A stretch of DNA of 64,000 bases from Candidatus Omnitrophota bacterium (GTDB lineage: Bacteria; Omnitrophota; Gorgyraeia; Zapsychrales; Fredricksoniimonadaceae), in the NCBI GenBank assembly GCA_044225175.1, contig JBGAJA010000001.1, positions 329,178 through 393,177 on the forward strand. The letters run 5' to 3'. Positions 1 to 64,000 of this stretch are shown piece after piece. Made by a program: the position numbers and the translations under genes. Numbering within the stretch: position 1 is the first letter of the stretch; each line of letters begins with the position of its first letter. The notes beneath the pieces are model-generated. The model saw only the letters and a program-made list of their open reading frames with translations, had not been told where the DNA came from and made no database searches.

Positions 1-2
1 CT

Positions 3-980
3 CCTACCGCCACTTTGCAGGGTTATGTCCGTGATCAAAATGAGCAGGCAATCGCGGGGGCAGAGATATATGTCAATTGGCATAATGGAAATGTTTGGCA
101 GAATAAACCCCAGGGAAAGACAGATGGAACTGGTTTTTATTCTGTTGTGGTGCCTGCAGAGCAGTCTTTATTTCAAAATAGCACAGATTTTTATGTTCGT
201 GTTTGGGCACAGGCTAAAGGTTCCTTTATTCAATGTTGTGAAGAAGCAACTACATCAGTACGGAAAAGTGGTACTTTGTCAGTTGGCCCCCTCTATTCGG
301 GAGATATCTCTTCAAAAGACTTTATCATTGATACATCAGCTCAACAGCAAGAGTGTGGAAATGCGCAGGGAAGGGTCATCAATGATCGAGATTCTTCAGC
401 GGGGGTTCCTAATGCTAACATACAGATGTCTTTACAGGCAAACACGACGGATTCTAATGGAAAATATGTTTATTCTTGTGCTTCTAAGGAGGTAGCTTTT
501 CGATTGCCTGTAGGATTGACGAATGTGGTGGTTGAATCAAATAATTTTTATCCATACACCAGTGCTGGAAACAAATACTATAAATCTCAACCTGCCGTTA
601 AGATTGAAAAAGATCAGAATTTAACTGTTCCAGATATTGGTGTTTGGCCAATTGGGAAAGGTAGAATTCACGGGATCGTTCTTAATGCGAAAACTGATAC
701 TCCAATTCCGAATATAGAGATAAAATTGATGCTCTCGGCAGCAACATCTGTTATGACAGTTATAACGGACTCAAAGGGAGAATTTACTCTGGATTCTGTC
801 GAAGAAACTTGGCCTCCTTCTGGCACTGCAAACAAACATTATGTTGAGACGATCAGAAATCATTATTTTACTGCAGCTGAAACAGCGCTTTATGAGGGAT
901 ATCAAGGAGATGAATTTACCTTGAAGGCGGGAGATGACATAAAAGTTGAAATACAATTAGTTCCCCGAGGGGCTGTTTAA
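3..980 (+). CDS. CarboxypepD_reg-like repeat protein, probably secreted; 5' end is likely beyond the window because the frame is open to position 3
   Basis: Repeated 'G.V.D..G.PI.GA.I' carboxypeptidase-regulatory-like motifs (QGYVRDQNEQAIAGAEIYV, GRVINDRDSSAGVPNANIQM, IHGIVLNAKTDTPIPNIEIKL). The stop overlaps the next start as TAATG. Confidence 0.55.
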   Translation, partial: PTATLQGYVRDQNEQAIAGAEIYVNWHNGNVWQNKPQGKTDGTGFYSVVVPAEQSLFQNSTDFYVRVWAQAKGSFIQCCEEATTSVRKSGTLSVGPLYSGDISSKDFIIDTSAQQQECGNAQGRVINDRDSSAGVPNANIQMSLQANTTDSNGKYVYSCASKEVAFRLPVGLTNVVVESNNFYPYTSAGNKYYKSQPAVKIEKDQNLTVPDIGVWPIGKGRIHGIVLNAKTDTPIPNIEIKLMLSAATSVMTVITDSKGEFTLDSVEETWPPSGTANKHYVETIRNHYFTAAETALYEGYQGDEFTLKAGDDIKVEIQLVPRGAV

Positions 981-1450
981 TGAGAAACAAAAAAGGCGTA
1001 ACTCTGGTAGAATTACTAGTAGTTCTTGTGATTATTGGTATCACGATGGGAATTTTATATGCTGTTTTTTTTATGAATTTACAGGCTTTTGATCAAACTA
1101 TTGCTAATGCTGATTTAGGCGGAGAAATGACAGACATCATGGATCGCATGGCTTCGGACGCACGTTTCTCTAAACAAATAGATGTTACTGTCACGGATAA
1201 TGACAAGAAAGTTGTTTTTACAGGATCTGAGGGTGATCTTATTGCCATTTATACAATGCAAAATGATGGACAATTTTTGAGTAAGCATGGCGATGTGCAA
1301 TCTGCACTGACTAATAAACTTGATTTTGCAAACTCAACTTTTTTAAAGAACGGCAGTTCTATTAAAGTGGTATTAACTTTGCAGGATTCGATTTTTGGTC
1401 ATAATGTTACTCTAAGTTCCGGAACACAAATCTATCCACGTAATAATTAA
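980..1450 (+). CDS. Prepilin-type N-terminal cleavage/methylation domain protein (pseudopilin / minor pilin)
   Basis: N-terminus MRNKKG|VTLVELLVVLVIIGI is the class III signal (G-x-T-L-x-E plus hydrophobic helix). Translationally coupled to neighbours. Confidence 0.8.
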   Translation: MRNKKGVTLVELLVVLVIIGITMGILYAVFFMNLQAFDQTIANADLGGEMTDIMDRMASDARFSKQIDVTVTDNDKKVVFTGSEGDLIAIYTMQNDGQFLSKHGDVQSALTNKLDFANSTFLKNGSSIKVVLTLQDSIFGHNVTLSSGTQIYPRNN

Positions 1451-1451
1451 T

Positions 1452-2708
1452 ATGAAAAGACAAAATCGAATAGGGTTTTCCCTTCTTTCCAGCGTTGTTC
1501 TGGTATTATTTTTAAGCATTGTTGCGTCTGCTGCTTTTATGAGAACGCAAATTCAATTAGGCTATAATAATCAACGCCTTTTGTCCCAACAGGCTTTTAA
1601 CGCCGCAGAGGCAGGTGTTCAAAGGGCTATTTATGAGTTGAGGCGTAATTCAAAGTGGCGTTCGGGAATGGAAGGACAGCCAGATTTTATTGATGTTCCT
1701 TTGAGTTATGGCGATAATCCACCTGTGGTGTTGGGGTATTATACGATTGAAGCAAAGAGTGCCGCCCAAGATTACAATTCTTTTCCATCGGTATGGGTAA
1801 AGGCCACAGGGAAAGATTCCAGTCAAAAGATCGTTCGGTCTATTTTAGCAAGGATCATTGTAGACAGCCCCACTAAGTTTTTTCTTTCAAGTTCAGGAGA
1901 TATAAGAATTGGCAGCGGTTCTACATTTGACAGCGATCTTCTAGGAAAAGATATTTATTTTGATGTTAATGACTCTTTAACAGGTGACCAAAAGAATATA
2001 AATATCAATGGAAAGATATTTTATTTGAGTAAGATCTATGGGGATGATAATCCTGCAGTTAAAATGGGGTCCAAAAGTGGAAAAATTCATTTCCCATCAA
2101 TAACTTTTACTGGAATTGATTTAGACCGTTATAGAACCATTGCTAAACAGTCGGATGGTCGATATATCAATGGGAATTTTACCTATAATGACAACATAGG
2201 TTTGGAGGAGTTAAGCGCCCTTAATGGAGTGGTTTTTGTTGAGGGTGATCTAACTATAGCGGGGAACATTAAAGATTCTATGCTTTTTGTAGCTTCAGGT
2301 AATATTTATATAAATAAAAGCATACTTTCTTCAGACAGTACCAACTCATCACAATTAGGCTTGTTGGCTAAGAAAAATGTTTTTATTACTGAAAATGCTC
2401 CATCAGACATTGAAATCAATGCTTTTATCATGGCTGATGGGGGAGAAGTCCCAAGTGATGAAGAGTATCATGGAGGAATTTTTCAAGCTTTGGGAGATAA
2501 GTTCTCGAAAGGTAAATTGACTTTTAATGGAGCGATGGCCTTGCGTGCTTCATATGAGCGCACAGCTGCAGATTTAAATGTGTATCAAACACGAGATTAT
2601 AAATATAATACCCAATTACGAGATAATCCTCAAATTCCTTTATTGCCTTCTTTCGCAAATATTGTCCATTGGCAGGAAATCAATCCTTCGGAACCAATCC
2701 CAGAATAG
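1452..2708 (+). CDS. PilX-like type IV pilus minor pilin / assembly protein
   Basis: N-terminal hydrophobic segment then 'QQAFNAAEAGVQRAIYEL', typical of the PilX N-terminal domain. Lies directly downstream of the pseudopilin. Confidence 0.55.
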   Translation: MKRQNRIGFSLLSSVVLVLFLSIVASAAFMRTQIQLGYNNQRLLSQQAFNAAEAGVQRAIYELRRNSKWRSGMEGQPDFIDVPLSYGDNPPVVLGYYTIEAKSAAQDYNSFPSVWVKATGKDSSQKIVRSILARIIVDSPTKFFLSSSGDIRIGSGSTFDSDLLGKDIYFDVNDSLTGDQKNININGKIFYLSKIYGDDNPAVKMGSKSGKIHFPSITFTGIDLDRYRTIAKQSDGRYINGNFTYNDNIGLEELSALNGVVFVEGDLTIAGNIKDSMLFVASGNIYINKSILSSDSTNSSQLGLLAKKNVFITENAPSDIEINAFIMADGGEVPSDEEYHGGIFQALGDKFSKGKLTFNGAMALRASYERTAADLNVYQTRDYKYNTQLRDNPQIPLLPSFANIVHWQEINPSEPIPE

Positions 2709-2820
2709 TCCACAGCCTTGAATTGAGAATCCTATGACTCCTCTTTACATGGAGGCATAAGTTTGCTATATTATCATTTCATTTTTACGCACTTAAGAAC
2801 CATTTAATAAGGAGTTAGAA

Positions 2821-4143
2821 ATGCCAGTCAATACCGCATTCGATGTAGATGCAGCAGTCCAAAAGTTAGTCTTAACTGATAATATCAAAGAAAAAGAAGT
2901 ATTAGCGCAAGAAATCCAAGCCCAGGCCAAAGCGAAGGGTGCCTTTGTTGCGTCTATTCATGATGTTTATATGGCTCGTGGCAAAGGACAGGGAAAGAAT
3001 TTCACCGTTCCTGCCATGAACTTAAGATCTCTCACCTATTACTTAGCTCGTGCTATCTTCCGTACAGCTAAGAAATTAAATGCAGGTGCTTTTATTTTCG
3101 AAATTGCCAAATCCGAAATGGGTTATACAGGTCAACCTCCAATTGAGTACGTTGGAGTTATTTTAGGGGCAGCTTTGAAAGAAGGATACAGTGGTCCAGT
3201 GTTCATCCAAGGTGACCATTGTCAAATCAAAGCAACCGAGTATTTTAAAGATAAAAAGAAGGAAGTTTCCGCATTAAAAGACATGGTTGCAGATTGTGTT
3301 GCAGCTGGTTTCTATAATATTGACGTTGATTCTTCTACAACCGTCAAATTAGATCGTCCCACCTTAACGGAACAACAAAGAGATAATTTTGAAGTTTGTG
3401 CTGATATGTCAGCATTCATTCGTAAGATCCAGCCAAAGGGTATTGAGGTTTCAATCGGTGGTGAAATTGGTGAAGTAGGCCATAAGAATTCTACCGTCGA
3501 AGAATTAGTTGCTTTTACAGATGGATATAATCAGGCTTTGCCTAAAGGCTTGCAAGGTTTAAGTAAGATCTCTGTTCAAACAGGAACTTCCCATGGTGGA
3601 GTTGTTCTTCCTGATGGAACAATGGCAAATGTTACGGTTGATTTTGATACATTGAAAGCCTTGTCTAATGCAGCTGCAAAGAAATATGGAATGGGTGGAG
3701 CTGTTCAGCATGGTGCTTCAACATTGCCTGATAATGCTTTCAACAAATTTCCAGAAGTGGACACGATTGAAATTCATTTAGCAACTAACTTCCAAAACAA
3801 GACTTTGGACAGCAAGTTATTTCCAAAAGATCTTTATGCAAAAATGGTTGAATGGACCAAGGCTAATTGCTTAAGTGAACGTAAAGCTACAGATACTGAT
3901 GAGCAATATGTGTATAAAGCTCGTAAGCGTGCCCTAGGTCAATTTAAAAAAGATATTATGAATCTGCCTTTGAACGTTAAAGAAGGCATTGCTGCTGAAA
4001 TTGAGAAGAATTTCGAATTTCTTTTCACACAACTTAACGTTAATGATACTAAAGATTTCGTTGTAGGAATTGTCAAACCTGTAGATGTTAAGATTGGTCT
4101 ACGTGAAACACAGGCTCATTTAGACGGTGAAGGCGACGATTAG
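2821..4143 (+). CDS. Class II (metal-dependent) fructose/ketose-bisphosphate aldolase family protein, long form
   Basis: 'SIGGEIGEVGHKN', 'QTGTSHGGVV' and 'VQHGAST' resemble class II FBA catalytic segments. AAGGAG RBS lies upstream. Confidence 0.5.
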   Translation: MPVNTAFDVDAAVQKLVLTDNIKEKEVLAQEIQAQAKAKGAFVASIHDVYMARGKGQGKNFTVPAMNLRSLTYYLARAIFRTAKKLNAGAFIFEIAKSEMGYTGQPPIEYVGVILGAALKEGYSGPVFIQGDHCQIKATEYFKDKKKEVSALKDMVADCVAAGFYNIDVDSSTTVKLDRPTLTEQQRDNFEVCADMSAFIRKIQPKGIEVSIGGEIGEVGHKNSTVEELVAFTDGYNQALPKGLQGLSKISVQTGTSHGGVVLPDGTMANVTVDFDTLKALSNAAAKKYGMGGAVQHGASTLPDNAFNKFPEVDTIEIHLATNFQNKTLDSKLFPKDLYAKMVEWTKANCLSERKATDTDEQYVYKARKRALGQFKKDIMNLPLNVKEGIAAEIEKNFEFLFTQLNVNDTKDFVVGIVKPVDVKIGLRETQAHLDGEGDD

Positions 4144-4178
4144 TTAAAAATAATTTCTAAAATCTAAGGATAAATAAA

Positions 4179-5171
4179 ATGGCTAAAATTTTTTATGATA
4201 AAGATTGTAATATCAATGATATCAAATCTAAGACAATTGCAGTTGTGGGTTACGGAATTCAAGGTCGCGGGCAGGCTTTGAATTTACGTGATAGCGGTTT
4301 GAAGGTCATTATTGCTCAGCGTCCAGGCGGGCCTAATTATGATAAGGCGATCAAAGATGGATTCAAACCAATGTCTGTTGCTGAGGCCACTCAACAAGCA
4401 GATGTAATAATCATTTTGACTCAAGATCATTTACAGGCTCAAATTTATAATGAATCGATAGCTCCTCATTTAAAGAAGGGTCAAGCGATTGCCTTTTCTC
4501 ATGGTTTTAATATTCATTTCAAATTTATTGTTCCACCCAAAGATGTGGACGTTTTCATGATCGCTCCTAAAGGACCAGGTGCATTGGTCCGTCGTCAATA
4601 TGAAGAGGGTAAAGGTGTTCCTTGCTTGGTCGCAATCCATCAAAATGCCACAGGTAAGGCTTTGAAGTTGGCTTTGGCTTATGCTAAGGGTATTGGCGGG
4701 TCAAGGGCAGGGATCATTCAAACAACTTTTAAAGAAGAAACTGAAACCGATTTATTTGGTGAACAATCCGTGTTATGTGGGGGAGCCAGTGAGTTAGTTA
4801 AAGCTGGGTTTGAAACCTTGGTTAAAGCAGGCTACCAACCAGAAATTGCCTATTTTGAATGCTTGCATGAATTAAAGTTAATTGTAGACATTATGTATGA
4901 AGAAGGTATTCAAGGTATGCGTAAAAAGGTTTCTGACACCGCTGAATACGGTGACATGACACGTGGACCACGCATTGTCAATGCTCGTACCCGTGCTGAA
5001 ATGCAAAAGATCTTAAAAGAAATCCAAACTGGCAAATTTGCTAAGGAATGGATGGCTGAGAATAAGAATGGTCGTAAGAATTTTCTAAAAATGCGCAAAG
5101 CTGGCGATTCTCACCTAGTTGAAAAAGTGGGTACCCGACTACGTGGTATGATGAGCTGGATGAAAAAATAA
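4179..5171 (+). CDS. ilvC: Ketol-acid reductoisomerase
   Basis: '[26 protein letters not shown]' NADPH-binding N-terminus and the conserved C-terminal KARI domain. Confidence 0.95.
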
Positions 5172-5233
5172 TGTGAAGTTCAGATAAATTCTTAAAAAAC
5201 CCTGCCTGCCGGCGGGCATGCATGTTAATATTT

Positions 5234-5264
5234 AAGGGCGAGTTTATCTCGCCCTTTTCTTTTA
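5234..5264 (+). terminator. Rho-independent terminator-like hairpin between ilvC and leuA
   Basis: Perfect 9-bp stem AAGGGCGAG/CTCGCCCTT with a 5-nt loop, followed by TTCTTTTA. The leuA RBS lies inside the U-tract. Confidence 0.6.
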
Positions 5265-5276
5265 TAAGGACAAAAT

Positions 5277-6806
5277 ATGAAAAAAGATAATAAAGTACTC
5301 ATTTTTGATACAACGTTGCGAGATGGCGAGCAGGCTCCTGGAGCTAGTATGAATCGTCAGGAGAAGTTAGAAATTGCTTATGCATTGGAACGTTTAGGAG
5401 TAGATATTATAGAGGCAGGGTTTCCCATTGCATCTAAGGGCGACTTTGAATCAGTTAAGGAGGTAGCTAAGCATATTAAGAATTCCACCATTTGTGGTTT
5501 AGCCCGAAGCTTAACTAAGGATATTGATGCAGCTGCAGAAGCTGTTAAAGGTGCTAAACATCCCCGTATCCATGTATTTTTAGCAACCTCGAAGATTCAC
5601 TTGGAACATAAGTTTAAGAAAAGTCAGGATGAAATATTGGAAATGGCTGTTAAAGCGGTCAAATATGCCAGAAACAAGATTGGTGACATTGAATTTTCGC
5701 CAGAAGATGCTTCTCGTACAGACAAAGAATTTTTGTATCGTGTTTTAGAGGCTGTCATTAAAGCAGGAGCTAAGACTGTTAATATTCCTGACACCGTAGG
5801 CTATTCAACTCCACATGAGTATGGTGCAGTTATAGCTGGTATCTGCAAGAATGTCCCTAATATTAATAAAGCCATTGTTTCAACTCATTGCCATGACGAT
5901 TTAGGTTTAGGTGTAGCAAACTCTTTGGCTGGTATTATCAATGGGGCTAGACAAGTCGAGTGTACCATTAATGGGATAGGTGAAAGGGCTGGTAATGCGT
6001 CGATGGAAGAGATTGTCATGGCCATTAGAACTCGTTCTGATTTTTATAATTTAACGACTAATATTAAGACAAAAGAATTATATCGAACCTCTAGAATGGT
6101 CTCAAAAGCCACTGGATTTATTGTTCCTCCAAATAAAGCAATTGTTGGGGCAAACGCCTTTCGTCATGAATCAGGAATTCATCAAGATGGGGTTTTAAAG
6201 GAAAAGAAGACATATGAAATTATGAATCCGGAAGATGTGGGCGTTCCTGCTAATGAAGGACTGGTTTTAGGTAAACACTCTGGACGCCATGCATTCAAAG
6301 ATCGTTTAAAAGCCTTAGGTATTGAATTAACTGAATCCCAGATTGATGAAGCTTTTGATCAGTTCAAAGATTTGGCCGATAAAAAGAAAGAAATTTATGA
6401 TGAAGATTTAATTACCTTAGTGGGTGAGGCTCATCATACATTCAAGGATTTTTATGTATTGGAGGATTTGGTTTATACAAGCGGTTCTCATGTGAAACCA
6501 AAGGTTAAGATGGCTTTAAAGTTTAAAGGTAAGATCTTAAAGCAAGAATCAACCGGAGATGGCCCAGTAGATGCCAGTTATAAGGCCGTAGATGCCATTA
6601 CAAAGATGAAAATCCAATTATTGGACTACAGCATCCAATCAGTGACAAGCGGTAAAGATGCCTTGGGACAGGTTACTGTTAAAATTGTTGCTAATACCCA
6701 CAGTGTCATTGGTCATGGAGCTAGCACAGATGTAATTGAAGCCTCTGTCAAAGCCTATATTAATGCCATTAATAAAGCCTTAACTTTAGAAAAATTGAAA
6801 GTTTAA
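5277..6806 (+). CDS. leuA: 2-isopropylmalate synthase
   Basis: 'IFDTTLRDGEQAPGASM' and 'HCHDDLGLGVANSLAGI' HMGL-like motifs, plus the LeuA dimerisation C-terminus. Confidence 0.95.
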   Translation: MKKDNKVLIFDTTLRDGEQAPGASMNRQEKLEIAYALERLGVDIIEAGFPIASKGDFESVKEVAKHIKNSTICGLARSLTKDIDAAAEAVKGAKHPRIHVFLATSKIHLEHKFKKSQDEILEMAVKAVKYARNKIGDIEFSPEDASRTDKEFLYRVLEAVIKAGAKTVNIPDTVGYSTPHEYGAVIAGICKNVPNINKAIVSTHCHDDLGLGVANSLAGIINGARQVECTINGIGERAGNASMEEIVMAIRTRSDFYNLTTNIKTKELYRTSRMVSKATGFIVPPNKAIVGANAFRHESGIHQDGVLKEKKTYEIMNPEDVGVPANEGLVLGKHSGRHAFKDRLKALGIELTESQIDEAFDQFKDLADKKKEIYDEDLITLVGEAHHTFKDFYVLEDLVYTSGSHVKPKVKMALKFKGKILKQESTGDGPVDASYKAVDAITKMKIQLLDYSIQSVTSGKDALGQVTVKIVANTHSVIGHGASTDVIEASVKAYINAINKALTLEKLKV

Positions 6807-6807
6807 T

Positions 6808-7695
6808 ATGATTCAAGAGCCGCCAGCAATTTATGGGATTATTGGTTTTCCACTGAAACATAGTTTGTCTCCTACTATGCATAATTCCGCCTTTAAAGCT
6901 TTAAAGGTCAATGCGGAATATAGGACTTTTGAACTTCAAGATGATGAAGAATTAAAGCTATTCTTTGAAGATTTAAAAGAAGCTAATAACCCCATTTTTG
7001 GACTTAATATCACTGTTCCTTATAAAGAAAAAGCAATGCAATACATTGATAGCTTAGATCCTTTTGCTATTAAAGTTGGTGCCGTTAATACTCTTTTAAT
7101 TACCCATCAGCGTAAGATTTTTGGGTTTAATACAGATGGTCCAGGGTTTTTAAGTCATCTTAATGAACTTAATTTTGATCTTAAAGATAAACGCATTGCT
7201 ATTTTAGGAGCTGGAGGAACAACTCGCTCGCTGTTGAGTGTCTTAAGCATGGTGAATCCAAGGGCAGCTAGTATTAAGCTTTATAACCGAACAACCCAAA
7301 AAGCACATGACCTAATTAAAGATCTTGCTCAAAGAATGGACACTAGTCTTATTGAGGTTGTTGATAACACGGATGATCTGAATTTAGAGTTAGCAGATTG
7401 TTTAATTAATACAACTTCAGTAGGATTGAAGCCCCAAGATGGGCTAATAGTAGATCCTGAAGCTTTGCATAAAGATATGTTGGTTTATGATGTTATTTAC
7501 AATCCTGCAGAAACTCCTCTTTTGAAAGCAGCCAAGAAAAAAGGTTCTCAAACTGCCAATGGTCTTGGAATGTTGTATTATCAAGGAGTCCTGGCGTTTA
7601 ATCATTGGGCGGGAGTTGATATTGAAGAAAAATACAAGAAAATTATGCGTAAGGCTTTGGAAGATGCAATCAAAGGGCAAAAAGAAACTATATGA
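6808..7695 (+). CDS. aroE: Shikimate dehydrogenase
   Basis: 'GIIGFPLKHSLSPTMHNSAF', 'ILGAGGTTRS' and 'NTTSVGL' motifs. Confidence 0.9.
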   Translation: MIQEPPAIYGIIGFPLKHSLSPTMHNSAFKALKVNAEYRTFELQDDEELKLFFEDLKEANNPIFGLNITVPYKEKAMQYIDSLDPFAIKVGAVNTLLITHQRKIFGFNTDGPGFLSHLNELNFDLKDKRIAILGAGGTTRSLLSVLSMVNPRAASIKLYNRTTQKAHDLIKDLAQRMDTSLIEVVDNTDDLNLELADCLINTTSVGLKPQDGLIVDPEALHKDMLVYDVIYNPAETPLLKAAKKKGSQTANGLGMLYYQGVLAFNHWAGVDIEEKYKKIMRKALEDAIKGQKETI

Positions 7696-7725
7696 ACTAT
7701 TTAATAACATTCATGAAAGAGAACA

Positions 7726-8718
7726 ATGGATAAATTTATTATTTTTGCATTAGGTTCAATGGTGGGAAGTTTCTTAAATGTTTGTATAGTCAGAATGCCT
7801 AAGGAAAAATCTATTGTTTTTCCTTCATCTCATTGTCCCAATTGTCAAAAACCAATTGAATGGTATGACAATATTCCTCTTATTAGTTGGATTTTTCTTT
7901 TAGGAAGATGTCGCTATTGTAAACAAAAAATAGCCTTTAGATATTGGTCGGTCGAATTTCTCACTGGTGTTGTCTTTTTGAGTTTTTATATGTATTTTGG
8001 TCCAAGTCCAGTTTTACCAGCTTATTTAGTTATGATGAGTTGTTTTATAGTGGCAACCTTTGTGGATATTGAGCATAGAATTATTCCAGATGAGATTTCT
8101 ATTGGAGGAATGTGGTTAGGACTTATTTTGAGTGCTTTTATACCACAGCTTCATACAAATACAGAGAATTTGCAATTAGGTGGTTTTTTTGCGGGTTTTA
8201 TAGTTCTTCTATGTTTATTTCTTGAAGGGATTTATCCTATATTTTGTAAACATTTAATGACAGAAGAAGAAAAGTATGATGATAAGCCGCTTAAACTACT
8301 TGTTTTGATTTCACTGATTATTGTTAATCTTGTTAATTATCATTTGATTCACGTTCCAGTATTCTTAGAAGGTCACTTGTACAGTTTAGCTTGCGGCCTG
8401 GTTGGATTTATTATTGGCGGTGGTTCTATTTATGCCATGGGACTCTTGGGGGATGTCATTTTTAAGAAAGAAAGTATGGGTGGGGGAGATGTCAAGCTAA
8501 TGGCTATGATTGGCGCATTTCTTGGGTGGAAATTAGCTATATTGGCTTTTTTCATCGCTCCATTTTTTGGAGGAGTTGTTGGAATCATTGAGAAAATTCG
8601 TACCAAAGACAGTACTATTGCCTATGGACCTTTTTTAGTGTTAGGATCATTAGTAAGTTTGTTTTGGGGAGAATGGATTATTCAATGGATCATAGCTGGA
8701 GGGTTCTATCGCCTATGA
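7726..8718 (+). CDS. pilD: Prepilin peptidase (A24 family)
   Basis: N-terminal 'CPNCQKPIEWYDNIPLISW...GRCRYCKQKI' zinc motif and multi-TM A24 peptidase body. Confidence 0.85.
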   Translation: MDKFIIFALGSMVGSFLNVCIVRMPKEKSIVFPSSHCPNCQKPIEWYDNIPLISWIFLLGRCRYCKQKIAFRYWSVEFLTGVVFLSFYMYFGPSPVLPAYLVMMSCFIVATFVDIEHRIIPDEISIGGMWLGLILSAFIPQLHTNTENLQLGGFFAGFIVLLCLFLEGIYPIFCKHLMTEEEKYDDKPLKLLVLISLIIVNLVNYHLIHVPVFLEGHLYSLACGLVGFIIGGGSIYAMGLLGDVIFKKESMGGGDVKLMAMIGAFLGWKLAILAFFIAPFFGGVVGIIEKIRTKDSTIAYGPFLVLGSLVSLFWGEWIIQWIIAGGFYRL

Positions 8719-9080
8719 GAAGTTTCAGAAGTCTATGCCTAGGGATTCTTTTAATTCTCTGGATTACTTCAGCTGGGGCCACTGCAGCTACCAATATTGA
8801 ATTAAAATATTCTTTGGATACTAAAACCCTCCATGTAGAGGCAGACCATCAAACAGATCGTGTGAATCGTAAATTTATTCGTAAAGTTTCAATTTTTTTA
8901 AACGGATCTACGGAAAGCAGCGATTTTTATTTTACTCGTCAAAAACTTCCAGTACGATTTGAAGAAGATTTCGCTGTTGCAGCTAAGCCTGGAGATCGAA
9001 TGGAAGTTCAACTGTATTCAAGCGAAGGTGGTCTTGCAACGGAGACTTTAACTGTCGCTCAACCTACTGAAAAGAAATAA
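8715..9080 (+). CDS. Hypothetical secreted protein
   Basis: ATG overlaps the pilD stop (ATGA). Signal peptide MRSFRSLCLGILLILWITSAGATAA. Confidence 0.5.
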   Translation: MRSFRSLCLGILLILWITSAGATAATNIELKYSLDTKTLHVEADHQTDRVNRKFIRKVSIFLNGSTESSDFYFTRQKLPVRFEEDFAVAAKPGDRMEVQLYSSEGGLATETLTVAQPTEKK

Positions 9081-9082
9081 CT

Positions 9083-9277
9083 ATGAGAAAAAGACTATAT
9101 AGAACTGAAAATGATCGAAAGATAGCAGGAGTTTGTGGCGGGATTGCTGAGTATTTTGATTTAGATCCTTCTTTGGTTAGGGTTGCTTTTGCTTTATTTT
9201 GTTTGCTAGGAGGATTTGGCATTTTGTTATATATCCTGTTATGGATCATTGTTCCTGTTAAATCTAAAGTACTATGA
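9083..9277 (+). CDS. PspC-domain membrane protein
   Basis: 'LYRTENDRKIAGVCGGIAEYFDLDPSLVRVAF' PspC signature plus a C-terminal TM helix. Confidence 0.8.
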   Translation: MRKRLYRTENDRKIAGVCGGIAEYFDLDPSLVRVAFALFCLLGGFGILLYILLWIIVPVKSKVL

Positions 9278-9792
9278 AGAAGAAAAAGAAATTAGAGAAG
9301 AATATTGTCTTGATTGGATTTATGGGGTCTGGAAAATCTATGACAGCTTGTGCTCTTGCTGAGATTCTTAAGATTAAACGATTTTCTTCCGATGAGATGA
9401 TCGAGAAAAAAGAAAAATGCACCATTGCTGAACTTATAGCGAAGAAAGATTGGCCATATTTTCGCAAAATTGAGCACTCAATTATTAAGAAACTTTCTTT
9501 AAAAAAAGGTGTGATTATTGATTGTGGTGGGGGTGTAGTTTTAAACCCTAAGAACATTGCCTTTCTTAAGAAGAATGGTTTGATTTTTTATTTGAAAACA
9601 GATCCTAAAATCATTTATAATCGCCTCAAGAATGATTTAACTCGTCCTTTGATTAGTGGACCAAATCCCCTGGCTCGCATCAAAGCTATTTTAAAAGAAC
9701 GACTTCCCCTGTACAACCAAGCTGATTTTACCATTGATTCTTCTTCTCCATCAATTTCAGTGCCGGTTGGACAAATACTAAAGAAAATCTAG
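9274..9792 (+). CDS. aroK: Shikimate kinase
   Basis: 'IVLIGFMGSGKS' P-loop and shikimate-kinase length and organisation. Confidence 0.85.
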   Translation: MKKKKKLEKNIVLIGFMGSGKSMTACALAEILKIKRFSSDEMIEKKEKCTIAELIAKKDWPYFRKIEHSIIKKLSLKKGVIIDCGGGVVLNPKNIAFLKKNGLIFYLKTDPKIIYNRLKNDLTRPLISGPNPLARIKAILKERLPLYNQADFTIDSSSPSISVPVGQILKKI

Positions 9793-9795
9793 AAC

Positions 9796-10887
9796 ATGAC
9801 ATCACAAGAATCGCTGTTGGTATTAAATGCCATTCCTGGCATGAAAGGAGAGGTTATTCAAAAATTGATAAAGATTTTTGGAGGACCTAGAGAGATTTTT
9901 ATGCAGCAGCACCAGGATCTCTTGAATCTTGGAATTTCTTCTAATCTTGCAACAAATATTGTTCATTTTCCTAAAGATAAATTTTTGCAGGAAGAATTTA
10001 ATTTAATCCTGAAAAAAGGCATTAGAACAGTCACAATTTTTGATGAAGAATATCCTGATTCTTTAAAATCAATCGATCATGCTCCGCTTGTTCTTTATTT
10101 AAAAGGGGACTTAGGTCTTTTAATGTCGCCAGCCATAGCTTTGGTGGGGGCTAGAAAAGCAACTCAGTATGGATTAAAAGTAGCTGAAGAATTTGGTTGT
10201 AGTTTTAGTAAGGCTGGATTAACTGTGGTATCAGGGATGGCCTTAGGTATCGATACAGCCACGCATAAAGGTGTTTTAAAAATTGGAGGAAAAACCATTG
10301 CCGTTATGGGCTGCGGTCTAAATCATATTTATCCTAAAGAAAACATGGGTTTATTTGAAGAAATTGCAGAACATGGATTATTGATCTCTGAGTTCCCTAT
10401 GGATACTGCTCCATTAAGCTATAATTTCCCTCGAAGGAATCGCATCATTAGCGGATTGAGTCTAGCTACAGTTATAGTGGAAGCAGCTCAAAGAAGTGGC
10501 GCTTTAATCACAGTTGACTTTGCTTTAGCCCAGAATAAAGAAATTTTTGTTGTTCCAGGGAACATTGACAGCACATACTCTCAAGGAACTAATCGTCTGA
10601 TAAAGGAAGGGGCAAAGATAGCTTTATCTGCTCCAGAGGTCATGTTAGAACTTGGAATAACTATCAATGAAGAGTTAAAACAAGAGGAGCAAAAAGAGAA
10701 AATTCATGTTCCCTTATCAGTTGAAGAATATACAATCTATGAGTTAGTTAGCAATGAACCTCGTCATATTGATGTGATCTCCGTAAATTCTGGTCAAGAG
10801 ATTGGAGTTTTGATGGGGCAAATGTTAAACTTAGAACTTAAAGGCGTTATTAAACAATTGCCTGGACAGTATTATGTACGAATTTAA
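9796..10887 (+). CDS. dprA: DNA-processing protein DprA (Smf)
   Basis: 'LVGARKATQYGLKVAEEFGCSFSKAGLTVVSGMALGIDTATHKG' Rossmann core. Conserved dprA-topA synteny. Confidence 0.9.
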   Translation: MTSQESLLVLNAIPGMKGEVIQKLIKIFGGPREIFMQQHQDLLNLGISSNLATNIVHFPKDKFLQEEFNLILKKGIRTVTIFDEEYPDSLKSIDHAPLVLYLKGDLGLLMSPAIALVGARKATQYGLKVAEEFGCSFSKAGLTVVSGMALGIDTATHKGVLKIGGKTIAVMGCGLNHIYPKENMGLFEEIAEHGLLISEFPMDTAPLSYNFPRRNRIISGLSLATVIVEAAQRSGALITVDFALAQNKEIFVVPGNIDSTYSQGTNRLIKEGAKIALSAPEVMLELGITINEELKQEEQKEKIHVPLSVEEYTIYELVSNEPRHIDVISVNSGQEIGVLMGQMLNLELKGVIKQLPGQYYVRI

Positions 10888-10931
10888 TGTAGGGGTGGGT
10901 TAACCCTCTCCCTTACGATAAAAAGGATTAT

Positions 10932-12926
10932 ATGGCTAAAGCATTAGTTATCGTTGAATCTCCCGCCAAGGTTAAGACAATCAATAAGATACTGGGAAAG
11001 AAGTTTAAGGTCACGGCTTCTATGGGGCATTTGATTGATTTACCTCGCTCTAAGATGGGTGTAGATATTGAGCATGATTTTGCTCCTGGTTTTATTGCTG
11101 TCAGAGCCAAGATGAAAACTTTGAAGAAATTGAAAGAAGAAGCTAAAGATGTGGATGAAATCTATATTGCAACTGATCCGGATCGTGAAGGGGAAGCTAT
11201 TGGTTGGAACTTAATTGAACATATTGCTAAGGGTAAGAAGGTTCTGCGAGTTGTCTTTCATGAAATCACAAAGGATGCGGTAAAGAAAGCTTTTGAGAAT
11301 CCTCGTGAATTCGATATGAAGAAAGTTGATGCTCAAAATGCTCGTCGGGTATTAGATCGTATCGTGGGATATGCGATTTCTCCAATTCTTTGGAAAAAGG
11401 TTGGTTCAAGATTAAGTGCAGGTAGGGTTCAGTCGGTAGCATTGCGTTTGATTGTAGATCGTGATAGTGATATCAAAAAATTTATTCCAGTGGAGTACTG
11501 GCAAATTGCTGTGGATCTTCAGAAAAAAGGAGTAAAGGATCTTTTAACAGCAGCTCTTGAAAAGATTGATGGAATTAAGGTTGATCTAAAGGCAGAAGGC
11601 CAAACTAAGAGTACTGTTAAAGAGATCAAAGAGCAGACTTTTAAGATTGCGGCAATTAATAAAAAACAAGTTAAGCGCAATGCCCCTGCACCTTTTATTA
11701 CGAGTTCTCTTCAACAAGAAGCTTTTGGAAAATTAGGTTTTAATACTTCTCGTACCATGTCTATCGCCCAAGGGCTTTACGAAGGGGTTGAGATTGGAGA
11801 GGAAGAACCTGTTGGTTTGATTACTTACATGCGTACGGATTCATTTAATATTGCTAATGAAGCCCTCGAGAATGTCCGTGCTTACATTAAGAAGCAGTAT
11901 GGTTCAGAATATCTGCCTGAAATACCCAATAAATTTAAGACAAAGAAGAGTGCTCAAGAAGCTCATGAAGCCATTCGTCCAACAGATATTCTTCGTAAAC
12001 CTGAAGATCTGAGAGACTTCCTAGATGAAGATCAATTTCGTCTCTATAATCTTATTCATAAACGTTTTATTGCCTGTCAGATGACGCCAGCTGTTTTTGA
12101 TCAAACTAAGATCGAAATTGGAGCTGGCCGTTTTACTTTTGGAGCTTCAGGATCGTCTTTGAGCTTTGCGGGATATTTATCTGTGTATAAAGATGGAGAT
12201 GAGCAGGAAGAAGGCAAGCTTGATCCCTCTAATTATGCTAAAGATGACATTCTAGAATTAATTGACCTTAAATCCACCCAGCATTTCACAAAACCTCCAG
12301 CCAGATATTCTGAAGCTAGTCTTGTTAAGGCATTGGAAGAAAATGGTATTGGAAGACCTAGTACATACGCATCAATCATTGGGACCTTGGTTGCCCGTAA
12401 TTATGTTGTGCGCGAAAGGGGTTATTTTGATGCCACAGATTTGGGGATTAAAATTTGTCTGCTTTTGATGGAATACTTTAAGAAGATTATGGATATTGGT
12501 TTTACAGCTCACATGGAAGAAGGTCTTGATTCAATTGAAGAGGGTCAGACAACCTATGCTGTATTGCTTAAAGACTTTTATGGTCCTTTTAAAGAAGAAT
12601 TGGATCATGCGGATGCCAATATCCAAAAGACCCATGTCACAATCAATAGAAATTGTCCTGAATGTGGAAAACCTTTAGCAGTCAAATGGGGACGGCGTGG
12701 AAGATTTATCAGTTGTACTGGATTTCCTGATTGCAAACATGCAGAACCTTTCACTACAGATGTTCCTTGTCCACAAGAGGGTTGTACAGGAAAGTTGGTT
12801 GAACGCCGTGCCATGCGTGGAAACACGTTCTATGGATGTAGTCGTTTCCCCGAATGTAAATTCATTGCTAATAAACTACCTGTTGCTCCAGTTGCCAGCC
12901 TGCCTACCGGACAGGCAGGCCCATGA
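10932..12926 (+). CDS. topA: DNA topoisomerase I
   Basis: Toprim N-terminus 'LVIVESPAKVKTI', the 'DPDREGE' motif and C-terminal C4 zinc ribbons. Confidence 0.95.
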   Translation: MAKALVIVESPAKVKTINKILGKKFKVTASMGHLIDLPRSKMGVDIEHDFAPGFIAVRAKMKTLKKLKEEAKDVDEIYIATDPDREGEAIGWNLIEHIAKGKKVLRVVFHEITKDAVKKAFENPREFDMKKVDAQNARRVLDRIVGYAISPILWKKVGSRLSAGRVQSVALRLIVDRDSDIKKFIPVEYWQIAVDLQKKGVKDLLTAALEKIDGIKVDLKAEGQTKSTVKEIKEQTFKIAAINKKQVKRNAPAPFITSSLQQEAFGKLGFNTSRTMSIAQGLYEGVEIGEEEPVGLITYMRTDSFNIANEALENVRAYIKKQYGSEYLPEIPNKFKTKKSAQEAHEAIRPTDILRKPEDLRDFLDEDQFRLYNLIHKRFIACQMTPAVFDQTKIEIGAGRFTFGASGSSLSFAGYLSVYKDGDEQEEGKLDPSNYAKDDILELIDLKSTQHFTKPPARYSEASLVKALEENGIGRPSTYASIIGTLVARNYVVRERGYFDATDLGIKICLLLMEYFKKIMDIGFTAHMEEGLDSIEEGQTTYAVLLKDFYGPFKEELDHADANIQKTHVTINRNCPECGKPLAVKWGRRGRFISCTGFPDCKHAEPFTTDVPCPQEGCTGKLVERRAMRGNTFYGCSRFPECKFIANKLPVAPVASLPTGQAGP

Positions 12927-13798
12927 AACAACATCTAGAGAAATTCCTCTCTTATCTAGAAGTTGAAAAAAATTACTCGTCTCACACCTTGCTTAATTAC
13001 AAACTTGATTTGCAAGAATTTGCTACATTCCTAGGTACAACTCCAGTCGAGCAATCTGACTACACTACGTTACGTCGCTTTCTAGCTCAAATGAGAACTC
13101 AGAATTTGAAGCCTCGCAGTGTTGCTCGTAAGCTTTCATCGCTTCGAAGTTTTTTTAAATACCTACAAAGAGAGAAAATTGTCTCTACGAATCCAGCTTC
13201 TTTATTGGTTACGCCAAAGTTAGATAAGCCCCTACCACATTTTTTAAGCGAACAAGAAGCCACTCAAATCATCGAATCCCCAGGAAAAAAAGACTCAAAA
13301 AAGGTGTCAGACACCTTTTTAAGAGATAAAGCTATCTTTGAGACTTTATACTCTACGGGAATACGTGTAAGTGAGCTTGTGGGTCTAGATATTGATGATG
13401 TGGATTTCATTAGTAATATTATCAGGGTTATGGGAAAAGGAAGAAAAGAACGTTTAGTTCCTATAGGGGATAAGGCCTTGGAAGCACTGCAGTTTTATAT
13501 AGACAAGCGAACTCAAAAAGGTAATATCCTTTTTCTAAATAAAAATTCCACACGTTTAACAAGCCGCAGTGTCTCCAATATCATTAATAAATATGTTCTC
13601 CAAGAAGCTATGGCTCAACATATCACTCCACACATGTTCCGCCACTCATTTGCAACCCATCTTCTCAACCGCGGAGCAGATTTACGATCAGTTCAAGAGC
13701 TATTGGGCCATGTAAATCTTTCTACAACGCAAATTTATACCCACCTGACTACCGATAAACTTAAGAAAGTCTATGACAAGGCTCATCCAAGGGCGTGA
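12923..13798 (+). CDS. Tyrosine recombinase, XerC/XerD family (housekeeping, translationally coupled to topA)
   Basis: Core-binding N-domain and catalytic 'HMFRHSFATHLL...LGHVNLSTTQIYTH' (R..H..R/H..Y). ATGA overlap with topA. dprA-topA-xerC synteny as in Firmicutes. Confidence 0.85.
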   Translation: MKQHLEKFLSYLEVEKNYSSHTLLNYKLDLQEFATFLGTTPVEQSDYTTLRRFLAQMRTQNLKPRSVARKLSSLRSFFKYLQREKIVSTNPASLLVTPKLDKPLPHFLSEQEATQIIESPGKKDSKKVSDTFLRDKAIFETLYSTGIRVSELVGLDIDDVDFISNIIRVMGKGRKERLVPIGDKALEALQFYIDKRTQKGNILFLNKNSTRLTSRSVSNIINKYVLQEAMAQHITPHMFRHSFATHLLNRGADLRSVQELLGHVNLSTTQIYTHLTTDKLKKVYDKAHPRA

Positions 13799-13882
13799 TT
13801 AATAAAAATTTATTAATTATTTACAATGATATTAAAATGCTTATTATCAGTAATTATTAATATATTTAAAAAAGGAAGATCA

Positions 13883-14113
13883 ATGAAAATCGTTAGCAGT
13901 AGAGAAATGCTAAGAGACCAAGATGTTTTAAAAGAAATTAATCGTTATAAATGGATCCAAAGTGAAAAAGAAGGATCAGATATTGGTTTTGAAAGAGCTG
14001 CAAGAGAGTGGATTAATTCTTATTCCAATTCATACCTTAATAGCCATCCCGGAAAAGCGACATCGATGTTAATTACCAGTTTTTTTAACACAGAAATTCA
14101 TATTAAATATTGA
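13883..14113 (+). CDS. Small conserved hypothetical protein, paralog of 32712-32948
   Basis: Shares 'L.D..V..EINR.KW..SE..G.DIGFE.AA..W' with the ORF at 32712. AAAGGAAG RBS precedes the ATG at 13883. Confidence 0.55.
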   Translation: MKIVSSREMLRDQDVLKEINRYKWIQSEKEGSDIGFERAAREWINSYSNSYLNSHPGKATSMLITSFFNTEIHIKY

Positions 14114-14144
14114 TTTTAAATCAAATTTGTTCAATATTTTGTAT

Positions 14145-14180
14145 TGACAATTTCCTTTTTATTTGTAATATATAACTCAT
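14145..14180 (+). promoter_or_regulatory. Putative sigma70-type promoter (TTGACA, 17 bp spacer, AATATA/TATATA) in the long AT-rich leader
   Basis: TTGACAatttcctttttatttgtAATATAtaact lies about 240 nt upstream of the 14421 operon. Confidence 0.35.
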
Positions 14181-14309
14181 ATTGATGATAAATCAATAAT
14201 TCGATTCCCCATCGAATAAAGAAGTTATTCAAATAATCTCCCCAAAGCAACAACGTTTAATGAAATCTCCAAAAGTTTTAGAATTTTATGAAACATATCA
14301 AAATAATCA

Positions 14310-14336
14310 AATTGTGTCCGTAGTGCTGACACAATT
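14310..14336 (+). promoter_or_regulatory. Perfect 9-bp inverted repeat in the 5' leader of the pilin-collar operon
   Basis: AATTGTGTC-cgtagtgct-GACACAATT. No trailing U-tract, so an operator or RNA structure is more likely than a terminator. Confidence 0.4.
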
Positions 14337-14420
14337 GAGTTGGACAAACCATTTGCTCATTCTTTCAAAAACAAAGAAACTGCATGAATATTTCATGTTA
14401 GGTCAAGGAGGTTTGCAAAT

Positions 14421-15320
14421 ATGAAATACTATTTTAAGTTTCAAAAAGCTTTTTCTTTAATTGAAATGTCCATTGTCATGGCAGTTATGGCGGTTTTAGC
14501 TTCTTCGGTTGTTCCGATTGCGATTCGATCTGTGGAGGTGAGGGCTGGGGAAAAAACGGCATTAGAAATGGCTATGATTCAAGAGGCTAGTCAAAATTAT
14601 TTGATTGATAATCATTTATGGCCTTCTGATATAGCAGAATTGCAGGCGAAAGGTTATTTGAACCCTGACTGGATACCTCATAATCCGTGGCATAATTCTA
14701 ATCATAATAATTTGTACGTACTTTCTGCTACGAATTCACTTTTGACAGTATCAACAGATGTTCCTCAGCAATGGTCTAATCTGGTAGCCAGTCATTTGCC
14801 CGGCATTACTATTATTTCTTTGGACAATGGTTATAGCACGGTTTCAAGCAGTATATCCGTCTCAGATAGACACAATAGTGTTCCTACTGGAACAATTATT
14901 CCTTGGTCAGCACCGGTAGATAAGATCCAGGAAGGGTATCTTTTGTGCGATGGCCAAAGTATTAGTCGTGAGAATTTCTCTGATCTTTATTCAGTTATAG
15001 GTACTACATATGGCAGCGATGATACCTCGACTTTTAAAGTTCCTGATTTAAGAGGAAGAACAATAGTTGGATTTAATCATCTGGATGAAGATTTTGGTAC
15101 GCTTGGTCAAGCGGGAGGTGCTAAATCTCACTCTCATATCACTGACGGAAATACGGACTCTGTTCAGATTCGAAATGGGGGGAATTGGAGAATAGACGAT
15201 AACTCAGGTGGGAGTGATTACAATGTTATTGATCCTCATAATCATCACGTGAGGATCCAAAGTGATTCTCAAAAGAATCTATCTCCCTATGTAACAGTGC
15301 ATTTTGTCATTAAAACATAA
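14421..15320 (+). CDS. Fusion protein: type IV pilin-like N-terminus + phage tail-collar (PF07484-type) C-terminal domain
   Basis: N-terminal 'FSLIEMSIVMAVMAVLASSVV' prepilin-like helix with Glu+5. C-terminal 'GYLLCDGQSISRENFSDLYSVIGTTYGSDDTSTFKVPDLRGRTIVG' collar signature. GGAGG RBS. Confidence 0.65.
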   Translation: MKYYFKFQKAFSLIEMSIVMAVMAVLASSVVPIAIRSVEVRAGEKTALEMAMIQEASQNYLIDNHLWPSDIAELQAKGYLNPDWIPHNPWHNSNHNNLYVLSATNSLLTVSTDVPQQWSNLVASHLPGITIISLDNGYSTVSSSISVSDRHNSVPTGTIIPWSAPVDKIQEGYLLCDGQSISRENFSDLYSVIGTTYGSDDTSTFKVPDLRGRTIVGFNHLDEDFGTLGQAGGAKSHSHITDGNTDSVQIRNGGNWRIDDNSGGSDYNVIDPHNHHVRIQSDSQKNLSPYVTVHFVIKT

Positions 15321-15340
15321 ACGATTTTTAGAGAAATCGT

Positions 15341-16123
15341 ATGGTATTTATCCTTATATTCGTTCTGATTCTTTCATCCAATGCTTGGTCTCAGGGAGAT
15401 TTTGATGAACAGAGATCTACGTTATCAAAGTTAGCCGATGAAAGTTGTATTGGAATAGTGCCCTTGGGAGTTTGTCCAAAGGCGAAACATGTGGTTGGTG
15501 CTTTAGTATTATTAAGGGAACCAAGTTTAATCATTCAAACAATTAAGAAAAGCGGGGCTTCTTCCGGAGGCTTAAACGATGGGAATTTACAATTTAATGA
15601 GGTTCGTGTGCTTAATAATCCTTTAGCCAGAAGCTTTCATCAAGCTATTTGTTCGGATCTTCCGGATACTTCGCCCGAAATTTATTATATTTCAGAGCCA
15701 GATGCTCTTGGTTGGAAAGAAGGGAGCTTTGAAAGAAATCTTCCCCAGAGTAGGGTTGCCTCTCAAATAGCCTCTCAATGCTTTCGATTGCCTTTGGGGG
15801 CTCAAGACCAATGTATGAAAACTTGGGGGACACTTTATCCACGGACAGGTTTTATAGTCTCTTCAAGTGAGCCGATGGCTTCAGCCGTTAGCGCAGTCCG
15901 AGCGGTCAGTATTGCTAAAGATCCAGCTCCAGCCCATATTGTTGAATCAAGGTTGCAGTATTCTTTTAATATCAAAGAAGATAAGTTACAAATGATTCAG
16001 CCTGTAACCTCGGTTTCTTGTATCTCTATTGGACAAAACCCTTCAAGTTGGGAAAAAGGCAAAACATCAAAGGATGGTCAGTATGTCTGGTTTTATTGGA
16101 ATTGGCGTCTGTGTTGTATTTAG
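15341..16123 (+). CDS. TraU-like Cys-rich periplasmic protein (F-type conjugative-pilus assembly family), short form
   Basis: Signal peptide. Cys-containing blocks CIGIVPLGVCP, EIYYISEPDALGW, CFRLPLG..C..W and C-terminal 'SSWEKGKTSKDGQYVWFYWNWRLCCI' match TraU blocks as I recall them. Confidence 0.4.
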   Translation: MVFILIFVLILSSNAWSQGDFDEQRSTLSKLADESCIGIVPLGVCPKAKHVVGALVLLREPSLIIQTIKKSGASSGGLNDGNLQFNEVRVLNNPLARSFHQAICSDLPDTSPEIYYISEPDALGWKEGSFERNLPQSRVASQIASQCFRLPLGAQDQCMKTWGTLYPRTGFIVSSSEPMASAVSAVRAVSIAKDPAPAHIVESRLQYSFNIKEDKLQMIQPVTSVSCISIGQNPSSWEKGKTSKDGQYVWFYWNWRLCCI

Positions 16124-16142
16124 AATTGTGGTGTTTGGGTTG

Positions 16143-16448
16143 ATGATTTCAATCTCCTATGCTGCAAATCCTTACAAAATGGGTGAGGTGGATTATTTTC
16201 AACAGCACAACTCTTCAGATTCTTCACAAATGAATCAAAAGTCTTCCTTTGATTTCAGAGAACCTTCTGTGACTGCAGAGGGACAAATTTCTTACTATAC
16301 TCCACCATCAGCTGTTTCCAATTTGCTTGCCAATCCTACATCTGAAAATGCCAGGGCTTATATAAATTGGCAGAAACAAAAAGTGCAAAGGATTATTAAA
16401 GCTCAAGAAATGATTGAGAAAGTAAGCTTAGAAATGACAAAGAGATGA
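16143..16448 (+). CDS. Hypothetical small secreted/membrane-anchored protein
   Basis: ORF overlaps the TraU-like gene. Start chosen at MISISYAANPY. An earlier in-frame ATG at 16074 is also possible. TM/signal segment present. Confidence 0.35.
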   Translation: MISISYAANPYKMGEVDYFQQHNSSDSSQMNQKSSFDFREPSVTAEGQISYYTPPSAVSNLLANPTSENARAYINWQKQKVQRIIKAQEMIEKVSLEMTKR

Positions 16449-17677
16449 TCTATATTCTTATGATTTGTTTATTTCTTCCGAAGTTGTCTTGGGGAGATAT
16501 TTTTTCTAAACCCTCCGAAAGTCCTGATTTAGATCATTTTTTAACCCAAGATGTCAATAATTCTTATTATCGAAATGGGTATGAATATAGTCCTTATGAA
16601 ACGACTAGTCATGCGTATGAGTTTGAAAGACAAAATACTCTAGGGTATAGTTACTATGATTTTCATCGAAGTTTGAAAAACTTTATTGCTAAACCCGATG
16701 AGGATATTGATGAGCTTATGAATAAGCTTTCAGCGCCATCTTCCAGGCTATTATTTTGGCAGTATAGCTCACCTTCCGTCGCTGATTTATACAAGAATTT
16801 GAATACAATTGGACATCTAAGACTGGCACTCCGATATCAACAATATGAAGATATGGAAAAAGCCGTCAATGATCCCTTAGTTAAGCTTAGAAAACAAGCT
16901 GTTTTAGACTGTATCAGGCGGGACTCTAATGATGATATTGAGGTTTCTTTAAGTGATTGCTTTGACAATTTACATAATAAAGGAGTAGAACCTTTTAAAG
17001 AATTAAATGAACCAGGTGATGGTGAAGACTTTATTAAGGGTAAGATTAATATCACAGAAAGGGTGTTAGATCGGGTTAATTTAGATCATCAGGATGTAGG
17101 AGCTGTTAAGAAGATTACCCCAAGGGTATTTATAGATAAGAATTCTGTGTTTGTGAAGGCTCCTCAATTTAGAAGTAGAGAATTGATCAATCAATATAGA
17201 GATGAGTTTATGGGCAAGCTTAAAGGAATAGTTGAGGAATATAGAAAAACGAAGACTTTTAAAGCTCAGGAAGCAGCTTCACTCTCAGTTTTTGGGGTAC
17301 CTTTAACAGAAGGTCAAATCAAGAATATGGCCATACTTGATGAAACTGCTGCATATTTAGCGGTAAACAAGGTTTCTTTCAATCTCGCCTATCTAAAGAC
17401 TATTGATCAGTTTCTTTTAGCTTCAGAAATGTTAGGTCGTGTGATGTCTCACCCTGCTATTCAACCAGGATATAAATTATTGTTAAAAAGTAGTCTGGAT
17501 TACATTTCCACAGAAATTATTGTTTTGAGAGAAGAAAAGAATCGTTTGAATGACTATGCAGATGCAATGCGTACTATTCTAGATCAGGCGGACCAATTAA
17601 GGATCAAGACCATTAAGTCTATTAGAGATAAATCTCAAGATTCTCAAGAGAAAGGATTGTTTAGGTTAAATCCATGA
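16445..17677 (+). CDS. Hypothetical secreted protein (410 aa), same operon
   Basis: Signal peptide MIYILMICLFLPKLSWG. No recognisable domain. Stop overlaps the yraN start. Confidence 0.5.
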   Translation: MIYILMICLFLPKLSWGDIFSKPSESPDLDHFLTQDVNNSYYRNGYEYSPYETTSHAYEFERQNTLGYSYYDFHRSLKNFIAKPDEDIDELMNKLSAPSSRLLFWQYSSPSVADLYKNLNTIGHLRLALRYQQYEDMEKAVNDPLVKLRKQAVLDCIRRDSNDDIEVSLSDCFDNLHNKGVEPFKELNEPGDGEDFIKGKINITERVLDRVNLDHQDVGAVKKITPRVFIDKNSVFVKAPQFRSRELINQYRDEFMGKLKGIVEEYRKTKTFKAQEAASLSVFGVPLTEGQIKNMAILDETAAYLAVNKVSFNLAYLKTIDQFLLASEMLGRVMSHPAIQPGYKLLLKSSLDYISTEIIVLREEKNRLNDYADAMRTILDQADQLRIKTIKSIRDKSQDSQEKGLFRLNP

Positions 17678-18048
17678 GGAATCAATCATTAGGTCAGATG
17701 GGAGAGGTTCTTGCTTGTCAATATCTTTTAGGCAAAGGATATATGATTTTGGACAAAAATTTTCGCAATAAGCTTGGAGAAATAGATTTAGTGGCCAAAG
17801 ATGGAAAAACTATCTGTTTTATTGAGATTAAAACGAGAAGATCTTCTGAATATGGAGAGCCTTTTTTGGCTGTAAATTCGACAAAACAGCATAAAATGGT
17901 TCAATTAGCCTTAAGTTATCTCAAATATAAATTCCGTAGCACAGAAGTTTTATCACGATTTGATGTAATTTCTATTCATTTTAAACAAGAAGAGCCTATT
18001 CTGAACCATCTCGTCAACGCCTTTGATTTAAGCTATTTAAGTCATTGA
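17674..18048 (+). CDS. yraN: YraN family (UPF0102) predicted endonuclease
   Basis: 'GE.LA..YL...GY.IL..N.R...GEIDLVA.DG....FIEVK.R' is the canonical YraN pattern. Confidence 0.85.
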   Translation: MRNQSLGQMGEVLACQYLLGKGYMILDKNFRNKLGEIDLVAKDGKTICFIEIKTRRSSEYGEPFLAVNSTKQHKMVQLALSYLKYKFRSTEVLSRFDVISIHFKQEEPILNHLVNAFDLSYLSH

Positions 18049-18114
18049 CAAAGCAAATTTTATCCAGTAAACTCGCAACATATTTATAAACCTAGATTTT
18101 TTAAGGAGGATTGG

Positions 18115-18288
18115 ATGGAGAAATTATCTTTCTACGATGTAAAAACCAAAGGAAAATTTGAAACAGATGATTATTCTGTTAAAGAAAAAAGTGGACGCTT
18201 TTTCGCTGTTGCAAAATCTCCAAAAGGCACACATGAGTGCTGGCGCGTATTAAGCAAAGACCAAGCTGCCAAAATGAAGAAGAAATAA
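18115..18288 (+). CDS. Small basic protein (57 aa), not in the ORF track
   Basis: Strong RBS TTAAGGAGGattggATG. MEKLSFYDVKTKGKFETDDYSVKEKSGRFFAVAKSPKGTHECWRVLSKDQAAKMKKK. Confidence 0.45.
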   Translation: MEKLSFYDVKTKGKFETDDYSVKEKSGRFFAVAKSPKGTHECWRVLSKDQAAKMKKK

Positions 18289-18294
18289 GCGGGA

Positions 18295-18708
18295 GTGGTT
18301 TCTATCCGAAGTAAAGCATTGACTTCCAAACAATTAGCTAACAAAATTGCTCAACTGGCTAGCGAAAAGAAGGCCCAGAATATCGTGATTCTTGATATGC
18401 GAGGACTGGTCAATTTCTGTGATTATTTTGTCATATCGACTGGAACTTCCGATCGTCAAGTCAAGGCTATAGGGCAAAGTATTGATGAGGGTTTAAGTAC
18501 TCTTGGAATTAAAGCCAATTTTGGGCGAAGTTCTAAAGGTTTAACGCCAACTGAGCTTAATGATGGTGTGGGTGCTTGGGTTCTTTTGGATATGGGAGAT
18601 GTAGTTGCCCACATTTTTGAGTCAAGTGCTAGAGATTTTTATGGTTTAGAACATCTCTGGCAGGATGCTCCATCGGTCGAATATAAAGAACGAAAAAAAT
18701 CCAAATAA
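18295..18708 (+). CDS. rsfS: Ribosome silencing factor RsfS (Iojap)
   Basis: 'DMRG...DYFVI.TG.S.RQV.AI...I' Iojap pattern. Exact start uncertain. Confidence 0.8.
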   Translation: MVSIRSKALTSKQLANKIAQLASEKKAQNIVILDMRGLVNFCDYFVISTGTSDRQVKAIGQSIDEGLSTLGIKANFGRSSKGLTPTELNDGVGAWVLLDMGDVVAHIFESSARDFYGLEHLWQDAPSVEYKERKKSK

Positions 18709-18721
18709 CCTTTAAGGATTA

Positions 18722-18768
18722 GCCCCCACTGCTTCGCTTTGCGAAGCAAAGCGGTGGGGGTTTTCTTA
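18722..18768 (+). terminator. Rho-independent terminator after rsfS
   Basis: About 18-bp GC-rich stem CCCCCACTGCTTCGCTTTGC/GAAGCAAAGCGGTGGGGG with G-U wobbles, followed by TTTTCTT. Confidence 0.75.
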
Positions 18769-20453
18769 TGTTTTCTCTTCTAAGACAACAACTTCAAGAT
18801 TTAATTCAGAATTCTCTCCCTGTCCTACCAGCGGGGCTTTTAGAAATAGGGAGTATTCCACCCATTTTAATTGATATTCCAGCCGATATAGCCCATGGCG
18901 AGTTCACATGTAACATAGCACTTCAATTGAGTAGAGTTTTAAAGAAGAATCCAATGATCACTGCCCCTGAGATTCTTTCTAAAATCCAAGAAAATCTTCA
19001 AAAGCATCCTTTAAGGGGATCTTTTTCAAAAATTGAAGTCAAGCAACCTGGCTTTATTAACTTTTATCTTTCACCACAGGGTTTTTATGGCATTTTAGAA
19101 TCTGTGTTAGAGAAAAAAGATGACTATGGGCAATCTAATTACGGAAATCAAACGCCTTTTTGTTTGGAGTTTGTCTCTGCCAACCCGACTGGTCCATTGA
19201 CAGTAGCCCATGGACGTCAGGCTGCGGTGGGAGATAGTTTAGTTAACATTTTAAGTGCAGTTGGGTTCCAAGCTCAGAAAGAGTATTACGTTAATGATGA
19301 AGGCAATCAGATTAATATTCTTGGAAGAAGTATTCATTATAGAGCTCAGGAACTTTTAGGGGCTAAAGTTGAATTTCCAGAAGATCATTATCAAGGTGAA
19401 TATGTTCGAACAATGGCAGCTGAACTTTTGAAAAAGAGACATATTTCATCTTTAGCGGATCTTGAGAAGGTTGAGCCCCAAGATTTTCGCCAGTTTGGTG
19501 TAGATTATTTAATGGCTATGATCAAGAACGATCTGGAAGATTTTGGGGTCAATTTTGATACATGGTCTTACCAAAGTAAGATTGCAACCAATAGCGCTAT
19601 TGAAGACTTGATTAAAGATTTTAAGAGTAAAGATTATGTTTACGAAAATGAAGGTGCTTTATGGTTTAGATCCACAAACTGGAAAGATGATAAAGATCGA
19701 GTTGTTAAGAAAACTTCTGGTGAATACACATATTTAACTCCAGACATTGTTTATCACAAGGACAAATTTGCCCGTGGTTTTAAACGTATTGTTAATATTC
19801 TAGGGCCTGATCATCATGGCTATATTCCTCGTATTAAGGCAGCAGCTGCAGCCCTTGGGCATTCTGTGGATGATTTAGATGTAGTGATTGTGCAGTTGGC
19901 GACTATTTATCGGGATGGTAAGCCGGTATCCATGTCTACAAGACGAGGAGAATTTATTACTCTTAGAGAAGTGATTGATGAAGTGGGAAGGGATGCAGGC
20001 CGATTTTTCTTTTTGATGCGTCAAACCAATGCCCATTTAGATTTTGATTTAGAACTAGCTAAGAAAACAAGTTCTGAAAATCCTGTTTATTACATCCAAT
20101 ATGCCCACGCACGTATTCATAGTATTATTCGTAAAGCTCAAGAAGAATCCAAATTAATTCCACAGCATAAAGATTTTGCTCTTCTTAAGGAAACAGAAGA
20201 AATGGATATTATGCGTAAAATTGCTTTGTATCCTGAGGTCTTGATTGCTTGCGCTAAACAATTAGATCCATTTGCTTTGGTTCGATATCTGCAAGAATTA
20301 TCAGGTTGTTTTCATAAATTTTATGATTCTCACCGTGTTTTAGATGAGAATAAAGAACTTTCCAGTGAACGTTTAGGTTTAATTGAGTCTGTCCGAATTA
20401 TATTAGGAAGTGGCTTGAAATTACTAGGTGTTACTACTCCGGAGAAAATGTGA
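18768..20453 (+). CDS. argS: Arginine--tRNA ligase
   Basis: Class I aaRS with 'SANPTGPLTVAHGR' (HIGH region) and the C-terminal DALR anticodon-binding domain. Confidence 0.95.
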   Translation: MFSLLRQQLQDLIQNSLPVLPAGLLEIGSIPPILIDIPADIAHGEFTCNIALQLSRVLKKNPMITAPEILSKIQENLQKHPLRGSFSKIEVKQPGFINFYLSPQGFYGILESVLEKKDDYGQSNYGNQTPFCLEFVSANPTGPLTVAHGRQAAVGDSLVNILSAVGFQAQKEYYVNDEGNQINILGRSIHYRAQELLGAKVEFPEDHYQGEYVRTMAAELLKKRHISSLADLEKVEPQDFRQFGVDYLMAMIKNDLEDFGVNFDTWSYQSKIATNSAIEDLIKDFKSKDYVYENEGALWFRSTNWKDDKDRVVKKTSGEYTYLTPDIVYHKDKFARGFKRIVNILGPDHHGYIPRIKAAAAALGHSVDDLDVVIVQLATIYRDGKPVSMSTRRGEFITLREVIDEVGRDAGRFFFLMRQTNAHLDFDLELAKKTSSENPVYYIQYAHARIHSIIRKAQEESKLIPQHKDFALLKETEEMDIMRKIALYPEVLIACAKQLDPFALVRYLQELSGCFHKFYDSHRVLDENKELSSERLGLIESVRIILGSGLKLLGVTTPEKM

Positions 20454-22135
20454 ACAAACGCTGGATTCTCAAACCTTCTGATCCTCAGCTTCAAAAAGAA
20501 TTCAGTGATGCTTTAAATATTCATCCGATCATTGCTCAGCTTCTCATCAATCGTCAGATTATCAATGTAGATCAAGCCCGACTTTTTCTTAATGCAGAGC
20601 TGTCATCGCTTTATAATCCTTTTTTACTGACAGATATGGATCGGGCAGTTGCGCGCATTCACAAGGCTCAAGAGAATAAAGAAAAGATCCTTATTTTTGG
20701 AGATTATGACGTGGATGGGGTCACTTCCAGCGCCTTACTTAGACGCCTCTTAAAGCGTTTGGGAATTGAAGCTGTTAATTATATTCCTCATCGCATGGAT
20801 GAAGGCTATGGACTCAATCATACGATTGCTGAATTTGCCAAAAGCGTTGGAATTCATCTTCTTATTACAGTGGATTGTGGAATTACTGCTTTTGAACAAA
20901 TCAAGGCAATCAATCAAGAGGGGATTGATGTGATTGTCATTGACCATCATGAACCAGAGGGAGATCGCATTCCTGAAGCCTTGGCTGTTATTGATCCTAA
21001 GCGTCAAGATTGCCTTTATCCTTTTAAGAATTTATCTGCTGTAGGTTTAGTTGCTAAATTGGCCCAAGCAATTCTAGGATATATTCCAGAAGAAGATTTG
21101 GATTTGGTTGCGCTTGGTACGGTTGCTGATGTGGTTCCTCTTCATAGTGAAAATCGTATTTTTGTCAAAAGAGGATTGCCTTTACTTGAAAAAACCCAAA
21201 AGCCAGGTTTAAAAGCCCTTCTTCAAATCGCTAAAATTTTAGGTAAGAAAATGAAGCCTTATTATATTGGTTTTATTTTAGGGCCTCGCTTGAATGCAGC
21301 AGGACGTATGGATTCTGCCACCATTGCCTTGGATTTATTATTATCTGAGAATGCTGTTGAATCATTAGCGCTGGCAGAAAGTTTGGAAGAACACAATAAA
21401 AGTCGCCAGAAAATGCAAAGTGAGGTAGTTCAAGAAGCTTTAGAAATTATTGAGAATACCGTAGATTTTAAGGATCAACAAATCATTGTGGTTTATAAAG
21501 AAGGTTGGCATAAAGGTGTTCTTGGGATAGTTGCCTCTCGGATCGTGGAGCAATACTATAAACCAACCGTAGTCATCTCAGTGATTGATGGAATAGGAAC
21601 GGGTTCAGCTCGTTCTATTGATGGCTTTGCACTTCATGAGGCTTTTGCAAGTTGTGCTAAATCTCTTGAGACATTTGGGGGGCATAAGAGAGCGGCTGGT
21701 TTACGTTTACGTGAGGAAAATATCGAAGATTTTAGGCAAGCCATTAATGATTTTGCTAAGGAAACATTTAAAGATCAGCCTTTAGAGCCCACTCTTCACA
21801 TTGACTGTGAAGTGCCTTTTTCAAGCTTGGATTTGCCGCTAGTTGAAATTATTGAGTCTATGGAACCTCATGGTGAGGGAAATCCTTCACCAATATTTTG
21901 CTGCCGTAATTTAATCGTTAAAAGTACGCCGACTGTTTTAGGCAAAGACACTCTTAAATTTTGGGTCAGTGATGGGGTTAAATCTTATTCTGCAGTAGGT
22001 TTTGGGCAAGGAAGTATGAGAGAAAAAGTAAAGCTAGGTCAACAAGTGGACCTAGCTTTTACTTTGGGTATCGATGACTGGAACAAAGCTCCAGTCGTTC
22101 AATTATTGATTAAGGATATTAAGCCGCGCGAGTAA
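20450..22135 (+). CDS. recJ: Single-stranded-DNA-specific exonuclease RecJ
   Basis: DHH motifs 'ILIFGDYDVDGVTS' and 'VIVIDHHEP', plus the DHHA1 domain. Confidence 0.95.
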   Translation: MNKRWILKPSDPQLQKEFSDALNIHPIIAQLLINRQIINVDQARLFLNAELSSLYNPFLLTDMDRAVARIHKAQENKEKILIFGDYDVDGVTSSALLRRLLKRLGIEAVNYIPHRMDEGYGLNHTIAEFAKSVGIHLLITVDCGITAFEQIKAINQEGIDVIVIDHHEPEGDRIPEALAVIDPKRQDCLYPFKNLSAVGLVAKLAQAILGYIPEEDLDLVALGTVADVVPLHSENRIFVKRGLPLLEKTQKPGLKALLQIAKILGKKMKPYYIGFILGPRLNAAGRMDSATIALDLLLSENAVESLALAESLEEHNKSRQKMQSEVVQEALEIIENTVDFKDQQIIVVYKEGWHKGVLGIVASRIVEQYYKPTVVISVIDGIGTGSARSIDGFALHEAFASCAKSLETFGGHKRAAGLRLREENIEDFRQAINDFAKETFKDQPLEPTLHIDCEVPFSSLDLPLVEIIESMEPHGEGNPSPIFCCRNLIVKSTPTVLGKDTLKFWVSDGVKSYSAVGFGQGSMREKVKLGQQVDLAFTLGIDDWNKAPVVQLLIKDIKPRE

Positions 22136-22346
22136 CTTTATTGGCTTGAATACAGCTGGTGCAGACTAAAGATCTTTGAACTGTACCATTGTGAAGAATT
22201 TTGATGCGCTGTAAGTTTGGCATAACGACTCGGAAAGATTTACCAACAACCTTGGAACCAGCACCACCCTTTTTCTTTTCCATACCGCGTCTTTTATATT
22301 TTCTGCCAGATGTGGCGCTTTTGTCGCAAACAATACAAGCTCTCAT
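22119..22346 (-). CDS. rpmB: 50S ribosomal protein L28
   Basis: 'C.VC.K....G......KGG' L28 fold with 'PNLQ' motif. Its 3' end overlaps the recJ 3' end by 17 nt (convergent). Confidence 0.85.
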   Translation of the reverse strand: MRACIVCDKSATSGRKYKRRGMEKKKGGAGSKVVGKSFRVVMPNLQRIKILHNGTVQRSLVCTSCIQANKVTRAA

Positions 22347-22448
22347 GTGAATGACCTCAAATTTGAATGGTTTAACTTAAAACTGAAGACATAAATATAC
22401 TGTAAAGAAAACGAATGTCAACCCAAATTTTGTAATTAGGGAGGAAAC

Positions 22449-24173
22449 ATGGATTTAACCAAACTCATACCTTATGTGAACCGTAAATTTGTTCCAAAAG
22501 AGGCCAATTTAACAGATGCGGCCACGGTTAAAGGGCTTTATGAGCAATTGCTTAAGGCGCCTATCAATTCTTCTGAAGATTTGGAGAATTGGCTGATGAA
22601 TCGGTCGGAGTTAGATGCAGCTCTAAGCCAAGCAGGATCTATTTTGTACATCAATATGACTTGTCATACGGATGATGCTAAAACAGCTTCTCTTTATAGC
22701 GAATTTATTCAAAATATTCCCCCTGCCATCAAGCCTATTAATGATGAATTGAACAAAAGATACCTAAAGTTACTCAAGGATTATCCATTAGACCAGAATC
22801 GCTATGAGGTTTATAACCATTCTACTCAAGTGGATATTGAGCTTTTTGTGGAAGCTAATGTTCCCTTACAGACCCAGGTAGATATGTTATCTCAGGAATA
22901 CCAAACCGTTTGTGGGGCCATGAGTGTCAATTTTGAGGGAAAAGAACAAACATTGCCCCAAATGGGCAAATATCTTTTAGAAACAGATCGTAAAAAAAGA
23001 GAAGATGCTTGGAGAGCGGTAGCTAAGAGACGTTTGGCGGATAAAGATAAGCTTCAAGATATTTTTAAGAAGATGTTTGATCTGCGTTGTCAGATTGCTT
23101 CCAATGCTAAGTTTAACAGTTTTATTGAATATCAGTTCCGTTCCTACCATAGATTTGACTACACATCAGCTGATTGCAAGAAATATCACGAAACAATTGA
23201 ACGTCTCATTGTTCCCATCTATGGAGAAATCCTTAAAAAACGTCAAAAAGAAATGGGTTTGGATAGTTTAAGGCCGTGGGATTTGGCTGTAGATCCTTTA
23301 GGCAGAAGTCCTTTAAAGCCCTTTGATAAAGCTAATGAATTAATTGATAAGACCCAGAAAATCTTTTATAAGTTGGATGGAAAGCTTGGAGATCAGTTTA
23401 GTGAAATGAAAACTTTAAATCTTCTGGATTTAGAAAGCCGTAAGGGGAAAGCTCCCGGAGGTTATCAAAATACTCTGAGTGAAGCTCGTAAGCCGTTTAT
23501 TTTTATGAATGCTGTTGGTGTGGATGATGATGTTCGGACCTTACTGCATGAGGCAGGGCATGCCTTTCATGCCTTAGCCAGTGCGGATGATCCTTTGGTG
23601 GATTATCGTCATGCGCCTATGGAATTTTGTGAAGTAGCATCGATGGCTATGGAGCTTTTAGGAGGACAGTATTTGAGTGAATTTTATTCCAAGGAAGACA
23701 CTAATCGTTCTAACCGTGAGCATTTAGAAGGCATTGTTCATGTATTGGCCTGGGTCGCGAATATTGATGCGTTTCAGCATTGGATGTATGAACACCCCAA
23801 TCATACGCCAGAAGAACGCACACAAGCTTGGGTTGAGCTTTATCAGCGTTTTGGTGGAAAGTTCGTCAATTGGCAAGGTCTGGAACAAGAAATGGCCTAT
23901 CTGTGGCATCGACAGCTTCATATTTTTGAAGTCCCCTTTTATTACATCGAATACGGCATTGCTCAATTAGGAGCATTGCAATTGTGGGTGAAGGGGAAGG
24001 TGGATCCCAGTAAGGCGTTAGAGTACTATCATCAAGGCCTTTCCGTCGGGGGGTCACGTCCTTTACCCAAAATTTATCAAGCCGCTGGAATCAAGTTTGA
24101 TTTCTCAGAAGGTATTATTAAGCCATTGGTGGATGAAGTTTATCAAGAGTGGAAGAATTTAGCAGGTGAGTAG
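22449..24173 (+). CDS. pepF: Oligoendopeptidase F (M3B family)
   Basis: 'LLHEAGHAFH' HExxH zinc motif in M3 context. GGGAGG RBS. Confidence 0.85.
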   Translation: MDLTKLIPYVNRKFVPKEANLTDAATVKGLYEQLLKAPINSSEDLENWLMNRSELDAALSQAGSILYINMTCHTDDAKTASLYSEFIQNIPPAIKPINDELNKRYLKLLKDYPLDQNRYEVYNHSTQVDIELFVEANVPLQTQVDMLSQEYQTVCGAMSVNFEGKEQTLPQMGKYLLETDRKKREDAWRAVAKRRLADKDKLQDIFKKMFDLRCQIASNAKFNSFIEYQFRSYHRFDYTSADCKKYHETIERLIVPIYGEILKKRQKEMGLDSLRPWDLAVDPLGRSPLKPFDKANELIDKTQKIFYKLDGKLGDQFSEMKTLNLLDLESRKGKAPGGYQNTLSEARKPFIFMNAVGVDDDVRTLLHEAGHAFHALASADDPLVDYRHAPMEFCEVASMAMELLGGQYLSEFYSKEDTNRSNREHLEGIVHVLAWVANIDAFQHWMYEHPNHTPEERTQAWVELYQRFGGKFVNWQGLEQEMAYLWHRQLHIFEVPFYYIEYGIAQLGALQLWVKGKVDPSKALEYYHQGLSVGGSRPLPKIYQAAGIKFDFSEGIIKPLVDEVYQEWKNLAGE

Positions 24174-24698
24174 ATGAAGAAGTTAAGTCATGAAGAAATT
24201 GTGACTCGTCAAAGTGCTAAATTGGCAAGCCCACGCCTGCCATTTTGTGTCGTTCTCAACAATATCCGCAGTCTGCACAATGTCGGCTCTATTTTTCGAA
24301 CAGCTGATGGAGTGGGAGTTGAGAAAATTTGGCTCTGTGGAATTACTGGTTATCCACCCCAAGGTGGGATTACAAAAGCTTCTTTAGGAGCAGAGGATCA
24401 TGTTCCTTGGGATTACAGGCAAGATGGCCTTAAACTTCTTAAAGAGCTGAAATCCAAAGGCTATCAAATTGTCTTTCTTGAACAGATGCAAGGTGCCATC
24501 TCTCACGAGCAATTTATTCCTAAATCCCCCGTGTGTTTAGTCATAGGAAATGAAGTTACAGGTGTCTCAGAAGAATGGCTAAATCTCTGTGATCAAGCCG
24601 TTGAAATCGACATGGCTGGCATCAAGAATTCCCTCAATGTAGCTGTCGCCTTTGGAGTAATGGCCTACCAAATTCGTTCTACCTTTAAAGTCACATAA
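24174..24698 (+). CDS. TrmH/SpoU family RNA 2'-O-methyltransferase
   Basis: 'VVLNNIRSLHNVGSIFRTADGVGV' and 'LVIGNEVTGVSEEWL' SpoU motifs. Confidence 0.75.
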   Translation: MKKLSHEEIVTRQSAKLASPRLPFCVVLNNIRSLHNVGSIFRTADGVGVEKIWLCGITGYPPQGGITKASLGAEDHVPWDYRQDGLKLLKELKSKGYQIVFLEQMQGAISHEQFIPKSPVCLVIGNEVTGVSEEWLNLCDQAVEIDMAGIKNSLNVAVAFGVMAYQIRSTFKVT

Positions 24699-24745
24699 AC
24701 CTCTCTAAATTGGCATCTGTATTATATATATAGTAAACTCTCAGT

Positions 24746-27700
24746 ATGCTTAAGATTTATTGCTTCCGAAGGACTCTGTGCCTGGGACTAATTTTTGCTT
24801 TTTTGCTTAATACCATTGGCCCATTGCCAGCTTATGCTCACGAACCTCGCCTCCGGAACCTCGTAGGTTCCGAAGGCCAGGTTCCGCAAGGTTTGCCTAA
24901 GCCTGGGGTCATGGTCCATCTAAGCGCCCCTGTAAATCCCCCTTTGCTCAAAGGAATCAAAGTCCATCCAGATAACCCTTTTAGGTTCGATTTTATCCTG
25001 GATACAGGGTATGTCTCCGTCGAGGATACAGATAATTTAAGGCAAGAATCCAGCCGTCTAATCAAGTACTTTTTAGCCTCTTTAACCACCCCAGAAGCCG
25101 ACCTATGGGTGAACCTAAGCCCCTATGAGAAGAATCGTATAGTTCCCGAAAGCTTTGGCCAAACCGAGATGGGCCGAGACCTCCTAGCCCAGGACTACAT
25201 GCTCAAACAAATCACAGCCAGTTTAATGTACCCAGAAGATGGGGTAGGAAAGAGGTTTTGGAAGAGAATCTATGAAGAATCGGCCAAAAGGTATGGAACA
25301 ACCAATATTCCGGTCAATACCTTCAATAAAGTATGGATAGTCCCTGAGAAGGCAGTAGTGTATGAGAATGCCAAGGCAGGGACGGCGTATGTGGTGGAAT
25401 CCAGGTTGAAGGTGATGTTGGAGGAGGATTATGTATCTGTGCAGAAACATTCAAAAACATTGTCGTCCCCGAATGTTTTAGTCGGGGACCTAGGACACGA
25501 GGGTGCTAGATTCCCGACAAAAGCATTCGGGAATGACAAGGATGTTAATATAGGTAATCAAATCATCCGCGAAATCGTCATCCCCGAATTAACCAAGGAA
25601 ATCAATGAAGGATCGAATTTCGCCCAATTGCGTCAGGTCTATAACAGTCTGATCCTGGCCACCTGGTACAAGAAGAAAATTAAAGATTCAATCTTTACGA
25701 AGGTTTATGTGGATCGGAATAAGGTTGTGGGTCTTGGGTATATGGGAGGTGAGCCACAACAAATCTACCAACGCTACCTGAATGCCTTCAAGAAAGGTGT
25801 TTACAATTATATCAAGGAAGAATCCGATCCAATTTCCCAGAAACGTGTCACAAGAAAATATTTTAGCGGAGGCACTACATTTAACGATCAAGCCATGAAT
25901 GCAGTATTTCATACTACCCAAGATGGTACAAAAATTATTAAGATGGCAATTGATAATTCAGTTATTGTTCAGGTTGGCATAAAAGATTTTGCTATGGCTA
26001 GTACTAAACTCAAATCTCCGTCTGATATATTGGTTTATACACCTGAAAATGGAGCCACTGTAAAAAAGGGTAGAATAACTGGAGCTAAGCCAGTTGAAAT
26101 TTTTCCCAACGCGATCTGGGCAACAAGAAATATATCTCAACTTGTACAAGGTAATGAATTTCTTGTAGATATTCCATTAACCAAGGATAAAAAATTTCGT
26201 CTTTTAGGAGTGGATTGGAATTTAAGAGGAGGATCTGAAGGAGAAAGAATAGTAGCGCAGTTTAGAAAAGAGGACGGAAATTATGTTTTAATAACTGCTT
26301 ACAATGAAGCAGGAGAAGTAATTTACGAAAAAGATATTGATTCAAAGATTGAACAAAACAAAGAAGCAAAAGTTTATACTCCTGGGTCAGGAGCAAAGAT
26401 TGAAAATGGAAAAATTGTAGGAAAACCCACTGATAAATTTCCTCAAAACGCAGCCACGCGAAGACTATTAGAGCTAAATTTAGAAGAGTTTTATTTAGAT
26501 GTCAAACTCAATAGTGGAGGACAACTAAATCTTTTTCAAGAGAATTGGTGGGGCAAGAAGACAGAGTATGCAGACCAAAGAGTAAGTGTTCATTTTAAGA
26601 AAGAAAAAGGAGCGTACCAACTAGTAGCTGCTTATGACAAAGACGGAAATCTCATTTATCCTATTTCTGAAGATGAACAAATCCAATTATTTATTCCTTC
26701 TGATAAAACTCGTATTGAAAATGGAAAAGTTATCGGTACGCCTAGTCAAACATATTCTAATAAACATACCGCCATTAAATCTATTGATCTTCCGGAGTTT
26801 TATATAAAACTCCGTCTTAATCAATACGGTGGGCTTAATATGTGGGGACAACAAATGGCTCCCCGAAAAGGCTATGAAAATGCTGAAGTTCTCGTTCATT
26901 TCAAAAAATTTGAAGATACATATACCGCCATAGCTATTTATGACGCAAATGGAGAACAAATCGAACAGGAAGCCCCTGAACAAGTCGTTATTTATATTCC
27001 CAAAGAAGGGACAAGGTTAGAGAACGGAAAGATTGTTGGTAAAGCTTCACGTACATATGACAGTAGAATTTGGGCGGCCCGTGAATTAATGACTGATATC
27101 GCAAATTCACCAGAAGAATTTTACACTGAATTGACTTTAACCGATAAGGGCGGCTTTTCTTTCTTTAGTAAATGGTGGGCATCAAAAAAAGGTTACGAAA
27201 AGGCAAAAATTACAGCTCACTTTCGAAAAGTTAAGAATGAGTATGATCTGGTCGCTGTATATGATTCTAATGGTCAAGAAATCTATAGCCAAAATAAACA
27301 ACAAGAAGGGAAGATAGAAATTTTTACCCCTCAAAATGGTTCGCATATCAAAGATGGATTGCTTCAAGCCGGTCAACCTGAAACTGTTTTGTATCATGCA
27401 AGATCTGTACCAACCTATCTTGAAGATCACCCTCTTGAAGAATTTTTTGTAAGAACACATTTGGATGATAAGGGTGGTTTTTATCTAATGGGAGAGCATT
27501 GGTGGACGAGTAAAAGTGGTTCTGAAAATGTAGAGGTGGTCGTCCACTTTAAGAAAAATGAAGAAGGACAATATGAGTTGGAAGCTGCTTATGACCAAAA
27601 AGGTCAAGATTTAACCGTTGAAAAAGAACCAATAAAGATCTATGCCTCTAGAAATGGAGCAACAATTGTTCAAGGGAAAATATCAGGACAACCTGTTAGT

Positions 27701-30700
27701 CAATTTCCTAAGAAGACGCAAGCGTTACGCTTATTGAAGCAGTTGGATAGTGAAGATATTTATCTAGAAGTCACTCTTAGTAATGATGGTGGTTTTCTTA
27801 TTAGTTCTTATCGTAAATTAGCTTTGCCAGGCTATGAAAATACAAAAGTATTACTTCATTTTCAAAATAAAAATTCAAAAAAGAACCTTATCAATGTATA
27901 TGACAGCCAAGGCAATGTTATCTGGGGAGAAATTTACGATAGTAAAACAAGAGTTTATATCGCAGACAATGAAGTAAAATTAAATGAAGGAAAGGTTGTT
28001 GGTCAACCGGCAGAAACATTTACTACTCAAAGGGATGCTATTAAATTTGTTACTGCAAGAAAAATTAAGGAATTTTATTTAACTACTCCACTCACATCAC
28101 AGGCAGGTATTTACTTAGGCAGAGATTTTTGGCAATCAGATAATATAAGAAAACACCAGAACTCACTTGCTACTCTCCATTTTCGTTTAAATGAAGGCTC
28201 CCAATATGAACTTGTAGCGAGCTATGATCAAGATGGTAGGCGGTTGAACTTAATAAAAGTTAAATCTGATGAGATTATTGAAATTCACACTTCCGAAGGT
28301 GGATCAAAAATAGAAAATGGGTTTATTGTAGGAGAACCAATCGAGATATCTTCTAGTAAACTTGCCGCACAGCAGATTGTATCAGCAATGAGTCACTCCG
28401 ATGTTTTTGTAAAAATGCGTATAGGAGAAATGGGCAAAATTAGTTTTATGGGGCATTGGGCAAGCAGGTCTAATTCTGCCAATAAAGAAGTGCATTCGCA
28501 TTTTAAAAAACAAGATATGAGATATGTGTTGGTTGCTGCCTATGAGGCTGGTCAGAAAATTTATCCGAAAGAAGAGAACGAACAGGATAAGATCAGTATT
28601 TATAGCGCACATACAGGGGCTGTAATTGAGGAAGGGAAAATTAAAGGTCAACCTATTGAAACATTTAGTGACAAGATTCAAGCGTCATTGACTATACAAT
28701 CAATGGGATTGACAGACTTTTTTGTAAAAATGCGTTTGGATGGACAGGGTAAGCTATATTTTCTTGGAAGACATTGGTGGGGAGGCAAGAAAGGTCATGA
28801 AGATGCAGAGGTTTTGATACATTTTAAAAAGAGTCCAGAAAAAGGTTATGAATTAATTGATGCCTATGATAATCAAGGTAATTTAATCTACCCTACTGGA
28901 AAAAGAGATCCTTATAGTGTAGAAAGAAAAAGATTTAACGTAATGATTGGGGCCGAAGAAGCTCAAAAATTACTAGAAACATTAGGGCTGGAGGCCACAT
29001 TTGGACTTCTTTCACGGGCACATGGCTTCACCCCAACATTCCTTGCTCAAACACTAACGGGTTATGCCGAGAAAATACAAAGTGAAGGTAATCAGTTTGG
29101 GTATGCTTCAAATCGTAGTTTTTCATTTGTTCAAGCGCGACAATCCAACGTTTTTAGTAAAATTGAGCCTGATAAGCTGGATGTAGTTGTCGAGACATTG
29201 ATAAGAAGCATGTATAAGGATGTTGTTGAAGATAATCATTTTCTTAATGTTTTAAGAGAGCAAAGTGAAAATCCTTCCAATGGAGACATGCTGCAAAAAG
29301 CTTATAAACAAGTAGCTGATTATTATGACCATCAATTAAAAATCGAAATGGGAGGCATTGATGAAACAGCTATTTTACCGAAACTATACCAGAGGATTGG
29401 CGCGCAGTTTTTAATTGATAGAAAGCATGCCATTCTAGCTGATGAACCTGGTTTAGGAAAAACACTAGAAGCGATCATGGCAGTTGTGAATGTGCCGGAA
29501 TTTGACAAAGATGTAAGAGATGCGGGTTATCGAGAAGGTGAAATGATAGAGCCAAAAGAGAAGATTTTAATTATTGCACCTAAAAGAGCAGCTGATCGTG
29601 TATGGAAAAGAGAAATCCAAGCATATACAACGGGTCGTTTAAAGGTTGAAGTAGTTAACCGATCAAAAATTCGTAGCCGTTCAACAGTAGATAAAAACCC
29701 CGAATTAAATCTAAAAAGAAGATTTGATAGAATCAAGCAGGCCCAAGTTCTTATTGTTAATCCTTATGCAATTGCAGGAGAAGATGGTAACGGATTGCTT
29801 TTAAGAGAACATCTTAAGCAGTTTAAATATAAGGTCATCATATTGGATGAAGCTCATAATATTCGTAATGAAAGTACATTGACTGATGCTGTCCGTGAAT
29901 TTGATGCTGAATATAAATTCGCTTTGACTGCGACTCCTTTGGTTGGACAAACAGTTGCAAAATTATTTAATTTACTTCAATGGCTATATCCAGAACGGTA
30001 TAAAGATAAATGGAACTTTTCAGTTAAATATGCTGGCAGAGAGAAGGCATTTTTATTAAGACAAGAGTTGCGGCCATTTTTGTTAAGACGAACAAAAGTG
30101 GATGTTACAGACATGCCTTTAAAGAATTATGTTAACGTTCCCGTAAGCCTTACTGATGAAGAAAGACAATTTTATTTAGAGGTTGCAAATTACTTCTCAA
30201 TCTGGATAAAAAGTTCTATTAGACAAAATGATCCAAAATATTATTTGAAGATTCTTTCTCAACTTTCTCGACTACGCTTAGCAGCCCTCAATACGGGATT
30301 GATTATTCGCCTTCAAAATAATGGAGAAAAGATTTTTGCTTATACTGGAGGAAGCTTCACTCTGGGCAATCGTAAGTATAGATTTACTAAAGAAAAGGAA
30401 GTTATTGTTGGTTTGAAGGATGAAGAGGGGCATGAATTTCGTTTTGAAAAAGGGAAGTCAGGTACTCAAGTTACTATTGATAAGAAAGTTTATGAAGTTC
30501 AGGTTAAGGATAATTTAAATCCAAGCCGGTATTTAGCTATTGATAAAATTATAGAGGAGAAAATAGCTAAAGGGGAAAAGGTTATTCTAAATACGAATTA
30601 TCGGGAAGTTGTTTTTCAATTAGCGGCTCGGTATAAACATTATGGGGTGAATTATGCATTTGGTGATATGACAAGCTCCCAAGTTGATAGTGAAATTGAA

Positions 30701-32662
30701 GCTTTTCAAGAAAATCCAGATCAGAAAATATTCATTGCTACTTATGGTTCTGGATCAGAAGCAATATCCTTAACTGCTGCTAATAATGTTATTGAAGTTG
30801 ATAAGCCCACATATCCTCTTGTGCGTATCCAAGCTAATGACCGTCCTCATCGTTGGGGACAGGATAAAATAGTAAATATTTATCGTTTAACGGGCATTGA
30901 TACGATTGATGAATATTTTGAATTCCAGCTTACACGATCAGAAGCGTTATTTCGTTTGCTTTTTGAAGTTGGTGAGCCATTGCCAAACTTTAATCAGGAA
31001 ATTATTAAGGAATTATTAAGGGAATTAAAATATCCCGACGAAATCATTGACCATTTTCTTAAGATACACGAAGGTTTAGGTGCTAAGGTGAATAATCAGC
31101 CTCCTGACACGGTCACCAATGAATTTATTGACCAGAGTTCTGGTATAAGTATGCGTTTCACTGATGGAAATATATCAGGACGATTTTCAACTAATCAAGG
31201 ATTTGTTGAACCTAAAACAACATCCCAATTAGTATCTATCGCTAAAGATTTAACAGATCCATCTAAGAAATTCTTAAGAAATTTTCTTGAGAAACGCCTA
31301 ACCGAAGAAATTAACCTCAAAGTTCCAATTAAGCAATCTGTCTTATGGTCGTTATTAAATGTTCTTATGCCACAATTGACAAAGGTTGATACGAACTATT
31401 CCATTGAACGTAATTTGGAAATTGGACGCATTGTTATCAGTCTACTTTTACAAAACCCGAGCCTTAAGTATGAGGATTTACTTGGATCTGTTAATGATCA
31501 ATTAAGCTTATCGAAAGCTTTATATTTCTTGGATGAGCGTAATATATTTAAGCTATTTTCTTTGCTCGGAGTTCTTGATCAACAATATTATTTTGATGGA
31601 GAGTTGCTTTCCTACGCATCTCCCTTAAAACTCGGCATTACTAACGGAAATCTTGTGTATACGGATGAAAAGATCGTTAATGCGATTGCTCCTGATAGAT
31701 ACCGTGAACCTAAGCTCAAAACTGATCCTAATCGTTCTTTTCAAAATTTAGCTCGAAGGTATCGATTTTTGACAAGAGAAGAAGAAATACGGTTAGGAAG
31801 GGAGGCTGGTAAAGGTAATTTGGCCGCCCGGGTAGCTTTAGTTGAAGCTCATTATTATTATATTGTGGATACAACCTATAGGATTATTCAAAGACAACTT
31901 AAGGAAAGAGCGCTTATATCTTCCTCGTTTTTTAAATTAGATAGAAAGACTTTATATGAAGATCTTTATGCTCTAGGTCAGAATGTCTTATATGAGCTTT
32001 CCAGCTCTTATTACATTGAATCAAAAACTATCAATTTCCGAAATTATGTAAGACCAAAATTTTTAAAAGCAATAATTGCAGAATTTTACCGTCAAATTCG
32101 TTTAGTAGATAAGGAAAAGAAAACTTTAGATGTTACGGTTGAGCCAAGGAAGGGTAGATCATTCATTCGTGCTGAAAATGTAAAATCTGATGAATATCTT
32201 TCTCCTATGAGTCTTAATCCGGAATCTTCTATAGCAATAGCTATAACTAAGATTTTAGAGGCAAATGGATACAGAGATCAAGAGATTCAAGCGTATTTTA
32301 TGGCAATGACTGAACAAATCGTTCCTAAAAAGATAGCGCATGATTTGAAGATTTCAATACGCCAGATTAGAAGCATCGTTGATGATGCAAAAATTATTTT
32401 ACAAGGATCAAAACAATTACAGCAAGACTTTCATTCCATAAAAGATGCAGATTCAGCAGATGAAGCAATGAAATCCAGAAAAGGGGGAATAGACTTTACA
32501 GATGATAAAATATCTTTGGGTGTCCAGAGAATTGGTGATGGTATTAAATTTAATATGGATCCCGCCATATTGAATCGCCTGCAAAATGCTCCTGGCTTTT
32601 ATCCGGTGATTATCAATATTGCTCCTCTTTCTGATTTAAATACTTTTTTGAGCTTAAATTAG
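24746..32662 (+). CDS. Giant multidomain protein (2638 aa): signal peptide + novel N-domain + 9 tandem ~107-aa repeats + SNF2-family ATPase + C-terminal sigma-70-like module
   Basis: SP MLKIYCFRRTLCLGLIFAFLLNTIGPLPAYA|HEP. The N-domain (aa ~40-375) is paralogous to 60607-62928. SNF2 motifs are 'ILADEPGLGKTLEAI', 'LDEAHNIRN' and 'QANDRPHRWGQ'. The C-terminus has sigma region 1.2/2 ('LTREEEIRLGREAGKGN..ARVALVEAH', 'GQNVLYEL..INFRNYVRPKFLKAII') and region 4-like ('HDLKISIRQIRSIVDDAKIIL'). Confidence 0.85.
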   Translation: MLKIYCFRRTLCLGLIFAFLLNTIGPLPAYAHEPRLRNLVGSEGQVPQGLPKPGVMVHLSAPVNPPLLKGIKVHPDNPFRFDFILDTGYVSVEDTDNLRQESSRLIKYFLASLTTPEADLWVNLSPYEKNRIVPESFGQTEMGRDLLAQDYMLKQITASLMYPEDGVGKRFWKRIYEESAKRYGTTNIPVNTFNKVWIVPEKAVVYENAKAGTAYVVESRLKVMLEEDYVSVQKHSKTLSSPNVLVGDLGHEGARFPTKAFGNDKDVNIGNQIIREIVIPELTKEINEGSNFAQLRQVYNSLILATWYKKKIKDSIFTKVYVDRNKVVGLGYMGGEPQQIYQRYLNAFKKGVYNYIKEESDPISQKRVTRKYFSGGTTFNDQAMNAVFHTTQDGTKIIKMAIDNSVIVQVGIKDFAMASTKLKSPSDILVYTPENGATVKKGRITGAKPVEIFPNAIWATRNISQLVQGNEFLVDIPLTKDKKFRLLGVDWNLRGGSEGERIVAQFRKEDGNYVLITAYNEAGEVIYEKDIDSKIEQNKEAKVYTPGSGAKIENGKIVGKPTDKFPQNAATRRLLELNLEEFYLDVKLNSGGQLNLFQENWWGKKTEYADQRVSVHFKKEKGAYQLVAAYDKDGNLIYPISEDEQIQLFIPSDKTRIENGKVIGTPSQTYSNKHTAIKSIDLPEFYIKLRLNQYGGLNMWGQQMAPRKGYENAEVLVHFKKFEDTYTAIAIYDANGEQIEQEAPEQVVIYIPKEGTRLENGKIVGKASRTYDSRIWAARELMTDIANSPEEFYTELTLTDKGGFSFFSKWWASKKGYEKAKITAHFRKVKNEYDLVAVYDSNGQEIYSQNKQQEGKIEIFTPQNGSHIKDGLLQAGQPETVLYHARSVPTYLEDHPLEEFFVRTHLDDKGGFYLMGEHWWTSKSGSENVEVVVHFKKNEEGQYELEAAYDQKGQDLTVEKEPIKIYASRNGATIVQGKISGQPVSQFPKKTQALRLLKQLDSEDIYLEVTLSNDGGFLISSYRKLALPGYENTKVLLHFQNKNSKKNLINVYDSQGNVIWGEIYDSKTRVYIADNEVKLNEGKVVGQPAETFTTQRDAIKFVTARKIKEFYLTTPLTSQAGIYLGRDFWQSDNIRKHQNSLATLHFRLNEGSQYELVASYDQDGRRLNLIKVKSDEIIEIHTSEGGSKIENGFIVGEPIEISSSKLAAQQIVSAMSHSDVFVKMRIGEMGKISFMGHWASRSNSANKEVHSHFKKQDMRYVLVAAYEAGQKIYPKEENEQDKISIYSAHTGAVIEEGKIKGQPIETFSDKIQASLTIQSMGLTDFFVKMRLDGQGKLYFLGRHWWGGKKGHEDAEVLIHFKKSPEKGYELIDAYDNQGNLIYPTGKRDPYSVERKRFNVMIGAEEAQKLLETLGLEATFGLLSRAHGFTPTFLAQTLTGYAEKIQSEGNQFGYASNRSFSFVQARQSNVFSKIEPDKLDVVVETLIRSMYKDVVEDNHFLNVLREQSENPSNGDMLQKAYKQVADYYDHQLKIEMGGIDETAILPKLYQRIGAQFLIDRKHAILADEPGLGKTLEAIMAVVNVPEFDKDVRDAGYREGEMIEPKEKILIIAPKRAADRVWKREIQAYTTGRLKVEVVNRSKIRSRSTVDKNPELNLKRRFDRIKQAQVLIVNPYAIAGEDGNGLLLREHLKQFKYKVIILDEAHNIRNESTLTDAVREFDAEYKFALTATPLVGQTVAKLFNLLQWLYPERYKDKWNFSVKYAGREKAFLLRQELRPFLLRRTKVDVTDMPLKNYVNVPVSLTDEERQFYLEVANYFSIWIKSSIRQNDPKYYLKILSQLSRLRLAALNTGLIIRLQNNGEKIFAYTGGSFTLGNRKYRFTKEKEVIVGLKDEEGHEFRFEKGKSGTQVTIDKKVYEVQVKDNLNPSRYLAIDKIIEEKIAKGEKVILNTNYREVVFQLAARYKHYGVNYAFGDMTSSQVDSEIEAFQENPDQKIFIATYGSGSEAISLTAANNVIEVDKPTYPLVRIQANDRPHRWGQDKIVNIYRLTGIDTIDEYFEFQLTRSEALFRLLFEVGEPLPNFNQEIIKELLRELKYPDEIIDHFLKIHEGLGAKVNNQPPDTVTNEFIDQSSGISMRFTDGNISGRFSTNQGFVEPKTTSQLVSIAKDLTDPSKKFLRNFLEKRLTEEINLKVPIKQSVLWSLLNVLMPQLTKVDTNYSIERNLEIGRIVISLLLQNPSLKYEDLLGSVNDQLSLSKALYFLDERNIFKLFSLLGVLDQQYYFDGELLSYASPLKLGITNGNLVYTDEKIVNAIAPDRYREPKLKTDPNRSFQNLARRYRFLTREEEIRLGREAGKGNLAARVALVEAHYYYIVDTTYRIIQRQLKERALISSSFFKLDRKTLYEDLYALGQNVLYELSSSYYIESKTINFRNYVRPKFLKAIIAEFYRQIRLVDKEKKTLDVTVEPRKGRSFIRAENVKSDEYLSPMSLNPESSIAIAITKILEANGYRDQEIQAYFMAMTEQIVPKKIAHDLKISIRQIRSIVDDAKIILQGSKQLQQDFHSIKDADSADEAMKSRKGGIDFTDDKISLGVQRIGDGIKFNMDPAILNRLQNAPGFYPVIINIAPLSDLNTFLSLN
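26020..28920 (+). repeat. Nine in-frame tandem repeats of ~320 nt (~107 aa) inside the giant gene
   Basis: Each unit: '[IV]Y.P..G..IENGK[IV]VG.P...F......L......EFY......GG.......W....GYE.A.V..HFKK....Y.L.A.YD..G..IY'. Unit starts fall near 26023, 26371, 26681, 26983, 27313, 27633, 27948, 28280 and 28593. Confidence 0.8.
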
Positions 32663-32711
32663 TCCATGTAATGTCTTGCGAAAAGATGTGAGCGAAGTTA
32701 ATATATAAAAC

Positions 32712-32948
32712 ATGAACATGGATCCTAGAAAATTATTACGTGACCGCAAAGTCATTGCAGAAATCAATCGTCATAAGTGGTTGGAAAGTGAAATTGCTGG
32801 TTATGACATTGGTTTTGAAGCGGCTGCGGAGGATTGGCTTAGAAAACATGCAACAGCATGGATAAAGTATCATGGAAAAATACCTGCAAAGAAATCAGCA
32901 TCAACAACTTCGAAAGTCCCCACAGTTAAAAAGAAAAAACGGTCTTAA
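32712..32948 (+). CDS. Small conserved hypothetical protein with Lys-rich tail; paralog of 13883-14113
   Basis: 'LLRDRKVIAEINRHKWLESEIAGYDIGFEAAAEDWL' matches the 13883 protein motif. Sits immediately downstream of the giant gene. Confidence 0.55.
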   Translation: MNMDPRKLLRDRKVIAEINRHKWLESEIAGYDIGFEAAAEDWLRKHATAWIKYHGKIPAKKSASTTSKVPTVKKKKRS

Positions 32949-32952
32949 TATC

Positions 32953-33714
32953 ATGAAAAGATCATTGCTCGTTTTTCTTATTCTCATCTTGAGTGCACTA
33001 TCATCTTTATCTGTTTGGGCCAAAGACGCCCAATTGCCTTCTGCTTTAGGATATATTAATGATTTTGTTAATGTTGTAAGTCCTTCTGATCAAGAAGAAA
33101 TTAATCGTTTTTCAAAGGAGTTAGAGGCTAATACAGCAGCACAAGTTGCTGTTGCAATCGTTGAGACAACTGAACCTGAGACCATTGAAGAGTATTCTGT
33201 CCGATTATTTAAGAAATGGGGTATTGGACAAAAGGGTAAGGATAATGGCGTTTTATTTTTAATTGCCACAAAAGATCATACTTTGCGCATTGAAGTAGGC
33301 TATGGTTTAGAAGGTGTTTTGACCGATGCCATTTGTTCTGGAATTATTAATCAAATTGTGGTGCCCCAATTTAAACAAGGACAAATTTCTAAAGGTATTC
33401 TTGAAGGTTCTAAAGCAATCATAAGTCTTATTGCTAAAGAGCATGGAGTGGCGATTACAGGCCAAGAAGCGCAAGTCTATGAAACATTCCATCAAGATTT
33501 GGGTGGATTATGGCTTATTATTCTTGTATTTATTCTTATTTTCATATTTTATGCTTCCTCATTTCGCCGATCTGGTATAGGCTGGTATGGTTATTCAGGC
33601 GGTAGAGATGGTCTTGGAGGGGGTTTTGGCGGCGGTTCAGGAGGCGGTTTTGGAGGTTTTGGCGGTTTTGGTGGGGGCGGAAGTGGTGGTGGTGGATCTA
33701 GTGGTAAATGGTAG
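32953..33714 (+). CDS. TPM-domain (YgcG-like) protein with C-terminal TM helix and Gly-rich tail
   Basis: Signal peptide. 'INDFVNVVSPSDQEEINRFSKELEANTAAQVAVAIV...GVLFLIATKDHTLRIEVGYGLEG' TPM signature. GGxGGG tail. Confidence 0.75.
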   Translation: MKRSLLVFLILILSALSSLSVWAKDAQLPSALGYINDFVNVVSPSDQEEINRFSKELEANTAAQVAVAIVETTEPETIEEYSVRLFKKWGIGQKGKDNGVLFLIATKDHTLRIEVGYGLEGVLTDAICSGIINQIVVPQFKQGQISKGILEGSKAIISLIAKEHGVAITGQEAQVYETFHQDLGGLWLIILVFILIFIFYASSFRRSGIGWYGYSGGRDGLGGGFGGGSGGGFGGFGGFGGGGSGGGGSSGKW

Positions 33715-33754
33715 GGGCGATTCATGAATCGACCGTACAAAAGAAAGGAATTTT

Positions 33755-34324
33755 ATGAAAGGCATATGGGTTTTTCTAGCAGTAATCATATTTCTTGGGG
33801 TTGCATTTTTTGGATGGTATCAAGGTGGTTATAACCAAATCGTTTCTTTGGATCAGCAAGTCAAATCTTCCTGGGCTCAGGTAGAAAATCAATTACAAAG
33901 AAGATATGATTTGATTCCTAATTTAGTTAATACAGTTAAAGGTTATGCAGCCCATGAAAAAGATATTTTAGAAGAAGTGACACGTTTAAGAAGCCAATGG
34001 GGTCAATCTGCTAACATTCAAGATAAAGTAGCTACTGCCAACCAACTGGGGAGTGCTCTTTCCCGCCTCCTATTAGTCAGTGAAAATTATCCCAATTTAA
34101 AGGCAGATCAGAACTTTCTAGCGCTCCAAAGCCAGCTGGAGGGAACTGAGAATCGTATTTCTGTTGAACGCATGCGTTACAATGAGTCGGTACAAGCTTT
34201 TAATTCCTATCAAAAGTCATTATTTGGCAAATTCTTTGCCGGTCAGACAGGACTTAATCAAGAGGCTGTTTATTTCAAAGTCACAACGCCTCAGGCTCAA
34301 GATGTACCGAAGGTGCAATTTTAA
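33755..34324 (+). CDS. lemA: LemA family protein
   Basis: N-terminal TM then 'GYNQIVSLDQQVKSSWAQVENQLQRRYDLIPNLV'. Canonical TPM-LemA pairing. Confidence 0.85.
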   Translation: MKGIWVFLAVIIFLGVAFFGWYQGGYNQIVSLDQQVKSSWAQVENQLQRRYDLIPNLVNTVKGYAAHEKDILEEVTRLRSQWGQSANIQDKVATANQLGSALSRLLLVSENYPNLKADQNFLALQSQLEGTENRISVERMRYNESVQAFNSYQKSLFGKFFAGQTGLNQEAVYFKVTTPQAQDVPKVQF

Positions 34325-34336
34325 TGTAGATTATGT

Positions 34337-34365
34337 AGAGACGCAGCAATGCTACGTCTCTACGA
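34337..34365 (+). promoter_or_regulatory. Perfect 9-bp hairpin between lemA and gpmI
   Basis: GTAGAGACG-cagcaatgcta-CGTCTCTAC. No U-tract follows. Confidence 0.35.
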
Positions 34366-34381
34366 TAAGAAAGGATTCACA

Positions 34382-36016
34382 ATGTCATACGAATTAAAAC
34401 AATTGACTAATTTTCACGGACGAAAAGGTCCTGTTTTATTAATCATTATGGATGGTGTGGGTATTGGAAAACAAGATGACAGTGATGGTGTATATCTGGC
34501 TAAAACTCCTCATTTAGATGAGTTGATGAAGTCTAAGCTATATACTCAACTGAAAGCTCATGGAACGGCTGTTGGAATGCCTTCCGACGAAGATATGGGT
34601 AACAGTGAAGTTGGCCATAATGCTTTGGGTGCAGGGAGAGTCTTTGATCAAGGAGCCAAGCTTGTGCAGAAAGCCATTGATAGTGGAGATATTTACAACT
34701 CTGAAACATGGAAGAAGTTAGTCGAGAGAGTTAAGGCGGACAATAAAATTTTTCATTTCATTGGTTTGCTTTCTGATGGTAATGTCCATTCCCATATTGA
34801 TCAACTCTTAGCGATGGTCAAACAATTGGCCGAAGAAGGGGTTAAACGTGTTCGTCTCCATGTTCTTCTAGATGGACGTGATGTTTATGAAAAATCTGCT
34901 TTGACCTACATTGAAAAAACTGAAGGTGTACTTAAAGAAATCAATTCTTCCCATAAATATTATGATTATTGCATTGCTTCCGGCGGCGGACGCATGGTTG
35001 TCACTATGGATCGATACAATGCGGATTGGAGTATTGTTGAAAGAGGATGGAAAGCGCATGTATTAGGCCGTGGTAGACGTTTTACTTCCGCTAAAGAAGC
35101 TGTTGAAACTTATTATAAAGAGGATCCTAAGGCGACAGATCAGTATTTAGATTCTTTTGTCATTGAAGATGATGGCTCTCCAGTTGGTACGATTGAAGAT
35201 GGGGATTCAGTTGTATTCTTTAACTTCCGTGGAGATAGAGCTATTGAATTATCTATGGCCTTTGAAAACAAAGATTTTGATAAGTTTGATCGTGTGCGCA
35301 CTCCTGACGTGCTATTCGCTGGAATGATGCAATATGATGGAGATTTACATGTTCCTCATCATTTTTTGGTAACCCCACCACAAATTGATGGGCCAGTTGG
35401 TGCGTATATGTGTGCCAATGGTATTTCTTCATTTGCTATTTCTGAGACTCAAAAATATGGTCATGTAACATATTTCTGGAATGGAAATAAAAGCGGCTTT
35501 ATTGACCAATCTTTAGAAAATTATGTTGAAATTCCTTCCGATAAAATTCGTTTTGATCAAGCTCCTAAAATGAAGGCTTACGAAATTACTTCAACAACTA
35601 TTGAGCTTTTAAGAAGTGGAAAATATAAATTTGGCCGTTTGAATTTTCCTAATGGCGATATGGTTGGCCATACAGGTGTTCCAGCTGCCATTATCGAATC
35701 TGTAGAAGCGGTAGATGAATGTCTAGGAAAGATTTTAGATGTCATCAAAGAGTTGAATGGTATTGCTGTTGTTCTGGCCGACCATGGAAATGCTGATGAA
35801 ATGTACACAGTCAAGAATGGTAAGAAACAAGTTTCAACTGCTCATTCACTTAATCCTGTTCCTTGTGCCATTGTCGATCCTTCCTATAACGGTGAATACG
35901 AGATGGCTAAAGTGAATACTCCGGGTTTGGCTAATGTGGCTGCAACCCTTTTAAACCTCTTGGGATATGAAGCGCCTAAGGAGTATGCGCCTTCCTTAAT
36001 TGAGATCAAAAAATGA
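34382..36016 (+). CDS. gpmI: 2,3-bisphosphoglycerate-independent phosphoglycerate mutase
   Basis: 'LLIIMDGVGIG' and 'SDGNVHSH' iPGM motifs. Start taken at MSYELKQ, downstream of the track start. Confidence 0.9.
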   Translation: MSYELKQLTNFHGRKGPVLLIIMDGVGIGKQDDSDGVYLAKTPHLDELMKSKLYTQLKAHGTAVGMPSDEDMGNSEVGHNALGAGRVFDQGAKLVQKAIDSGDIYNSETWKKLVERVKADNKIFHFIGLLSDGNVHSHIDQLLAMVKQLAEEGVKRVRLHVLLDGRDVYEKSALTYIEKTEGVLKEINSSHKYYDYCIASGGGRMVVTMDRYNADWSIVERGWKAHVLGRGRRFTSAKEAVETYYKEDPKATDQYLDSFVIEDDGSPVGTIEDGDSVVFFNFRGDRAIELSMAFENKDFDKFDRVRTPDVLFAGMMQYDGDLHVPHHFLVTPPQIDGPVGAYMCANGISSFAISETQKYGHVTYFWNGNKSGFIDQSLENYVEIPSDKIRFDQAPKMKAYEITSTTIELLRSGKYKFGRLNFPNGDMVGHTGVPAAIIESVEAVDECLGKILDVIKELNGIAVVLADHGNADEMYTVKNGKKQVSTAHSLNPVPCAIVDPSYNGEYEMAKVNTPGLANVAATLLNLLGYEAPKEYAPSLIEIKK

Positions 36017-36903
36017 AGATTATAAAACGTCGTCCAGCATTTGAGTATAAGCTTGTCAGTGACACAGATGACATCTTCGGTACTATTTTTGATAAGACTC
36101 CGGTGTCGATTATTTTATTGTCATGGCCTGAGAAGAGAATCATAAGAGCTAACAGTGCTGCATTACATCTTTTAAAAGTGAAAAATCTGAACGACATATT
36201 TAAGTTGCACCCTAAGATCTTTTTGAATTTTACTGAGGAAATCTTCGATAAAGGTGAGTTTTTTCAAACAGAACTTAGAATCAGAGGTCGTAAATCAACT
36301 GTGAATTTAATGGCAAAGGCTCGTAAGTTTGACGGGAATCAAGTTATTGTAACCTTTGAAGACATTACTCTTTTTAGAAAGAAGGAAAAACAGTTATTGA
36401 AGTTAGCGCAAAGAGATGGTCTCACAGGTCTTTTTAATCACAAAACTTTAAATCAACGCTTTAAAGAAGAGTTAGCGAGAGCCAAGAAATACCATCTTCC
36501 TATATCTTGTTTTTTATTTGATCTTGATGATTTTAAGATGATCAATGACAAGTATGGGCATTTAAAGGGGGATGCAGTCCTCAAGAAAGTCGGACAAATT
36601 CTAAAAGGTAATATTCGTGAGTCAGATATTGTAGGTCGTTATGGCGGGGATGAGTTTTTAATTATTATGCCAGAAACTCCAGTCGCAGATGCTTGGATTC
36701 CTGCTAAAAGAATTCATGCTAGTTTTCAAAATGTTTTAATCACAAGTAAGAATGTAGAAATTAAAAGCACTTTAAGCGTTGGAATTAGCGGCTTTCCTTT
36801 AAAGGGAATAGAAACAGTCAAGGATATCATTGCTTTGGCTGATAAAGGTTTGTATGAGTCAAAGCAAAAAGGCGGCAATCATATTTGCTTTGCACAAAAA
36901 TGA
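36013..36903 (+). CDS. PAS-domain diguanylate cyclase (GGDEF)
   Basis: 'RYGGDEFLII' active-site motif. N-terminal PAS-like region. ATGA overlap with gpmI. Confidence 0.85.
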   Translation: MKIIKRRPAFEYKLVSDTDDIFGTIFDKTPVSIILLSWPEKRIIRANSAALHLLKVKNLNDIFKLHPKIFLNFTEEIFDKGEFFQTELRIRGRKSTVNLMAKARKFDGNQVIVTFEDITLFRKKEKQLLKLAQRDGLTGLFNHKTLNQRFKEELARAKKYHLPISCFLFDLDDFKMINDKYGHLKGDAVLKKVGQILKGNIRESDIVGRYGGDEFLIIMPETPVADAWIPAKRIHASFQNVLITSKNVEIKSTLSVGISGFPLKGIETVKDIIALADKGLYESKQKGGNHICFAQK

Positions 36904-37769
36904 TTTACGAGAAAATACCTCCTATTTTATTTGAATGTTCCATCAATGCGTCTGACGAACAGAATCTTATTCAGCCTCGTTTAATTTTAGAAGATTTTGG
37001 TTTTAATCAGAATGACATTTCTGAATCATTTGAGAAGAAGCTTTGGTCTTTGAAAGTATTTAGTGAAGATAAAAAGTTGATTGAGGCTTTAAAAAGAAAG
37101 ATTAAGCTTTTAAAGCTTTCTAAAATCAAGGTATCAGGAAAAACTTTAAAACCTAATCAATGGCTCACAAAATGGAAAACAAATTGGAAGCCATTGTCGC
37201 TGACAAAGAAAATTGATGTTATTCCTGCCTGGTACAAAGATCGGTATAAAACAAAGAAACAGGTTATTGTTTTGGATACTCTTATGTCTTTCGGTACAGG
37301 AATGCATGAGACGACTCGTTTAGTAGCTCAGTTCATTGAAAGTAATCGTACTCGAATTGGATCTTTTTTGGATATTGGTACAGGAACAGGAATTTTAGCC
37401 ATTGCTGCACTTAAGCTGGGAGCAACAGATGTGACAGCGATGGACATAAGTCCTTTAAGTGTAGAGGCTGCTCAAAGCAATTTTAAGGTAAATAAACTTA
37501 AGGCGAAGATCATTTTAAGTGACATTGATCACCTGCCGTCAAAACAAAAGTTTGATATGGTTGCAGCTAATCTAATTACAGATGATCTTTTAAAGTTTAA
37601 GAAGAAAATTTTGAATTTAGTCAATCCGGGTGGCTTATTAATTGTAAGTGGGATTTCCTTGAGTAATCTTAGTAGACTCAAAAAAGGTTTTGTGGATTCT
37701 AATTTAATCTTAAGTCAAATCAGACTGGGAAAAGAATGGGCCGCTATCTGTTACGAAAAGAAGACGTAG
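36900..37769 (+). CDS. prmA: Ribosomal protein L11 methyltransferase
   Basis: 'FGTGMHETTRL' and 'LDIGTGTGILAIAALKLGA' SAM-MTase motifs. ATGA overlap with the GGDEF gene. Confidence 0.85.
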   Translation: MIYEKIPPILFECSINASDEQNLIQPRLILEDFGFNQNDISESFEKKLWSLKVFSEDKKLIEALKRKIKLLKLSKIKVSGKTLKPNQWLTKWKTNWKPLSLTKKIDVIPAWYKDRYKTKKQVIVLDTLMSFGTGMHETTRLVAQFIESNRTRIGSFLDIGTGTGILAIAALKLGATDVTAMDISPLSVEAAQSNFKVNKLKAKIILSDIDHLPSKQKFDMVAANLITDDLLKFKKKILNLVNPGGLLIVSGISLSNLSRLKKGFVDSNLILSQIRLGKEWAAICYEKKT

Positions 37770-38101
37770 TTGAATCATTTGTTCGCTCTTCAGGGCCAGG
37801 GGGGCAGAATGTGAACAAGGTATCAACGTGTGTTGAGCTTTGGCATAGGCCAACCGGCATTAGAATTAAATGTCAGAAACATCGTCGACAATTCGATAAT
37901 CGTGAAGAAGCCTGGTTTCTTTTAGAACAAGCCATTGAGAAGAAGTTTGATGAAGAACTAAAGGCTCTTAAAGCGCGTAGAGAGAAGATTAAGCGTCAAA
38001 ACAGACTTCGTACAAAATCAGCTAAAGAGAAGATTTTGGAAAGCAAAAGAAAAATATCGATCAAAAAAGAAAATCGAAAGAAGCATTCGTATGAAGAATA
38101 A
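37736..38101 (+). CDS. ArfB-like peptidyl-tRNA hydrolase (RF-1 domain, GGQ) protein
   Basis: 'RSSGPGGQNVNKVSTCVELWH' GGQ motif and a basic C-terminal tail. Confidence 0.75.
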   Translation: MGRYLLRKEDVVESFVRSSGPGGQNVNKVSTCVELWHRPTGIRIKCQKHRRQFDNREEAWFLLEQAIEKKFDEELKALKARREKIKRQNRLRTKSAKEKILESKRKISIKKENRKKHSYEE

Positions 38102-38549
38102 GCAATGTTTAGGGATGGTTGATATTAGTCAGAAGATTATTACAACACGAAGAGCTGTTGCAGAAGGGACGATTTTCTTTACTTCAAAGGCCTATAAAGT
38201 AATTACAAAAGAAGGTTCTCCAAAAGGCGATATTTTTGAAACAGCTAAAATTGCAGGAATTATGGCTGCTAAAGCTGTCCCATCAATTATTCCTTTGTGT
38301 CATCCATTAGGATTAGAAAAAGTGCTGGTTAGCTTCGAAAAGTTGAACTCTAAGAAAGCTATTAAGGTTACAGCAGAAGTTTTGTGTTCAGGAAAGACAG
38401 GTGTTGAAATCGAAGCTTTAACTGCAGTCTCAGTTGCTTGTTTAACCATCTATGATATGAGCAAATGGATGGGGCAGGACATGACAATTTCTAACATATG
38501 TTTACTTAACAAAAGTGGCGGAAAATCAGGAGAATATAAACGATGCTAA
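38091..38549 (+). CDS. moaC: Cyclic pyranopterin monophosphate synthase
   Basis: 'MVDISQK...' and 'GVEIEALTAVSVACLTIYDMSK' MoaC signatures. A start at the MVDIS Met (38115) is also possible. Confidence 0.85.
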   Translation: MKNKQCLGMVDISQKIITTRRAVAEGTIFFTSKAYKVITKEGSPKGDIFETAKIAGIMAAKAVPSIIPLCHPLGLEKVLVSFEKLNSKKAIKVTAEVLCSGKTGVEIEALTAVSVACLTIYDMSKWMGQDMTISNICLLNKSGGKSGEYKRC

Positions 38550-39400
38550 GTGTCTCACCTATGGTTTGGATTTTATTCAATATTGGAGTTGTTGGACTTA
38601 TATTTCTTGATGCATTTGTTTTAAATCCTAAAGGTCGTGAAATGACTTTACGTCGAGCTATTGTAATGACGGCATTCTGGATTTTATTAGCTTTACTATT
38701 TAATGTGGGTGTCTATTTCTGGATGGGGCAAGACCGGGCCCTAGAATTCACAGCTGCGTATGTTATAGAACAATCTTTAAGTGTAGATAATCTTTTTGTT
38801 TTTTTATTAATTTTTGCTCATTTTAGAACTCCTGCCCCTGAACAAAGAGATATTTTATTCTGGGGAATCATCTCTGCTCAGGTTTTAAGAGCCGTCTTTA
38901 TTATCAGCGGTGTTGCTTTACTACAGCATTTCTCATGGATGATGTATATCTTTGGTGGAATTTTAATTTTTACGGGGTTTAAGCTGTTCTTTAAAAAAGA
39001 TGAAGATGAGAATTTTGAAGATAGTCCCGTATTTAAATTCTTAAAAGGAAAATTGCCAATATTCTGGGTTGTCTTCTTTTTTGTTCAGATTACAGATTTT
39101 ATTTTTGCTGTGGATTCTATCCCTGCAGTTTTAGCCATCACGAAAGACCCTTTTATTGCCTATACCTCAAACATTTTTGCTGTATTAGGTTTAAGGGCAA
39201 TGTATTTTGCTTTGGCTTCGTTTATGAAAATGTTCCACTATTTGCATTGGGGCTTAGGCGTTATTTTAATTTTTGTCGGTTTTAAAATGGTTGTTGAACA
39301 CCATATTCATATTCCTGTTATTGCAACTTTGGGATTTGTCATTCTGACATTAACACTCACAGTGTTTGCTTCCATTATATGGCCCAAAGAAAAAGAGTAA
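38543..39400 (+). CDS. TerC family integral membrane protein
   Basis: 'EQSLSVDNLFVFLLIF' and 'AVDSIPAV' TerC motifs. Multi-TM. Confidence 0.8.
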   Translation: MLSVSPMVWILFNIGVVGLIFLDAFVLNPKGREMTLRRAIVMTAFWILLALLFNVGVYFWMGQDRALEFTAAYVIEQSLSVDNLFVFLLIFAHFRTPAPEQRDILFWGIISAQVLRAVFIISGVALLQHFSWMMYIFGGILIFTGFKLFFKKDEDENFEDSPVFKFLKGKLPIFWVVFFFVQITDFIFAVDSIPAVLAITKDPFIAYTSNIFAVLGLRAMYFALASFMKMFHYLHWGLGVILIFVGFKMVVEHHIHIPVIATLGFVILTLTLTVFASIIWPKEKE

Positions 39401-40383
39401 TTTTTAAACTATTTCTATATCTGATTTGTTTTTATTCAATTTTTTGTTTCGCATTAACTCAGCCCAGGTATTTATCAGCGTTCCTTTCGTTCTTTGTTAA
39501 TCGATATTCAAATGATATTCATATTGATGAGATGACAATTAAGAAGGTTGTTTGGATGTCTTGGAGTAAATTGGATTTAAAGGAGATTGATCTTAAGGTA
39601 AAGTTTAAAGGCATTCAATATGTTGTTAATTGTTATCAAATAAGACTCAGTGAACTAGAAAATCTATTAACGAAAGCGCCAGTCATTTTGAGTGTTAACC
39701 ATGCAGATATTACATCAAGCTTGATCACCATTTCAGATCTTCAAGGCAAAACCCAAATATTCTTTGAACATCTAAAGTATCAATATTCACAGACTGATTT
39801 CTTGGCTGATGAGGTTAAATATGGTCAATATGTAATGGGTCATATTAAGGGAAATCTTTATAATAATAACAAGCTGATCTTTCTAAAGAGTGTAACAGGT
39901 GATCTTTATGGCGGAGATTTTTATGCTCAAGGATCTATTCAATATGTAGCACCCATATCTTATAATTTAGAACTGAAGTTAAAGAAGGTCAGCTCTTTTT
40001 TATTGGCCCAAGTTAATGCAAATTTTTCTCAATTGACTGCAGTCGTAGATGGTCATGTGAAAGTCAAGAGTCATGAAAGATCAGGTTTGTTAATTGAAGC
40101 GGATCTCTACGCGCCTTCTGGCGGAAGTATGAAAGCATCTTTGCTTAAGTTTCTGGCTCAATATATTCCTCAAAAACAGCAGATTGAGAGTTTGATTGAA
40201 CATAATGAACAGATTATTTTAGAAAAAGCTCAATTTAAACTTTTAAGTATCAGCTACAATGATCTTTCTTCGGAGGTAATTTTAACGAGTCCTTCAATTA
40301 ATTTGAATATGAATGTGAAATTCGATATTCATATGGATGGAAGTTTGGAGAGTTTATTAAAATCACTGCCGACGGGCAGCTAG
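39379..40383 (+). CDS. YdbH-like protein (short form) by synteny with ynbE/ydbL
   Basis: N-terminal hydrophobic segment. Sits directly upstream of the conserved ynbE-ydbL pair. 334 aa against ~880 aa for E. coli YdbH. Confidence 0.35.
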   Translation: MAQRKRVIFKLFLYLICFYSIFCFALTQPRYLSAFLSFFVNRYSNDIHIDEMTIKKVVWMSWSKLDLKEIDLKVKFKGIQYVVNCYQIRLSELENLLTKAPVILSVNHADITSSLITISDLQGKTQIFFEHLKYQYSQTDFLADEVKYGQYVMGHIKGNLYNNNKLIFLKSVTGDLYGGDFYAQGSIQYVAPISYNLELKLKKVSSFLLAQVNANFSQLTAVVDGHVKVKSHERSGLLIEADLYAPSGGSMKASLLKFLAQYIPQKQQIESLIEHNEQIILEKAQFKLLSISYNDLSSEVILTSPSINLNMNVKFDIHMDGSLESLLKSLPTGS

Positions 40384-40410
40384 AGTTGTATTGATCAAGG
40401 AGGATAAAGC

Positions 40411-40605
40411 ATGTTAGTGAGATACCTATTATGTTCTACGATCGTCATGCTGTGTGGTTGCACAGTTAAAGCAGTGGGAGATCCAAATCGGCCCATTACA
40501 ATTAATGCTCATGTCACAATTGATATTAAGGGATTAAAGGACACGGCTTCAAATATTGAAGACTATGTCAGCGGTAAAGACGATAAAATTCCTGTTAAAA
40601 AATAA
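40411..40605 (+). CDS. ynbE: YnbE family lipoprotein
   Basis: Lipobox 'VMLCGC|T' then 'PITINAHVTIDIKG', matching the E. coli YnbE pattern. Confidence 0.75.
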   Translation: MLVRYLLCSTIVMLCGCTVKAVGDPNRPITINAHVTIDIKGLKDTASNIEDYVSGKDDKIPVKK

Positions 40606-40629
40606 AACTAAAAATTAATGGAGGTATAT

Positions 40630-41028
40630 ATGTTAAGAACAATTCTTCTCGTAGTTATGATTGTGGTGATATCAAATGGAGCCTGGGCTCAAGGCAAATA
40701 TTCCATCAAGGAAATGACGCCAGCTGTTAAACAAGCATTGGATGGACGAAGAGATCGTTTTAGCCAATTGAGATCTTTAAAAGCTGCAGGAATTATTGGA
40801 GAAAATAACCAGGGCTATGTAGAAGTCCTTAGTTCAGATGCGAGTGCTTCTGGTATTGCATCTCAAGAAAACGAAGACCGTAAACTCATTTATCAGGCAA
40901 TTGCTAAGCAAAATGGTTTAGAAGGTGCCCTTTCAACCATCGAATCTGCCTTTGCTCAAGTTCAAAGGGATAAAGCAGAAGCTGGAGATAAAATTCAAAC
41001 TCAAGATGGCGCTTGGATTAAAAAATAA
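40630..41028 (+). CDS. ydbL: YdbL-like (DUF1318) periplasmic protein
   Basis: Signal peptide. Third member of the conserved ydbH-ynbE-ydbL order. GGAGG RBS 7 nt upstream. Confidence 0.6.
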   Translation: MLRTILLVVMIVVISNGAWAQGKYSIKEMTPAVKQALDGRRDRFSQLRSLKAAGIIGENNQGYVEVLSSDASASGIASQENEDRKLIYQAIAKQNGLEGALSTIESAFAQVQRDKAEAGDKIQTQDGAWIKK

Positions 41029-41030
41029 CC

Positions 41031-42629
41031 ATGCATAAAGAATTCATTCAGAAATGGATGCCATTGTTCTATGCGATTTTGGGCTTTGGTCTCTTATTGC
41101 GTTTGTGGAATATTACGGATAATCAATTCCTTTTTTATGACGAAGGAATGTATTTAGGTTATAACCGTAATTTTTTAGATTTGGTTGCAGCTAATCCCCC
41201 TAAAGACATTAATGAGTTTTTGACTATTCTTGGGCTTATGTTCAAGCAAGCACTTGGAACCGCCAAAGCGCTTTGGTTTTTTGTGCTCAATTTAAGAGTG
41301 TTCTTTTCCAATCCTCAAAATTGGGCCTTTGCCAGAGAAATTTCGGCTTTAGCTGGAATTGGGACCATTGTTTTGACTTACTTTTTTGCCAACAAATACT
41401 TTAAATCCAAACTAATTGCTGTTTTAAGCGTTGTATTTCTAAGTCTTCTTCCTAGTCATGTGTTTTATTCCCGATTAGGGATGCAGGAATCATTAAGTAC
41501 CTTATTATTTCTATCGGCTTTATATGTGTATTTGTTCTATAGAACTTCCAAATGGAGCCCTTATGTTTCTGCGATCCTTTTGTCTTGTGTTTATTTTACC
41601 AATTACAGAATGATTATTGCTCCTATGTTTATTGGGGCAATTGAAGTTTATGAGGCCTTTCAAAATCGTCAGAAGATTAATTGGCCAAGGCTATTGATTT
41701 GTATTGGGGTCTTTGGTCTGATTGTCTTTATTGTGGGATCTTTGTACGGAGGGATTAATCGCTATGTCACATTTGGATGGATGTCCCATCAAGCCCAGGA
41801 GACAAAAGCCGTTCAGGGGGGCATCTTAAATTTTCTATCCTATCCTTATTACACGATTGCGCTGGAAGGAATTTTTTTCGCATTAATCTTTTGGGCAAAT
41901 AGTTATTTAGTCTTTAAGAAAGAATGGTCTAAGCTTTTACCTTTTGCATTAGTTCTTCTTCAAATGGGGATCTTTTCGTTGGCGGCAGAAAAGGGAGCTA
42001 GGTATTTATGTGTGGTTTTACCATTGATGGCCATTGCTGCAGCCGTATCATTTAACTATTTTCTTAATCATGCCAAAATTAAGAAGTATGTTTTAGCCCT
42101 TGGAGTTCTAGCTTGTTTGTTCATGGCCATAGAATCGCTCATTATTATGCTTTCAAGAACATCTTATGAGAAAGCTGTGCATGTTGTTCGTAAGAATGAT
42201 CCTCAAGCCAGAATTCTTTCTACTCAATCTTTGGTTGAGCAGCTGTATGTTCAGGATGAAACCATTATTAAAGAATGTCCTAAGAATCTTGCTGAATTTA
42301 TTCAATTGTACACTGAAGGCTATCGTTATTTAGTTATGGATCCCCAGGTTTATATTTCCTGGACCAAGGACACTCAGAGATTTAATCCACCCTTGATTGA
42401 TTTCTTGGAGTTCATTCAACAGAATGCCAAACCCATTGTGACTTTAGACCACCTAAACCCTGTTATGCTTAAACGTTTTGTCCTAGATCACAACCAAACT
42501 CTAGGTTTGTCCATTCAATTTTTAAATGTCTCTCAACGGTTTAATTATGGCCAGATTAAGATTTATGATATTGGTCAATGCTTAGTGATGTTAAAACAAC
42601 AGGCACTGAAAGCAGAAGAGGAAAAATAA
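41031..42629 (+). CDS. Putative GT-C family membrane glycosyltransferase (ArnT/PMT-like)
   Basis: About 11 TM segments with an N-terminal 'YDEGMYLGY' acidic loop typical of the GT39/GT83-like fold. C-terminal soluble domain. Confidence 0.45.
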   Translation: MHKEFIQKWMPLFYAILGFGLLLRLWNITDNQFLFYDEGMYLGYNRNFLDLVAANPPKDINEFLTILGLMFKQALGTAKALWFFVLNLRVFFSNPQNWAFAREISALAGIGTIVLTYFFANKYFKSKLIAVLSVVFLSLLPSHVFYSRLGMQESLSTLLFLSALYVYLFYRTSKWSPYVSAILLSCVYFTNYRMIIAPMFIGAIEVYEAFQNRQKINWPRLLICIGVFGLIVFIVGSLYGGINRYVTFGWMSHQAQETKAVQGGILNFLSYPYYTIALEGIFFALIFWANSYLVFKKEWSKLLPFALVLLQMGIFSLAAEKGARYLCVVLPLMAIAAAVSFNYFLNHAKIKKYVLALGVLACLFMAIESLIIMLSRTSYEKAVHVVRKNDPQARILSTQSLVEQLYVQDETIIKECPKNLAEFIQLYTEGYRYLVMDPQVYISWTKDTQRFNPPLIDFLEFIQQNAKPIVTLDHLNPVMLKRFVLDHNQTLGLSIQFLNVSQRFNYGQIKIYDIGQCLVMLKQQALKAEEEK

Positions 42630-42646
42630 AAAAGAGATATTAAATT

Positions 42647-42877
42647 ATGCATATATTCATTGGAAACTTATCATTTGCAGCCAAGGAAGAAGATGTCAAA
42701 ATTCTTTTTGAACAATTTGGTGTGGTTGAGTCGGTTAATATGAAGAAGAAGGCTCGGGGGCACGCGTTTGTGGTTATGCCGGATGCCAATCAAGGGCATA
42801 AGGCGATTGAATCTCTTACTGGTCAATCATTCATGGGAAGGCCCATAGACATTAGTATTCGTCAATTTAAACGTTAA
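42647..42877 (+). CDS. RRM-type RNA-binding protein
   Basis: RNP2 'IFIGNL' and RNP1 'RGHAFVVM' motifs. Confidence 0.85.
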   Translation: MHIFIGNLSFAAKEEDVKILFEQFGVVESVNMKKKARGHAFVVMPDANQGHKAIESLTGQSFMGRPIDISIRQFKR

Positions 42878-42893
42878 GAAAAGGATAGTTCAG

Positions 42894-43133
42894 ATGGATG
42901 CGCAACAACATAAAGATATCTTACATGGGGTTAAGCTTGAGACCATTTTGATACGTTTACATAGGAAACATGGATGGGATGGTCTTTACGATCGTATCAA
43001 AATCAATTGCTTTGGTAAGAACCCTAGCATTAAATCAAGTCTAACCTTTCTGCGCAAAACACCGTGGGCCAGAGAGAAGGTAGAAAATCTTTATATGTAT
43101 TTGAAACCAGAAGATCGTAAAGAAATAATATAA
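42894..43133 (+). CDS. VF530/DUF2132 family protein
   Basis: 'LHGVKLETIL..L...GW..L...I.INCF..NPSIKSSLTFLRKTPWAREKVE' matches the DUF2132 pattern. Confidence 0.7.
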   Translation: MDAQQHKDILHGVKLETILIRLHRKHGWDGLYDRIKINCFGKNPSIKSSLTFLRKTPWAREKVENLYMYLKPEDRKEII

Positions 43134-43169
43134 ACTAAACCAAGATATTTTAGATGTTTTGCTATAAAG
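43132..43169 (+). repeat. Left copy of a ~38-bp imperfect direct repeat (partner at 44510-44547)
   Basis: aaactaaaccaagatattttagatgttttgctataaag against aaactaaacaatgatatttttaatgttttgctataatg, about 33/38 identical. Both copies follow a stop codon and end in a TATAA(A/T)G -10-like box. Confidence 0.7.
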
Positions 43170-43263
43170 ATCAGGGGGATCAGGGGACACACAACGTAAT
43201 TCAAGTTAGGCTAAAGGTTAGGTAATAATTAAGTTGTGTGTACCCAGAATTCTAGGGAGCTAT

Positions 43264-43911
43264 ATGATCTATTTTATCCTAGGAATTGTTCTACTTTTTT
43301 TAAACATTTGGTTTTTTACATCCTATTCAGAGCTTTTAGAGAAAATTATGAGCGGGCAATGGGATTATATTTATCTTTTTTGCTCTGGGTATTTTATTAT
43401 TTTGGTAGAAATACTTTATCTTTTTTGTTCAATCCCGATTTATTTTTTAAATTTATATTTGTTTAATAAGTATTCATCTTCTTTTAGTTCTTTAGGATTA
43501 GAAATTAAGAAGTTTAATCCCTTTAATCCGTTTAGTTTTCTTTTATCTTTTAAGTATAAGGGGAGAGATATTGAAATCCTTAACTACAGATCGGTAAGAG
43601 GAAATCAAGCAATGATTATTCGTATTAAAATAAAAAATAAACCTAAATTTACTGACTTTAAATCAAAAAACGATTATTTAAGTTTTCCAATTAATTTTAA
43701 TGACGATCCAACTACTAGTGAAAAAGCAAAGACACTTCTTGAAGATTTATATAATCAAACAATTACATTTGAATTAAGAGGTCATACTTTTGAGAAAAAA
43801 GTCACTATTGATGGAAAAGAAGCCGATAAAGTAATGCTAATAATAGCGGGAATACTTTGCCTCTTGGTGGCAGCCGCCTTTTATATGGGTTATTACAGAG
43901 GTTTGGGGTAA
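43264..43911 (+). CDS. Hypothetical membrane protein encoded in a very AT-rich islet
   Basis: Two N-terminal and one C-terminal TM helix. Strongly AT-skewed codon usage unlike its neighbours. A TTG at 43234 is an alternative start. Confidence 0.45.
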   Translation: MIYFILGIVLLFLNIWFFTSYSELLEKIMSGQWDYIYLFCSGYFIILVEILYLFCSIPIYFLNLYLFNKYSSSFSSLGLEIKKFNPFNPFSFLLSFKYKGRDIEILNYRSVRGNQAMIIRIKIKNKPKFTDFKSKNDYLSFPINFNDDPTTSEKAKTLLEDLYNQTITFELRGHTFEKKVTIDGKEADKVMLIIAGILCLLVAAAFYMGYYRGLG

Positions 43912-43935
43912 GCAGAATATAAGAAAGGCATTAAT

Positions 43936-44073
43936 ATGGCGGAATACAACGTAGGTGACAAGGTTGTTTTGAAGGATGATGGCCAACGATATAAAGTGGT
44001 TGGCGTGCGCACTGAAGATCATATCGTGCTTTTTGATTTAGAGAAAGGTGATAAAAGGGCCTCAAAAATTTGA
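43936..44073 (+). CDS. Small hypothetical protein (45 aa), not in the ORF track
   Basis: AAGAAAGG RBS. MAEYNVGDKVVLKDDGQRYKVVGVRTEDHIVLFDLEKGDKRASKI. Confidence 0.3.
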   Translation: MAEYNVGDKVVLKDDGQRYKVVGVRTEDHIVLFDLEKGDKRASKI

Positions 44074-44109
44074 AGACGCTGCTTACCAAGAGATGGACTA
44101 GAGTATTGG

Positions 44110-44505
44110 ATGGCGCGTGACATTCAAGCCCTTCTAGACTATACACAGTGGCGTAATTTTTTACAGGTCATTGATAAGGCTAAGTTAGCATGTTTAAATT
44201 CAAGGCAGATTGTTTCAGACCATTTTGCTGACGTCAGCAAAATGGTCAAGTTAGGGTCAGATAGTGAGTGTCAAATTGACGATATCATGCTAACTCGCTA
44301 TGCCTGTTATCTCATTGCCCAAAATGGTGAACCACCCATTGCTCAGGAGCATGTTAAAAACAATAAAGATGTGCGAGGTTTATTGGCTAAAAGTGGAATT
44401 CAACCCGAAAATCTTCCTCCTGAAGAGGATGTTCAGAAATTTCAACGCAGGGTTAGTAGCGACCAAAAAAAGATAGCTTTAAGTGTTAAGAAGATTAAGA
44501 AATAA
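44110..44505 (+). CDS. DinD / BRO-N-like (KilA-N related) DNA-damage-inducible-type protein
   Basis: '[26 protein letters not shown]' and '[20 protein letters not shown]' resemble DinD/RhuM-type N-domains. Confidence 0.45.
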
Positions 44506-44509
44506 AGTA

Positions 44510-44547
44510 AAACTAAACAATGATATTTTTAATGTTTTGCTATAATG
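44510..44547 (+). repeat. Right copy of the ~38-bp direct repeat
   Basis: See 43132-43169. Confidence 0.7.
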
Positions 44548-44583
44548 CGTTTATCTTTGAAGGTCAATTCCTAGGAAAATCAT

Positions 44584-46581
44584 ATGACATTTGAGCAGTT
44601 TGTTTCGAATATTGAAAATTTTAATGAACGTTACGCTAGTGATGTAACTCCCACCAGTTATTTTGGTTTTCCAATTGCTCCAATTCTTGAAGCTGAACGC
44701 CGCTTAGCTGATGCCAAGGAGAAATCAACGGCTTATTTCTCCATGGAATATGGGCTGGCTCCAAGTATCTACAATTCGTTTAATCCAAGCAAACCTGTCA
44801 GTGATCAAAACAAATTTTTTACTCATGAAGTCTTCTCCAACTATTGGCTCTCCGACTACGTATTTAAGATCAAGATCGATAAAATGCTTGATATCCCTAT
44901 TTACAGCGGGGGATTAGGTGTTTTAGCGGGCGATACGGTTAAAAGCATCGCAGACATGGGGCTTTCGGTTGTGGCTCTTGGGATTTTGTGGAATAAGGGA
45001 TATTTTAAGCAGAACTTTTGGTATAAGCATGGGCAGGTTCCAGAAGAACTTTCTTGGGACCCAACCACTTATCCTGGGCTTATTCCTCTGAAGAATCGTG
45101 TGATTATGCCTACCAAAGAGGGGAATCTCGTCTTACGTCTGTGGAAATACTACGTCTATAGTTATGATAAAAAGCATGTTTGTCCTCTTGTCCTTTTAGA
45201 TTCAAATCTTCCTGAGAATAGTGAACATTTTAAAGCTTTAACTGATCAGCTGTATCGTTCTGATCATGTGTCATGGCGAATTTTACAGCGTTCGATTCTT
45301 GGAATCGGAGGAATGAAGGCGCTTACTGAATTGAAACTCAACATTGATTGTTATCATCTCAATGAAGGTCATGCTGCATTTGCCTTGGTTGAAAAGTACT
45401 TGAGTTTGAAAAATAAATCTCAAATGGCCCAAGAGAAAAAGAAATTTGTTTATACTTGCCATACGCCTGTAGCCGCTGGCCATGATCGTTTTTGGATTCC
45501 AGATATCAAGAATGTCTTTAATCCTGATTATGTAAAGGCCATGGAAGATTTTGGAAAAGAAACGGCCAAATCAGATACGGTGAACTTAACTCACATTTGT
45601 TTAGATAATTGTAGGCGTACGAATGCTGTGGCCCAGAAACACGGGGAAATCATGCGTCTTCAGTTTCCTGACTTTGCTGATCATATTGATGCGATCACAA
45701 ATGGGATTCATATTCATACCTGGATTTCTCTTACCTTTTCTTCACTGTTTGATAAATATCCTAAGACTTTTGGTGATTGGAGAGCTAATCCTCAAAATTT
45801 AGAGAAGGTCGTAGAACTGGCCTCTAATGAAATATTCAGAAAAGATCTTTTTGATGCTCATCAAGTCAACAAAAGGAATTTGCTAAGTATTCTCAAACCC
45901 TGGAAGCTGGATGAAAATGTTTTAACAATTTCATGGGCCCGTCGTATTACAGGATATAAACGTCCTTCACTATTATTCCATCGCATTGATGAGGTCCTGG
46001 ATTTAGCTCATAAGGTTGGTCCTTTACAAATCATTTTCGGGGGTAAGTCCCATCCCAATGACAATATAGGGGCGGCTCATATTCAAGATATTTTGAATCA
46101 TATTGATAAACTCAATAGTCATCATAAGATCATTAAAGTTCTGATTTTGGAGAATTATGATACTTATTTTGGAAAGCTTTTGACTAATTCCGTTGATATC
46201 TGGCTGAACAATCCTTTGCCGCCTTTTGAAGCTTCCGGCACAAGTGGGATGAAGGCTATTCTTAATGGTGTCTTGCAGGTGTCTACCCTAGACGGGTGGG
46301 TGGTTGAGGCTGAGAAGGATGATATTGGCTGGATCTTTGGATATGAGCATCATGGAAAAGAAATCGGCAGTGAGAATCAACTGCGTTTGGATGAAGATTC
46401 TGCAGCTTTATGTAAAACATTAAAAGATGTGATGACTCTTTATTATAAAACTAATAAAGGGGGAACGATTGATCTTAAGTCTCCTTGGATTGATAAAATG
46501 ATCCATTGCATCAGACGTGCTGCGTTTTTTAATACTCAACGAATGGTTGAGGAATACAAACAGAAGATGTGGAAAGCATGA
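44584..46581 (+). CDS. Alpha-glucan (glycogen/maltodextrin) phosphorylase, GT35 short form
   Basis: '[14 protein letters not shown]' PLP-lysine motif and '[11 protein letters not shown]'. Confidence 0.85.
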
Positions 46582-47393
46582 AACAATATTTAGACCTAGT
46601 TAAATACATTTTAGAACATGGTGAGAAGAAAGAAGACCGAACTGGAACAGGTACAATCTCTGTCTTTGGTTATCAAAGCAAGTATGATCTTCGAGAAGGT
46701 TTTCCTATTCTGACAACCAAGAAAGTGCTTTTTGATGCAGTTGTGTGGGAGTTGTTATGGTTTTTGCGTGGATCAACGAATATTAACGATGACTTAACCC
46801 AGCATAGTCCTATTTGGAATGCCTGGGCTAAGCCCGACGGAGAACTAGGTCCTATTTATGGCTATCAATGGCGGAAGTGGGAGAAGTTTAGTTGGGATGA
46901 AGGTTCAAAGGCTTATCGCAAGGAACATATCGATCAAATTGCTCAGGCCATTGATTTGATAAAGAAAAATCCTAATTCAAGACGAATTATTGTGAGCGCT
47001 TGGAATGTAGCTGATATTGAGCGAATGGCTTTGCCTCCGTGTCACGCATTTTTTCAATTCTACGTTGTTAACGGTCGATTAGATTGCCAGCTTTATCAAC
47101 GTTCTGCTGATGTGGCTCTTGGGGTTCCATTTAATATTGCCAGCTATGCATTATTAATGACGATGATTGCCCAAGAGTGCGATTTAACTCCTGGGATATT
47201 CACTCATACTTTGGGGGACGCTCATTTGTATTTGAATCATTTAGATGGCCTTAAAACTCAATTGGAACGCACTCCAGGCCCTTTGCCTCGTCTCGAAATT
47301 GCTAAAAAGAATGTCTTAGATTATCGCTTTGAAGACATAAAACTTGTTGGTTATCAACCTGCAGCATTCATTAAATTCCCAATTGCGGTCTAG
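46578..47393 (+). CDS. thyA: Thymidylate synthase
   Basis: '[22 protein letters not shown]', '[11 protein letters not shown]' (catalytic Cys) and 'GDAHLY'. ATGA overlap with the upstream gene. Confidence 0.95.
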
Positions 47394-47396
47394 AGC

Positions 47397-47927
47397 ATGA
47401 AACCCTTCTCAATTGTTGTAGCCATGGATGAAAAAAACGGCATTGGTAAAAATGGCGATTTAGCCTGGCGTTTACCTGCAGATTTAAAACATTTTAAAGA
47501 AATTACAACTTCCGTAGGACAAGCTGGAAAAATAAATGCTGTGATTATGGGGCGTAAGACCTGGGATTCTCTTCCAGAGAAATTCAAACCTCTTCCTGGT
47601 CGTGCTAATGTGATATTAAGTCGAGCTAGTGATATTCAAGTGCCTATGGGAGTACCCGTGTTTTCTAATCTTGACCAAACTTTTGAATTTTTGGAACTTG
47701 AAGAAAGTATTGAGAATATTTTTGTGATTGGTGGGGGCCAGATTTTTACTGAAGCTTTAAAGGATCCTCATTGTCAAAAACTCTATCTCACACACCTTAA
47801 AGGTGATTTCCATTGCGACACTTTTTTCCCCAATATACCTTCTTTCTTTAAGAAACATGAAGAATCTCAATGGTTTAGCGAAGGAACTCTCCAGTATCAG
47901 TTTGTTGAATATCGTAAGAATAACTAA
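47397..47927 (+). CDS. folA: Dihydrofolate reductase
   Basis: 'IVVAMDEKNGIGKNGDLAWRLPADLKHFKEIT' and 'VIMGRKTWDSLP'. thyA-folA pairing. Confidence 0.95.
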   Translation: MKPFSIVVAMDEKNGIGKNGDLAWRLPADLKHFKEITTSVGQAGKINAVIMGRKTWDSLPEKFKPLPGRANVILSRASDIQVPMGVPVFSNLDQTFEFLELEESIENIFVIGGGQIFTEALKDPHCQKLYLTHLKGDFHCDTFFPNIPSFFKKHEESQWFSEGTLQYQFVEYRKNN

Positions 47928-48019
47928 CTCTTCAGTCGATCTAAAACCTTGCGCAGGTGGTTAAAAAATGTTAAGATTTACGTCTAAATTCGAAGTATAT
48001 AGAGGCAAATGGAGGATAT

Positions 48020-48574
48020 ATGGAAATTAAGATGTTAATTCAAAGCACGCCAAACCCAAATGCATTGAAGTTTGTGCTCAATGTGCCTGTCAAAGCAGAG
48101 GGTAAGGTGACTTATAAAAGTGTAGATGAGTGTAAAGATAATCCTTTGGCAGCCGCTTTATTTACCATATCAAACATCACAGAAGTTTATTTTTATGACA
48201 ATTATATTACCGTAACCCAAGACGGGACAGTTGATTGGGATGCCATTGAAGATCAGATCAAAAAGATCATCTTAGAATATGCTCCTAACCATAATCCTAA
48301 CTTTCTTGTTGAAGAATCAAAACAGCCAGCTCCTGTTTCTGATGATCCCGACATCCAAAAAATCAATGAAATTTTAGATCGTACAATTCGACCAGCTCTT
48401 CAGATGGATGGCGGAGATTTGCATGTTGTGTCTTTGGTTGGAACTCAATTGTATGTAACATATCAGGGAGCTTGTGGATCTTGTCCAAGTTCAACCATGG
48501 GCACTTTAAAGGCTATTGAAGGCATTTTAAAAGATGAATTCAATCCGGAAATTGTTGTTGAAATCGCTGCTTAA
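48020..48574 (+). CDS. NifU family Fe-S assembly protein (Nfu_N + NifU C-terminal domain)
   Basis: C-terminal 'MDGGDLHVV...GACGSCPSSTMTLK' CxxC motif. Confidence 0.8.
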   Translation: MEIKMLIQSTPNPNALKFVLNVPVKAEGKVTYKSVDECKDNPLAAALFTISNITEVYFYDNYITVTQDGTVDWDAIEDQIKKIILEYAPNHNPNFLVEESKQPAPVSDDPDIQKINEILDRTIRPALQMDGGDLHVVSLVGTQLYVTYQGACGSCPSSTMGTLKAIEGILKDEFNPEIVVEIAA

Positions 48575-48583
48575 GGATTAAAT

Positions 48584-48919
48584 ATGTCTCAGGAGTTATT
48601 AAAGAAGAAATGTATCCCCTGTGAAGGTATGAGTAAGTCTTTAGGTAAGAAAAAAGTCTTGGATTTATTGAAGACATTGCCTAAATGGCAAATGGCTAAG
48701 GATCATAAGAAGATTTTTCGTGTTTTTAATCTCAAGAATTTTGTTCAATGTGTGGAGATGATTAATAAAATCAAGGATATAGCTGAAGGGGAGGGTCATC
48801 ACCCTGATTTACATTTAACAGAATATAAGAATTTAAGGGTTATTTCTTATACCCATGCGGTTGATGGACTGACAGAAAATGATTTTATTCTTGCTGCAAA
48901 GATCGATAAGTTAGGTTAA
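48584..48919 (+). CDS. 4a-hydroxytetrahydrobiopterin dehydratase (PCD)
   Basis: 'EGHHPD' signature. The 'WQMAKDHKKIFRVFNLKNFVQCVEM' fold. Confidence 0.85.
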   Translation: MSQELLKKKCIPCEGMSKSLGKKKVLDLLKTLPKWQMAKDHKKIFRVFNLKNFVQCVEMINKIKDIAEGEGHHPDLHLTEYKNLRVISYTHAVDGLTENDFILAAKIDKLG

Positions 48920-48972
48920 TCCCAACTTTCATCTCCTTAGAATTGATCAAAACACTCCTTATAAAGGACATT

Positions 48973-64000: not shown

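What the first reader, a model, noticed from the sequence alone, without database searches (positions are those of the whole stretch)
14421..15320. Type IV pilin N-terminus fused to a phage tail-collar domain
The N-terminus (KA|FSLIEMSIVMAVMAVLA) is a class-III-signal/pilin helix, but with Ala rather than the canonical Gly at -1. The C-terminus has the tail-collar signature 'LLCDGQSISRENFSDLYSVIGTTYGSDDTSTFKVPDLRGR' and is rich in HNH/WxxN motifs (HNPWHNSNHNN, DPHNHH). This would put a phage receptor-binding-type domain on a pilus-type fibre. It might be an adhesin or a minor pilin with a lectin-like tip.
Basis: partly seen in the sequence, partly recalled or inferred. Interest (0 to 1): 0.7.

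Follow-up and report, generated by a model that had tools for sequence, protein, structure and literature searches.

The report
Pilin tipped with phage tail-fibre domain
This gene encodes a pilus subunit whose outer half is a phage tail-fibre receptor-binding domain, most likely the target-recognising tip of a pilus that, in related tiny Omnitrophota bacteria, is encoded inside a conjugation-like secretion gene cluster.

Summary
ORF 14421-15320 (+), 299 aa, passes Pfam's curated thresholds for the prepilin N-terminal motif (PF07963) and the phage tail collar domain (PF07484). It is a conserved family: about 40 clusters at 50% identity, and named members are Omnitrophota. Residues 11-146 fold as a type IV pilin, closest to type IVb pilins. 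Residues 147-299 match the whole C-terminal receptor-binding domain of phage tail fibre and minor tail proteins, whose solved relatives are trimers. Ala at -1 is ordinary: 12 of 27 family members have Ala and 15 have Gly.

The context is the more interesting part. In every Omnitrophota locus with enough flank, the gene is followed by homologues of TraU, TraF and TraH. In most it is the last pilin gene of a type IVb-like pilus module, in the position that the tip adhesin PilV holds on conjugative plasmids. In the four loci that reach far enough upstream, VirB4-type TraC (three also with a cell-wall-crossing secretin, one also with TraB and TraV) lies before it. The window lineage keeps only pilin-collar, TraU, a truncated TraF and TraH.

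Best reading: a probably trimeric tip adhesin for target-cell recognition. Function, trimerisation and processing are inferred, not shown. Novelty: a new variant of known modular pilins.

The parts
14421..15320 (+). Pilin-collar gene (299 aa): a modular type IV pilin with a phage tail-fibre-type C-terminal module.
   Evidence: ORF and translation. PF07963 and PF07484 both score above their curated cut-offs, as does TIGR02532. The family alignment is A1.
14421..14450 (+). Leader peptide MKYYFKFQKA (10 aa), with predicted prepilin-peptidase cleavage after Ala10. Phe+1 and Glu+5 follow.
   Evidence: Match to the N_methyl / TIGR02532 motif. In the family, -1 is Gly in 15 and Ala in 12 members, while +1 Phe and +5 Glu are invariant. 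Cleavage itself is inferred.
14451..14858 (+). Pilin module (aa 11-146): a long N-terminal helix plus a beta-sheet head. It contains the NPWHN motif with the NSNHN insertion.
14889..15065 (+). Tail collar domain (aa 157-215), long variant carrying ...LLCDGQ...F.VPDLRGR.
   Evidence: PF07484 at E=1.1e-19, covering profile positions 1-57 of 57. pLDDT is about 72-91 in ten-residue blocks. Most relatives have a short variant, CDGTNGTPDLRD.
15066..15317 (+). Variable tip (aa 216-299) with HxH motifs at aa 237-239 and 273-276 and a conserved C-terminal strand, PYVTVHFVIKT.
   Evidence: The family profile aligns over positions 127-289 to the trimeric tail-fibre structures 9qgo, 9nxk and 6ov6, E=2e-20 to 1e-16. 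There are weak matches to Gp10_C and to T4 gp12 and gp37. pLDDT is below 50 in the monomer model. The tip is mosaic.
15341..16123 (+). TraU-like periplasmic protein (260 aa), with a signal peptide, 8 Cys and an internal deletion of about 40 aa relative to its closest homologues.
   Evidence: PF06834 at 72 bits against a cut-off of 26.5. The nearest NCBIfam model is TIGR03756, an ICE-type TraU, below its cut-off. Alignment. It follows the pilin-collar gene in all related loci with enough flank.
16104..16448 (+). TraF-like remnant of about 114 aa (first ATG at 16080, coordinates from 16104; the mechanical ORF runs from a TTG at 16029). It is the N-terminal part only, and the thioredoxin/CxxC domain is missing.
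   Evidence: phmmer gives E=2e-13 to the V. archaeovorus homologue. That homologue and its relatives hit Pfam TraF PF13728 and Thioredoxin_2. The alignment shows the truncation.
16445..17677 (+). TraH-like protein (410 aa).
   Evidence: It has no direct Pfam hit. phmmer gives E=9e-38 to the V. archaeovorus homologue, which hits TraH PF06122 at 50 bits against a cut-off of 25. Seven of 13 aligned homologues hit TraH. A weak TIGR03755 match was also seen.
7726..8718 (+). Prepilin peptidase (PilD type, peptidase A24), the enzyme expected to process the pilin-collar leader.
   Evidence: PF06750 at 120 bits and PF01478 at 72.5 bits. That it acts on this substrate is inferred.

Best explanation
The gene encodes a modular minor type IV pilin. 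The 10-residue leader is removed after Ala(-1) by the genome's A24 prepilin peptidase. The hydrophobic helix and pilin head (aa 11-146) then insert the protein into a type IV filament. The C-terminal 150 residues (collar plus HxH tip) are a phage tail-fibre receptor-binding domain.

This domain is trimeric in all solved relatives. Three copies therefore probably join into a homotrimeric cap that starts pilus assembly and ends up at the pilus tip, as CofB and TcpB do in type IVb pili. There it would bind a surface structure on another cell. This is the job that PilV does for conjugative thin pili and that the same domain does for phages.

In related Omnitrophota the gene is the last pilin gene of a type IVb-like pilus module. 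That module comprises a secretin, a ~396-aa protein in the position of PilO, a PilP-like protein, an ATPase, a platform protein and pilins. In the loci that reach far enough upstream it lies between T4SS genes: TraC in four loci, TraB and TraV with a weak TraE match in one, and TraU-TraF-TraH downstream in three of the four (the fourth ends after the pilin-collar gene). The pilus therefore most likely docks the cell onto a host, prey or recipient cell for that machine.

Shown here: domain identities, fold of the pilin module, homology of the C-module to tail fibres, family conservation, mosaic tips and gene order. Inferred: cleavage, trimerisation, tip location, ligand and target cell.
For: Domains: both Pfam hits exceed their curated cut-offs, as does TIGR02532. 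The peptidase gene is in the window.

Fold: the pilin module is confidently modelled. It is closest to CFA/III and TcpA type IVb pilins and to pseudopilins.

C-module:
- The family profile matches the trimeric tail-fibre tips 9qgo, 9nxk and 6ov6 at E=2e-20 to 1e-16, and more weakly T4 gp12 and gp37. Foldseek finds the cyanophage A-1(L) fibre and gp12.
- aa 147-299 align over 93-95% of their length at 35-37% identity to actinophage minor tail proteins, with matches in 696 phage records.

Three-fold unit:
- Each of the three closest solved relatives is deposited with three chains.
- About 60 of the 150 best hits in the exhaustive search carry exactly three tandem copies of the module, for example P0193 and P0198 (my count from the table).
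- aa 216-289 are disordered in a monomer model, as expected for an intertwined trimer.

Minor or tip pilin: in relatives, one to three small pilin genes precede it, one with a PilS (type IVb major pilin) match. The gene order equals PilN-PilO-PilP-ATPase-platform-major pilin-PilV of a conjugative plasmid.

Receptor-binding behaviour: conservation falls from the pilin module (43-63%) to the collar (23-48%) to the tip (5-20%). The window's tip is 53% identical (E=2e-24) to that of P0004, whose pilin module is only 46% identical. The tips of the proteins with the closest pilin or collar segments are unrelated.

Linkage: pilin-collar then TraU, (Trx), TraF, TraH in all Omnitrophota loci with enough flank, although the upstream flanks differ. 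TraC (four loci), TraB and TraV (one locus) and a secretin (three loci) lie upstream in L031, L033, L034 and L035.

Precedents: modular pilins (PMC8179133); the CofB tip trimer (PMC10191384); a PilV-tail collar fusion (PMC9881135).
Against:
- The window itself contains no pilus ATPase, platform protein, secretin or TraC. In this lineage the machine is either encoded elsewhere or partly lost.
- The window's TraU has an internal deletion and its TraF lacks the thioredoxin domain, so the system may be degenerating here.
- A homotrimeric head has to be reconciled with the staggered, one-start helical packing of pilin helices. The linker (aa 140-156) is short.
- No coupling protein or relaxase was seen in the flanks examined, so the purpose of the T4SS-like genes is unknown.
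- Taxonomic labels are available for only part of the family.
Confidence: 0.62

Rival explanations
1. It is a filament-body subunit, either the major pilin or a minor pilin scattered along the shaft. It would display the collar domain as a monomer, or as laterally associated copies, along the pilus and give a 'hairy' adhesive fibre.
For: In the window lineage no small pilin gene lies next to it. Its leader (short, Phe+1, Glu+5) is that of a polymerising pilin. Raynaud et al. note that a body location for modular pilins cannot be excluded if the linker is flexible.
Against: Most relatives have separate 140-176-aa pilin genes directly upstream, one of PilS type. The window has another ordinary pilin at 980-1450. 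The C-module's solved relatives are obligate trimers, and tandem-triplicated versions are common. A 150-residue head on every subunit is hard to pack.
Confidence: 0.12
2. It is a pseudopilin-like internal part of the T4SS/T4P hybrid machine. It would form a short periplasmic fibre whose collar head contacts TraU/TraF/TraH, the secretin or the cell wall, and it would never be exposed on the surface.
For: The linkage to TraU-TraF-TraH is the tightest and most conserved, and it survives in the window lineage when the rest of the cluster has moved or been lost. NCBIfam gives sub-threshold GspG and ComGC similarity. The pilin module resembles the pseudopilins EpsG and PulG.
Against: An internal structural contact should be conserved. 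Instead the tip is the fastest-evolving, mosaic part, which is the signature of an exposed receptor-binding surface. TraU, by contrast, is at least 60% identical across the 120 best-scoring of 165 clusters.
Confidence: 0.12
3. It is a membrane-anchored or released trimeric fibre that uses the class III signal only for export and anchoring, as archaeal 'bindosome' proteins do, and is not polymerised into a filament.
For: Class III signals are used in this way in some archaeal systems (established knowledge, not tested here). No assembly machinery is present in the window.
Against: Glu+5 and Phe+1 are invariant and the pilin head is complete and conserved. These features are needed for polymerisation, not for anchoring. 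The gene sits among pilins, an ATPase, a platform protein and a secretin in relatives.
Confidence: 0.08
4. It is a prophage or tailocin tail-fibre gene whose hydrophobic N-terminus only resembles a pilin.
For: The C-module is clearly phage-related. PGAP-style names such as 'tail fiber protein' are attached to one relative.
Against: No phage structural genes lie nearby, and the neighbours are housekeeping genes and tra homologues. GC content is native, 0.387 against 0.368 for the window. The N-terminal 146 residues are the best-conserved part and fold as a pilin. Chromosomal synteny is conserved across genomes.
Confidence: 0.02

Closest known systems
Modular type IV pilins (Raynaud et al. 2021, PMC8179133), for example S. 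sanguinis PilB (vWA module) and PilC (lectin module)
   Same: A small N-terminal pilin module with the IPR012902 motif is joined by a short linker to a ligand-binding module that is not specific to pili. The proposed role is tip adhesin.
   Different: Here the grafted module is a phage tail collar/tail-fibre tip. In their catalogue of 1,219 proteins IPR011083 appears in only two single-protein architectures, and never as the plain two-module form. The module is expected to be an obligate trimer.
PilV, the shufflon-variable tip adhesin of conjugative type IVb thin pili (R64, PAPI-1-type elements), including the PilV-tail collar fusion UCP91044.1 (Milman et al. 2023, PMC9881135)
   Same: In relatives, the gene is the last pilin gene after secretin, PilO-like, PilP-like, ATPase, platform and major pilin genes, which is the same order as on plasmid pPYO_TB. 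It is linked to conjugation-type genes. It has a conserved N-terminus and a variable C-terminus. A collar domain on a PilV has been reported, with the same 'repurposed phage domain' idea.
   Different: There is no Shufflon_N (PF04917) match. There are no alternative C-terminal cassettes or inversion repeats. Variation is between lineages, by mosaic exchange, rather than within a cell. The associated tra genes are of F/G type (TraU/F/H), not I type.
CofB / TcpB, homotrimeric minor pilins at the tip of type IVb pili
   Same: A pilin module is joined to a beta-rich C-terminal domain. The proposed homotrimer primes assembly and sits at the tip. The predicted pilin fold is closest to the cognate major pilins CofA and TcpA.
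Phage tail-fibre and short-tail-fibre receptor-binding tips (T4 gp12 and gp37, cyanophage A-1(L) fibre, PDB 9qgo and 9nxk, actinophage minor tail proteins)
   Same: The domain is homologous over its whole length, with the collar motif, HxH motifs and the C-terminal strand. In gp12 and gp37 the HxH histidines of three chains bind Zn or Fe on the three-fold axis (established knowledge).
   Different: The domain is attached to a pilin rather than to a fibre shaft, and it is encoded in a cellular chromosome with no phage genes around it.
F-type and ICE (MPF_G) type IV secretion systems, with accessory proteins TraU, TraW, TraF and TraH
   Same: TraU, TraF and TraH homologues follow the gene. In relatives a VirB4-type TraC precedes the pilus module in four loci, and TraB/VirB10 and TraV (with a weak TraE match) in one, in the F-plasmid order. 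These accessory proteins are known only from MPF_F and MPF_G (PMC4027160).
   Different: All matches are far below the equivalog cut-offs. A type IV pilus module is inserted between TraC and TraU. No VirB2-type pilin, coupling protein or relaxase was seen in the flanks. The cluster is chromosomal and vertically conserved in Omnitrophota.

Membership tests
Type IV pilin (prepilin-type N-terminal cleavage/methylation proteins) | Class III signal motif recognised by curated models | tested here: met
   PF07963 scores 25.0 bits against 21.2. TIGR02532 scores 27.4 bits against 16.3.
Type IV pilin (prepilin-type N-terminal cleavage/methylation proteins) | Short hydrophilic leader ending in Gly or Ala, then about 20 hydrophobic residues with Glu at +5 | tested here: met
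   The leader and start of the mature protein read MKYYFKFQKA|FSLIEMSIVMAVMAVLA. In the family, -1 is Gly in 15 and Ala in 12 members, and +1 Phe and +5 Glu are invariant. The Gly-or-Ala rule is stated in PMC10191384.
Type IV pilin (prepilin-type N-terminal cleavage/methylation proteins) | Lollipop fold: a long alpha-1 helix packed on a beta-sheet head | tested here: met
Type IV pilin (prepilin-type N-terminal cleavage/methylation proteins) | A cognate prepilin peptidase in the genome | tested here: met
   The ORF at 7726-8718 carries PF06750 plus PF01478.
Type IV pilin (prepilin-type N-terminal cleavage/methylation proteins) | Actual cleavage, N-methylation and incorporation into a filament | not testable with these tools
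   This needs biochemistry or pilus preparations.
Phage tail collar / tail-fibre receptor-binding domain (PF07484 and the downstream tip) | Collar domain match above the curated threshold | tested here: met
   70.6 bits against 24, with the full profile covered, positions 1-57.
Phage tail collar / tail-fibre receptor-binding domain (PF07484 and the downstream tip) | Homology of the whole C-terminal module to bona fide phage tail fibre tips | tested here: met
   PDB profile hits 9qgo, 9nxk and 6ov6 at E=2e-20 to 1e-16. Matches in 696 phage records, with 93-95% coverage at 35-37% identity.
Phage tail collar / tail-fibre receptor-binding domain (PF07484 and the downstream tip) | Homotrimeric, intertwined assembly | not testable with these tools
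The evidence is indirect: each closest solved relative is deposited with three chains, triple tandem copies are frequent, and the monomer model is disordered at aa 216-289.
Phage tail collar / tail-fibre receptor-binding domain (PF07484 and the downstream tip) | HxH motifs for axial metal binding | tested here: inconclusive
   HSH at aa 237-239 and HNHH at aa 273-276 are present. The second aligns with the conserved (P/G)HxH of the family and of 9qgo, 9nxk and 6ov6. Metal binding was not tested.
PilV shufflon tip adhesin of conjugative thin pili | Shufflon_N (PF04917) constant region | tested here: not met
   There is no such hit at E<=1.
PilV shufflon tip adhesin of conjugative thin pili | Alternative C-terminal segments flanked by inversion sites, with a dedicated recombinase | tested here: not met
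   There is no second copy of the C-module in the window (tblastn) and there are no convincing inverted repeats. The upstream tyrosine recombinase is of the XerC/D type and is syntenic with TopA and DprA.
PilV shufflon tip adhesin of conjugative thin pili | Last pilin gene of a secretin-PilO-PilP-ATPase-platform-major pilin cluster linked to conjugation genes | tested here: inconclusive
   This is met in relatives (L008, L010-L015, L031-L035) when compared with plasmid pPYO_TB. It is not met in the window itself, where only TraU/TraF/TraH remain adjacent.
CofB/TcpB-type initiator minor pilins | Sequence or fold homology beyond the pilin module | tested here: not met
F/G-type T4SS accessory set (for the neighbouring genes) | TraU, TraF and TraH family matches | tested here: met
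   Window TraU hits PF06834 at 72 bits. TraF (PF13728) and TraH (PF06122) exceed their cut-offs in homologues that are clearly related to the window genes. All are far below the NCBIfam equivalog cut-offs, so they are distant members.

The most novel reading that the evidence does not exclude
The pilin-collar protein is the target-recognition tip of a previously undescribed hybrid machine that is vertically conserved in Omnitrophota. In this machine a type IVb-like pilus module sits inside an F/G-type T4SS cluster (TraC upstream in four loci, TraB and TraV in one; TraU-TraF-TraH downstream), and the F-pilus assembly factors TraU, TraF and TraH have been re-wired to a type IV pilin filament. 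These ultra-small epibionts or predators would use a phage-derived trimeric tip to choose and dock onto host or prey cells before contact-dependent transfer of macromolecules. That would fit the reported movement of predator RNA into Methanothrix cells by Ca. Velamenicoccus archaeovorus (PMC13153191), whose genome carries the same operon (L013).
Probability: 0.3. Interest if true: 0.85.

Novelty: new variant of a known kind. Interest (0 to 1): 0.6.

Why it matters
Omnitrophota are uncultured nanobacteria thought to live on or prey upon other cells. How they recognise and attach to partners is unknown. A pilus subunit carrying a phage receptor-binding tip that is swapped between lineages is a concrete candidate for the host-range determinant. 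It can be expressed and tested on glycan arrays or on candidate host cells.

It is also a clean natural example of a trimeric phage domain grafted onto a pilin. That bears on how homotrimeric tip complexes prime type IV pilus assembly.

The gene is embedded, phylum-wide, between homologues of conjugative T4SS genes. This suggests a hybrid pilus/secretion apparatus that the Omnitrophota papers I could search do not mention. It could explain contact-dependent transfer in these predators.

Tried and rejected
- A look-up of the window protein's own contig failed, as it is not on record. The organism is therefore inferred from relatives.
The afdb50 fold library was unavailable.
- Shufflon idea: no silent C-terminal cassettes or inversion repeats were found. 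The recombinase upstream is an ordinary XerC/D-type gene in conserved synteny.
- tRNA or att-site idea for the 620-bp gap upstream: no tRNA was found.
- The promoter and terminator scan was uninformative, with counts near the shuffled expectation.
- The idea that the small ORF at 14260-14424 is a remnant of the YhcG/DUF1016 gene found between the platform and pilin genes in L031 has only a weak phmmer hit (E=0.003) and no tblastn hit. It is left open.
- I tested whether more distant TraC relatives in predatory Halobacteriovoraceae share the hybrid cluster. They do not: one is an ordinary VirB-type ICE, and another hit sits among transposases.
- The TraU homologue search returned only close (at least 60% identical) Omnitrophota-type proteins, so it gave no view outside the phylum.
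- The R64 record was not in the plasmid collection, so a P. aeruginosa conjugative plasmid was used for the gene-order comparison instead.
- The prophage or tailocin reading was rejected for lack of any phage neighbours and because GC content is native.
Full report
**1. The observation**

The ORF at 14421-15320 (+) is real.
- Pfam gives the phage tail collar domain PF07484 at E=1.1e-19 (70.6 bits, cut-off 24, aa 157-215, whole profile).
- Pfam gives the prepilin N-terminal methylation motif PF07963 at E=1.3e-5 (25.0 bits, cut-off 21.2, aa 7-30).
- A weak Gp10_C match covers aa 212-297.
- NCBIfam TIGR02532 is also above its cut-off.
- The ORF at 7726-8718 is a peptidase A24 prepilin peptidase.

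Both 'would refute' conditions of the finding therefore fail.

Two details need correcting. The HNPWHNSNHNN string is at aa 86-96, inside the pilin module. It is the family's NPW(Q/H)N motif plus a 5-residue insertion. The His motifs of the C-terminal domain are HSH at 237-239 and HNHH at 273-276.

**2. It is a conserved family, not a one-off fusion**

A word-indexed search found 27 full-length or nearly full-length relatives, 34-55% identical. Those with names come from Candidatus Omnitrophica/Omnitrophota MAGs. The window protein itself is on record from an NCBI contig of 819,945 bp.

An exhaustive profile search of 1.84 billion representatives gave 339 hits at E<=1e-30. Of the 150 best, about 40 clusters at 50% identity have both modules in a protein of 240-345 aa (my count from the table).

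A scan of one genome per species found the gene in 15 genomes. Most are labelled Omnitrophota; four carry other labels ('uncultured Planctomycetes' or simply 'bacterium'). They include the complete genome of the epibiotic predator Ca. Velamenicoccus archaeovorus LiM (L013).

In the alignment, Phe+1 and Glu+5 are invariant. The -1 residue is Gly in 15 members and Ala in 12. A current review states that leaders end 'invariably' in Gly or Ala (PMC10191384). Ala(-1) is therefore ordinary here.

**3. Anatomy**

The AlphaFold2 model built on the family alignment has three regions:
- a confident pilin module, with helix 13-64 and strands 100-146 at pLDDT about 90;
- a fairly confident collar, aa 157-215;
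- an unmodelled tip, aa 216-289, with pLDDT below 50.

By sequence, profile positions 127-289 match tail-fibre proteins solved as three chains:
- 9qgo at 2e-20, 9nxk at 8e-18 and the Bizionia C24 protein 6ov6 at 1e-16;
- more weakly, gp12 and gp37.

The conserved (P/G)HxH near the C-terminus aligns in all of them. Against phage genomes, aa 147-299 align over 93-95% of their length at 35-37% identity to actinophage minor tail proteins, with matches in 696 records. The C-terminal half is thus a complete tail-fibre receptor-binding domain, not just a collar motif.

**4. The three-fold unit**

I could not model a trimer. Three indirect lines point to one:
- Each closest solved relative is deposited with three chains.
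- In the exhaustive search, roughly 60 of the 150 best hits are 400-1,100-aa proteins with exactly three tandem copies of this module, for example P0193 and P0198. These are single-chain versions of a trimer.
- The tip is disordered in a monomer model.

A homotrimeric minor pilin at the tip has a precedent in CofB and TcpB of type IVb pili.

**5. Pattern of variation**

Identity to the window protein falls from 43-63% in the pilin module to 23-48% in the collar and 5-20% in the tip.

The protein is a three-part mosaic:
- Its pilin module is closest to P0008 and P0010.
- Its long collar is closest to P0002, P0003, P0005 and P0006.
- Its tip (aa 225-298) is 53% identical (E=2e-24) to the tip of P0004, whose pilin module is only 46% identical. 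The tips of P0008 and P0003 are unrelated.

TraU next door is at least 60% identical across the 120 best-scoring of 165 clusters. A fast-evolving, exchangeable tip on a conserved stem is how phage receptor-binding proteins behave. There is no within-genome switching device: the window has no second copy of the module and no inversion repeats. GC content is native.

**6. Context**

In the window the gene is followed by three tra homologues:
- a TraU homologue at 15341-16123 (PF06834, 72 bits);
- a 114-aa remnant of a TraF-like protein at 16104-16448;
- a 410-aa protein at 16445-17677.

The homologues of the last two in V. archaeovorus and elsewhere hit Pfam TraF plus Thioredoxin_2 and Pfam TraH, above the cut-offs.

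This order holds in every related locus with enough flank, although the upstream neighbour differs. It is XerC in the window, L004 and L005, and RNase HII in L001.

In the other Omnitrophota loci (L008, L010-L015, L017-L019) the gene is preceded by one or two small pilin genes, one with a PilS type IVb match. Before those come a GspF-type platform, a GspE/PilB-type ATPase and three small proteins.

In more distant members (L031-L035) the cluster continues upstream:
- a secretin (best plasmid matches are 'PilN family type IVB') and a lipoprotein;
- a VirB4-type TraC;
- in L034, also TraV, a VirB10/TrbI-type TraB and a weak TraE match.

The pilus part is collinear with the conjugative type IVb pilus cluster of a P. 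aeruginosa plasmid: PilN, PilO2, PilP, ATPase, platform, major pilin, PilV. The pilin-collar gene occupies the position of PilV, the tip adhesin that selects recipients.

The tra part follows the F-plasmid order (TraB, TraV and TraC, preceded in L034 by a weak TraE match; then TraU, TraF and TraH), with the pilus module inserted between TraC and TraU. The F order is from established knowledge. The restriction of TraU/W/F/H to MPF_F and MPF_G is from PMC4027160. The nearest NCBIfam models are the ICE-type TIGR03756 and TIGR03755, far below their cut-offs. I saw no VirB2-type pilin, coupling protein or relaxase in the flanks.

**7. The window lineage is reduced**

The 64-kb window has no ATPase, platform, secretin or TraC. 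Its TraU lacks about 40 internal residues, and its TraF lacks the CxxC thioredoxin domain that relatives have. Either the other parts lie elsewhere in the genome or the system is being simplified. The pilin-collar ORF itself is intact.

**8. Mechanism proposed**

Steps inferred but not shown are marked.
1. The prepilin is inserted in the membrane and the leader is cut after Ala10 by the A24 peptidase (inferred).
2. Three subunits join through their C-modules into a cap, with HxH histidines possibly binding a metal on the axis as in gp12 and gp37 (inferred).
3. The cap primes polymerisation of the small major pilin beneath it and is carried out through the secretin (inferred).
4. The tip binds a surface glycan or protein of another cell, as PilV does for mating pairs and as the phage domain does for infection (inferred).
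5. TraU/TraF/TraH are periplasmic, Cys-rich or thiol-redox proteins needed for F-pilus extension. They probably assist assembly or coupling to the T4SS part. Why they stay glued to this pilin is unexplained.

I put 0.62 on the tip-adhesin reading. Rivals are a shaft-decorating subunit (0.12), an internal pseudopilus part (0.12), an anchored non-polymerised fibre (0.08) and a phage remnant (0.02).

**9. What is known, and novelty**

Modular pilins are an established class. In the 2021 catalogue the collar domain appears in only two single-protein architectures, one of them with the PilV constant region. A PilV-tail collar fusion targeted by inversions was reported in 2023, with the same idea of a repurposed phage domain.

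The present family differs in four ways:
- It has no Shufflon_N region.
- It has no shufflon.
- It has a distinct, conserved pilin module.
- It has a fixed place in a chromosomal T4SS/T4P hybrid cluster of Omnitrophota.

The Omnitrophota papers I could search mention type IVa and Tad pili, but not TraU, a collar pilin or conjugation genes. Only the open-access library was searchable, so absence there is not proof of novelty.

I therefore rate the finding itself as a new variant of a known kind. The cluster context is the part with the most potential.

Noticed in passing
L033 1-14832; L034 6279-21812; L031 1-13353; L013 24-11141: In related Omnitrophota a type IVb-like pilus module (lipoprotein, secretin, a ~396-aa protein in the position of PilO, a PilP-like protein, ATPase, platform, 2-3 pilins, pilin-collar) is nested between T4SS genes: a VirB4-type TraC upstream (in L034 also TraB/VirB10, TraV and a weak TraE match) and TraU-Trx-TraF-TraH downstream. 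No coupling protein, relaxase or VirB2-type pilin was seen in the flanks. I found no description of this hybrid cluster in the searchable literature.
   Followed up: partly
window 15341-16448: The window's TraU lacks about 40 internal residues that its closest homologues (L001, L004) have. In this lineage TraF is cut down to its N-terminal ~110 aa and has lost the thioredoxin domain with its CxxC motif (GCPVC or GCPYC in L013 and L033). This suggests reductive evolution of the cassette.
   Followed up: partly
window 15-2708: At the window's left edge, an ORF running in from outside carries CarboxypepD_reg (PF13620) and Big_1 domains. It is followed by an ordinary 156-aa type IV pilin (980-1450, KKG|VTLVEL) and a 418-aa protein with no family match. 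PF13620 is one of the commonest modules of modular pilins, so this may be a second pilin/adhesin cluster.
   Followed up: partly
window 13799-14420: A 620-bp gap between XerC and the pilin-collar gene holds two small ORFs. The ORF at 13826-14113 has a weak DUF4032 match. The ORF at 14260-14424 has a weak phmmer hit (E=0.003) to the YhcG/DUF1016 nuclease gene that sits between the platform and pilin genes in L031 and L032. It may be a scar of the deletion that separated this cassette from the rest of the cluster. The same junction is 140 bp in L004 and 2.3 kb in L005.
   Followed up: partly
window 24746-32662: A 2,638-aa ORF lies downstream of a SpoU methylase gene. Very long proteins are a noted trait of Omnitrophota. 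It was not analysed.
   Followed up: no
L013 6883-8332 (minus strand): In Ca. Velamenicoccus archaeovorus a GNAT toxin / TacA antitoxin pair on the opposite strand is inserted between the pilin-collar gene and TraU, interrupting an otherwise compact operon.
   Followed up: no
one search hits, e.g. P0193 (533 aa), P0198 (522 aa), P0215 (2,022 aa, 9 copies): There is a large population of non-pilin proteins with exactly three tandem copies (or another multiple of three) of the collar-plus-tip module in one chain. Some have an N-terminal membrane or signal segment. They look like single-chain pseudo-trimeric fibre tips.
   Followed up: partly
window 1-63000: Every ORF of at least 100 aa but two (50061-50414 and 63489-63992) is on the + strand across 64 kb. 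GC content is 36.8%. Gene order around the cassette (LeuA, AroE, PilD, AroK, DprA, TopA, XerC ... YraN, RsfS, ArgS, RecJ, M3 peptidase) is shared with L004, and partly with L001.
   Followed up: partly
window 44110-44505: A BRO-N domain protein, a family common in phages and mobile elements, sits among housekeeping genes, next to a 225-aa ORF with no family match (43234-43911).
   Followed up: no

What the first reader, a model, noticed from the sequence alone, without database searches (positions are those of the whole stretch)
15341..17677. TraU-like protein plus two secreted unknowns without the rest of an F-type T4SS
15341-16123 shows the Cys spacing and C-terminal block of TraU. This is my recollection of F-plasmid TraU, not a database hit. 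It is about 70 aa shorter than F TraU. No other F-type transfer genes are visible nearby. It is co-oriented and tightly packed with the pilin-collar gene, a ~100-aa secreted protein and a 410-aa secreted protein. That suggests a pilus/fibre biogenesis module assembled from heterogeneous parts.
Basis: partly seen in the sequence, partly recalled or inferred. Interest (0 to 1): 0.6.

Follow-up and report, generated by a model that had tools for sequence, protein, structure and literature searches.

The report
Chromosomal remnant of a conjugation pilus operon
Four tightly packed genes (a pilin fused to a phage tail-fibre head, plus relatives of the conjugation proteins TraU, TraF and TraH) are the end piece of a mobile-element transfer operon; an Omnitrophota lineage has kept it in its chromosome under purifying selection, with no conjugation machine in the 64-kb window.

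Summary
15341-16123 passes Pfam TraU (72 bits, cut-off 26.5) and no type IV secretion core gene lies in the 64-kb window. The two "secreted unknowns" are not unknowns.

- **410-aa protein:** a divergent TraH/TIGR03755-family member. Its family profile matches proteins at E=1e-62 that themselves pass Pfam TraH.
- **~120-aa protein:** the N-terminal domain of a TraF-like protein that has lost its thioredoxin half (E~1e-22).

So the block is pilin-tail-fibre + TraU + TraF(N) + TraH.

In 47 metagenomic loci these genes lie in the same order. They follow a type IVb pilus operon (secretin, ATPase, platform, PilS-like pilin), which itself follows a VirB4/TraC ATPase gene wherever the held DNA reaches that far. 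Cargo or unrelated genes follow in the three loci examined.

In 11 loci (about eight distinct lineages, annotated Omnitrophota where named), only the end piece remains. It always sits directly before yraN-rsfS-argS. The ORFs are intact, dN/dS is 0.09-0.30, and the group is monophyletic.

My reading is that this is a domesticated fragment of a conjugative element. It probably works as a cell-adhesion device with a type IV pilus encoded elsewhere. The homology and history are well supported; the function is inference. Novelty: new variant of a known kind.

The parts
14421..15320 (+). PilV-like minor type IV pilin (299 aa): prepilin leader (KA|FSLIE, Glu at +5), GspG-like pilin domain, then a phage tail-fibre 'collar' receptor-binding domain and an HxH-containing C-terminal stretch
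   Evidence: Family matches:
- Pfam N_methyl 25 bits (cut-off 21.2) and Collar PF07484 70.6 bits (cut-off 24).
- TIGR02532 27.4 bits (cut-off 16.3).

Solved-structure matches:
- By sequence: cyanophage long tail fibre 8kec (E=1.6e-6), T4 gp12 1pdi, GspG 5wda.
- By fold, from the AF2 model (pLDDT 74): 8kec, T4 gp12 1ocy, gp37 2xgf, pilins and pseudopilins.

Context: a homologous gene sits directly, or one small ORF, upstream of traU in the element-type loci that reach that far.
15341..16123 (+). TraU-family periplasmic protein (260 aa) with a signal peptide and eight Cys invariant in its close family; it carries a lineage-specific deletion of about 38 aa
   Evidence: - Pfam TraU 72.1 bits, cut-off 26.5.
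- TIGR03756 61 bits, below its cut-off of 188.
- BLASTP against F TraU, E=3e-6.
- Family alignments A1 and A6.
- dN/dS 0.09-0.10.
16083..16448 (+). Small secreted protein (121 aa; predicted cleavage SYA|ANPYK): the N-terminal domain of a TraF-like protein, lacking the thioredoxin half
   Evidence: - The start coordinate follows the gene call in L001.
- A profile of six orthologues matches residues 5-117 of the 242-aa and 54-131 of the 249-aa CxxC thioredoxin proteins of L008 and L010, at E=5e-23 and 2e-22.
- Those two proteins give sub-threshold hits to Pfam TraF and TIGR02740/TIGR02739.
- Their family aligns colinearly to the F TraF thioredoxin domain by hhalign, E=0.0017.
- dN/dS 0.27-0.30.
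16445..17677 (+). Divergent TraH/TIGR03755-family protein (410 aa) with a signal peptide, two invariant Cys (C156, C172), mostly helical
   Evidence: - The protein has no direct Pfam hit; its only direct match is TIGR03755 at E=0.008.
- Its family profile A2 finds 148 cluster representatives among 1.84 billion proteins.
- Of 117 full-length hits, 67 match TIGR03755 and 29 match Pfam TraH.
- P0027 (E=1.8e-62 to the profile, full length) passes Pfam TraH at 44 bits against a cut-off of 25; P0044, P0054 and P0057 also pass.
- AF2 model pLDDT 63.
- dN/dS 0.18.
17674..18048 (+). yraN (UPF0102): a housekeeping neighbour whose start overlaps the stop of the TraH-like gene. It marks the fixed downstream boundary of the block in all chromosomal loci.
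   Evidence: Pfam UPF0102 92.7 bits. The TraH-yraN adjacency holds in all 11 chromosomal loci.
7726..8718 (+). Prepilin peptidase (PilD-like): a candidate processing enzyme for the pilin-collar protein. It is not part of the block.
   Evidence: Pfam A24_N_bact 120 bits and Peptidase_A24 72.5 bits. That it acts on this pilin is inference.

Best explanation
**What it is.** Window 14421-17677 is one four-gene operon. It is the chromosomally fixed distal end of a conjugative-element transfer operon.

**The ancestral arrangement.** It is still seen in 47 metagenomic loci: VirB4/TraC ATPase, then a type IVb pilus set (secretin, PilB-like ATPase, PilC-like platform, PilS-like pilin), then a large PilV-like minor pilin with a phage tail-fibre head, then TraU, a DUF1525-like thioredoxin, a TraF-like protein, and TraH.

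**What happened here.** In one lineage (annotated Omnitrophota where named), only pilin-collar, TraU, TraF (reduced to its N-terminal domain) and TraH remain. They are wedged in front of yraN and have been inherited vertically since.

**Proposed working (inferred, not shown).**
1. The pilin-collar protein is cleaved by the prepilin peptidase.
2. It is placed as a trimeric tip adhesin on a type IV pilus built by machinery encoded elsewhere in the genome.
3. The Cys-containing periplasmic proteins TraU, TraF(N) and TraH form the same interaction node they form in F-like systems. That node docks or stabilises the adhesin at the outer membrane.
4. The result is attachment to another cell.
For: **Shown: identities.**
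- Direct family matches for the pilin-collar and TraU proteins.
- TraH membership through strong intermediates.
- TraF(N) identity.
- Tail-fibre head.

**Shown: the ancestral operon.**
- The same gene order recurs in L008, L009, L010 and about 45 further loci.
- A true TraC/VirB4 ATPase lies upstream (Pfam P-loop_TraG 145 bits).
- Cargo or defence genes lie after TraH.

**Shown: domestication.**
- 11 loci have the block alone between housekeeping genes, always abutting yraN. None of them has pilus-machine or VirB4 markers.
- Synteny persists down to 36% TraH identity and 29% TraU identity.
- Chromosomal copies form one clade with long branches, with an element-type locus as sister.
- dN/dS is 0.09-0.30.
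- Flanking genes are 76-85% identical between genomes where block proteins are 35-51% identical.

**From the literature.**
- TraF and TraH form a central node of the F-specific complex and contact the outer-membrane core; TraU contacts other F-specific proteins (bioRxiv 10.1101/2023.12.05.570194).
- TraU and TIGR03755 proteins are essential in ICEclc (PMC10018362).
- Type IVa pili are near-universal in Omnitrophota and are proposed to mediate host attachment (PMC10066038).
Against: - No experiment or expression data exist for this block.
- I could only see 64 kb of the genome, so a T4SS or type IVb pilus elsewhere is not excluded.
- The adhesion role and the TraU-TraF(N)-TraH complex are extrapolated from distant F-plasmid proteins (23% identity or less).
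- The pilin has Ala rather than Gly at position -1 of the prepilin site in the window, L002 and L007, which may slow cleavage.
- The window TraU lacks about 38 residues that nearly all relatives keep.
- The tree is neighbour-joining without bootstrap, and its outgroups do not form one group outside the ingroup: two of them cluster with the element-type loci L013 and L017.
- dS is near saturation.
- The link of the small protein to canonical TraF rests on sub-threshold matches.
Confidence: 0.55

Rival explanations
1. The block is a displaced but ordinary part of a complete conjugative T4SS (with or without a type IVb pilus) whose other genes lie elsewhere in the same genome. It works in DNA transfer as TraU, TraF and TraH do in F-like and ICEclc-like systems.
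For: - TraU, TraF and TraH homologues were previously reported only in the MPF_F and MPF_G conjugation classes (PMC4027160).
- The nearest non-chromosomal relatives are embedded in VirB4-containing transfer operons.
- Only 64 kb of an 820-kb contig could be inspected.
Against: - The block sits in the same housekeeping slot in about eight divergent lineages, with no T4SS or pilus-machine gene within 10 kb in any of the 11 chromosomal loci, or within the 64 kb of the window.
- Mobile elements rarely keep a fixed chromosomal position across such divergence.
- Two surveys of Omnitrophota genomes do not mention TraU or TraH; one also has no mention of conjugation or type IV secretion, and the other mentions conjugation machinery only to note its absence from a different element.
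Confidence: 0.15
2. The block is a decaying, functionless remnant of an integrated conjugative element.
For: - Clear signs of reduction: TraF has lost its thioredoxin domain.
- The DUF1525-like thioredoxin gene is kept only in some lineages (L002, L091/L092, L012).
- The window TraU has a 38-aa deletion.
- A DUF1016 nuclease gene fragment lies just upstream.
Against: - All four ORFs are intact in every chromosomal locus, with conserved overlapping starts and stops.
- dN/dS is 0.09-0.30.
- Cysteines and motifs are invariant across 35-50% identity.
- A neutral remnant would not survive that much divergence.
Confidence: 0.07
3. One reading: a pilus or fibre biogenesis module newly assembled in this genome from unrelated parts (a phage collar domain, a pilin, a stray TraU and two novel secreted proteins).
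For: The pilin-collar protein is itself a domain fusion of pilin and phage tail-fibre parts. The genes are tightly packed.
Against: All four genes, including the pilin-collar fusion, already lie adjacent and in the same order in element-type loci. The two 'novel' proteins belong to TraF-like and TraH families. The combination predates the chromosomal lineage.
Confidence: 0.05
4. TraU, TraF(N) and TraH act here only as dedicated periplasmic folding or export helpers for the bulky trimeric pilin-collar protein. They form no lasting envelope complex and have no role in cell contact themselves.
For: - The element-type relatives carry two thioredoxin-fold proteins between TraU and TraH.
- F-like systems use TrbB and other thioredoxin-fold proteins for folding Cys-rich Tra proteins (10.1101/2023.12.05.570194; PMC10018362).
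- The four genes are always retained together.
Against: - The redox-active CxxC domains are exactly what has been lost in the window.
- The pilin-collar protein of the window has a single Cys (C176, invariant in its family), so no intramolecular disulfide needs shuffling.
- F TraH and TraF fractionate with an outer-membrane complex (Arutyunov 2010, as cited in PMC4027160).
Confidence: 0.13

Closest known systems
F-specific periplasmic proteins TraU, TraF and TraH of F-like (MPF_F) conjugation systems
   Same: - The same three families are present, in the same relative order as on F (traU ... traF ... traH).
- All are Sec-exported.
- TraU is Cys-rich.
- TraF-like relatives have the F TraF layout: an N-terminal region plus a C-terminal thioredoxin fold of about 245 aa.
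   Different: - No TraC/VirB4, TraB/K/V, TraE/L, TraG, TraN, TraW, TrbC, TraA pilin or coupling protein in the window.
- TraU has 8 Cys, not 10. TraH has 2 conserved Cys, not 7.
- TraF is reduced to its N-terminal domain.
- Sequence identity to F proteins is 23% (TraU) or undetectable pairwise.
- The partner is a type IV (GFxxxE-class) pilin, not the F-type TraA pilin.
- The block is chromosomal and vertically inherited.
ICEclc / ICEHin1056-type (MPF_G) block: DUF1525 thioredoxin - TraU-like IceU (TIGR03756) - TIGR03755 protein
   Same: - The TraU-like protein's best NCBIfam match is TIGR03756.
- The 410-aa protein's only direct hit is TIGR03755, and 67 of 117 relatives hit it.
- A DUF1525/TIGR03757-like thioredoxin lies beside TraU in L010; L002 and L008 carry a homologous ORF in the same place.
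- Both ICEclc proteins are essential for transfer (PMC10018362).
   Different: - All scores are far below the NCBIfam cut-offs (61 vs 188; 15 vs 270).
- ICEclc has the block between VirB4 and a TraG_N/VirB6 protein, inside a full T4SS.
- Here there is no T4SS, and a TraF-like gene lies between TraU and TraH.
Large tip-located minor pilins of type IVb pili (R64 PilV, ETEC CofB, Vibrio cholerae TcpB). This comparison is from my own knowledge, not tested here.
   Same: - A prepilin with a pilin domain followed by a large C-terminal binding domain.
- In the element-type loci it is the last pilin gene of a secretin/ATPase/platform/PilS-pilin operon, the position PilV holds in R64.
- The tail-fibre fold implies a trimer, as for CofB and TcpB.
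   Different: - The binding domain is a phage tail-fibre collar with an HxH region, not a lectin-like or shufflon-encoded domain.
- There is no sequence similarity to PilV, CofB or TcpB in any search here.
- In the window the rest of the type IVb operon is absent.

Membership tests
TraU (Pfam PF06834) | Score at or above the Pfam gathering cut-off over the conserved C-terminal two thirds | tested here: met
   72.1 bits against a cut-off of 26.5; residues 69-259 align to profile positions 92-304 of 306. The orthologue in L002 gives 99.8 bits over positions 39-304.
TraU (Pfam PF06834) | Orthology to F TraU (NCBIfam NF010297) or to ICE TraU-like TIGR03756 | tested here: not met
   NF010297 gives 17 bits against a cut-off of 298. 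TIGR03756 gives 61 bits against a cut-off of 188. The protein is a superfamily member, not an equivalog of either.
TraH (Pfam PF06122) / TIGR03755 | Direct match of the protein to the family model | tested here: not met
   No Pfam TraH hit at E<1. TIGR03755 gives E=0.008, 15 bits against a cut-off of 270. hhalign of the close family against F TraH alone is not significant.
TraH (Pfam PF06122) / TIGR03755 | Homology through intermediates that do pass the family model | tested here: met
   - Profile A2 hits P0027 at E=1.8e-62 over its full length, and P0044 at 2e-46.
- P0027, P0044, P0054, P0057, P0066, P0068 and P0104 all exceed the Pfam TraH cut-off of 25 bits.
- 29 of 117 relatives hit TraH and 67 of 117 hit TIGR03755.
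- The wide family aligns to F TraH with hhalign probability 94.6%, E=6.6e-8. This is partly circular, because the family includes TraH-positive members.
TraF / TraF-like (Pfam PF13728, TIGR02739, TIGR02740) | Thioredoxin-fold C-terminal domain preceded by an N-terminal region of about 120 aa, with a family-model match | tested here: inconclusive
   - The window protein has no thioredoxin domain and no family hit.
- It is homologous (E~1e-22) to the N-terminal domain of 242- and 249-aa proteins.
- The thioredoxin halves of those proteins score just under the TraF cut-off (21.6 and 20.6 bits against 23).
- They align colinearly to F TraF at hhalign E=0.0017.
Type IV pilin / pseudopilin (class III signal peptide) | N-terminal G/A|FxxxE cleavage-methylation motif followed by a hydrophobic helix | tested here: met
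   N_methyl 25 bits (cut-off 21.2) and TIGR02532 27.4 bits (cut-off 16.3). The sequence is KA|FSLIEMSIVMAVMAVLA. The model shows a helix at residues 13-64 and a pilin-like fold.
Phage tail collar / tail-fibre receptor-binding domain (PF07484) | Family-model match and fold similarity to solved tail fibres | tested here: met
   70.6 bits against a cut-off of 24. PDB sequence hits 8kec and 1pdi. Foldseek hits 8kec, 1ocy, 5iv5 and 2xgf. Trimer formation itself was not testable here.
F-type (MPF_F) or GI-type (MPF_G) conjugative T4SS as a system | VirB4/TraC ATPase plus envelope core (TraB/K/V or equivalents) and a coupling protein at the locus | tested here: not met
   No hit in the 64-kb window or in any of the 11 chromosomal loci, using HMMs that detect VirB4 in the element-type loci. 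The rest of the genome could not be searched.
Type IVb pilus system | Secretin, PilB-like ATPase, PilC-like platform and major pilin encoded with the minor pilin | tested here: not met
   Present in 47 element-type loci but absent from all chromosomal loci and from the window. The window does hold a prepilin peptidase and another pilin gene.

The most novel reading that the evidence does not exclude
TraU, TraF and TraH are not intrinsically parts of a type IV secretion channel. They form a self-contained envelope module that presents or anchors a surface adhesin, and it can work with a type IV (GFxxxE-class) pilus. An Omnitrophota lineage has exapted exactly this module, together with a tail-fibre-tipped pilin, for attachment to host or prey cells. 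That would make it the smallest natural system in which the long-unresolved role of the F-specific proteins could be defined.
Probability: 0.3. Interest if true: 0.75.

Novelty: new variant of a known kind. Interest (0 to 1): 0.58.

Why it matters
- **An open question becomes testable.** TraU, TraF and TraH are required or important for F-like and ICEclc-like conjugation, yet their mechanism is unknown (PMC10018362; bioRxiv 10.1101/2023.12.05.570194). A profile survey of conjugation systems found them only in the MPF_F and MPF_G classes (PMC4027160). Here they persist under selection with a single obvious partner, a pilin carrying a phage tail-fibre head, and without any secretion channel nearby. 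That points to a function tied to surface adhesin or pilus-tip handling rather than to DNA translocation.
- **A case of domestication.** It documents a conjugative-element fragment being domesticated in a phylum thought to live attached to other cells.
- **An undescribed element family.** It uncovers an abundant family of elements in which a type IVb pilus operon sits between VirB4 and TraU.

Tried and rejected
**Searches that gave nothing**
- Pairwise BLASTP of the small protein against F TraF: no alignment.
- hhalign of the 13-member and 45-member TraH-like families against single F TraH: not significant. Intermediates were needed.
- Foldseek of the TraH-like model against PDB: nothing below E=0.4.
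- The afdb50 library was not available.
- Profile searches of PDB sequences with the TraU and TraH families: no solved relatives.
- tblastn of the intermediate P0027 against PLSDB plasmids: no match.
- Rfam on 13000-19000: nothing.
- Promoter-like and terminator-like sites were not above the shuffle expectation.

**Technical failures**
- Alignment A5 was too divergent to seed a metagenome scan; the TraU alignment A6 was used instead.
- AP001918 was not in the collections; NC_002483 was used.

**Literature**
- Searches for Omnitrophota with TraU, and for TIGR03755/TIGR03756, found no description of this block.

**Ideas rejected**
- That TraU/TraF/TraH are accessory parts of the type IVb pilus only. 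The element-type loci also carry VirB4, so that cannot be claimed.
- That yraN came with the element. It is absent after TraH in the element-type loci examined.
Full report
**1. What is in the sequence**

The region lies in a run of + strand housekeeping genes: aroK, dprA, topA, xerC, then the block, then yraN, rsfS, argS, recJ. GC content is about 37% throughout, with no compositional break.

The block has four co-oriented ORFs:
- 14421-15320 (299 aa)
- 15341-16123 (260 aa)
- 16083-16448 (121 aa; start taken from the gene call in the identical Logan contig L001)
- 16445-17677 (410 aa)

traU overlaps the small gene by 41 nt. The small gene overlaps the 410-aa gene by 4 nt, and the 410-aa gene overlaps yraN by 4 nt. 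By inspection, the last three proteins begin with Sec-type signal peptides. The first has a prepilin leader (KA|FSLIE).

**2. The TraU claim**

The 260-aa protein passes Pfam TraU at 72.1 bits against a cut-off of 26.5. The match covers the C-terminal two thirds of the model. It aligns to F TraU at E=3e-6.

It does not reach the NCBIfam equivalog cut-offs for F TraU or for the ICE TraU-like family TIGR03756. It is therefore a divergent superfamily member.

About 38 aa of this is an internal deletion shared only with one close relative (P0002). All other relatives, about 300 aa long, keep that segment.

**3. The two 'unknowns'**

*The 410-aa protein.*
- It has no significant direct family hit; its only match is TIGR03755 at E=0.008.
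- A profile of 13 close homologues (A2) was scored against 1.84 billion cluster representatives and found 148 proteins at E<=1e-3.
- Of 117 full-length hits, 67 match TIGR03755 and 29 match Pfam TraH.
- Checked individually, P0027 matches the profile at E=1.8e-62 over its full length and exceeds the Pfam TraH gathering score (44 bits against 25). P0044, P0054, P0057, P0066, P0068 and P0104 also exceed it.
- The protein is thus a remote TraH/TIGR03755-family member by strong transitive homology. Direct comparison to F TraH alone fails.
- TIGR03755 is the ICEclc protein Orf55476, encoded next to TraU-like IceU. Both are essential for transfer (PMC10018362).
- Guglielmini et al. reported TraH homologues only in MPF_F and MPF_G (PMC4027160).

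*The small protein.*
- A profile of six orthologues matches the N-terminal ~115 residues of 242- and 249-aa proteins from L008 and L010, at E=5e-23 and 2e-22.
- The C-terminal halves of those proteins are CxxC thioredoxin folds. They give near-threshold hits to Pfam TraF and TIGR02740 'TraF-like', and a colinear hhalign match to F TraF at E=0.0017.
- The window gene therefore encodes a TraF-like protein that has lost its thioredoxin domain. I treat membership in TraF proper as inconclusive.

**4. The pilin gene**

The 299-aa protein passes the prepilin N-methylation models and Pfam Collar. Its sequence matches a cyanophage long tail fibre, T4 gp12 and GspG in the PDB.

The AlphaFold model is confident for residues 10-215. 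It has Foldseek hits to tail fibres (8kec, 1ocy, 2xgf) and to pilins and pseudopilins.

The low-confidence stretch 216-289 carries HxH motifs. That such stretches fold only in the intertwined trimers of phage fibres is my own knowledge, not a test done here.

**5. Where else the block occurs**

*Chromosomal type.* A genome scan found relatives in MAGs labelled Candidatus Omnitrophota and 'Planctomycetales'. Those loci, and contigs carrying further homologues, show the same four genes directly before yraN-rsfS-argS-recJ. Upstream lies xerC, or in L003 rnhB. L002, L091/L092 and L012 keep an extra thioredoxin ORF between TraU and the small gene; the L002 copy carries a CSWC motif.

*Element type.* A metagenome scan with a TraU alignment gave 80 more loci. 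I annotated all held loci with HMMs built from session sequences.
- 47 loci share this order: VirB4-like, secretin, three unknowns, T2SSE ATPase, T2SSF platform, PilS-like pilin, small ORF, pilin-collar, (ORF), TraU, thioredoxin, TraF-like, TraH. Most contigs are truncated; the VirB4 end is seen in about 19 loci.
- Precomputed Pfam calls confirm secretin, T2SSE, T2SSF, PilS, TraU and TraH.
- The upstream ATPase is a TraC/VirB4 type (P-loop_TraG 145 bits).
- After TraH, L060 has AbiEii, DUF6577, FRG, a methyltransferase and SpoVG, and L008 has SpoVG and DUF932. In L013 a TatC gene follows.
- These are conjugative elements with an embedded type IVb pilus operon.

*The contrast.* Eleven loci have the four-gene block with housekeeping markers. 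No locus has both kinds of marker.

**6. History and selection**

In a neighbour-joining tree of TraH-like proteins, the chromosomal copies form one long-branched clade. The element-type locus L009 is its sister, and most element copies form a separate short-branched clade. The tree has no bootstrap, and two of the four outgroup sequences cluster with the element-type loci L013 and L017.

The chromosomal slot is conserved down to 36% TraH identity (L091) and 29% TraU identity (L083).

| Proteins compared with the window | Identity |
|---|---|
| TopA, XerC, ArgS (flanks) | 76-85% |
| Four block proteins | 35-51% |

Nei-Gojobori dN/dS against the two closest fragments:

| Gene | dN/dS |
|---|---|
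| TraU | 0.09-0.10 |
| TraH-like | 0.18 |
| Small gene | 0.27-0.30 |

dS is near saturation, so these ratios are if anything overestimates.

The simplest reading is one old capture of the end of a transfer operon, followed by vertical inheritance under purifying selection and stepwise loss of the thioredoxin functions.

**7. How it probably works**

Shown: the identities, the origin, the conservation, and the absence of channel or pilus-motor genes nearby.

Inferred:
- The pilin-collar protein is cleaved by the prepilin peptidase (one is at 7726-8718). It is then mounted on a type IV pilus. Type IVa pili are near-universal in Omnitrophota and are proposed to mediate host attachment (PMC10066038).
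- TraU, TraF(N) and TraH form the interaction node described for F-like systems, in which TraF and TraH connect to the outer-membrane core (bioRxiv 10.1101/2023.12.05.570194; Arutyunov 2010, as cited in PMC4027160).
- Because only these four genes were kept, and kept together, I infer that they are functionally interdependent and give cell-to-cell adhesion.

I put about 0.8 on the identity and history part, and about 0.35 on the adhesion mechanism.

**8. Comparison and novelty**

The block works most like the F-specific or ICEclc TraU/TraF/TraH group combined with a PilV/CofB-type tip pilin. As a system it fails membership of MPF_F, MPF_G and type IVb pili, because the defining machines are absent from the locus.

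I found no description of it in the literature searched. NCBI annotates the pilin gene only as 'tail fiber protein' or 'prepilin-type' protein, and the TraH-like gene as hypothetical.

I rate it a new variant of a known kind. It is interesting mainly as a natural minimal context for proteins whose mechanism is unresolved, and as a case of mobile-element domestication.

**9. Limits**

- Only 64 kb of the genome was visible.
- There are no expression or structural-complex data.
- The tree method is simple.
- The TraF link is sub-threshold.
- The AFDB fold library was unavailable.

Noticed in passing
L008, L013-L090 (e.g. L060:1-13400, L014, L050): An abundant, very similar family of metagenomic elements carries a complete type IVb pilus operon inserted between a TraC/VirB4 ATPase gene and TraU-thioredoxin-TraF-TraH, with cargo and defence genes after TraH. 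I found no description of this T4SS/T4bP arrangement in the papers searched.
   Followed up: partly
window 14260-14421 (and ORF 13826-14113): A 54-codon ORF between xerC and the pilin gene matches the middle of DUF1016_N (E=3.7e-6, truncated). It looks like a remnant of a DUF1016 nuclease gene. This ~620-bp spacer is absent from L002, L005 and L007, where xerC and the pilin gene are about 130-140 bp apart.
   Followed up: partly
window 15341-16123, between residues 70 and 71: The window TraU and its closest relative P0002 lack a segment of about 38 aa (PGDYVIAEYG...TGIKPLTVTS) that every other chromosomal and element-type relative keeps.
   Followed up: partly
window 24746-32662 and 60607-62928: A 2638-aa protein has a signal-peptide-like N-terminus and an SNF2/helicase core (residues ~1548-2038). 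Its first ~150 residues are clearly paralogous to the N-terminus of the 773-aa protein at 60607-62928, which has no Pfam hit. An exported-looking N-terminus on an SNF2 helicase is odd.
   Followed up: no
L093:1-3137: A variant locus has pilin-collar, thioredoxin, TraF-like and TraH-like genes but no TraU between them.
   Followed up: no
L002:19381-19842: A second, shorter ORF matching the pilin-collar profile lies about 6.5 kb downstream of the block in the 'Planctomycetales' MAG. No such second copy was seen in the window.
   Followed up: no
window 980-2708 and 7726-8718: A separate prepilin gene (980-1450), an adjacent 418-aa gene with no family match, and a prepilin peptidase (7726-8718) lie upstream. 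The window starts inside a gene with Big_1 and CarboxypepD_reg domains. This may be the edge of another pilus or adhesin locus.
   Followed up: partly
window 44110-44505: A small ORF with a Bro-N domain (38.9 bits) sits among housekeeping genes. It may mark a phage- or element-derived insertion.
   Followed up: no

Follow-up and report, generated by a model that had tools for sequence, protein, structure and literature searches.

A giant Omnitrophota protein in which a putative export framework encloses a SNF2 ATPase and a divergent sigma-70-like module

How is a protein to be understood that carries, behind an apparent signal peptide, both a SNF2 ATPase and a relative of sigma-70? The question is pertinent to the Omnitrophota, which are abundant, uncultured, ultra-small and thought to be predators or parasites. 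The reading preferred here, to which a probability of roughly 0.45 is given, is that the product is a Sec-exported modular member of a carrier family, and that it carries as cargo an SNF2 motor directed at RNA polymerase, whose site of action is probably another cell. All coordinates are positions within the window, i.e. the whole 64,000-nucleotide stretch analysed, and amino acid numbers are those of the 2,638-residue giant protein.

The open frame and its modules

A single frame of 7.9 kb, 24746..32662 (+), is open without interruption for 2,638 amino acids, as a preliminary description of the locus had claimed. Its parts, in order, and a paralog elsewhere in the window are:

24746..24838 (+), signal peptide, aa 1-31, with n-region K3/R8/R9, h-region aa 11-25 and c-region PLPAYA, predicted cleavage being before HE
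24893..25873 (+), N-domain, aa 50-376, 'LPKPGVMVHLS...RKYFSGG', alpha+beta with long helices and no known fold
25886..25996 (+), N-side junction with the '[DNSE]xAM' motifs DQAM (aa 381-384) and DFAM (aa 414-417)
26033..28909 (+), array of nine ~105-aa repeats in tandem, aa 430-1388, with repeat-HMM matches of E=1e-34 to 1e-40 for every unit
28919..29380 (+), conserved pre-SNF2 segment, aa 1392-1545, with a homolog in L070 (E=4.5e-21)
29387..30859 (+), SNF2 ATPase, aa 1548-2038, with N-lobe 1548-1839, an insertion and C-lobe 1932-2038
30926..31690 (+), module between SNF2 and the sigma-like module, aa 2061-2315, conserved in ~30 cluster representatives
31766..32428 (+), sigma-70-family module, aa 2341-2561, with regions 1.2/2.1 best conserved, regions 2.2-2.4 degenerate, region 3 absent or short and region 4 HTH-like
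32459..32470 (+), C-side junction motif DEAM, aa 2572-2575, present also in orthologs P0125 and P0127
32480..32659 (+), C-terminal tail, aa 2579-2638, 'KGGIDF...IKFNMDPAILNRLQNAPGFYPVIINIAPLSDLNTFLSLN', tail HMM E=3.4e-25
60607..62928 (+), paralog of 773 aa with signal peptide, N-domain, an unrelated Lys-rich cargo and the tail

That so long a frame is an artefact, whether an assembly chimera or fused pseudogenes, is scarcely credible. The unusual length and a step in GC content (from 0.44 in the N-domain to ~0.35 in the rest) are all that speaks for it. At 37% GC, however, a 7.9-kb frame is not expected by chance, and its two ends carry the N-domain and the tail, which make up one family signature. 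In addition, the same order of modules recurs in independent assemblies from NCBI, JGI, ENA and Logan (P0122, P0125/L070, P0127, P0130 and others), for which reason a chimeric join is rejected.

The genes around it are ordinary housekeeping ones (M3 peptidase, SpoU, TPM, LemA and iPGM). No secretion, translocation or protease gene adjoins either the giant gene or its ortholog P0127, and a synteny comparison, of the sort suggested in the preliminary description, found none with that ortholog. A promoter and terminator scan yielded nothing exceeding shuffled expectation. Exact-sequence look-up returned no record in the index for the giant protein or P0002, and a genome scan with aa 1392-2638 queried as one protein returned no confirmed relative.

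Several modules are without known relatives. The nine tandem repeats counted earlier are all there, every unit matching the repeat HMM, with 22-33% identity to the first and similarity that is undetectable at the DNA level. The same repeat is present at least 13-14 times in ortholog L070/P0125 and also in other cassette proteins; comparison with PDB and Pfam gave no relative. Homology to the ~115-aa repeats of L043 was considered and is not demonstrable (1.6%). Ortholog alignments span the pre-SNF2 segment from query position ~3-14, and it has no Pfam match. The module at aa 2061-2315 has no PDB or Pfam relative and is not sigma-like.

The SNF2-sigma cassette is a conserved Omnitrophota unit

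Both lobes of the ATPase score well above the Pfam gathering thresholds, SNF2-rel_dom (PF00176) with 121.8 bits against 24.9 (E=4e-35, aa 1548-1839) and Helicase_C (PF00271) with 39.3 bits against 23.5 (E=8e-10, aa 1932-2038). Motifs I (DEPGLGKT), II (LDEAHNIRN), III (LTATPL) and VI (QANDRPHRWGQ) are intact in the translation, and the catalytic motifs are conserved across ~30 orthologs. The domain looks like a working DNA motor; it had been called a complete SNF2 ATPase, which it is on these counts, and the range assigned to it, aa 1390-2000, was roughly right.

Matches to NCBIfam and PADLOC SNF2 models are partial and at the domain level only, and the NCBIfam RapA model, PRK04914, gives 11.8 bits, its cut-off being 576. 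Some of the partial matches, to ZorD, DpdE and DrmD, have E values down to 8e-27 and raise the issue of whether the ATPase is part of an anti-phage defence system of Zorya, DISARM, Dpd or BREX type. This is very improbable, as the matches cover the generic SNF2 core only, at 45.8-79.8 bits against cut-offs of 1,029-1,500, there are no partner genes, the housekeeping neighbours named above score nothing in PADLOC, and a signal peptide and carrier framework are foreign to such systems.

Recognition of the C-terminal module is a matter of profiles. On its own, the giant protein gives with Pfam a sub-threshold match to Sigma70 region 1.2 only (E=0.15; 12.5-16 bits, the cut-off being 22) and none to Sigma70_r4. 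Region 1.2 is matched in six of 22 orthologous segments (best E=9.4e-5), Sigma70_r4 in one (E=1.3e-3) and Sigma70_r4_2 in one (E=0.022); Sigma70_r2 (PF04542) is absent from the giant and all 22. A profile of the 22 orthologs, aligned by hhalign to E. coli RpoS/D/H/FliA, yields 95.8% probability (E=8.2e-9) over 197 columns extending from region 1.2 to region 4.2, and the negative controls are clean (0.1%). Searched against PDB with hmmsearch, the ortholog profile finds RpoS at 1e-6, SigA at 9e-6 and a region 3/4 match at 1e-4, with almost all PDB matches (1e-6 to 4e-3) being sigma factors. In a pairwise blastp comparison, RpoS is matched at E=1.4e-4.

Judged by these alignments, the module is a true but very divergent sigma-70-family homolog, visible at the profile level only. 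The sigma-like C-terminus that the preliminary description placed in aa 2240-2560 consequently survives as profile-level homology at aa 2341-2561, within that range; taken singly, the sequence does not reach significance. The absence of a Pfam region 2 or region 4 match, there proposed as sufficient for refutation, is indeed what the single sequence gives, and reliance on it would wrongly discard homology that is seen with orthologs. A ‘complete’ sigma, on the other hand, it is not, with region 3 missing or short and region 2.3 stripped of its melting residues. The conserved aromatic and basic residues of regions 2.3-2.4, involved in promoter melting and -10 recognition, are not retained, the aligned block being 'INFRNYVRPKFLKAII' versus 'FRFSTYATWWIRQTIE'. 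In place of the melting/-10 block 'TYATWWIRQ' there is 'YL..RLNPRMY' in the family and 'NYVRPKFLKA' in the giant. (A single-sequence AF2 model of aa 2300-2638 was unusable, pLDDT 39.) Since regions 1.2/2.1/2.2 and 4 are kept and the melting residues are lost, the module would be a device for docking on the RNA polymerase core rather than an initiation factor.

The cassette is not peculiar to this gene. Exhaustive searching located it in ~30 representatives of 50%-identity clusters; those that are named all come from Omnitrophota, and the cassette is itself a conserved unit of the phylum. Some of the Omnitrophota proteins that have it are without the carrier framework, and some (P0128, P0131, P0135 and P0137) are without an N-terminal hydrophobic segment. 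Given the latter, a housekeeping cytoplasmic role is possible and the exported version is not necessarily an anti-host weapon. In public records SNF2-sigma proteins are labelled merely ‘DEAD/DEAH box helicase’, and a literature search did not find a covalent fusion of SNF2 to a sigma homolog described. Such a fusion is unusual, as the early view had it.

The likeness to RapA/HepA lies in an SNF2 motor and its presumed coupling to RNA polymerase, a coupling that is deduced for the giant from the fused sigma-like module. RapA differs in being cytoplasmic, of ~970 aa and without a sigma domain, and the best partial SNF2 models for the giant are of other families. With the sigma-70 family (RpoS, SigA, sigma-K) there is co-linear profile homology from region 1.2 to region 4.2, regions 1.2/2.1 being clearly conserved, but here the module sits at the end of a 2,638-aa protein that is predicted to be exported. 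By tethering the SNF2 translocase to RNA polymerase, it may do a RapA-like job by different means. If it does dock on RNA polymerase, a new coupling of a chromatin-remodeller-type ATPase to bacterial transcription would be at hand.

A framework constant over hundreds of paralogs

Signal peptide, N-domain, DxAM motifs and tail constitute a framework that is constant over hundreds of paralogs, and it is the cargo in the middle that varies. By their sequences the N-domain, of ~330 aa, and the 60-aa tail define a phylum-wide and previously undescribed Omnitrophota family, with at least 1,554 proteins and >590 genomic copies, several per MAG; no Pfam or NCBIfam model exists for it. The preliminary description noticed a second N-domain copy in the window, and there is one at 60607..62928 (47% identity, E=6e-102 by tblastn), in a paralog whose tail is recognized by the tail HMM (E=3.4e-12) and which has 0 Cys. 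Even so, the N-domain was there taken for a peculiarity of one gene when it is the defining module of a carrier family throughout the phylum, and the conserved 60-aa tail, the absence of Cys from the mature protein and the huge number of paralogs were overlooked.

Residues 1-428 have no Pfam match at E<=10, and modelling predicts for the N-domain a novel fold, one with no fold relative in PDB. The tail HMM was built from loci of 55 other genomes and, among 279 window segments, matches the two family proteins only; the tail consensus is 'GGIDL...IKFH.DP..L..LQNAPGF.PVIINIQP...FLG'. AF2 modelling gave no confident structure for the tail. Searching for tails without an N-domain retrieved short fragments only, mostly on short contigs. 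The '[DNSE]xAM' motif is present <=90 aa past the N-domain in 50/60 members (~0.09 expected) and <=40 aa ahead of the tail in 32/60 (~0.04 expected), an enrichment of ~10-fold, and the giant protein has it at both cargo junctions. Around its N-side junction, aa ~375-410 also give a partial match to the tail HMM, in the first half of that model.

Set between the two DxAM junctions is cargo that includes kinase, MTase, HAD, HEAT, HATPase and others, and also GNAT + kinase and AAA_5, for the most part enzymes dependent on ATP, SAM or acetyl-CoA. One member, of 438 aa, is without cargo. The framework appears to be built for exporting enzymes that are normally cytoplasmic.

Pertinent to export is the start of the protein, assessed heuristically from hydrophobicity, n-region charge and a small-x-small site. 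The cleavable-looking signal peptide reported earlier has these features, and aa 11-29 are the sole hydrophobic segment of the entire giant protein. The n/h/c layout recurs in 170 N-complete family members, with a hydrophobic core in 166, a positive n-region in 161 and a small-x-small site in 147. The family cleavage-site consensus is A/V at -3, A at -1 and Q at +1, and conservation of the AxA site implies that the cut is made on the trans side. Tat export, raised by 'FRRT' in the giant, is ruled out by paralogs without a twin-arginine motif.

Cysteine content is informative in a different way. The mature giant protein has 0 Cys in 2,607 residues against a background of 1.02% (P~2e-12), and in the carrier family the figure is 0.03% for N-domains and 0.2% for cargo. 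For the homologous SNF2-to-sigma region, Cys is at 0.16% where the framework is present versus 0.72% where it is not (Fisher p=8.6e-9). Cys depletion tracks the carrier framework, even inside one and the same cassette. This framework-dependent loss is a simple, testable sequence signature with which further exported cargo may be sought. Near-total Cys avoidance would reflect that the protein, in an unfolded or export-competent state, passes through an extracytoplasmic compartment or resides there.

Compartment, delivery and parallels

Two readings had been put forward in the preliminary description, a membrane-tethered transcription machine and a secreted chromatin-directed effector. An exported effector fits better, with the AxA site, the lack of a second membrane segment and the framework-tracking Cys depletion all favoring it. 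‘Chromatin-directed’ is unsupported, because the sigma-like module points to bacterial RNA polymerase and not to eukaryotic chromatin. With a tethered or cytoplasmic machine, the producer's own RNA polymerase and DNA would be acted on, much as by RapA fused to a sigma, the hydrophobic segment being an uncleaved anchor or irrelevant and the N-domain and tail a scaffold on the inner face of the membrane. The cofactor needs of every cargo type are cytoplasmic, the neighbors are housekeeping genes with no adjoining secretion genes, and the cassette has framework-free versions in the phylum, some even without the N-terminal segment, all of which suits that view. It is still quite unlikely, as a positive n-region followed by a small-x-small site (mostly A-x-A, then Q) predicts N-in/C-out topology and trans-side cleavage, no second hydrophobic segment is available to return the chain, and a purely cytoplasmic location leaves unexplained why Cys depletion follows the framework within the same cassette.

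The other alternative accepts export, to which signal peptide and Cys depletion equally testify, but has the protein retained at the surface or in the periplasm, anchored to the envelope by N-domain and tail. Repeats and enzyme-like domains would then serve adhesion or a coat, and the catalytic modules would be inactive or moonlighting, e.g. in binding extracellular DNA. Long arrays of repeats are a typical feature of surface proteins, and giant proteins of Omnitrophota have been proposed as coats or adhesins (PMC10066038). Such retention is unlikely when all SNF2 catalytic motifs are intact and conserved in ~30 orthologs, the family cargo is dominated by ATP-, SAM- or acetyl-CoA-dependent enzymes without an extracellular substrate, and no adhesin-type Pfam domain was found.

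For the preferred reading of an exported, polymerase-directed motor, what we infer is export, delivery and polymerase binding. The signal peptide would bring the unfolded chain through Sec and be cut between AYA and HE. As SNF2, kinase, methyltransferase and acetyltransferase cargo need cytoplasmic cofactors, the destination would be inside another cell, and one may speculate that the framework delivers its cargo into other bacteria that serve these ultra-small cells as host or prey. There, cleavage at the DxAM junctions would perhaps free the SNF2-sigma unit, which might stall, strip or sequester the host's RNA polymerase. Taken as one proposition, that N-domain and tail are an unrecognized delivery route by which an RNA-polymerase-hijacking SNF2-sigma unit enters bacterial hosts or prey and is excised at DxAM, this is tentative and on balance doubtful. 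If true, it would be the first case of a sigma-factor homolog serving as an injected effector module. The locus exposes a highly conserved and unannotated carrier framework, and its apparent export of enzymes able to work only within a cell points to specific candidates, both for effectors that manipulate hosts and for a new delivery route.

Parallels to known systems are partial, and no known secretion signal is similar to the N-domain or the tail. TpsA/CdiA and polymorphic toxins also have a Sec signal, an N-proximal domain shared by paralogs, long repeats and a variable functional end, and type V secretion passengers are Cys-poor, as is the giant protein. However, its N-domain is alpha+beta with long helices rather than a TPS beta-helix, and the tail and junction motifs are additional; aa 1-428 have no Pfam match to the TPS/haemagglutination-activity domain, and no TpsB-like gene is nearby. 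In MARTX toxins, conserved N- and C-terminal regions flank variable effector domains that act in the cytoplasm and are freed by inter-domain cleavage. The conserved ends around a variable cassette are shared with the giant, but MARTX toxins use type I secretion with no Sec signal, and have glycine-rich repeats and a cysteine protease domain of their own, which the giant is without. Type IX cargo resembles it in an N-terminal Sec signal and a conserved C-terminal element of ~60-80 aa. The giant's tail, though, has no Por_Secre_tail match, the sole hit (17.7 bits, cut-off 23) being within a repeat at aa 831-859 and not C-terminal.

As an analogy of logic only, oomycete CRN effectors combine a signal peptide, a conserved N-terminal module, a short junction motif and a highly variable C-terminal cargo, which, according to the abstracts of the reports, acts on host nucleic-acid machinery (PMC3607596, PMC4695088). 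They are eukaryotic, unrelated in sequence and, as there described, without a conserved C-terminal tail. For Omnitrophota themselves, three reports (PMC10066038, bioRxiv 10.1101/2023.11.21.568195 and 10.64898/2026.06.07.730766) tell of ultra-small cells with predatory or parasitic traits, and of long proteins in which signal peptides are combined with cytoplasmic-type domains. The giants published (Archaeovorin and Dockerin types; very long Gorgyraeia proteins) are from the same phylum, have signal peptides and cytoplasmic-type enzymes, and have a proposed role toward host or prey. A term search of the three reports found no mention of the N-domain/tail framework, an SNF2 domain or a sigma module, and the published giants differ, as presented there, in their 10,000 to >100,000 aa, many transmembrane helices and SecA-DEAD domains. 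Giants of the carrier family have from 1,000 to >3,600 aa, with the same tail at their end.

The giant protein and its surroundings

The preliminary description's single long ORF is indeed unbroken, 24746..32662 (+) encoding a 2,638-aa product (the giant), and an assembly chimera is effectively excluded, given the same domain order in independent assemblies. Its neighbours are ordinary housekeeping genes, set out here with the giant and its paralog in the window:

24746..32662 (+), the giant
Upstream of it, arginyl-tRNA synthetase, RecJ, M3 peptidase and SpoU methylase
Downstream of it, TPM, LemA, iPGM, a GGDEF protein and PrmA
60607..62928 (+), a 773-aa paralog

The + strand carries 54 of the 55 window ORFs of at least 120 aa, the GC content of the window is ~37% and, from 1 to 63000, GC skew is positive in every 2-kb bin, with cumulative skew climbing steadily; the whole has the look of a single co-directional block on the leading strand. 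Further ordinary housekeeping genes lie at 49425-54648, first a SUF/Fe-S cluster assembly set that looks complete (SufB, SufC, SufD, a SufS-like class-V aminotransferase and a NifU-like protein) and then a MoaA-type radical SAM gene.

The features of the proposed signal peptide are present, namely three basic N-terminal residues, a hydrophobic stretch at aa 11-29, with no other in the protein, and PLPAYA|HE. The N-domain (aa ~50-376), said to have a second copy, recurs in the paralog at 47% identity (E=6e-102), and the nine tandem repeats that had been described, ~105 aa each, occupy aa 430-1388. A repeat HMM picks up every one of them (E=1e-34 to 1e-40), with repeats 2-9 being 22-33% identical to the first, and since the array is undetectable at the DNA level it is old. 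The SNF2 assignment holds: Pfam matches SNF2-rel_dom over aa 1548-1839 (E=4e-35) and Helicase_C over aa 1932-2038 (E=8e-10), and motifs I, II (DEAH), III and VI are intact. A defence helicase is effectively excluded, tests for membership of defence systems having been negative.

A carrier family defined by the N-domain

What the preliminary description missed is the family built around the N-domain, in which a framework of signal peptide, N-domain, [DNSE]xAM junctions and a ~60-aa tail has cargo between its parts. At least 1,554 homologs of the N-domain are present in the protein database and, among the 29 of 120 that are taxon-named, all but one are Candidatus Omnitrophica/Omnitrophota; a scan of GTDB genomes gave at least 592 matches, at least 587 of them confirmed, with single MAGs supplying 4-8 each of the best 80 loci. 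Several loci are labelled 'uncultured Planctomycetales', one (DYOU01000064.1) Candidatus Elulimicrobium (Patescibacteria group, NCBI taxonomy) and a short contig, P0089, Minisyncoccia; the latter two labels reflect either mis-binning or a family range slightly wider than Omnitrophota. In the source genome itself the family numbers at least three, namely the giant, the paralog and, probably, P0002.

Neither Pfam nor NCBIfam has a model for the N-domain, which is extraordinarily conserved among paralogs (~90 columns are invariant when 22 sequences are aligned). Its coding region in the giant, 24893-25873, has a GC of 0.44, against 0.34-0.37 in the remaining gene and ~0.37 in the window, for which amino-acid constraint or exchange between paralogs could be responsible. 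Fusion partners are unrelated domains, among them protein kinases, several methyltransferases, HAD, HEAT repeats, HATPase, a sugar transferase and shikimate dehydrogenase, with full ORFs at family loci reaching more than 3,600 aa. One framework member of 2,505 aa (JADFXH010000003.1) has eight different ~115-aa repeats of no demonstrable relationship to those of the giant, a distant SNF2 and, at the place of the sigma-like module, a SAM-methyltransferase-like motif, 'LDLASGPS'. The paralog, which has no Pfam, NCBIfam or PADLOC match, bears cargo that is different again and unrecognised and that includes a very Lys-rich stretch, 'KKEKETKVKLDPKKEKKLKQSPKVIPKKMPQKTSKNKIIIKKKDLK'; directly upstream, at 55678-60449, are two tandem ~610-aa TPR-repeat proteins and a GHL10-type glycosyl-hydrolase-like protein.

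Most complete family ORFs end in the shared tail. An HMM of it, built from other genomes only and run on 279 window segments, picked out just the giant (E=3.4e-25) and the paralog (3.4e-12). Motifs of the form [DNSE]xAM border the cargo, occurring within 90 aa after the N-domain in 50 of 60 members (~0.09 expected) and within 40 aa before the tail in 32 of 60 (~0.04 expected); in the giant these are DQAM and DFAM at the former position and DEAM at the latter. Directly after the N-domain, giant aa ~375-410 (window ~25868-25975) show a partial match to the tail HMM, in its first half, so the two cargo junctions may well be related to each other. Perhaps they represent a duplicated flank around the insertion site in a cargo-less ancestor resembling P0118, a 438-aa protein consisting of little more than the N-domain and tail, with hardly any cargo, and whose junction has no [DNSE]xAM motif.

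A divergent sigma-like module

The proposal of a sigma-like C-terminus failed on the single sequence and stood at profile level once 22 orthologs were aligned. In Pfam the only sigma match to the giant is Sigma70_r1_2 at E=0.15 (0.019 for the isolated fragment), with none to Sigma70 r2, r3 or r4 in either; phmmer against PDB sequences gave RpoS at E~1, hhalign of the fragment with four E. coli sigmas aligned region 4 at P=0.066, and targeted blastp paired aa 2341-2400 with RpoS aa 70-129 at a pairwise E of 1.4e-4. A word-indexed search found no relative of aa 2060-2575, an artefact, as it returns targets only to roughly 1.8x the query length. Exhaustive HMMER searching recovered the giant itself (P0121; NCBI, 819,945-bp contig) and, besides it, ~30 cluster representatives, many of 2,000-4,200 aa, that align across the pre-SNF2 segment, SNF2 and the entire C-region.

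Among PDB sequences, nearly everything hit by the profile from the 22 segments matching giant aa 2310-2575 is a sigma factor, the best being RpoS (1e-6) and SigA (9e-6, profile positions 21-141), then another sigma at positions 135-240, corresponding to r3/r4 (1e-4), and, more weakly, Sigma-K (2e-4) and Thermus SigA region 2 (~4e-3). With hhalign the profile aligns to RpoS/RpoD/RpoH/FliA at 95.8% probability (E=8.2e-9, 197 columns, region 1.2 to region 4.2), whereas the same sigma alignment gives 0.1% against the adjacent unknown module or a repeat. On these profile matches and clean controls, aa 2341-2561 therefore qualify, by sequence, as a genuine though highly divergent module of the sigma-70 family, with membership at profile level only, Pfam r2/r4 matches and the melting residues being absent. 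Region 1.2/2.1 is best kept and region 3 is essentially missing. Since the aromatic and basic residues of regions 2.3-2.4 are not kept ('INFRNYVRPKFLKAII' opposite 'FRFSTYATWWIRQTIE' in the alignment), core docking rather than promoter opening would be expected. A second sigma-like module, nearer to canonical, is present upstream of the repeats in the 2,578-aa ortholog P0122 (aa ~880-1120; 'STYGAYWIRG...TPERVRMIE' retained; hhalign 91.6%, E=8e-7), so that some proteins with the SNF2-to-sigma cassette have two sigma homologs.

Cysteine avoidance, proposed export and possible destination

Among 170 N-complete family members, predicted signal-peptide features comprise a hydrophobic core in 166, a net-positive n-region in 161 and a small-x-small site in 147, with A/V at -3, A at -1 and Q at +1 favoured. 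The mature giant has no Cys in 2,607 residues (background 1.02% in 48 other window ORFs, P~2e-12) and the paralog likewise has none; family N-domains have 0.03% and downstream regions 0.2%. A natural control is afforded by Omnitrophota proteins having the cassette without N-domain or tail (P0123, P0124, P0126, P0128, P0129, P0131, P0135 and P0137), several of which also match the repeat HMM and all of which have normal Cys content. Over the stretch from SNF2 to sigma that is homologous between them, nine framework-borne proteins contain 0.16% Cys and ten framework-free ones 0.72% (Fisher p=8.6e-9), and the framework therefore imposes cysteine avoidance. By analogy with type V secretion passengers, this would be expected of chains crossing, or residing in, an extracytoplasmic compartment.

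To the established architecture and homologies of the giant can be added a proposed mechanism. Export would be by Sec with the signal peptide cut at AYA|HE, and the sigma-like module would dock the SNF2 translocase onto RNA polymerase core, a RapA-like function achieved differently; more speculatively, the framework could carry cargo into other bacteria, whether host or prey, where cargo might be freed at DxAM junctions. Counting against delivery, no secretion or protease genes adjoin the giant or its ortholog P0127. Of the framework-free cassette proteins, some have signal-like N-termini of other kinds and some have none; because some lack any N-terminal hydrophobic segment, a role for the cassette in transcription within the producer is possible as well, again an argument against delivery. 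A membrane-tethered machine on the producer side, for which the hydrophobic N-terminal segment would be an uncleaved anchor, is improbable. Retention as a surface protein, with which the cysteine avoidance is compatible, is unlikely; cargo elsewhere in the family depends throughout on cofactors (GNAT plus kinase, AAA_5, methyltransferases, HAD), making an extracellular end-point hard to reconcile with it.

We rate the giant as a modular, putatively exported effector-type protein, new in its modules and cargo combination; whether its framework amounts to a genuinely new means of delivery is rather doubtful. The logic is like that of TpsA/CdiA and polymorphic toxins, MARTX toxins and oomycete CRN effectors, but no module of the giant is homologous to theirs. 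It scores 11.8 bits against a RapA cut-off of 576, and tests place it outside TPS and T9SS-CTD. The Omnitrophota literature (PMC10066038; bioRxiv 10.1101/2023.11.21.568195; 10.64898/2026.06.07.730766) does discuss giant proteins in which signal peptides are combined with domains of cytoplasmic type; term searches of these papers found no mention of the framework or an SNF2-sigma fusion. In public records the cassette proteins are named 'DEAD/DEAH box helicase' or 'SNF2 family helicase'.

Follow-up and report, generated by a model that had tools for sequence, protein, structure and literature searches.

How does a protein that carries an SNF2 motor come to end in what resembles a sigma factor, and what could such a combination do? 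Sigma factors are free, exchangeable subunits. The sequence-only reading of the stretch of Omnitrophota DNA analysed here (the window, 64,000 nucleotides) placed segments resembling sigma-70 regions 1.2, 2 and 4 at the C-terminus of an SNF2 protein, and suggested a module that docks on RNA polymerase but may not melt a -10 element. The results point to a complete sigma2-linker-sigma4 arrangement that is hard-wired to an SNF2 translocase and conserved in many lineages of the Omnitrophota.

Layout and distribution of the giant protein

A single open reading frame on the + strand (24746..32662) encodes a protein of 2638 aa that bears every part described below, all on the same strand. An identical protein is on record as P0001 (NCBI contig, 819,945 bp). 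The three peptides quoted in the sequence-only reading are real and lie in this frame, at aa 2341-2374 (nt 31766-31867), 2411-2447 (31976-32086) and 2528-2552 (32327-32401). The protein begins with a Sec-type leader (24746..24838; MLKIYCFRRT-LCLGLIFAFLLNTIGPLP-AYA/HE), recognized by reading the sequence and by a Kyte-Doolittle scan in which aa 11-29 form the sole hydrophobic segment of the 2638 aa. A conserved N-domain follows (24878..25945), which has approximately 60% identity across a family of giant-protein paralogs and to which no fold was assigned. Approximately nine tandem repeats, each about 105 aa long (26078..28945; motif ..HF[KR]K..Y.LVAAYD..G..) matched no known family. The C-terminal tail of the paralog family (32468..32662; GGIDF...FNMDPAILNRLQNAPGFYPVIINIAP...) is likewise conserved and is present in 108 of the best 120 paralogs. 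An Rfam search of the 64-kb window gave no match.

Between the repeats and the tail lies the SNF2-sigma cassette. It consists of a pre-helicase region that is kept along with it (28946..29365), an SNF2/Rad54-type ATPase (29387..30859), a post-helicase region (30923..31597) and the sigma-like module. The post-helicase region is the constant companion of the module and has no known homolog; a search of aa 2060-2285 against the PDB returned no meaningful relative, the top match being OspC at E 0.02. A strongly conserved beta-hairpin and helix (31598..31693; G.LL.Y...Y.D..IV..IAP) directly precedes the module.

The sequence-only reading rightly placed the module at the end of an SNF2 protein, as Pfam SNF2-rel_dom (aa 1548-1839, E 4e-35) and Helicase_C (aa 1932-2038, E 8e-10) lie upstream in the same open reading frame. 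Both domains are present and motifs I, II and VI are intact (GLGKT, aa 1569; DEAH, aa 1701; QANDRPHRWGQ, aa 2029), placing the protein among the SNF2 ATPases. The nearest solved SNF2 domains in a PDB search are archaeal Rad54-like and ISWI-type. All 22 of the members examined have Walker A, and 21 of these have DExH. Judged from its sequence, the SNF2 part is an enzymatically intact double-strand-DNA translocase with the module permanently fused downstream. Assignment as a RapA orthologue was rejected, as the NCBIfam RapA model PRK04914, whose cut-off is 576 bits, scores 11.8; RapA is also absent among the best 60 of 74 PDB matches (E<=1e-5) to the SNF2 region. The anti-phage proteins ZorD, DpdE and DrmD matched at 22-46 bits (NCBIfam cut-offs 500-1500), and PADLOC matches are confined to the helicase region. 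A role in a defence system was rejected because the SNF2 core alone is matched and the adjoining genes are housekeeping genes.

The pre-helicase region, SNF2 motor, post-helicase region and sigma-like module co-occur in approximately 30 protein clusters. All named sources are Omnitrophota except one MAG labelled Ca. Elulimicrobium, and a contig scan with a tightened alignment recovered five loci, of which four bear an Omnitrophota label and the fifth that of Ca. Elulimicrobium. This co-occurrence and the kept Walker A and DExH were counted in favor of functional coupling between motor and module. The proteins that carry the cassette are giant and have Sec-type leaders. Among paralogs with complete N-termini, the leader is present in 91 of 91 and an AxA-like site in 84 of 91; the combination of N-domain and C-tail is common to at least hundreds of paralogs. 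Neither an SNF2-sigma fusion nor the N-domain/C-tail paralog family is described in the part of the literature that was covered.

Homology of the C-terminal module to sigma factors

Alignment to the Sigma70 HMMs, the check proposed with the sequence-only reading, gave a sub-threshold signal for r1_2 (12.5-15.4 bits; cut-off 22), and Pfam Sigma70_r2 and r4 gave no match with the window sequence alone. The NCBIfam RpoS model matched the protein at E 0.0034 (16.9 bits; cut-off 378.7), phmmer of the window sequence against the PDB returned RpoS at E 0.42, and none of the curated Pfam and NCBIfam sigma models rose above threshold. No homolog emerged from a word-index search that used just the sigma-like region; a search with the whole protein did yield relatives. 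Such sub-threshold single-sequence matches, and the empty word-index search, are what would be expected if a helical, charged sequence resembled sigma by chance.

Profile comparisons give a different answer. A family profile was built from approximately 30 relatives. Against the PDB, 41 of its 41 matches were sigma factors, the best being SigA (E 6e-9, regions 1.2 to 3.0). Against 1.84 billion representatives it matched 1251 proteins at E<=1e-3, and all 10 of the short matches sampled were Pfam-verified sigma factors. When the 30-member family was compared by hhalign with a profile of 85 true sigma factors, the two aligned over 230 collinear columns spanning regions 1.2-4.2 (probability 99.6%, E 7.7e-24); the window sequence alone aligned with the same profile over 209 columns (97.2%, E 4e-11), and reversed or column-shuffled controls remained at 0.1-0.4% (E 0.16-0.58). 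The sigma2-like part alone gave 99.1% (E 2e-18). The sigma4-like part alone gave 92.5% (E 5e-7) and fell on region 4 of the template; designed helical repeat proteins dominate the PDB matches to a sigma4-only sequence profile. The sigma2-like and sigma4-like domains also have separate structural matches. Chance resemblance, already extremely improbable in view of profile E values from 6e-9 to 8e-24, is refuted by the profile search of the PDB, by hhalign with its negative shuffled and reversed controls, and by these independent matches to both domains.

The module thus contains regions 1.2 and 2.1-2.4, an acidic 3.2-like linker and regions 4.1-4.2. The sigma domain-2-like part (31730..32110; aa 2329-2455) is supported by the profile search of the PDB, hhalign and the residue map, and an insertion of approximately 15 aa separates its regions 2.1 and 2.2. 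The region-3.2-like linker (32111..32227; aa 2456-2494) aligns with the 'SLD...' motif of sigma factors, with low model confidence. The sigma domain-4-like helix-turn-helix (32228..32413; aa 2495-2556) was identified by hhalign. A sigma3 domain and region 1.1 are absent from the module. The homology to regions 1.2, 2 and 4 proposed in the sequence-only reading therefore stands, with the right order and spacing; that reading had overlooked the 3.2-like linker, the missing sigma3, the conservation across approximately 30 clusters and the Sec-type leader. With both sigma2 and a C-terminal sigma4 recognizable by homology, aa ~2329-2556 is, on comparative grounds, a genuine member of the sigma70 superfamily that has diverged greatly.

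Residues kept and lost, and what the module may do

The 30-member family alignment shows which sigma residues (E. coli numbering) have been kept. Almost no variation is seen in the hydrophobic core columns or in the region 1.2/2.1 motif R.L..EE.RLA....GN.AA...L. Of the -10 set Y430, W433, W434, Q437, T440 and R441, Y430 alone is kept (Y in 23/30, F in 6/30). The equivalent of W433 is variable, W434 is replaced by R or K (R in 16/30), Q437 by P (13/30) or K (11/30), T440 by Y (16/30) or I, and R441 by S (14/30) or A; T429 is replaced by E, D or N. The aromatic and basic positions of region 2.4 have diverged as claimed, and the suggestion that the module may not melt a -10 element agrees with the loss of most recognition and melting residues (W433, W434, Q437, T440, R441, T429). 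The equivalent of F419 is Y in 27/30 and that of F427 is L in 21/30 and F in 8/30. Given that these two and the Y430 equivalent are retained, the module may make residual contact with single-stranded DNA. All five columns of the -35 contacts R584, E585, R586, R588 and Q589 are variable, and conservation in region 4.2 is limited to hydrophobic core columns 576, 587, 590 and 598.

The best explanation, to which an even chance is given, is that the module serves as an adaptor derived from sigma, through which the SNF2 motor would dock on RNA polymerase, and not as a promoter-specificity subunit. The distinction is drawn because the residues that form the fold are kept and those that read and melt the -10 element or read the -35 element are lost; docking itself is inferred. 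The adaptor would seat the motor on the polymerase core at the usual sigma sites, on the beta flap and the clamp helices of beta'. From there, the motor would pull the duplex DNA beside the polymerase, which might remodel, displace or recycle the polymerase in a RapA-like manner. The absence of any curated sigma model reaching threshold, and the lack of significance of sigma4 alone in the PDB sequence-profile search, were counted against the adaptor.

Q406 and E407 are the classical requirement for binding the beta' coiled-coil. The family has Q at the first in 6/30 and E at the second in 6/30, and the window protein has A and L. The canonical beta' coiled-coil interface is thus not simply kept and, as far as these residues can tell, canonical core binding is not assured. 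Nearby, D403 is D or E in 23/30, L404 is kept in 22/30, G408 is kept in 20/30, and N409 is mostly Q. The loss of both the DNA-contact and the classical core-binding residues could mean that the sigma fold was exapted away from RNA polymerase, as a helical module that binds DNA or proteins in a generic way, or as a regulator that acts on the SNF2 ATPase within the same molecule. The two additional conserved regions that the cassette always brings, whose function is unassigned, would fit such a role. However, the complete sigma architecture of two domains, including region 1.2 and a 3.2-like linker whose length is ECF-like, is preserved over deep divergence. Such preservation would make little sense if the geometry by which sigma contacts the polymerase at two points no longer mattered. 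Exaptation is conceivable but on the unlikely side.

The module could also be a functioning sigma factor that recognizes non-canonical promoters of its own, with ATP-driven DNA opening by the fused SNF2 translocase in place of the lost tryptophan wedge. Functional analogues would be TFIIH/XPB, or sigma54 together with AAA+ activators. Every region that minimal (ECF-type) sigma factors need is present in order, including the 3.2-like linker; the equivalents of Y430, F419 and F427 are still there, the motor has intact motifs, and ECF sigma factors also lack the W-dyad. However, the -10 and -35 contact positions vary freely among members, unlike those of a family that reads a defined promoter, Q406 and E407 are variable as well, and the module is buried in a leader-bearing protein of 2638 aa. 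Such a factor seems rather improbable.

The leader is the protein's one hydrophobic segment. From it, the protein is predicted to be exported and so separated from the polymerase of the producing cell, which was counted against the adaptor. Omnitrophota are thought to be host-dependent or predatory. The protein could be an exported effector of predatory or parasitic Omnitrophota in which a sigma mimic docks on the core RNA polymerase of the victim and the motor stalls or strips it, or redirects transcription. The leader, N-domain and C-tail would be a delivery scaffold whose paralogs carry cytoplasm-type cargo, and the SNF2-sigma cargo would act inside bacterial prey or a host cell. Such an effector is of low probability. 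The cassette could also be a weapon against the transcription machinery of another cell, given that its carriers are leader-bearing giant proteins in a phylum of this presumed lifestyle.

Comparison with known systems

The giant proteins described from Omnitrophota (archaeovorin and dockerin types) share with the SNF2-sigma protein the phylum, very long open reading frames, N-terminal leaders and mixed domains. The published examples exceed 20-30 kb and contain many transmembrane helices and SecA-like, adhesion and carbohydrate-active domains; these accounts mention neither a transcriptional 'sigma' nor 'SNF2' nor N-domain/C-tail paralogs (bioRxiv 10.1101/2023.11.21.568195; PMC10066038).

Sigma70-family sigma factors have the same sigma2-sigma4 order, and the acidic linker of the module, approximately 35 aa, is of ECF-like length. 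The closest forms are minimal sigma2-linker-sigma4 proteins (ECF, or group 4) and small free-standing sigma factors such as P0148, which has 269 aa and contains regions 1.2, 2 and 4 without region 3. In its region 1.2/2.1 motif the module comes near to the sigma factors of groups 1-3, but it lacks their sigma3. The absence of sigma3 is shared with ECF sigma factors, yet these lack region 1.2, which is clearly present in the module. On that count it does not belong to the ECF group, and Pfam Sigma70_ECF matches one of ten members, at E 0.04. Unlike sigma factors, which are separate subunits, the module occupies aa 2329-2556 of a 2638-aa protein, and neither Q406/E407 nor the residues for -10 and -35 contacts are conserved in it.

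Mfd and HelD follow the same idea, in that an ATPase is combined with an RNA polymerase interaction domain for displacement or recycling, but belong to other ATPase families and use other docking domains; no sequence relationship to the SNF2-sigma protein was found. The precedent for the proposed adaptor is RapA, an SNF2 ATPase that binds RNA polymerase chiefly at the beta flap, where sigma4 sits, and that competes with sigma70 (PMC8666675). RapA/HepA likewise puts an SNF2 motor on RNA polymerase, which for the SNF2-sigma protein is proposed only. RapA docks through its own N-terminal domain, whereas the SNF2-sigma protein would dock through its sigma-like module. If polymerase is bound, the cassette would represent a second, independently evolved coupling of SNF2 to RNA polymerase after RapA, and a natural sigma fold stripped of its promoter-reading residues.

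The SNF2 protein and its surroundings

The window protein is encoded by an uninterrupted ORF of 2638 aa at 24746..32662 on the + strand and is identical to P0001, an NCBI protein returned by the whole-protein homolog search. The sequence-only reading had placed three sigma-like peptides at the C-terminus of an SNF2 protein. All three share its reading frame and span aa 2341-2374, 2411-2447 and 2528-2552 (nt 31766-32401), and upstream in the same ORF Pfam identifies SNF2-rel_dom (aa 1548-1839, +, E 4e-35) and Helicase_C (aa 1932-2038, +), with the ATPase motifs GLGKT, DEAH and QANDRPHRWGQ intact, which bears out that placement. The SNF2 core is generic Rad54/ISWI-like. A RapA ortholog was ruled out by NCBIfam comparison, and the SNF2 part belongs to no recognisable defence system. 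Window 26078-28945 holds about nine tandem repeats of ~105 aa each, of no known family (consensus ..EFYL..L...GG......WW..K.GYE.A.V.VHFKK....Y.LVAAYD..G..IY); the sole database match of this region is a faint Por_Secre_tail-like one at aa 828-859.

The genes around the ORF are housekeeping genes, including those for ArgRS, RecJ, PepF, SpoU methylase, TPM, LemA, iPGM, topoisomerase I and SufBD. The exceptions lie at window 12923-16123 and are ORFs for a XerC/D-type tyrosine recombinase (12923..13798), a phage tail-collar-domain protein (14421..15320) and a TraU-like protein (15341..16123). Of the 45 window ORFs of at least 150 aa, only one, at the right edge, is not on the + strand, and GC skew is positive over the whole window, consistent with one replichore.

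Relationship of the C-terminal module to sigma factors

For the window sequence alone, Pfam scored Sigma70_r1_2 at 12.5-15.4 bits, below the cut-off of 22, and neither Sigma70_r2 nor Sigma70_r4 matched the window protein. NCBIfam matches to RpoS (E 0.0034) and RpoD (E 0.019) were likewise sub-threshold, and in a single-sequence phmmer search of the PDB the top match was RpoS, at E 0.42. No relatives came from a word-index search restricted to the sigma-like region. The whole protein as query instead returned about ten SNF2-bearing relatives with C-terminal regions alignable to that of the window protein.

Ten such regions formed profile A1. All 41 of its matches among PDB sequences are sigma factors, the best being SigA 8x6f_E (E 6.2e-9, spanning regions 1.2 to 3.0). 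Among 1.84 billion representative proteins, A1 matched 1251 at E<=1e-3 and, at the stricter E<1e-10, 36 that belong to the family; each of ten short matches sampled has a Pfam-significant Sigma70_r2, plus r1_2 and/or r4. With hhalign, a 30-member family alignment was compared with 85 true sigma factors drawn from the A1 matches, giving a probability of 99.6% (E 7.7e-24) over 230 collinear columns from region 1.2 to 4.2, and 97.2% (E 4e-11, 209 columns) for the window sequence alone. The sigma2-like part alone reached 99.1% (E 1.9e-18, template 49-156) and the sigma4-like part alone 92.5% (E 4.9e-7, template region 4). A sigma4-only sequence profile matched mostly designed helical repeat proteins in the PDB. 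Reversed or column-shuffled controls gave 0.1-0.4% (E 0.16-0.58), and the resemblance to regions 1.2-2.4 and 4.2 proposed in the sequence-only reading is upheld. The AlphaFold2 model of aa 2285-2563 has a mean pLDDT of 76.7, with ~90 across the sigma2-like helices, and all of the top 50 Foldseek matches in the PDB are sigma factors; therefore, both domains match independently. That the sigma resemblance arose by chance is effectively excluded.

The hhalign alignment and the AlphaFold2 model together reveal the anatomy of the module. Region 1.2 and regions 2.1-2.4 lie at aa ~2329-2455, with a ~15-residue insertion between 2.1 and 2.2, followed by an acidic linker (aa ~2456-2494), low-confidence in the model, whose 'LD' aligns with the 'SLD' of sigma region 3.2, and a sigma4-like helix-turn-helix (aa ~2495-2556). 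Regions 3.0 and 3.1 (sigma3) and region 1.1 are absent from the module, which resembles ECF sigma factors in having no sigma3 and group-1/3 sigma factors in having region 1.2. P0148, a free-standing 269-aa sigma encoded on a 4.4-kb Logan contig (L006 2189-2998), has the same composition of regions 1.2, 2 and 4 with no region 3. Almost its full length is covered by its alignment to the family profile (profile positions 57-273 of 285), and the sigma from which the module was captured may have been similar to it. Two more regions, at window 30923-31693, are always coupled to the module: a post-helicase region of ~225 aa without known relative and, directly 5' of region 1.2, a nearly invariant beta-hairpin plus helix (G.LL.Y...Y.D..IV..IAP).

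Carrier proteins and distribution of the cassette

The pre-helicase region, SNF2, post-helicase region and sigma-like module travel together in ~30 representative clusters. Walker A is present in 22/22 cassette members checked and DExH in 21/22. The named sources of cassette proteins are Candidatus Omnitrophota or Omnitrophica, and a pattern scan found five genome loci in Omnitrophota MAGs, one labelled Ca. Elulimicrobium.

The window protein is one of a very large family of Omnitrophota paralogs (2343 matches in the whole-protein search). Among the best 120 of these, 114 share a conserved N-domain and 108 a C-terminal tail of ~60 residues (GGIDL...PGFVPVIINIQP), and the cargo between them is extremely varied; a Sec-like hydrophobic leader is present in 91/91 with complete N-termini, 84 of which have an AxA-like site. 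In the window protein, the leader and N-domain together occupy window 24746-25945, and the C-tail 32468-32662. In paralogs P0010-P0120, the N-domain is ~350 aa (LPxPGVMVHLSP..KGIKVHPDNPFRFDFILD...) and the C-tail ~60 aa (GGIDL..IKFHLDPAML.QLQNAPGFVPVIINIQP), and they bracket cytoplasm-type cargo: methyltransferases, HATPase_c, REC, GGDEF, HEAT, WD40, PLD and MutS. Pfam, NCBIfam and the PDB contain no match to either element. Apart from its leader, the window protein is free of hydrophobic segments. The leader predicts export, and because of this, a role as an effector against prey or host RNA polymerase may be speculated upon.

P0133 and P0134 carry the same SNF2-sigma cassette in a second carrier type with another leader (..HAFLVSNLAWA..) and another C-terminus, suggesting that the cassette moved between carrier scaffolds. 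The Omnitrophota giants P0142 (4042 aa) and P0145 (4552 aa) have a leader of the P0133/P0134 type and two sigma70 modules each, among TPR, GNAT, methyltransferase and 5-formyltetrahydrofolate cyclo-ligase domains. Each protein has at least one region-4 match above the Pfam threshold (Sigma70_r4 in P0142, E 1e-13; Sigma70_r4_2 in P0145). These modules retain FKFSTYA and a canonical region 4.2, and the W-dyad is missing here too. Thus, sigma-derived modules in leader-bearing giant proteins are a recurring Omnitrophota theme.

Residue pattern and possible role

Conservation was scored in the 30-member family with E. coli sigma70 numbering. The region 1.2/2.1 motif R.L..EE.RLA....GN.AA...L is conserved, as are L404, G408, L412 and, in region 4.2, the hydrophobic core positions 576, 587, 590 and 598. 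D403 is D or E in 23/30, F419 is Y in 27/30, F427 is L or F, and Y430 is Y in 23 and F in 6. W433 is variable and W434 is mostly R; conservation is also lost at T429, Q437 (P or K), T440 (Y) and R441 (S). This loss of -10 residues supports the earlier doubt that the module melts a -10 element. The -35 contacts R584, E585, R586, R588 and Q589 are not conserved across the family. It is quite unlikely that the module is a working non-canonical sigma with DNA opening driven by the motor.

Q406 and E407, which we take to be the positions most strongly implicated in beta' coiled coil binding, are not conserved; the window protein has A and L there. Exaptation of the sigma fold for a role unrelated to polymerase is a minority possibility. 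With the two-domain geometry preserved, docking on RNA polymerase is a plausible proposal, but the canonical interface is altered. The best-supported reading, with about an even chance of being correct, is that the module acts as a sigma-derived adaptor, which would bring the SNF2 translocase to the sigma sites of core RNA polymerase.

The searchable literature, including the Omnitrophota giant-gene papers, yielded no account of an SNF2-sigma fusion or of the N-domain/C-tail paralog family. What is new is the way in which components of known kinds are combined, together with the degenerate sigma. The primary site of RapA is the beta flap, which sigma4 occupies, and RapA competes with sigma70 (PMC8666675). 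The proposed action of an adaptor-borne SNF2 motor would be analogous to that of RapA in outcome.

Follow-up and report, generated by a model that had tools for sequence, protein, structure and literature searches.

Between a VF530/DUF2132 gene and an alpha-glucan phosphorylase gene of a Candidatus Omnitrophota bacterium, a patch of about 1.4 kb is bracketed by two imperfect direct repeats. Here, we analysed the 64-kb stretch of the genome that holds this patch, which will be hereafter referred to as the window. The repeated 38-48 bp is probably the promoter-bearing intergenic segment of the phosphorylase gene, composed of an extended -10 element, TGCTATAAT, and about 25 bp upstream of it. This segment is present twice because a 1.38-kb accessory patch sits inside it, between VF530 and phosphorylase. 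The patch is best described as a decaying mosaic of chromosomal accessory genes, and it is not likely to be a self-mobile element. Its presence here and its absence from a sister strain, L162, would most plausibly reflect ordinary strain-level gain or loss by general recombination rather than the movement of a discrete mobile cassette. The evidence consists of the identity of the repeats, the empty site, a step in divergence at that site, the mosaic content of the patch and the absence of mobility genes. All features described below lie on the forward (+) strand.

The two repeat copies, 43132-43169 (copy 1) and 44510-44547 (copy 2), are identical at 33 of 38 positions, so that they differ at 13% of positions, and their starts are 1378 bp apart. 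When one gap is allowed, the similarity extends over 48/49 nt (43120-43167 against 44497-44545) at 86% identity. An identical core of 14 bp, ATGTTTTGCTATAA, is common to both. A search of the window that allowed up to 3 mismatches gave these two copies alone, and 100 shuffled sequences gave no match. The search for further copies, which had been suggested when the repeats were first noticed, thus excludes a generic intergenic motif within the window. As the sequence-only reading had stated, both copies abut stop codons: copy 1 shares its first two bases with the VF530 TAA (43131-43133), and copy 2 begins 4 nt past the stop of the dinD ORF (44503-44505). The boxes that it had noted, TATAAAG in copy 1 and TATAATG in copy 2, are also there. 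The C-terminus of the VF530 protein (KEII*) is 2 residues longer than that of its homologues in a C-terminal alignment, and it extends into the repeat.

Copy 2 is the predicted extended -10 promoter of the phosphorylase gene itself. It has the sigma-70 extended -10 sequence TGCTATAAT at 44538-44546, 37 nt before the phosphorylase ATG, and this element is conserved at the same gene in relatives. Of 144 loci, 55 have the 12-mer TTTTG[CT]TATAAT at most 200 nt upstream of phosphorylase; elsewhere, 3.5 Mb contained it just 8 times. Conserved upstream of phosphorylase across the phylum, the 12-nt element is a by-product of this work that may outweigh the islet in usefulness. Copy 1, with TGCTATAAA, has TATAAA where the empty site and the 55 related promoters have TATAAT, with its conserved final T. 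Both copies are homologous to the intergenic region between a PMT-like glycosyltransferase gene and phosphorylase in five related loci (L001-L005), a region that on sequence comparison represents the putative ancestral state of both. A simple -35/-10 promoter scan flagged neither copy because the -35 is absent; each is a putative promoter. The earlier suggestion that a promoter/terminator segment had been duplicated therefore holds for the promoter, with its phosphorylase-specific 12-mer, but not for the terminator, for which the scan gave no evidence; no terminator was called between VF530 and the first gene of the patch.

The genes around the patch have a history of their own. The PMT-like membrane glycosyltransferase gene, 41031..42629, has a weak Pfam PMT match and is the direct upstream neighbour of phosphorylase in about 35 relatives. 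Wherever the phosphorylase identity is 71% or more, tblastn synteny puts the PMT end 0-344 bp from the phosphorylase start. In the window, the two genes are separated by an RRM-type RNA-binding protein gene, 42647..42877 (Pfam RRM_1, 1.5e-15), by the VF530/DUF2132 gene, 42894..43133 (Pfam VF530, PF09905, 3.4e-31, 107.6 bits against a cutoff of 27), and by the patch. The phosphorylase gene itself, 44584..46581, matches TIGR02094 at 6e-122. The RRM gene is missing from the PMT/phosphorylase site in all 160 related loci, the RRM-VF530 pair is also found in L174-L177, and L162 shares it. RRM and VF530 are thus themselves an insertion specific to this lineage, older than the patch, between the glycosyltransferase gene and phosphorylase. 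It is conceivable, though very improbable, that the phosphorylase promoter is a recurrent site at which host recombination alone captures gene-sized modules, where RRM and VF530 arrived first and the patch later. By the same very doubtful account, each arrival would leave a new promoter copy, giving an integron-like expression slot that needs no integrase. However, no third promoter copy is detectable between PMT and RRM, and no second duplication of the promoter at the PMT/phosphorylase site occurs in about 160 related loci. A candidate third partial copy at the PMT-RRM junction (42613-42649) was rejected, as its alignment score ranks 359th among 6394 window segments, which is background. We also rejected the site as a general hotspot: deeper relatives hold conserved ApbE-like, methyltransferase and FemAB-like genes there and not mobile DNA.

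The empty site that had been predicted for close relatives is present in L162, in the order VF530, single repeat, phosphorylase. L162 is a 2.7-kb contig which, like a second contig used below, L170, comes from the very fragmented metagenome assembly GCA_020049755.1, so that the two are not assured to be from one organism. Positions 1-1908 of L162 align to window 41260-43167 at 97.07% identity without gaps, and positions 1861-2695 align to window 44497-45329 at 86.4%. To the right of the repeat, the identity is uniformly about 85%. The change from 97% left of 43167 to 86% past the repeat therefore places a recombination breakpoint within the repeat. Window 43119-43167 is identical to L162, and the homology of copy 1 to the empty site stops at 43167, within the -10 hexamer. 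From the L162 copy, copy 1 differs at position 37 alone and copy 2 at 4 positions. Third-position divergence from L162 is 3.9% for PMT, 15.6% for RRM and 8.8% for VF530, compared with 38.7% for phosphorylase. The 5' 759 nt of phosphorylase, 86% identical to L162, carry 106 differences, 98 of them at third positions, and the left flank is 2.9% diverged. The earlier reading had the cassette inserted by duplication of the segment. Copy 2 as a fresh duplicate of copy 1 does not agree with these numbers: it holds 4 of the 5 differences and is linked to a phosphorylase allele 14% diverged from L162, while copy 1 and the left flank are only 0-3% diverged. The outgroup states of the five variable repeat positions were tried as a guide to the direction of the event, and they are ambiguous.

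The abrupt change of identity at the repeat is also what a chimeric join would give, and the assembly is a very fragmented one. L162 might then combine, in a chimera, a strain like that of the window with another species, fused where they share promoter sequence, and the difference in presence of the patch would not be a true polymorphism. This is quite unlikely. The L162 phosphorylase is 98.4% identical to that of the window at the amino acid level (249 of 253 residues), against 87% for the next-best other species. Furthermore, L170, from the same assembly, has one of the patch genes in another context, consistent with its absence from the VF530/phosphorylase site. The exact identity between the window copies is 14 nt, which is short for an assembler k-mer. 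The two junctions of the window itself were both recovered at 100% in the independent Logan contigs L081 and L169. JGI metagenome contigs contained nothing closer, with a best phosphorylase identity of 83%, and an exact look-up of the phosphorylase of the window gave no match.

The patch can be divided into a hairpin spacer, an intact gene for a transmembrane (TM) protein, the 5' 60% of a small gene and a damaged dinD gene. The three ORFs described before, for a TM protein, a 45-aa peptide and a DinD/BRO-N-like protein, all exist. However, the claim that the region is far more AT-rich than its surroundings applies only to the TM-gene part. This part has 28% GC and includes the lowest-GC 600-nt stretch of the window (26%), whereas the pep45/dinD half, at 39-42% GC, exceeds the mean of the window (36.8%). 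Taken as one, the interval between the repeats has 34.0% GC, only the 15th percentile of equal-sized windows.

The spacer, 43168-43252, consists of 85 bp and carries an imperfect hairpin, 43180..43248, with 22-nt arms that are 86% complementary and a 25-nt loop. A tandem GATCAGGGG GATCAGGGG precedes the hairpin, which has a predicted RNA fold of -25.9 kcal/mol (z -2.76). It was considered as a dispersed repeat and discarded, since it occurs once in the window, and an Rfam scan of 40-48 kb gave nothing at E up to 1.

The TM-gene module, 43253..43934, is made of an RBS (GGGAG), a coding sequence of 215 aa (43264-43911, with its ATG at 43264) and a 23-nt tail. The protein has N-terminal helices, a beta-rich middle and a C-terminal helix. 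The module is 97.4% identical, without gaps, to L170 189-870, while the L170 flanks are unrelated. Both versions keep an intact ORF; between them, 4 codon changes are synonymous and 11 are non-synonymous. A word-indexed search of 5.8e9 proteins found no homologue, and an exhaustive search of 1.8e9 representatives returned only the L170 copy and one marginal repeat-domain match. There was no match in Pfam, NCBIfam or PHROG and no relative in viral contigs. A single-sequence AlphaFold (AF2) model had a pLDDT of 57.5, too poor for a fold search. A 121-aa membrane protein encoded after VF530 in L174 was examined as a possible relative, but at E 0.13 it shows no relation. The TM gene is thus a rapidly evolving orphan membrane-protein gene.

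The position of copy 1, 95 nt upstream of the TM start and with TGnTATAA retained, raises the question of whether the promoter segment was duplicated in situ to transcribe the TM gene, the repeat then being kept by selection. An ORF that stays intact in two lineages despite 28% GC would agree with this. Such adaptive promoter capture nevertheless has a low probability: the hexamer of copy 1 is TATAAA, without the final T, L170 keeps the TM ORF without the copy-1 promoter, and RRM, VF530 and the TM gene are co-directional with no terminator between them, so that read-through would suffice.

The third part, pep45 (43936..44073), is a small Tudor-like gene cut short, of which 43 of 76 codons remain at the 5' end. 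It is 79% identical at the amino acid level and 77.6% at the nucleotide level (43919-44064) to L172/L173. The full-length 76-aa gene, pep76, lies directly 3' of VF530 in other Omnitrophota, and its product has a weak Tudor_RapA match. The fourth part is a remnant of a dinD gene of the BRO-N family, 44048..44505, whose longest ORF is 44110-44505 (131 aa). Aligned to the 241-245-aa Omnitrophota DinD proteins P0122, P0124, P0157, P0184 and P0163, residues 20-101 are found at 44089-44334, while residues 6-20 are in another frame (44048-44092). About 120 central codons are missing, and the C-terminal tail reaches 44505. The 5' end has been lost to a frameshift: there is an in-frame TGA at 44071, and the frame of the conserved N-terminus, MKKExI...FE, is not intact. 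The remnant matches the DinD equivalog profile NCBIfam NF008573 (288 positions, cutoff 242 bits) at 166.6 bits (7e-49), in two stretches that fall short of full length, the best of which covers 21-102. It also matches Pfam Bro-N (PF02498) at 1e-11, with 45.8 bits against a cutoff of 25.6, over profile positions 9-86 of 96. Short DinD forms with the identical central deletion exist, and another contig has a full-length DinD gene directly after VF530. The patch is therefore not the unit cassette first proposed, given that the TM gene stands alone in another context in L170 and that pep45 is a piece of the usual neighbour of VF530.

A perfect 30-bp palindrome, 44218..44247, lies in the dinD remnant and encodes the same 10 residues on both strands; it also gave a reverse-frame tblastn match. 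In other dinD genes, the palindrome is kept with compensatory changes. A literature search on it returned nothing relevant. This covarying 26-30-bp palindrome in dinD/BRO-N coding sequence is a second by-product that may outweigh the islet in usefulness.

The BRO-N-type gene had been read as phage or mobile cargo. Because the gene is decayed, and because Omnitrophota chromosomes commonly carry DinD as an accessory gene, it argues only weakly for this; moreover, no recombinase lies nearby, and the TM protein has no viral relatives. Domain searches found no integrase or transposase near the patch, and no recombinase or phage gene among the ORFs of the patch and of 32.8-48.6 kb. The repeats could nonetheless be the attL (copy 1) and attR (copy 2) of the remnant of a phage or island, integrated as a discrete element by site-specific recombination at an attB in the phosphorylase promoter. 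The element would then have brought its own copy of the upstream half of this promoter and so rebuilt it, and the integrase and most of the cargo would have been lost later. Around the identical 14-bp core ATGTTTTGCTATAA, the arms do follow a B-O-P' / P-O-B' pattern, in which the left arm of copy 1 and the right arm of copy 2 match the empty site and the other two arms are novel; the empty site of L162 has a single copy, the BRO-N/DinD family has a phrog (phrog_8036), and DinD homologues are frequent in viral contigs. We consider both the element and this later history unlikely. The patch and the DNA within about 10 kb of it contain no integrase, excisionase or other phage gene. In other Omnitrophota, pep76 and DinD are found next to VF530 as regular chromosomal genes, and the TM gene has no viral relative. 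An element would also leave the 14% phosphorylase divergence past the repeat unexplained, the flanks being 97% identical on the left and 86% on the right, and a second event at the site is seen in no other related locus. Direct repeats around an insert could suggest a transposon-type insertion with target-site duplication, or a REP/MITE-like intergenic element, but this is hardly credible. At 38-48 bp, the repeat is much longer than any known target-site duplication, both a transposase and terminal inverted repeats are lacking, and the copies differ at 13% of positions, yet copy 1 matches the empty site. A REP/MITE-like element does not fit with only two copies in the window and a motif tied to phosphorylase in relatives.

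General recombination at the phosphorylase promoter, the reading that we prefer, is in this way distinct from the simple duplicative insertion proposed at first, in that the data point to recombination with a diverged lineage or to loss between two old copies. The mechanism and direction that we infer from the compared sequences would be as follows. Copy 2 is intact, and phosphorylase is presumably still transcribed from it. Copy 1, whose -10 is interrupted at its last base (TATAAA), would mark the recombination joint on the left side; any promoter activity that it retains would be weakened and would read via the hairpin leader into the TM gene. The crossover may have occurred in or beside the 14-bp core. 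If the patch was gained, the donor would be a lineage diverged by about 14%, and a linear fragment of its DNA would have been anchored by phosphorylase homology and joined illegitimately at the resident -10, so that the resident promoter copy was kept and the donor copy added. In a loss, recombination between the promoter copies would have deleted the patch in the L162 lineage, where the phosphorylase allele would also have been replaced. The two routes fit about equally. Against gain, the TM gene is just 2.6% diverged from L170, which is unexpected from a donor diverged by 14%, and this donor was not observed. Against loss, the promoter copy between VF530 and the TM gene is left without explanation; because the copies differ at 13% of positions, the duplication would then be old. 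For both routes, L162 could be chimeric at the repeat.

Several known systems share features with the islet. Integron cassettes end 3' in an attC recombination site, with an intI gene nearby. The TM module, with its RBS and short tail, is likewise found in two contexts, beside an imperfect palindrome (ACACAAC...GTTGTGT) and downstream of a promoter. However, there is neither intI nor an attC array here, the palindrome is 5' of the TM gene and missing in L170, and the flanking repeats are apparent promoter copies and not attC. Integrative elements such as tRNA-gene-targeting islands carry a copy of the end of their target, rebuilding it. The islet resembles their attL/attR sites in its imperfect direct repeats, tens of bp long around an identical core, in a distal copy that rebuilds a promoter and in a single-copy empty site; it differs in that integrase and excisionase are absent, its genes do not look like the cargo of an element and the divergence of the flanks changes sharply there. 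DinD of E. coli (NF008573) is an SOS-induced BRO-N protein reported to modulate RecA. The remnant resembles it by its match to the DinD equivalog at 7e-49 and its Bro-N domain, but it is below the family cutoff, its N-terminus was lost by frameshift and about 120 central residues are missing.

In type VI secretion (T6SS) effector-immunity and Rhs loci, arrays of orphan modules arise by sequential displacement (PMC5361080). There, as here, DNA is anchored in a conserved flank and displaced older genes decay, which gives a mosaic of differing histories; the patch, however, has no toxin or immunity genes, its repeated unit is the probable promoter and not a gene end, and it is known from one lineage only. 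Homology-facilitated illegitimate recombination (HFIR), or 'homologous recombination at the border', is described in PMC3240628 and in references in PMC5361080 as an established route by which foreign DNA is trapped by a homologous anchor, in Acinetobacter, S. pneumoniae, P. stutzeri and E. coli. The islet is similar in that extra DNA is trapped beside a conserved anchor: one end of the patch runs into phosphorylase, with donor-type polymorphisms at donor-level divergence (86%), and the other is an abrupt joint with resident sequence at 43167/43168, the end at which HFIR would use a microhomology between donor and recipient. It differs in that the event is reconstructed from two natural genomes, and a deletion in the sister strain fits equally well. 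The islet offers a clean worked example from the uncultivated phylum Omnitrophota, specific to one strain, in which 'direct repeats' are probably two allelic or paralogous promoter copies that recombination united, the divergence of the flanks changing abruptly where they join, and it cautions that a repeat-flanked, BRO-N-containing patch need not be a mobile cassette.

Two imperfect copies of a 38-mer flank a patch of DNA between the VF530 gene and the alpha-glucan phosphorylase gene (44584-46581). Copy 1 (43132-43169) and copy 2 (44510-44547) are direct repeats, identical at 33 of 38 positions and 1378 bp apart. They are the only two copies in the window, where no third was found at up to 3 mismatches (matches in shuffles, 0/100). 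With one gap allowed, the similarity extends over 48/49 nt (43120-43167 against 44497-44545, 86%). Copy 1 overlaps the VF530 stop codon, while copy 2 starts 4 nt past the stop of a dinD-like (BRO-N family) ORF. The sequence-only reading, in which these repeats bracket an AT-rich inserted cassette, was correct as to the repeats and the ORFs between them, and its interpretation is supported in part. The AT-richness belongs to the membrane-protein gene (28% GC), which holds the lowest 600-nt stretch of the window (26%), but not to the half with pep45 and dinD (39-42% GC); the whole interval, with 34.0% GC against a window mean of 36.8%, is unremarkable.

The phosphorylase protein assigns the window to Candidatus Omnitrophota, and its best species-level relative, at locus L001, is 87% identical. 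In all of the approximately 35 related loci whose phosphorylase is at least 71% identical, the gene of a PMT-like membrane glycosyltransferase (41031-42629 in the window) ends 0-344 bp before the phosphorylase gene starts, and none of the RRM, VF530, TM, pep45 and DinD genes is found at this site. The short spacer between PMT and phosphorylase in L001-L005 aligns to both window copies (AAAAATAYAAAWCTAAA ... TTTTGCTATAATG). In L010, which has the promoter motif at -254, and in L012, there are about 200-300 bp extra between the PMT end or the promoter motif and the phosphorylase ATG. In the window, the 12-mer TTTTG[CT]TATAAT occurs in the two copies only. Of 144 loci, 55 have it in the 200 nt preceding the phosphorylase gene, against only 8 occurrences at other positions in 3.5 Mb of flanking sequence. 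Being largely confined to this upstream region, it is not a generic motif, and the data contradict a reading of the repeat as a transposon or as a generic repeat. The repeat is the conserved extended -10 promoter (TGnTATAAT) of the phosphorylase gene, whose activity we infer; promoters of this type function without a -35 element. Copy 2 has it intact (TGCTATAAT, 44538-44546), and copy 1 reads TGCTATAAA. In the 55 Omnitrophota loci, the 12-mer is located 18-150 nt upstream of the gene (44535-44546 in the window) and is conserved down to 56% protein identity. This is unusually deep for a bare -10 element, and a regulator site may be included. A second plus-strand 12-mer is located downstream in several distant relatives, at similar distances from the phosphorylase ATG (about +8.2 to +8.9 kb in L020, L061, L063, L064 and L067, and +7.2 kb in L050), so the promoter element may be shared with a second gene. 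A general role of the promoter as a capture site is improbable, because the promoter is duplicated at none of the other related loci.

The predicted empty site, with VF530, a single repeat and phosphorylase, exists. It was sought through VF530 homologues, and the contig of a 99%-identical homologue, L162 from a sister strain (GCA_020049755.1, 2.7 kb), has the gene order PMT, RRM, VF530, one repeat, phosphorylase. Positions 1-1908 of L162 align ungapped to window 41260-43167 with 97.07% identity, and positions 1861-2695 align to 44497-45329 with 86.4%. The window is therefore longer by 1378 bp, with the left joint at 43167/43168, within the -10 hexamer. Both window junctions are matched at 100% by two contigs from an independent assembler, L081 (42090-43691) and L169 (43851-45202). 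To the left of the repeat, the 56 differences in 1908 positions are evenly spread, and the last 49 bases before the joint are identical. To the right, 106 of 759 coding positions differ, 98 of them third positions, with 249 of 253 residues identical. Third-position divergence is 3.9% in PMT, 15.6% in RRM, 8.8% in VF530 and 38.7% in phosphorylase. Relative to the distance to the outgroup L001, the distance between the window and L162 is small for PMT (2.5% against 33.5%) and large for phosphorylase (14% against 22%). These sequence comparisons place a recombination breakpoint at the repeat. A chimeric L162 contig, which would produce such a step artificially, is unlikely, since its phosphorylase protein is 98.4% identical to that of the window and the context of the TM gene on another contig, L170, is independent. 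The RRM gene (42647-42877) has no amino-acid change against L162 despite its 15.6% third-position divergence, next to a PMT gene at 3.9%, and the left flank, at 97% identity, may be a mosaic in its own right.

Position 37 is the sole difference between copy 1 and the L162 copy. Copy 2 has four differences from the L162 copy, and its divergence is thus at the level seen on the phosphorylase side. The copies therefore did not arise by a recent duplication; recombination has brought together two diverged versions of a single promoter region.

The patch begins with an 85-bp spacer (43168-43252) that contains a tandem GATCAGGGG and a hairpin with 22-nt arms (z -2.76), which has no other copy within the window and no Rfam match. 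The TM module (43253-43934) consists of an RBS, a CDS with its ATG at 43264 and a 23-nt tail. Its 215-aa orphan membrane protein has no relative among 5.8 billion proteins. A search of 1.8 billion representatives gave one real relative, encoded on L170, a contig of the metagenome that also yielded L162. L170 is 97.4% identical over exactly the 682-nt module, with unrelated sequence on either side. The ORF of 215 codons is intact in both (window 43264-43911, L170 200-847), with 11 non-synonymous and 4 synonymous codon changes, which marks a real, fast-evolving gene under relaxed or diversifying selection. The module tail (ATAAGAAAGGCATTAA) is similar to the leader of the gene that follows, a likeness that hints at derivation of the L170 copy from a window-like arrangement. 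At the right junction on L170 (860-910), AAGGCAT is duplicated (AAGGCATTAAAGGCATAC) and followed by a tandem GGAATACCGGGA; this looks like a microhomology-type joint.

The next gene, pep45 (43936-44073), corresponds to codons 1-43 of a 76-aa gene. The full gene is found 17 nt after VF530 in L172, L173 and two more contigs, with identities of 79% (amino acids) and 77.6% (nucleotides, 43919-44064). The dinD remnant (44048-44505) has residues 6-20 in another frame and residues 20-101 intact, lacks about 120 central codons and retains the C-terminal tail; it scores 166.6 bits against the NF008573 cutoff of 242 bits. Other, independent short DinD-like proteins (P0149, P0146 and P0234) have the same in-frame central deletion, at 44326-44340 in the window, joining AQNG(D/E)x to I(A/T)xEHxxNN, so only the 5' frameshift clearly marks decay. 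The shared deletion suggests that such deletions recur between short repeats, or that the short form is a genuine isoform. The nearest full-length DinD proteins are from Omnitrophota, one encoded directly downstream of a VF530 gene and another in a defence-island-like region. The proposal of a cassette with phage or mobile BRO-N cargo was not supported: genes for recombinases, transposases or phage structural proteins are absent from the patch and from 32.8-48.6 kb, and housekeeping genes surround the patch. Upstream of this region, a single 2638-aa ORF occupies 24746-32662 on the plus strand. A decayed integrative element would fit the B-O-P'/P-O-B' look of the copies, but it would lack a recombinase and element-like cargo and leaves the divergence step unexplained.

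The dinD coding sequence includes a perfect 30-bp palindrome (44218-44247, GACCATTTTGCTGAC|GTCAGCAAAATGGTC), of which both strands encode the same 10 residues. It was also followed in dinD genes of L171 (5186-5216) and viral contigs (L178-L257). Across 120 homologues, the two variable residues of the motif change together, in pairs whose codons are reverse complements (V/N 50, A/S 37, P/R 8, A/G 8, I/N 7), and A/N or V/S pairs were never seen; compensatory pairs among DinD/BRO-N homologues include GCT/AGC, GTT/AAC, CGT/ACG, GCC/GGC and CCC/GGG. Among 33 distinct versions of the DNA, taken from viral contigs and L171, complementarity extends to 13.3 of 15 positions, compared with 8.9 +/- 1.5 when synonymous codons are chosen at random. 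In a pair count, 93.5% of cells are paired, with 51 double-change cells against 14.7 in shuffles (observed value reached in 0/500), and slid controls score far lower. The sample is partly biased, since one of the two patterns used for retrieval included the motif. This covariation suggests that the gene contains a conserved hairpin, in DNA or RNA, or a symmetric binding site; searches of full-text literature gave no description of it.

RRM and VF530 form a conserved pair elsewhere too. Relative to the approximately 35 species, they are an older insertion between PMT and phosphorylase, common to the window and L162. The VF530 C-terminus (KEII*) is two residues longer than in homologues, where the gene meets promoter-like sequence. 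A candidate third promoter copy at the PMT-RRM junction was rejected, its similarity not being significant. In more distant Omnitrophota (L018, L021, L014, L037 and L038), conserved ApbE-like, methyltransferase and FemAB-like genes lie between PMT and phosphorylase, so the direct adjacency in the closer clade is itself derived.

The patch could have been gained or lost; both routes fit, each with one extra event. In a gain, the source would be a lineage about 14% diverged; a linear fragment with the spacer, TM, truncated pep76, dinD remnant, promoter and phosphorylase would recombine homologously in or beyond phosphorylase and illegitimately at the resident -10. Both the step in divergence and the way in which the two copies differ would follow from this. 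In a loss, the patch would be ancestral, and L162 would have dropped it through a crossover between the promoter copies, with replacement of the phosphorylase allele; this would account for the 97% TM identity with L170. Also in line with an ancestral patch, its pep76 and dinD genes are usual VF530 neighbours, and their decay suggests age. Under either route, the repeats are recombination joints, not att sites or target duplications. The gain route corresponds to homology-facilitated illegitimate recombination (PMC3240628; PMC5361080). Overall, the islet is an ordinary indel at strain level in an uncultivated phylum, in which decaying accessory genes lie between two copies of a gene's promoter.
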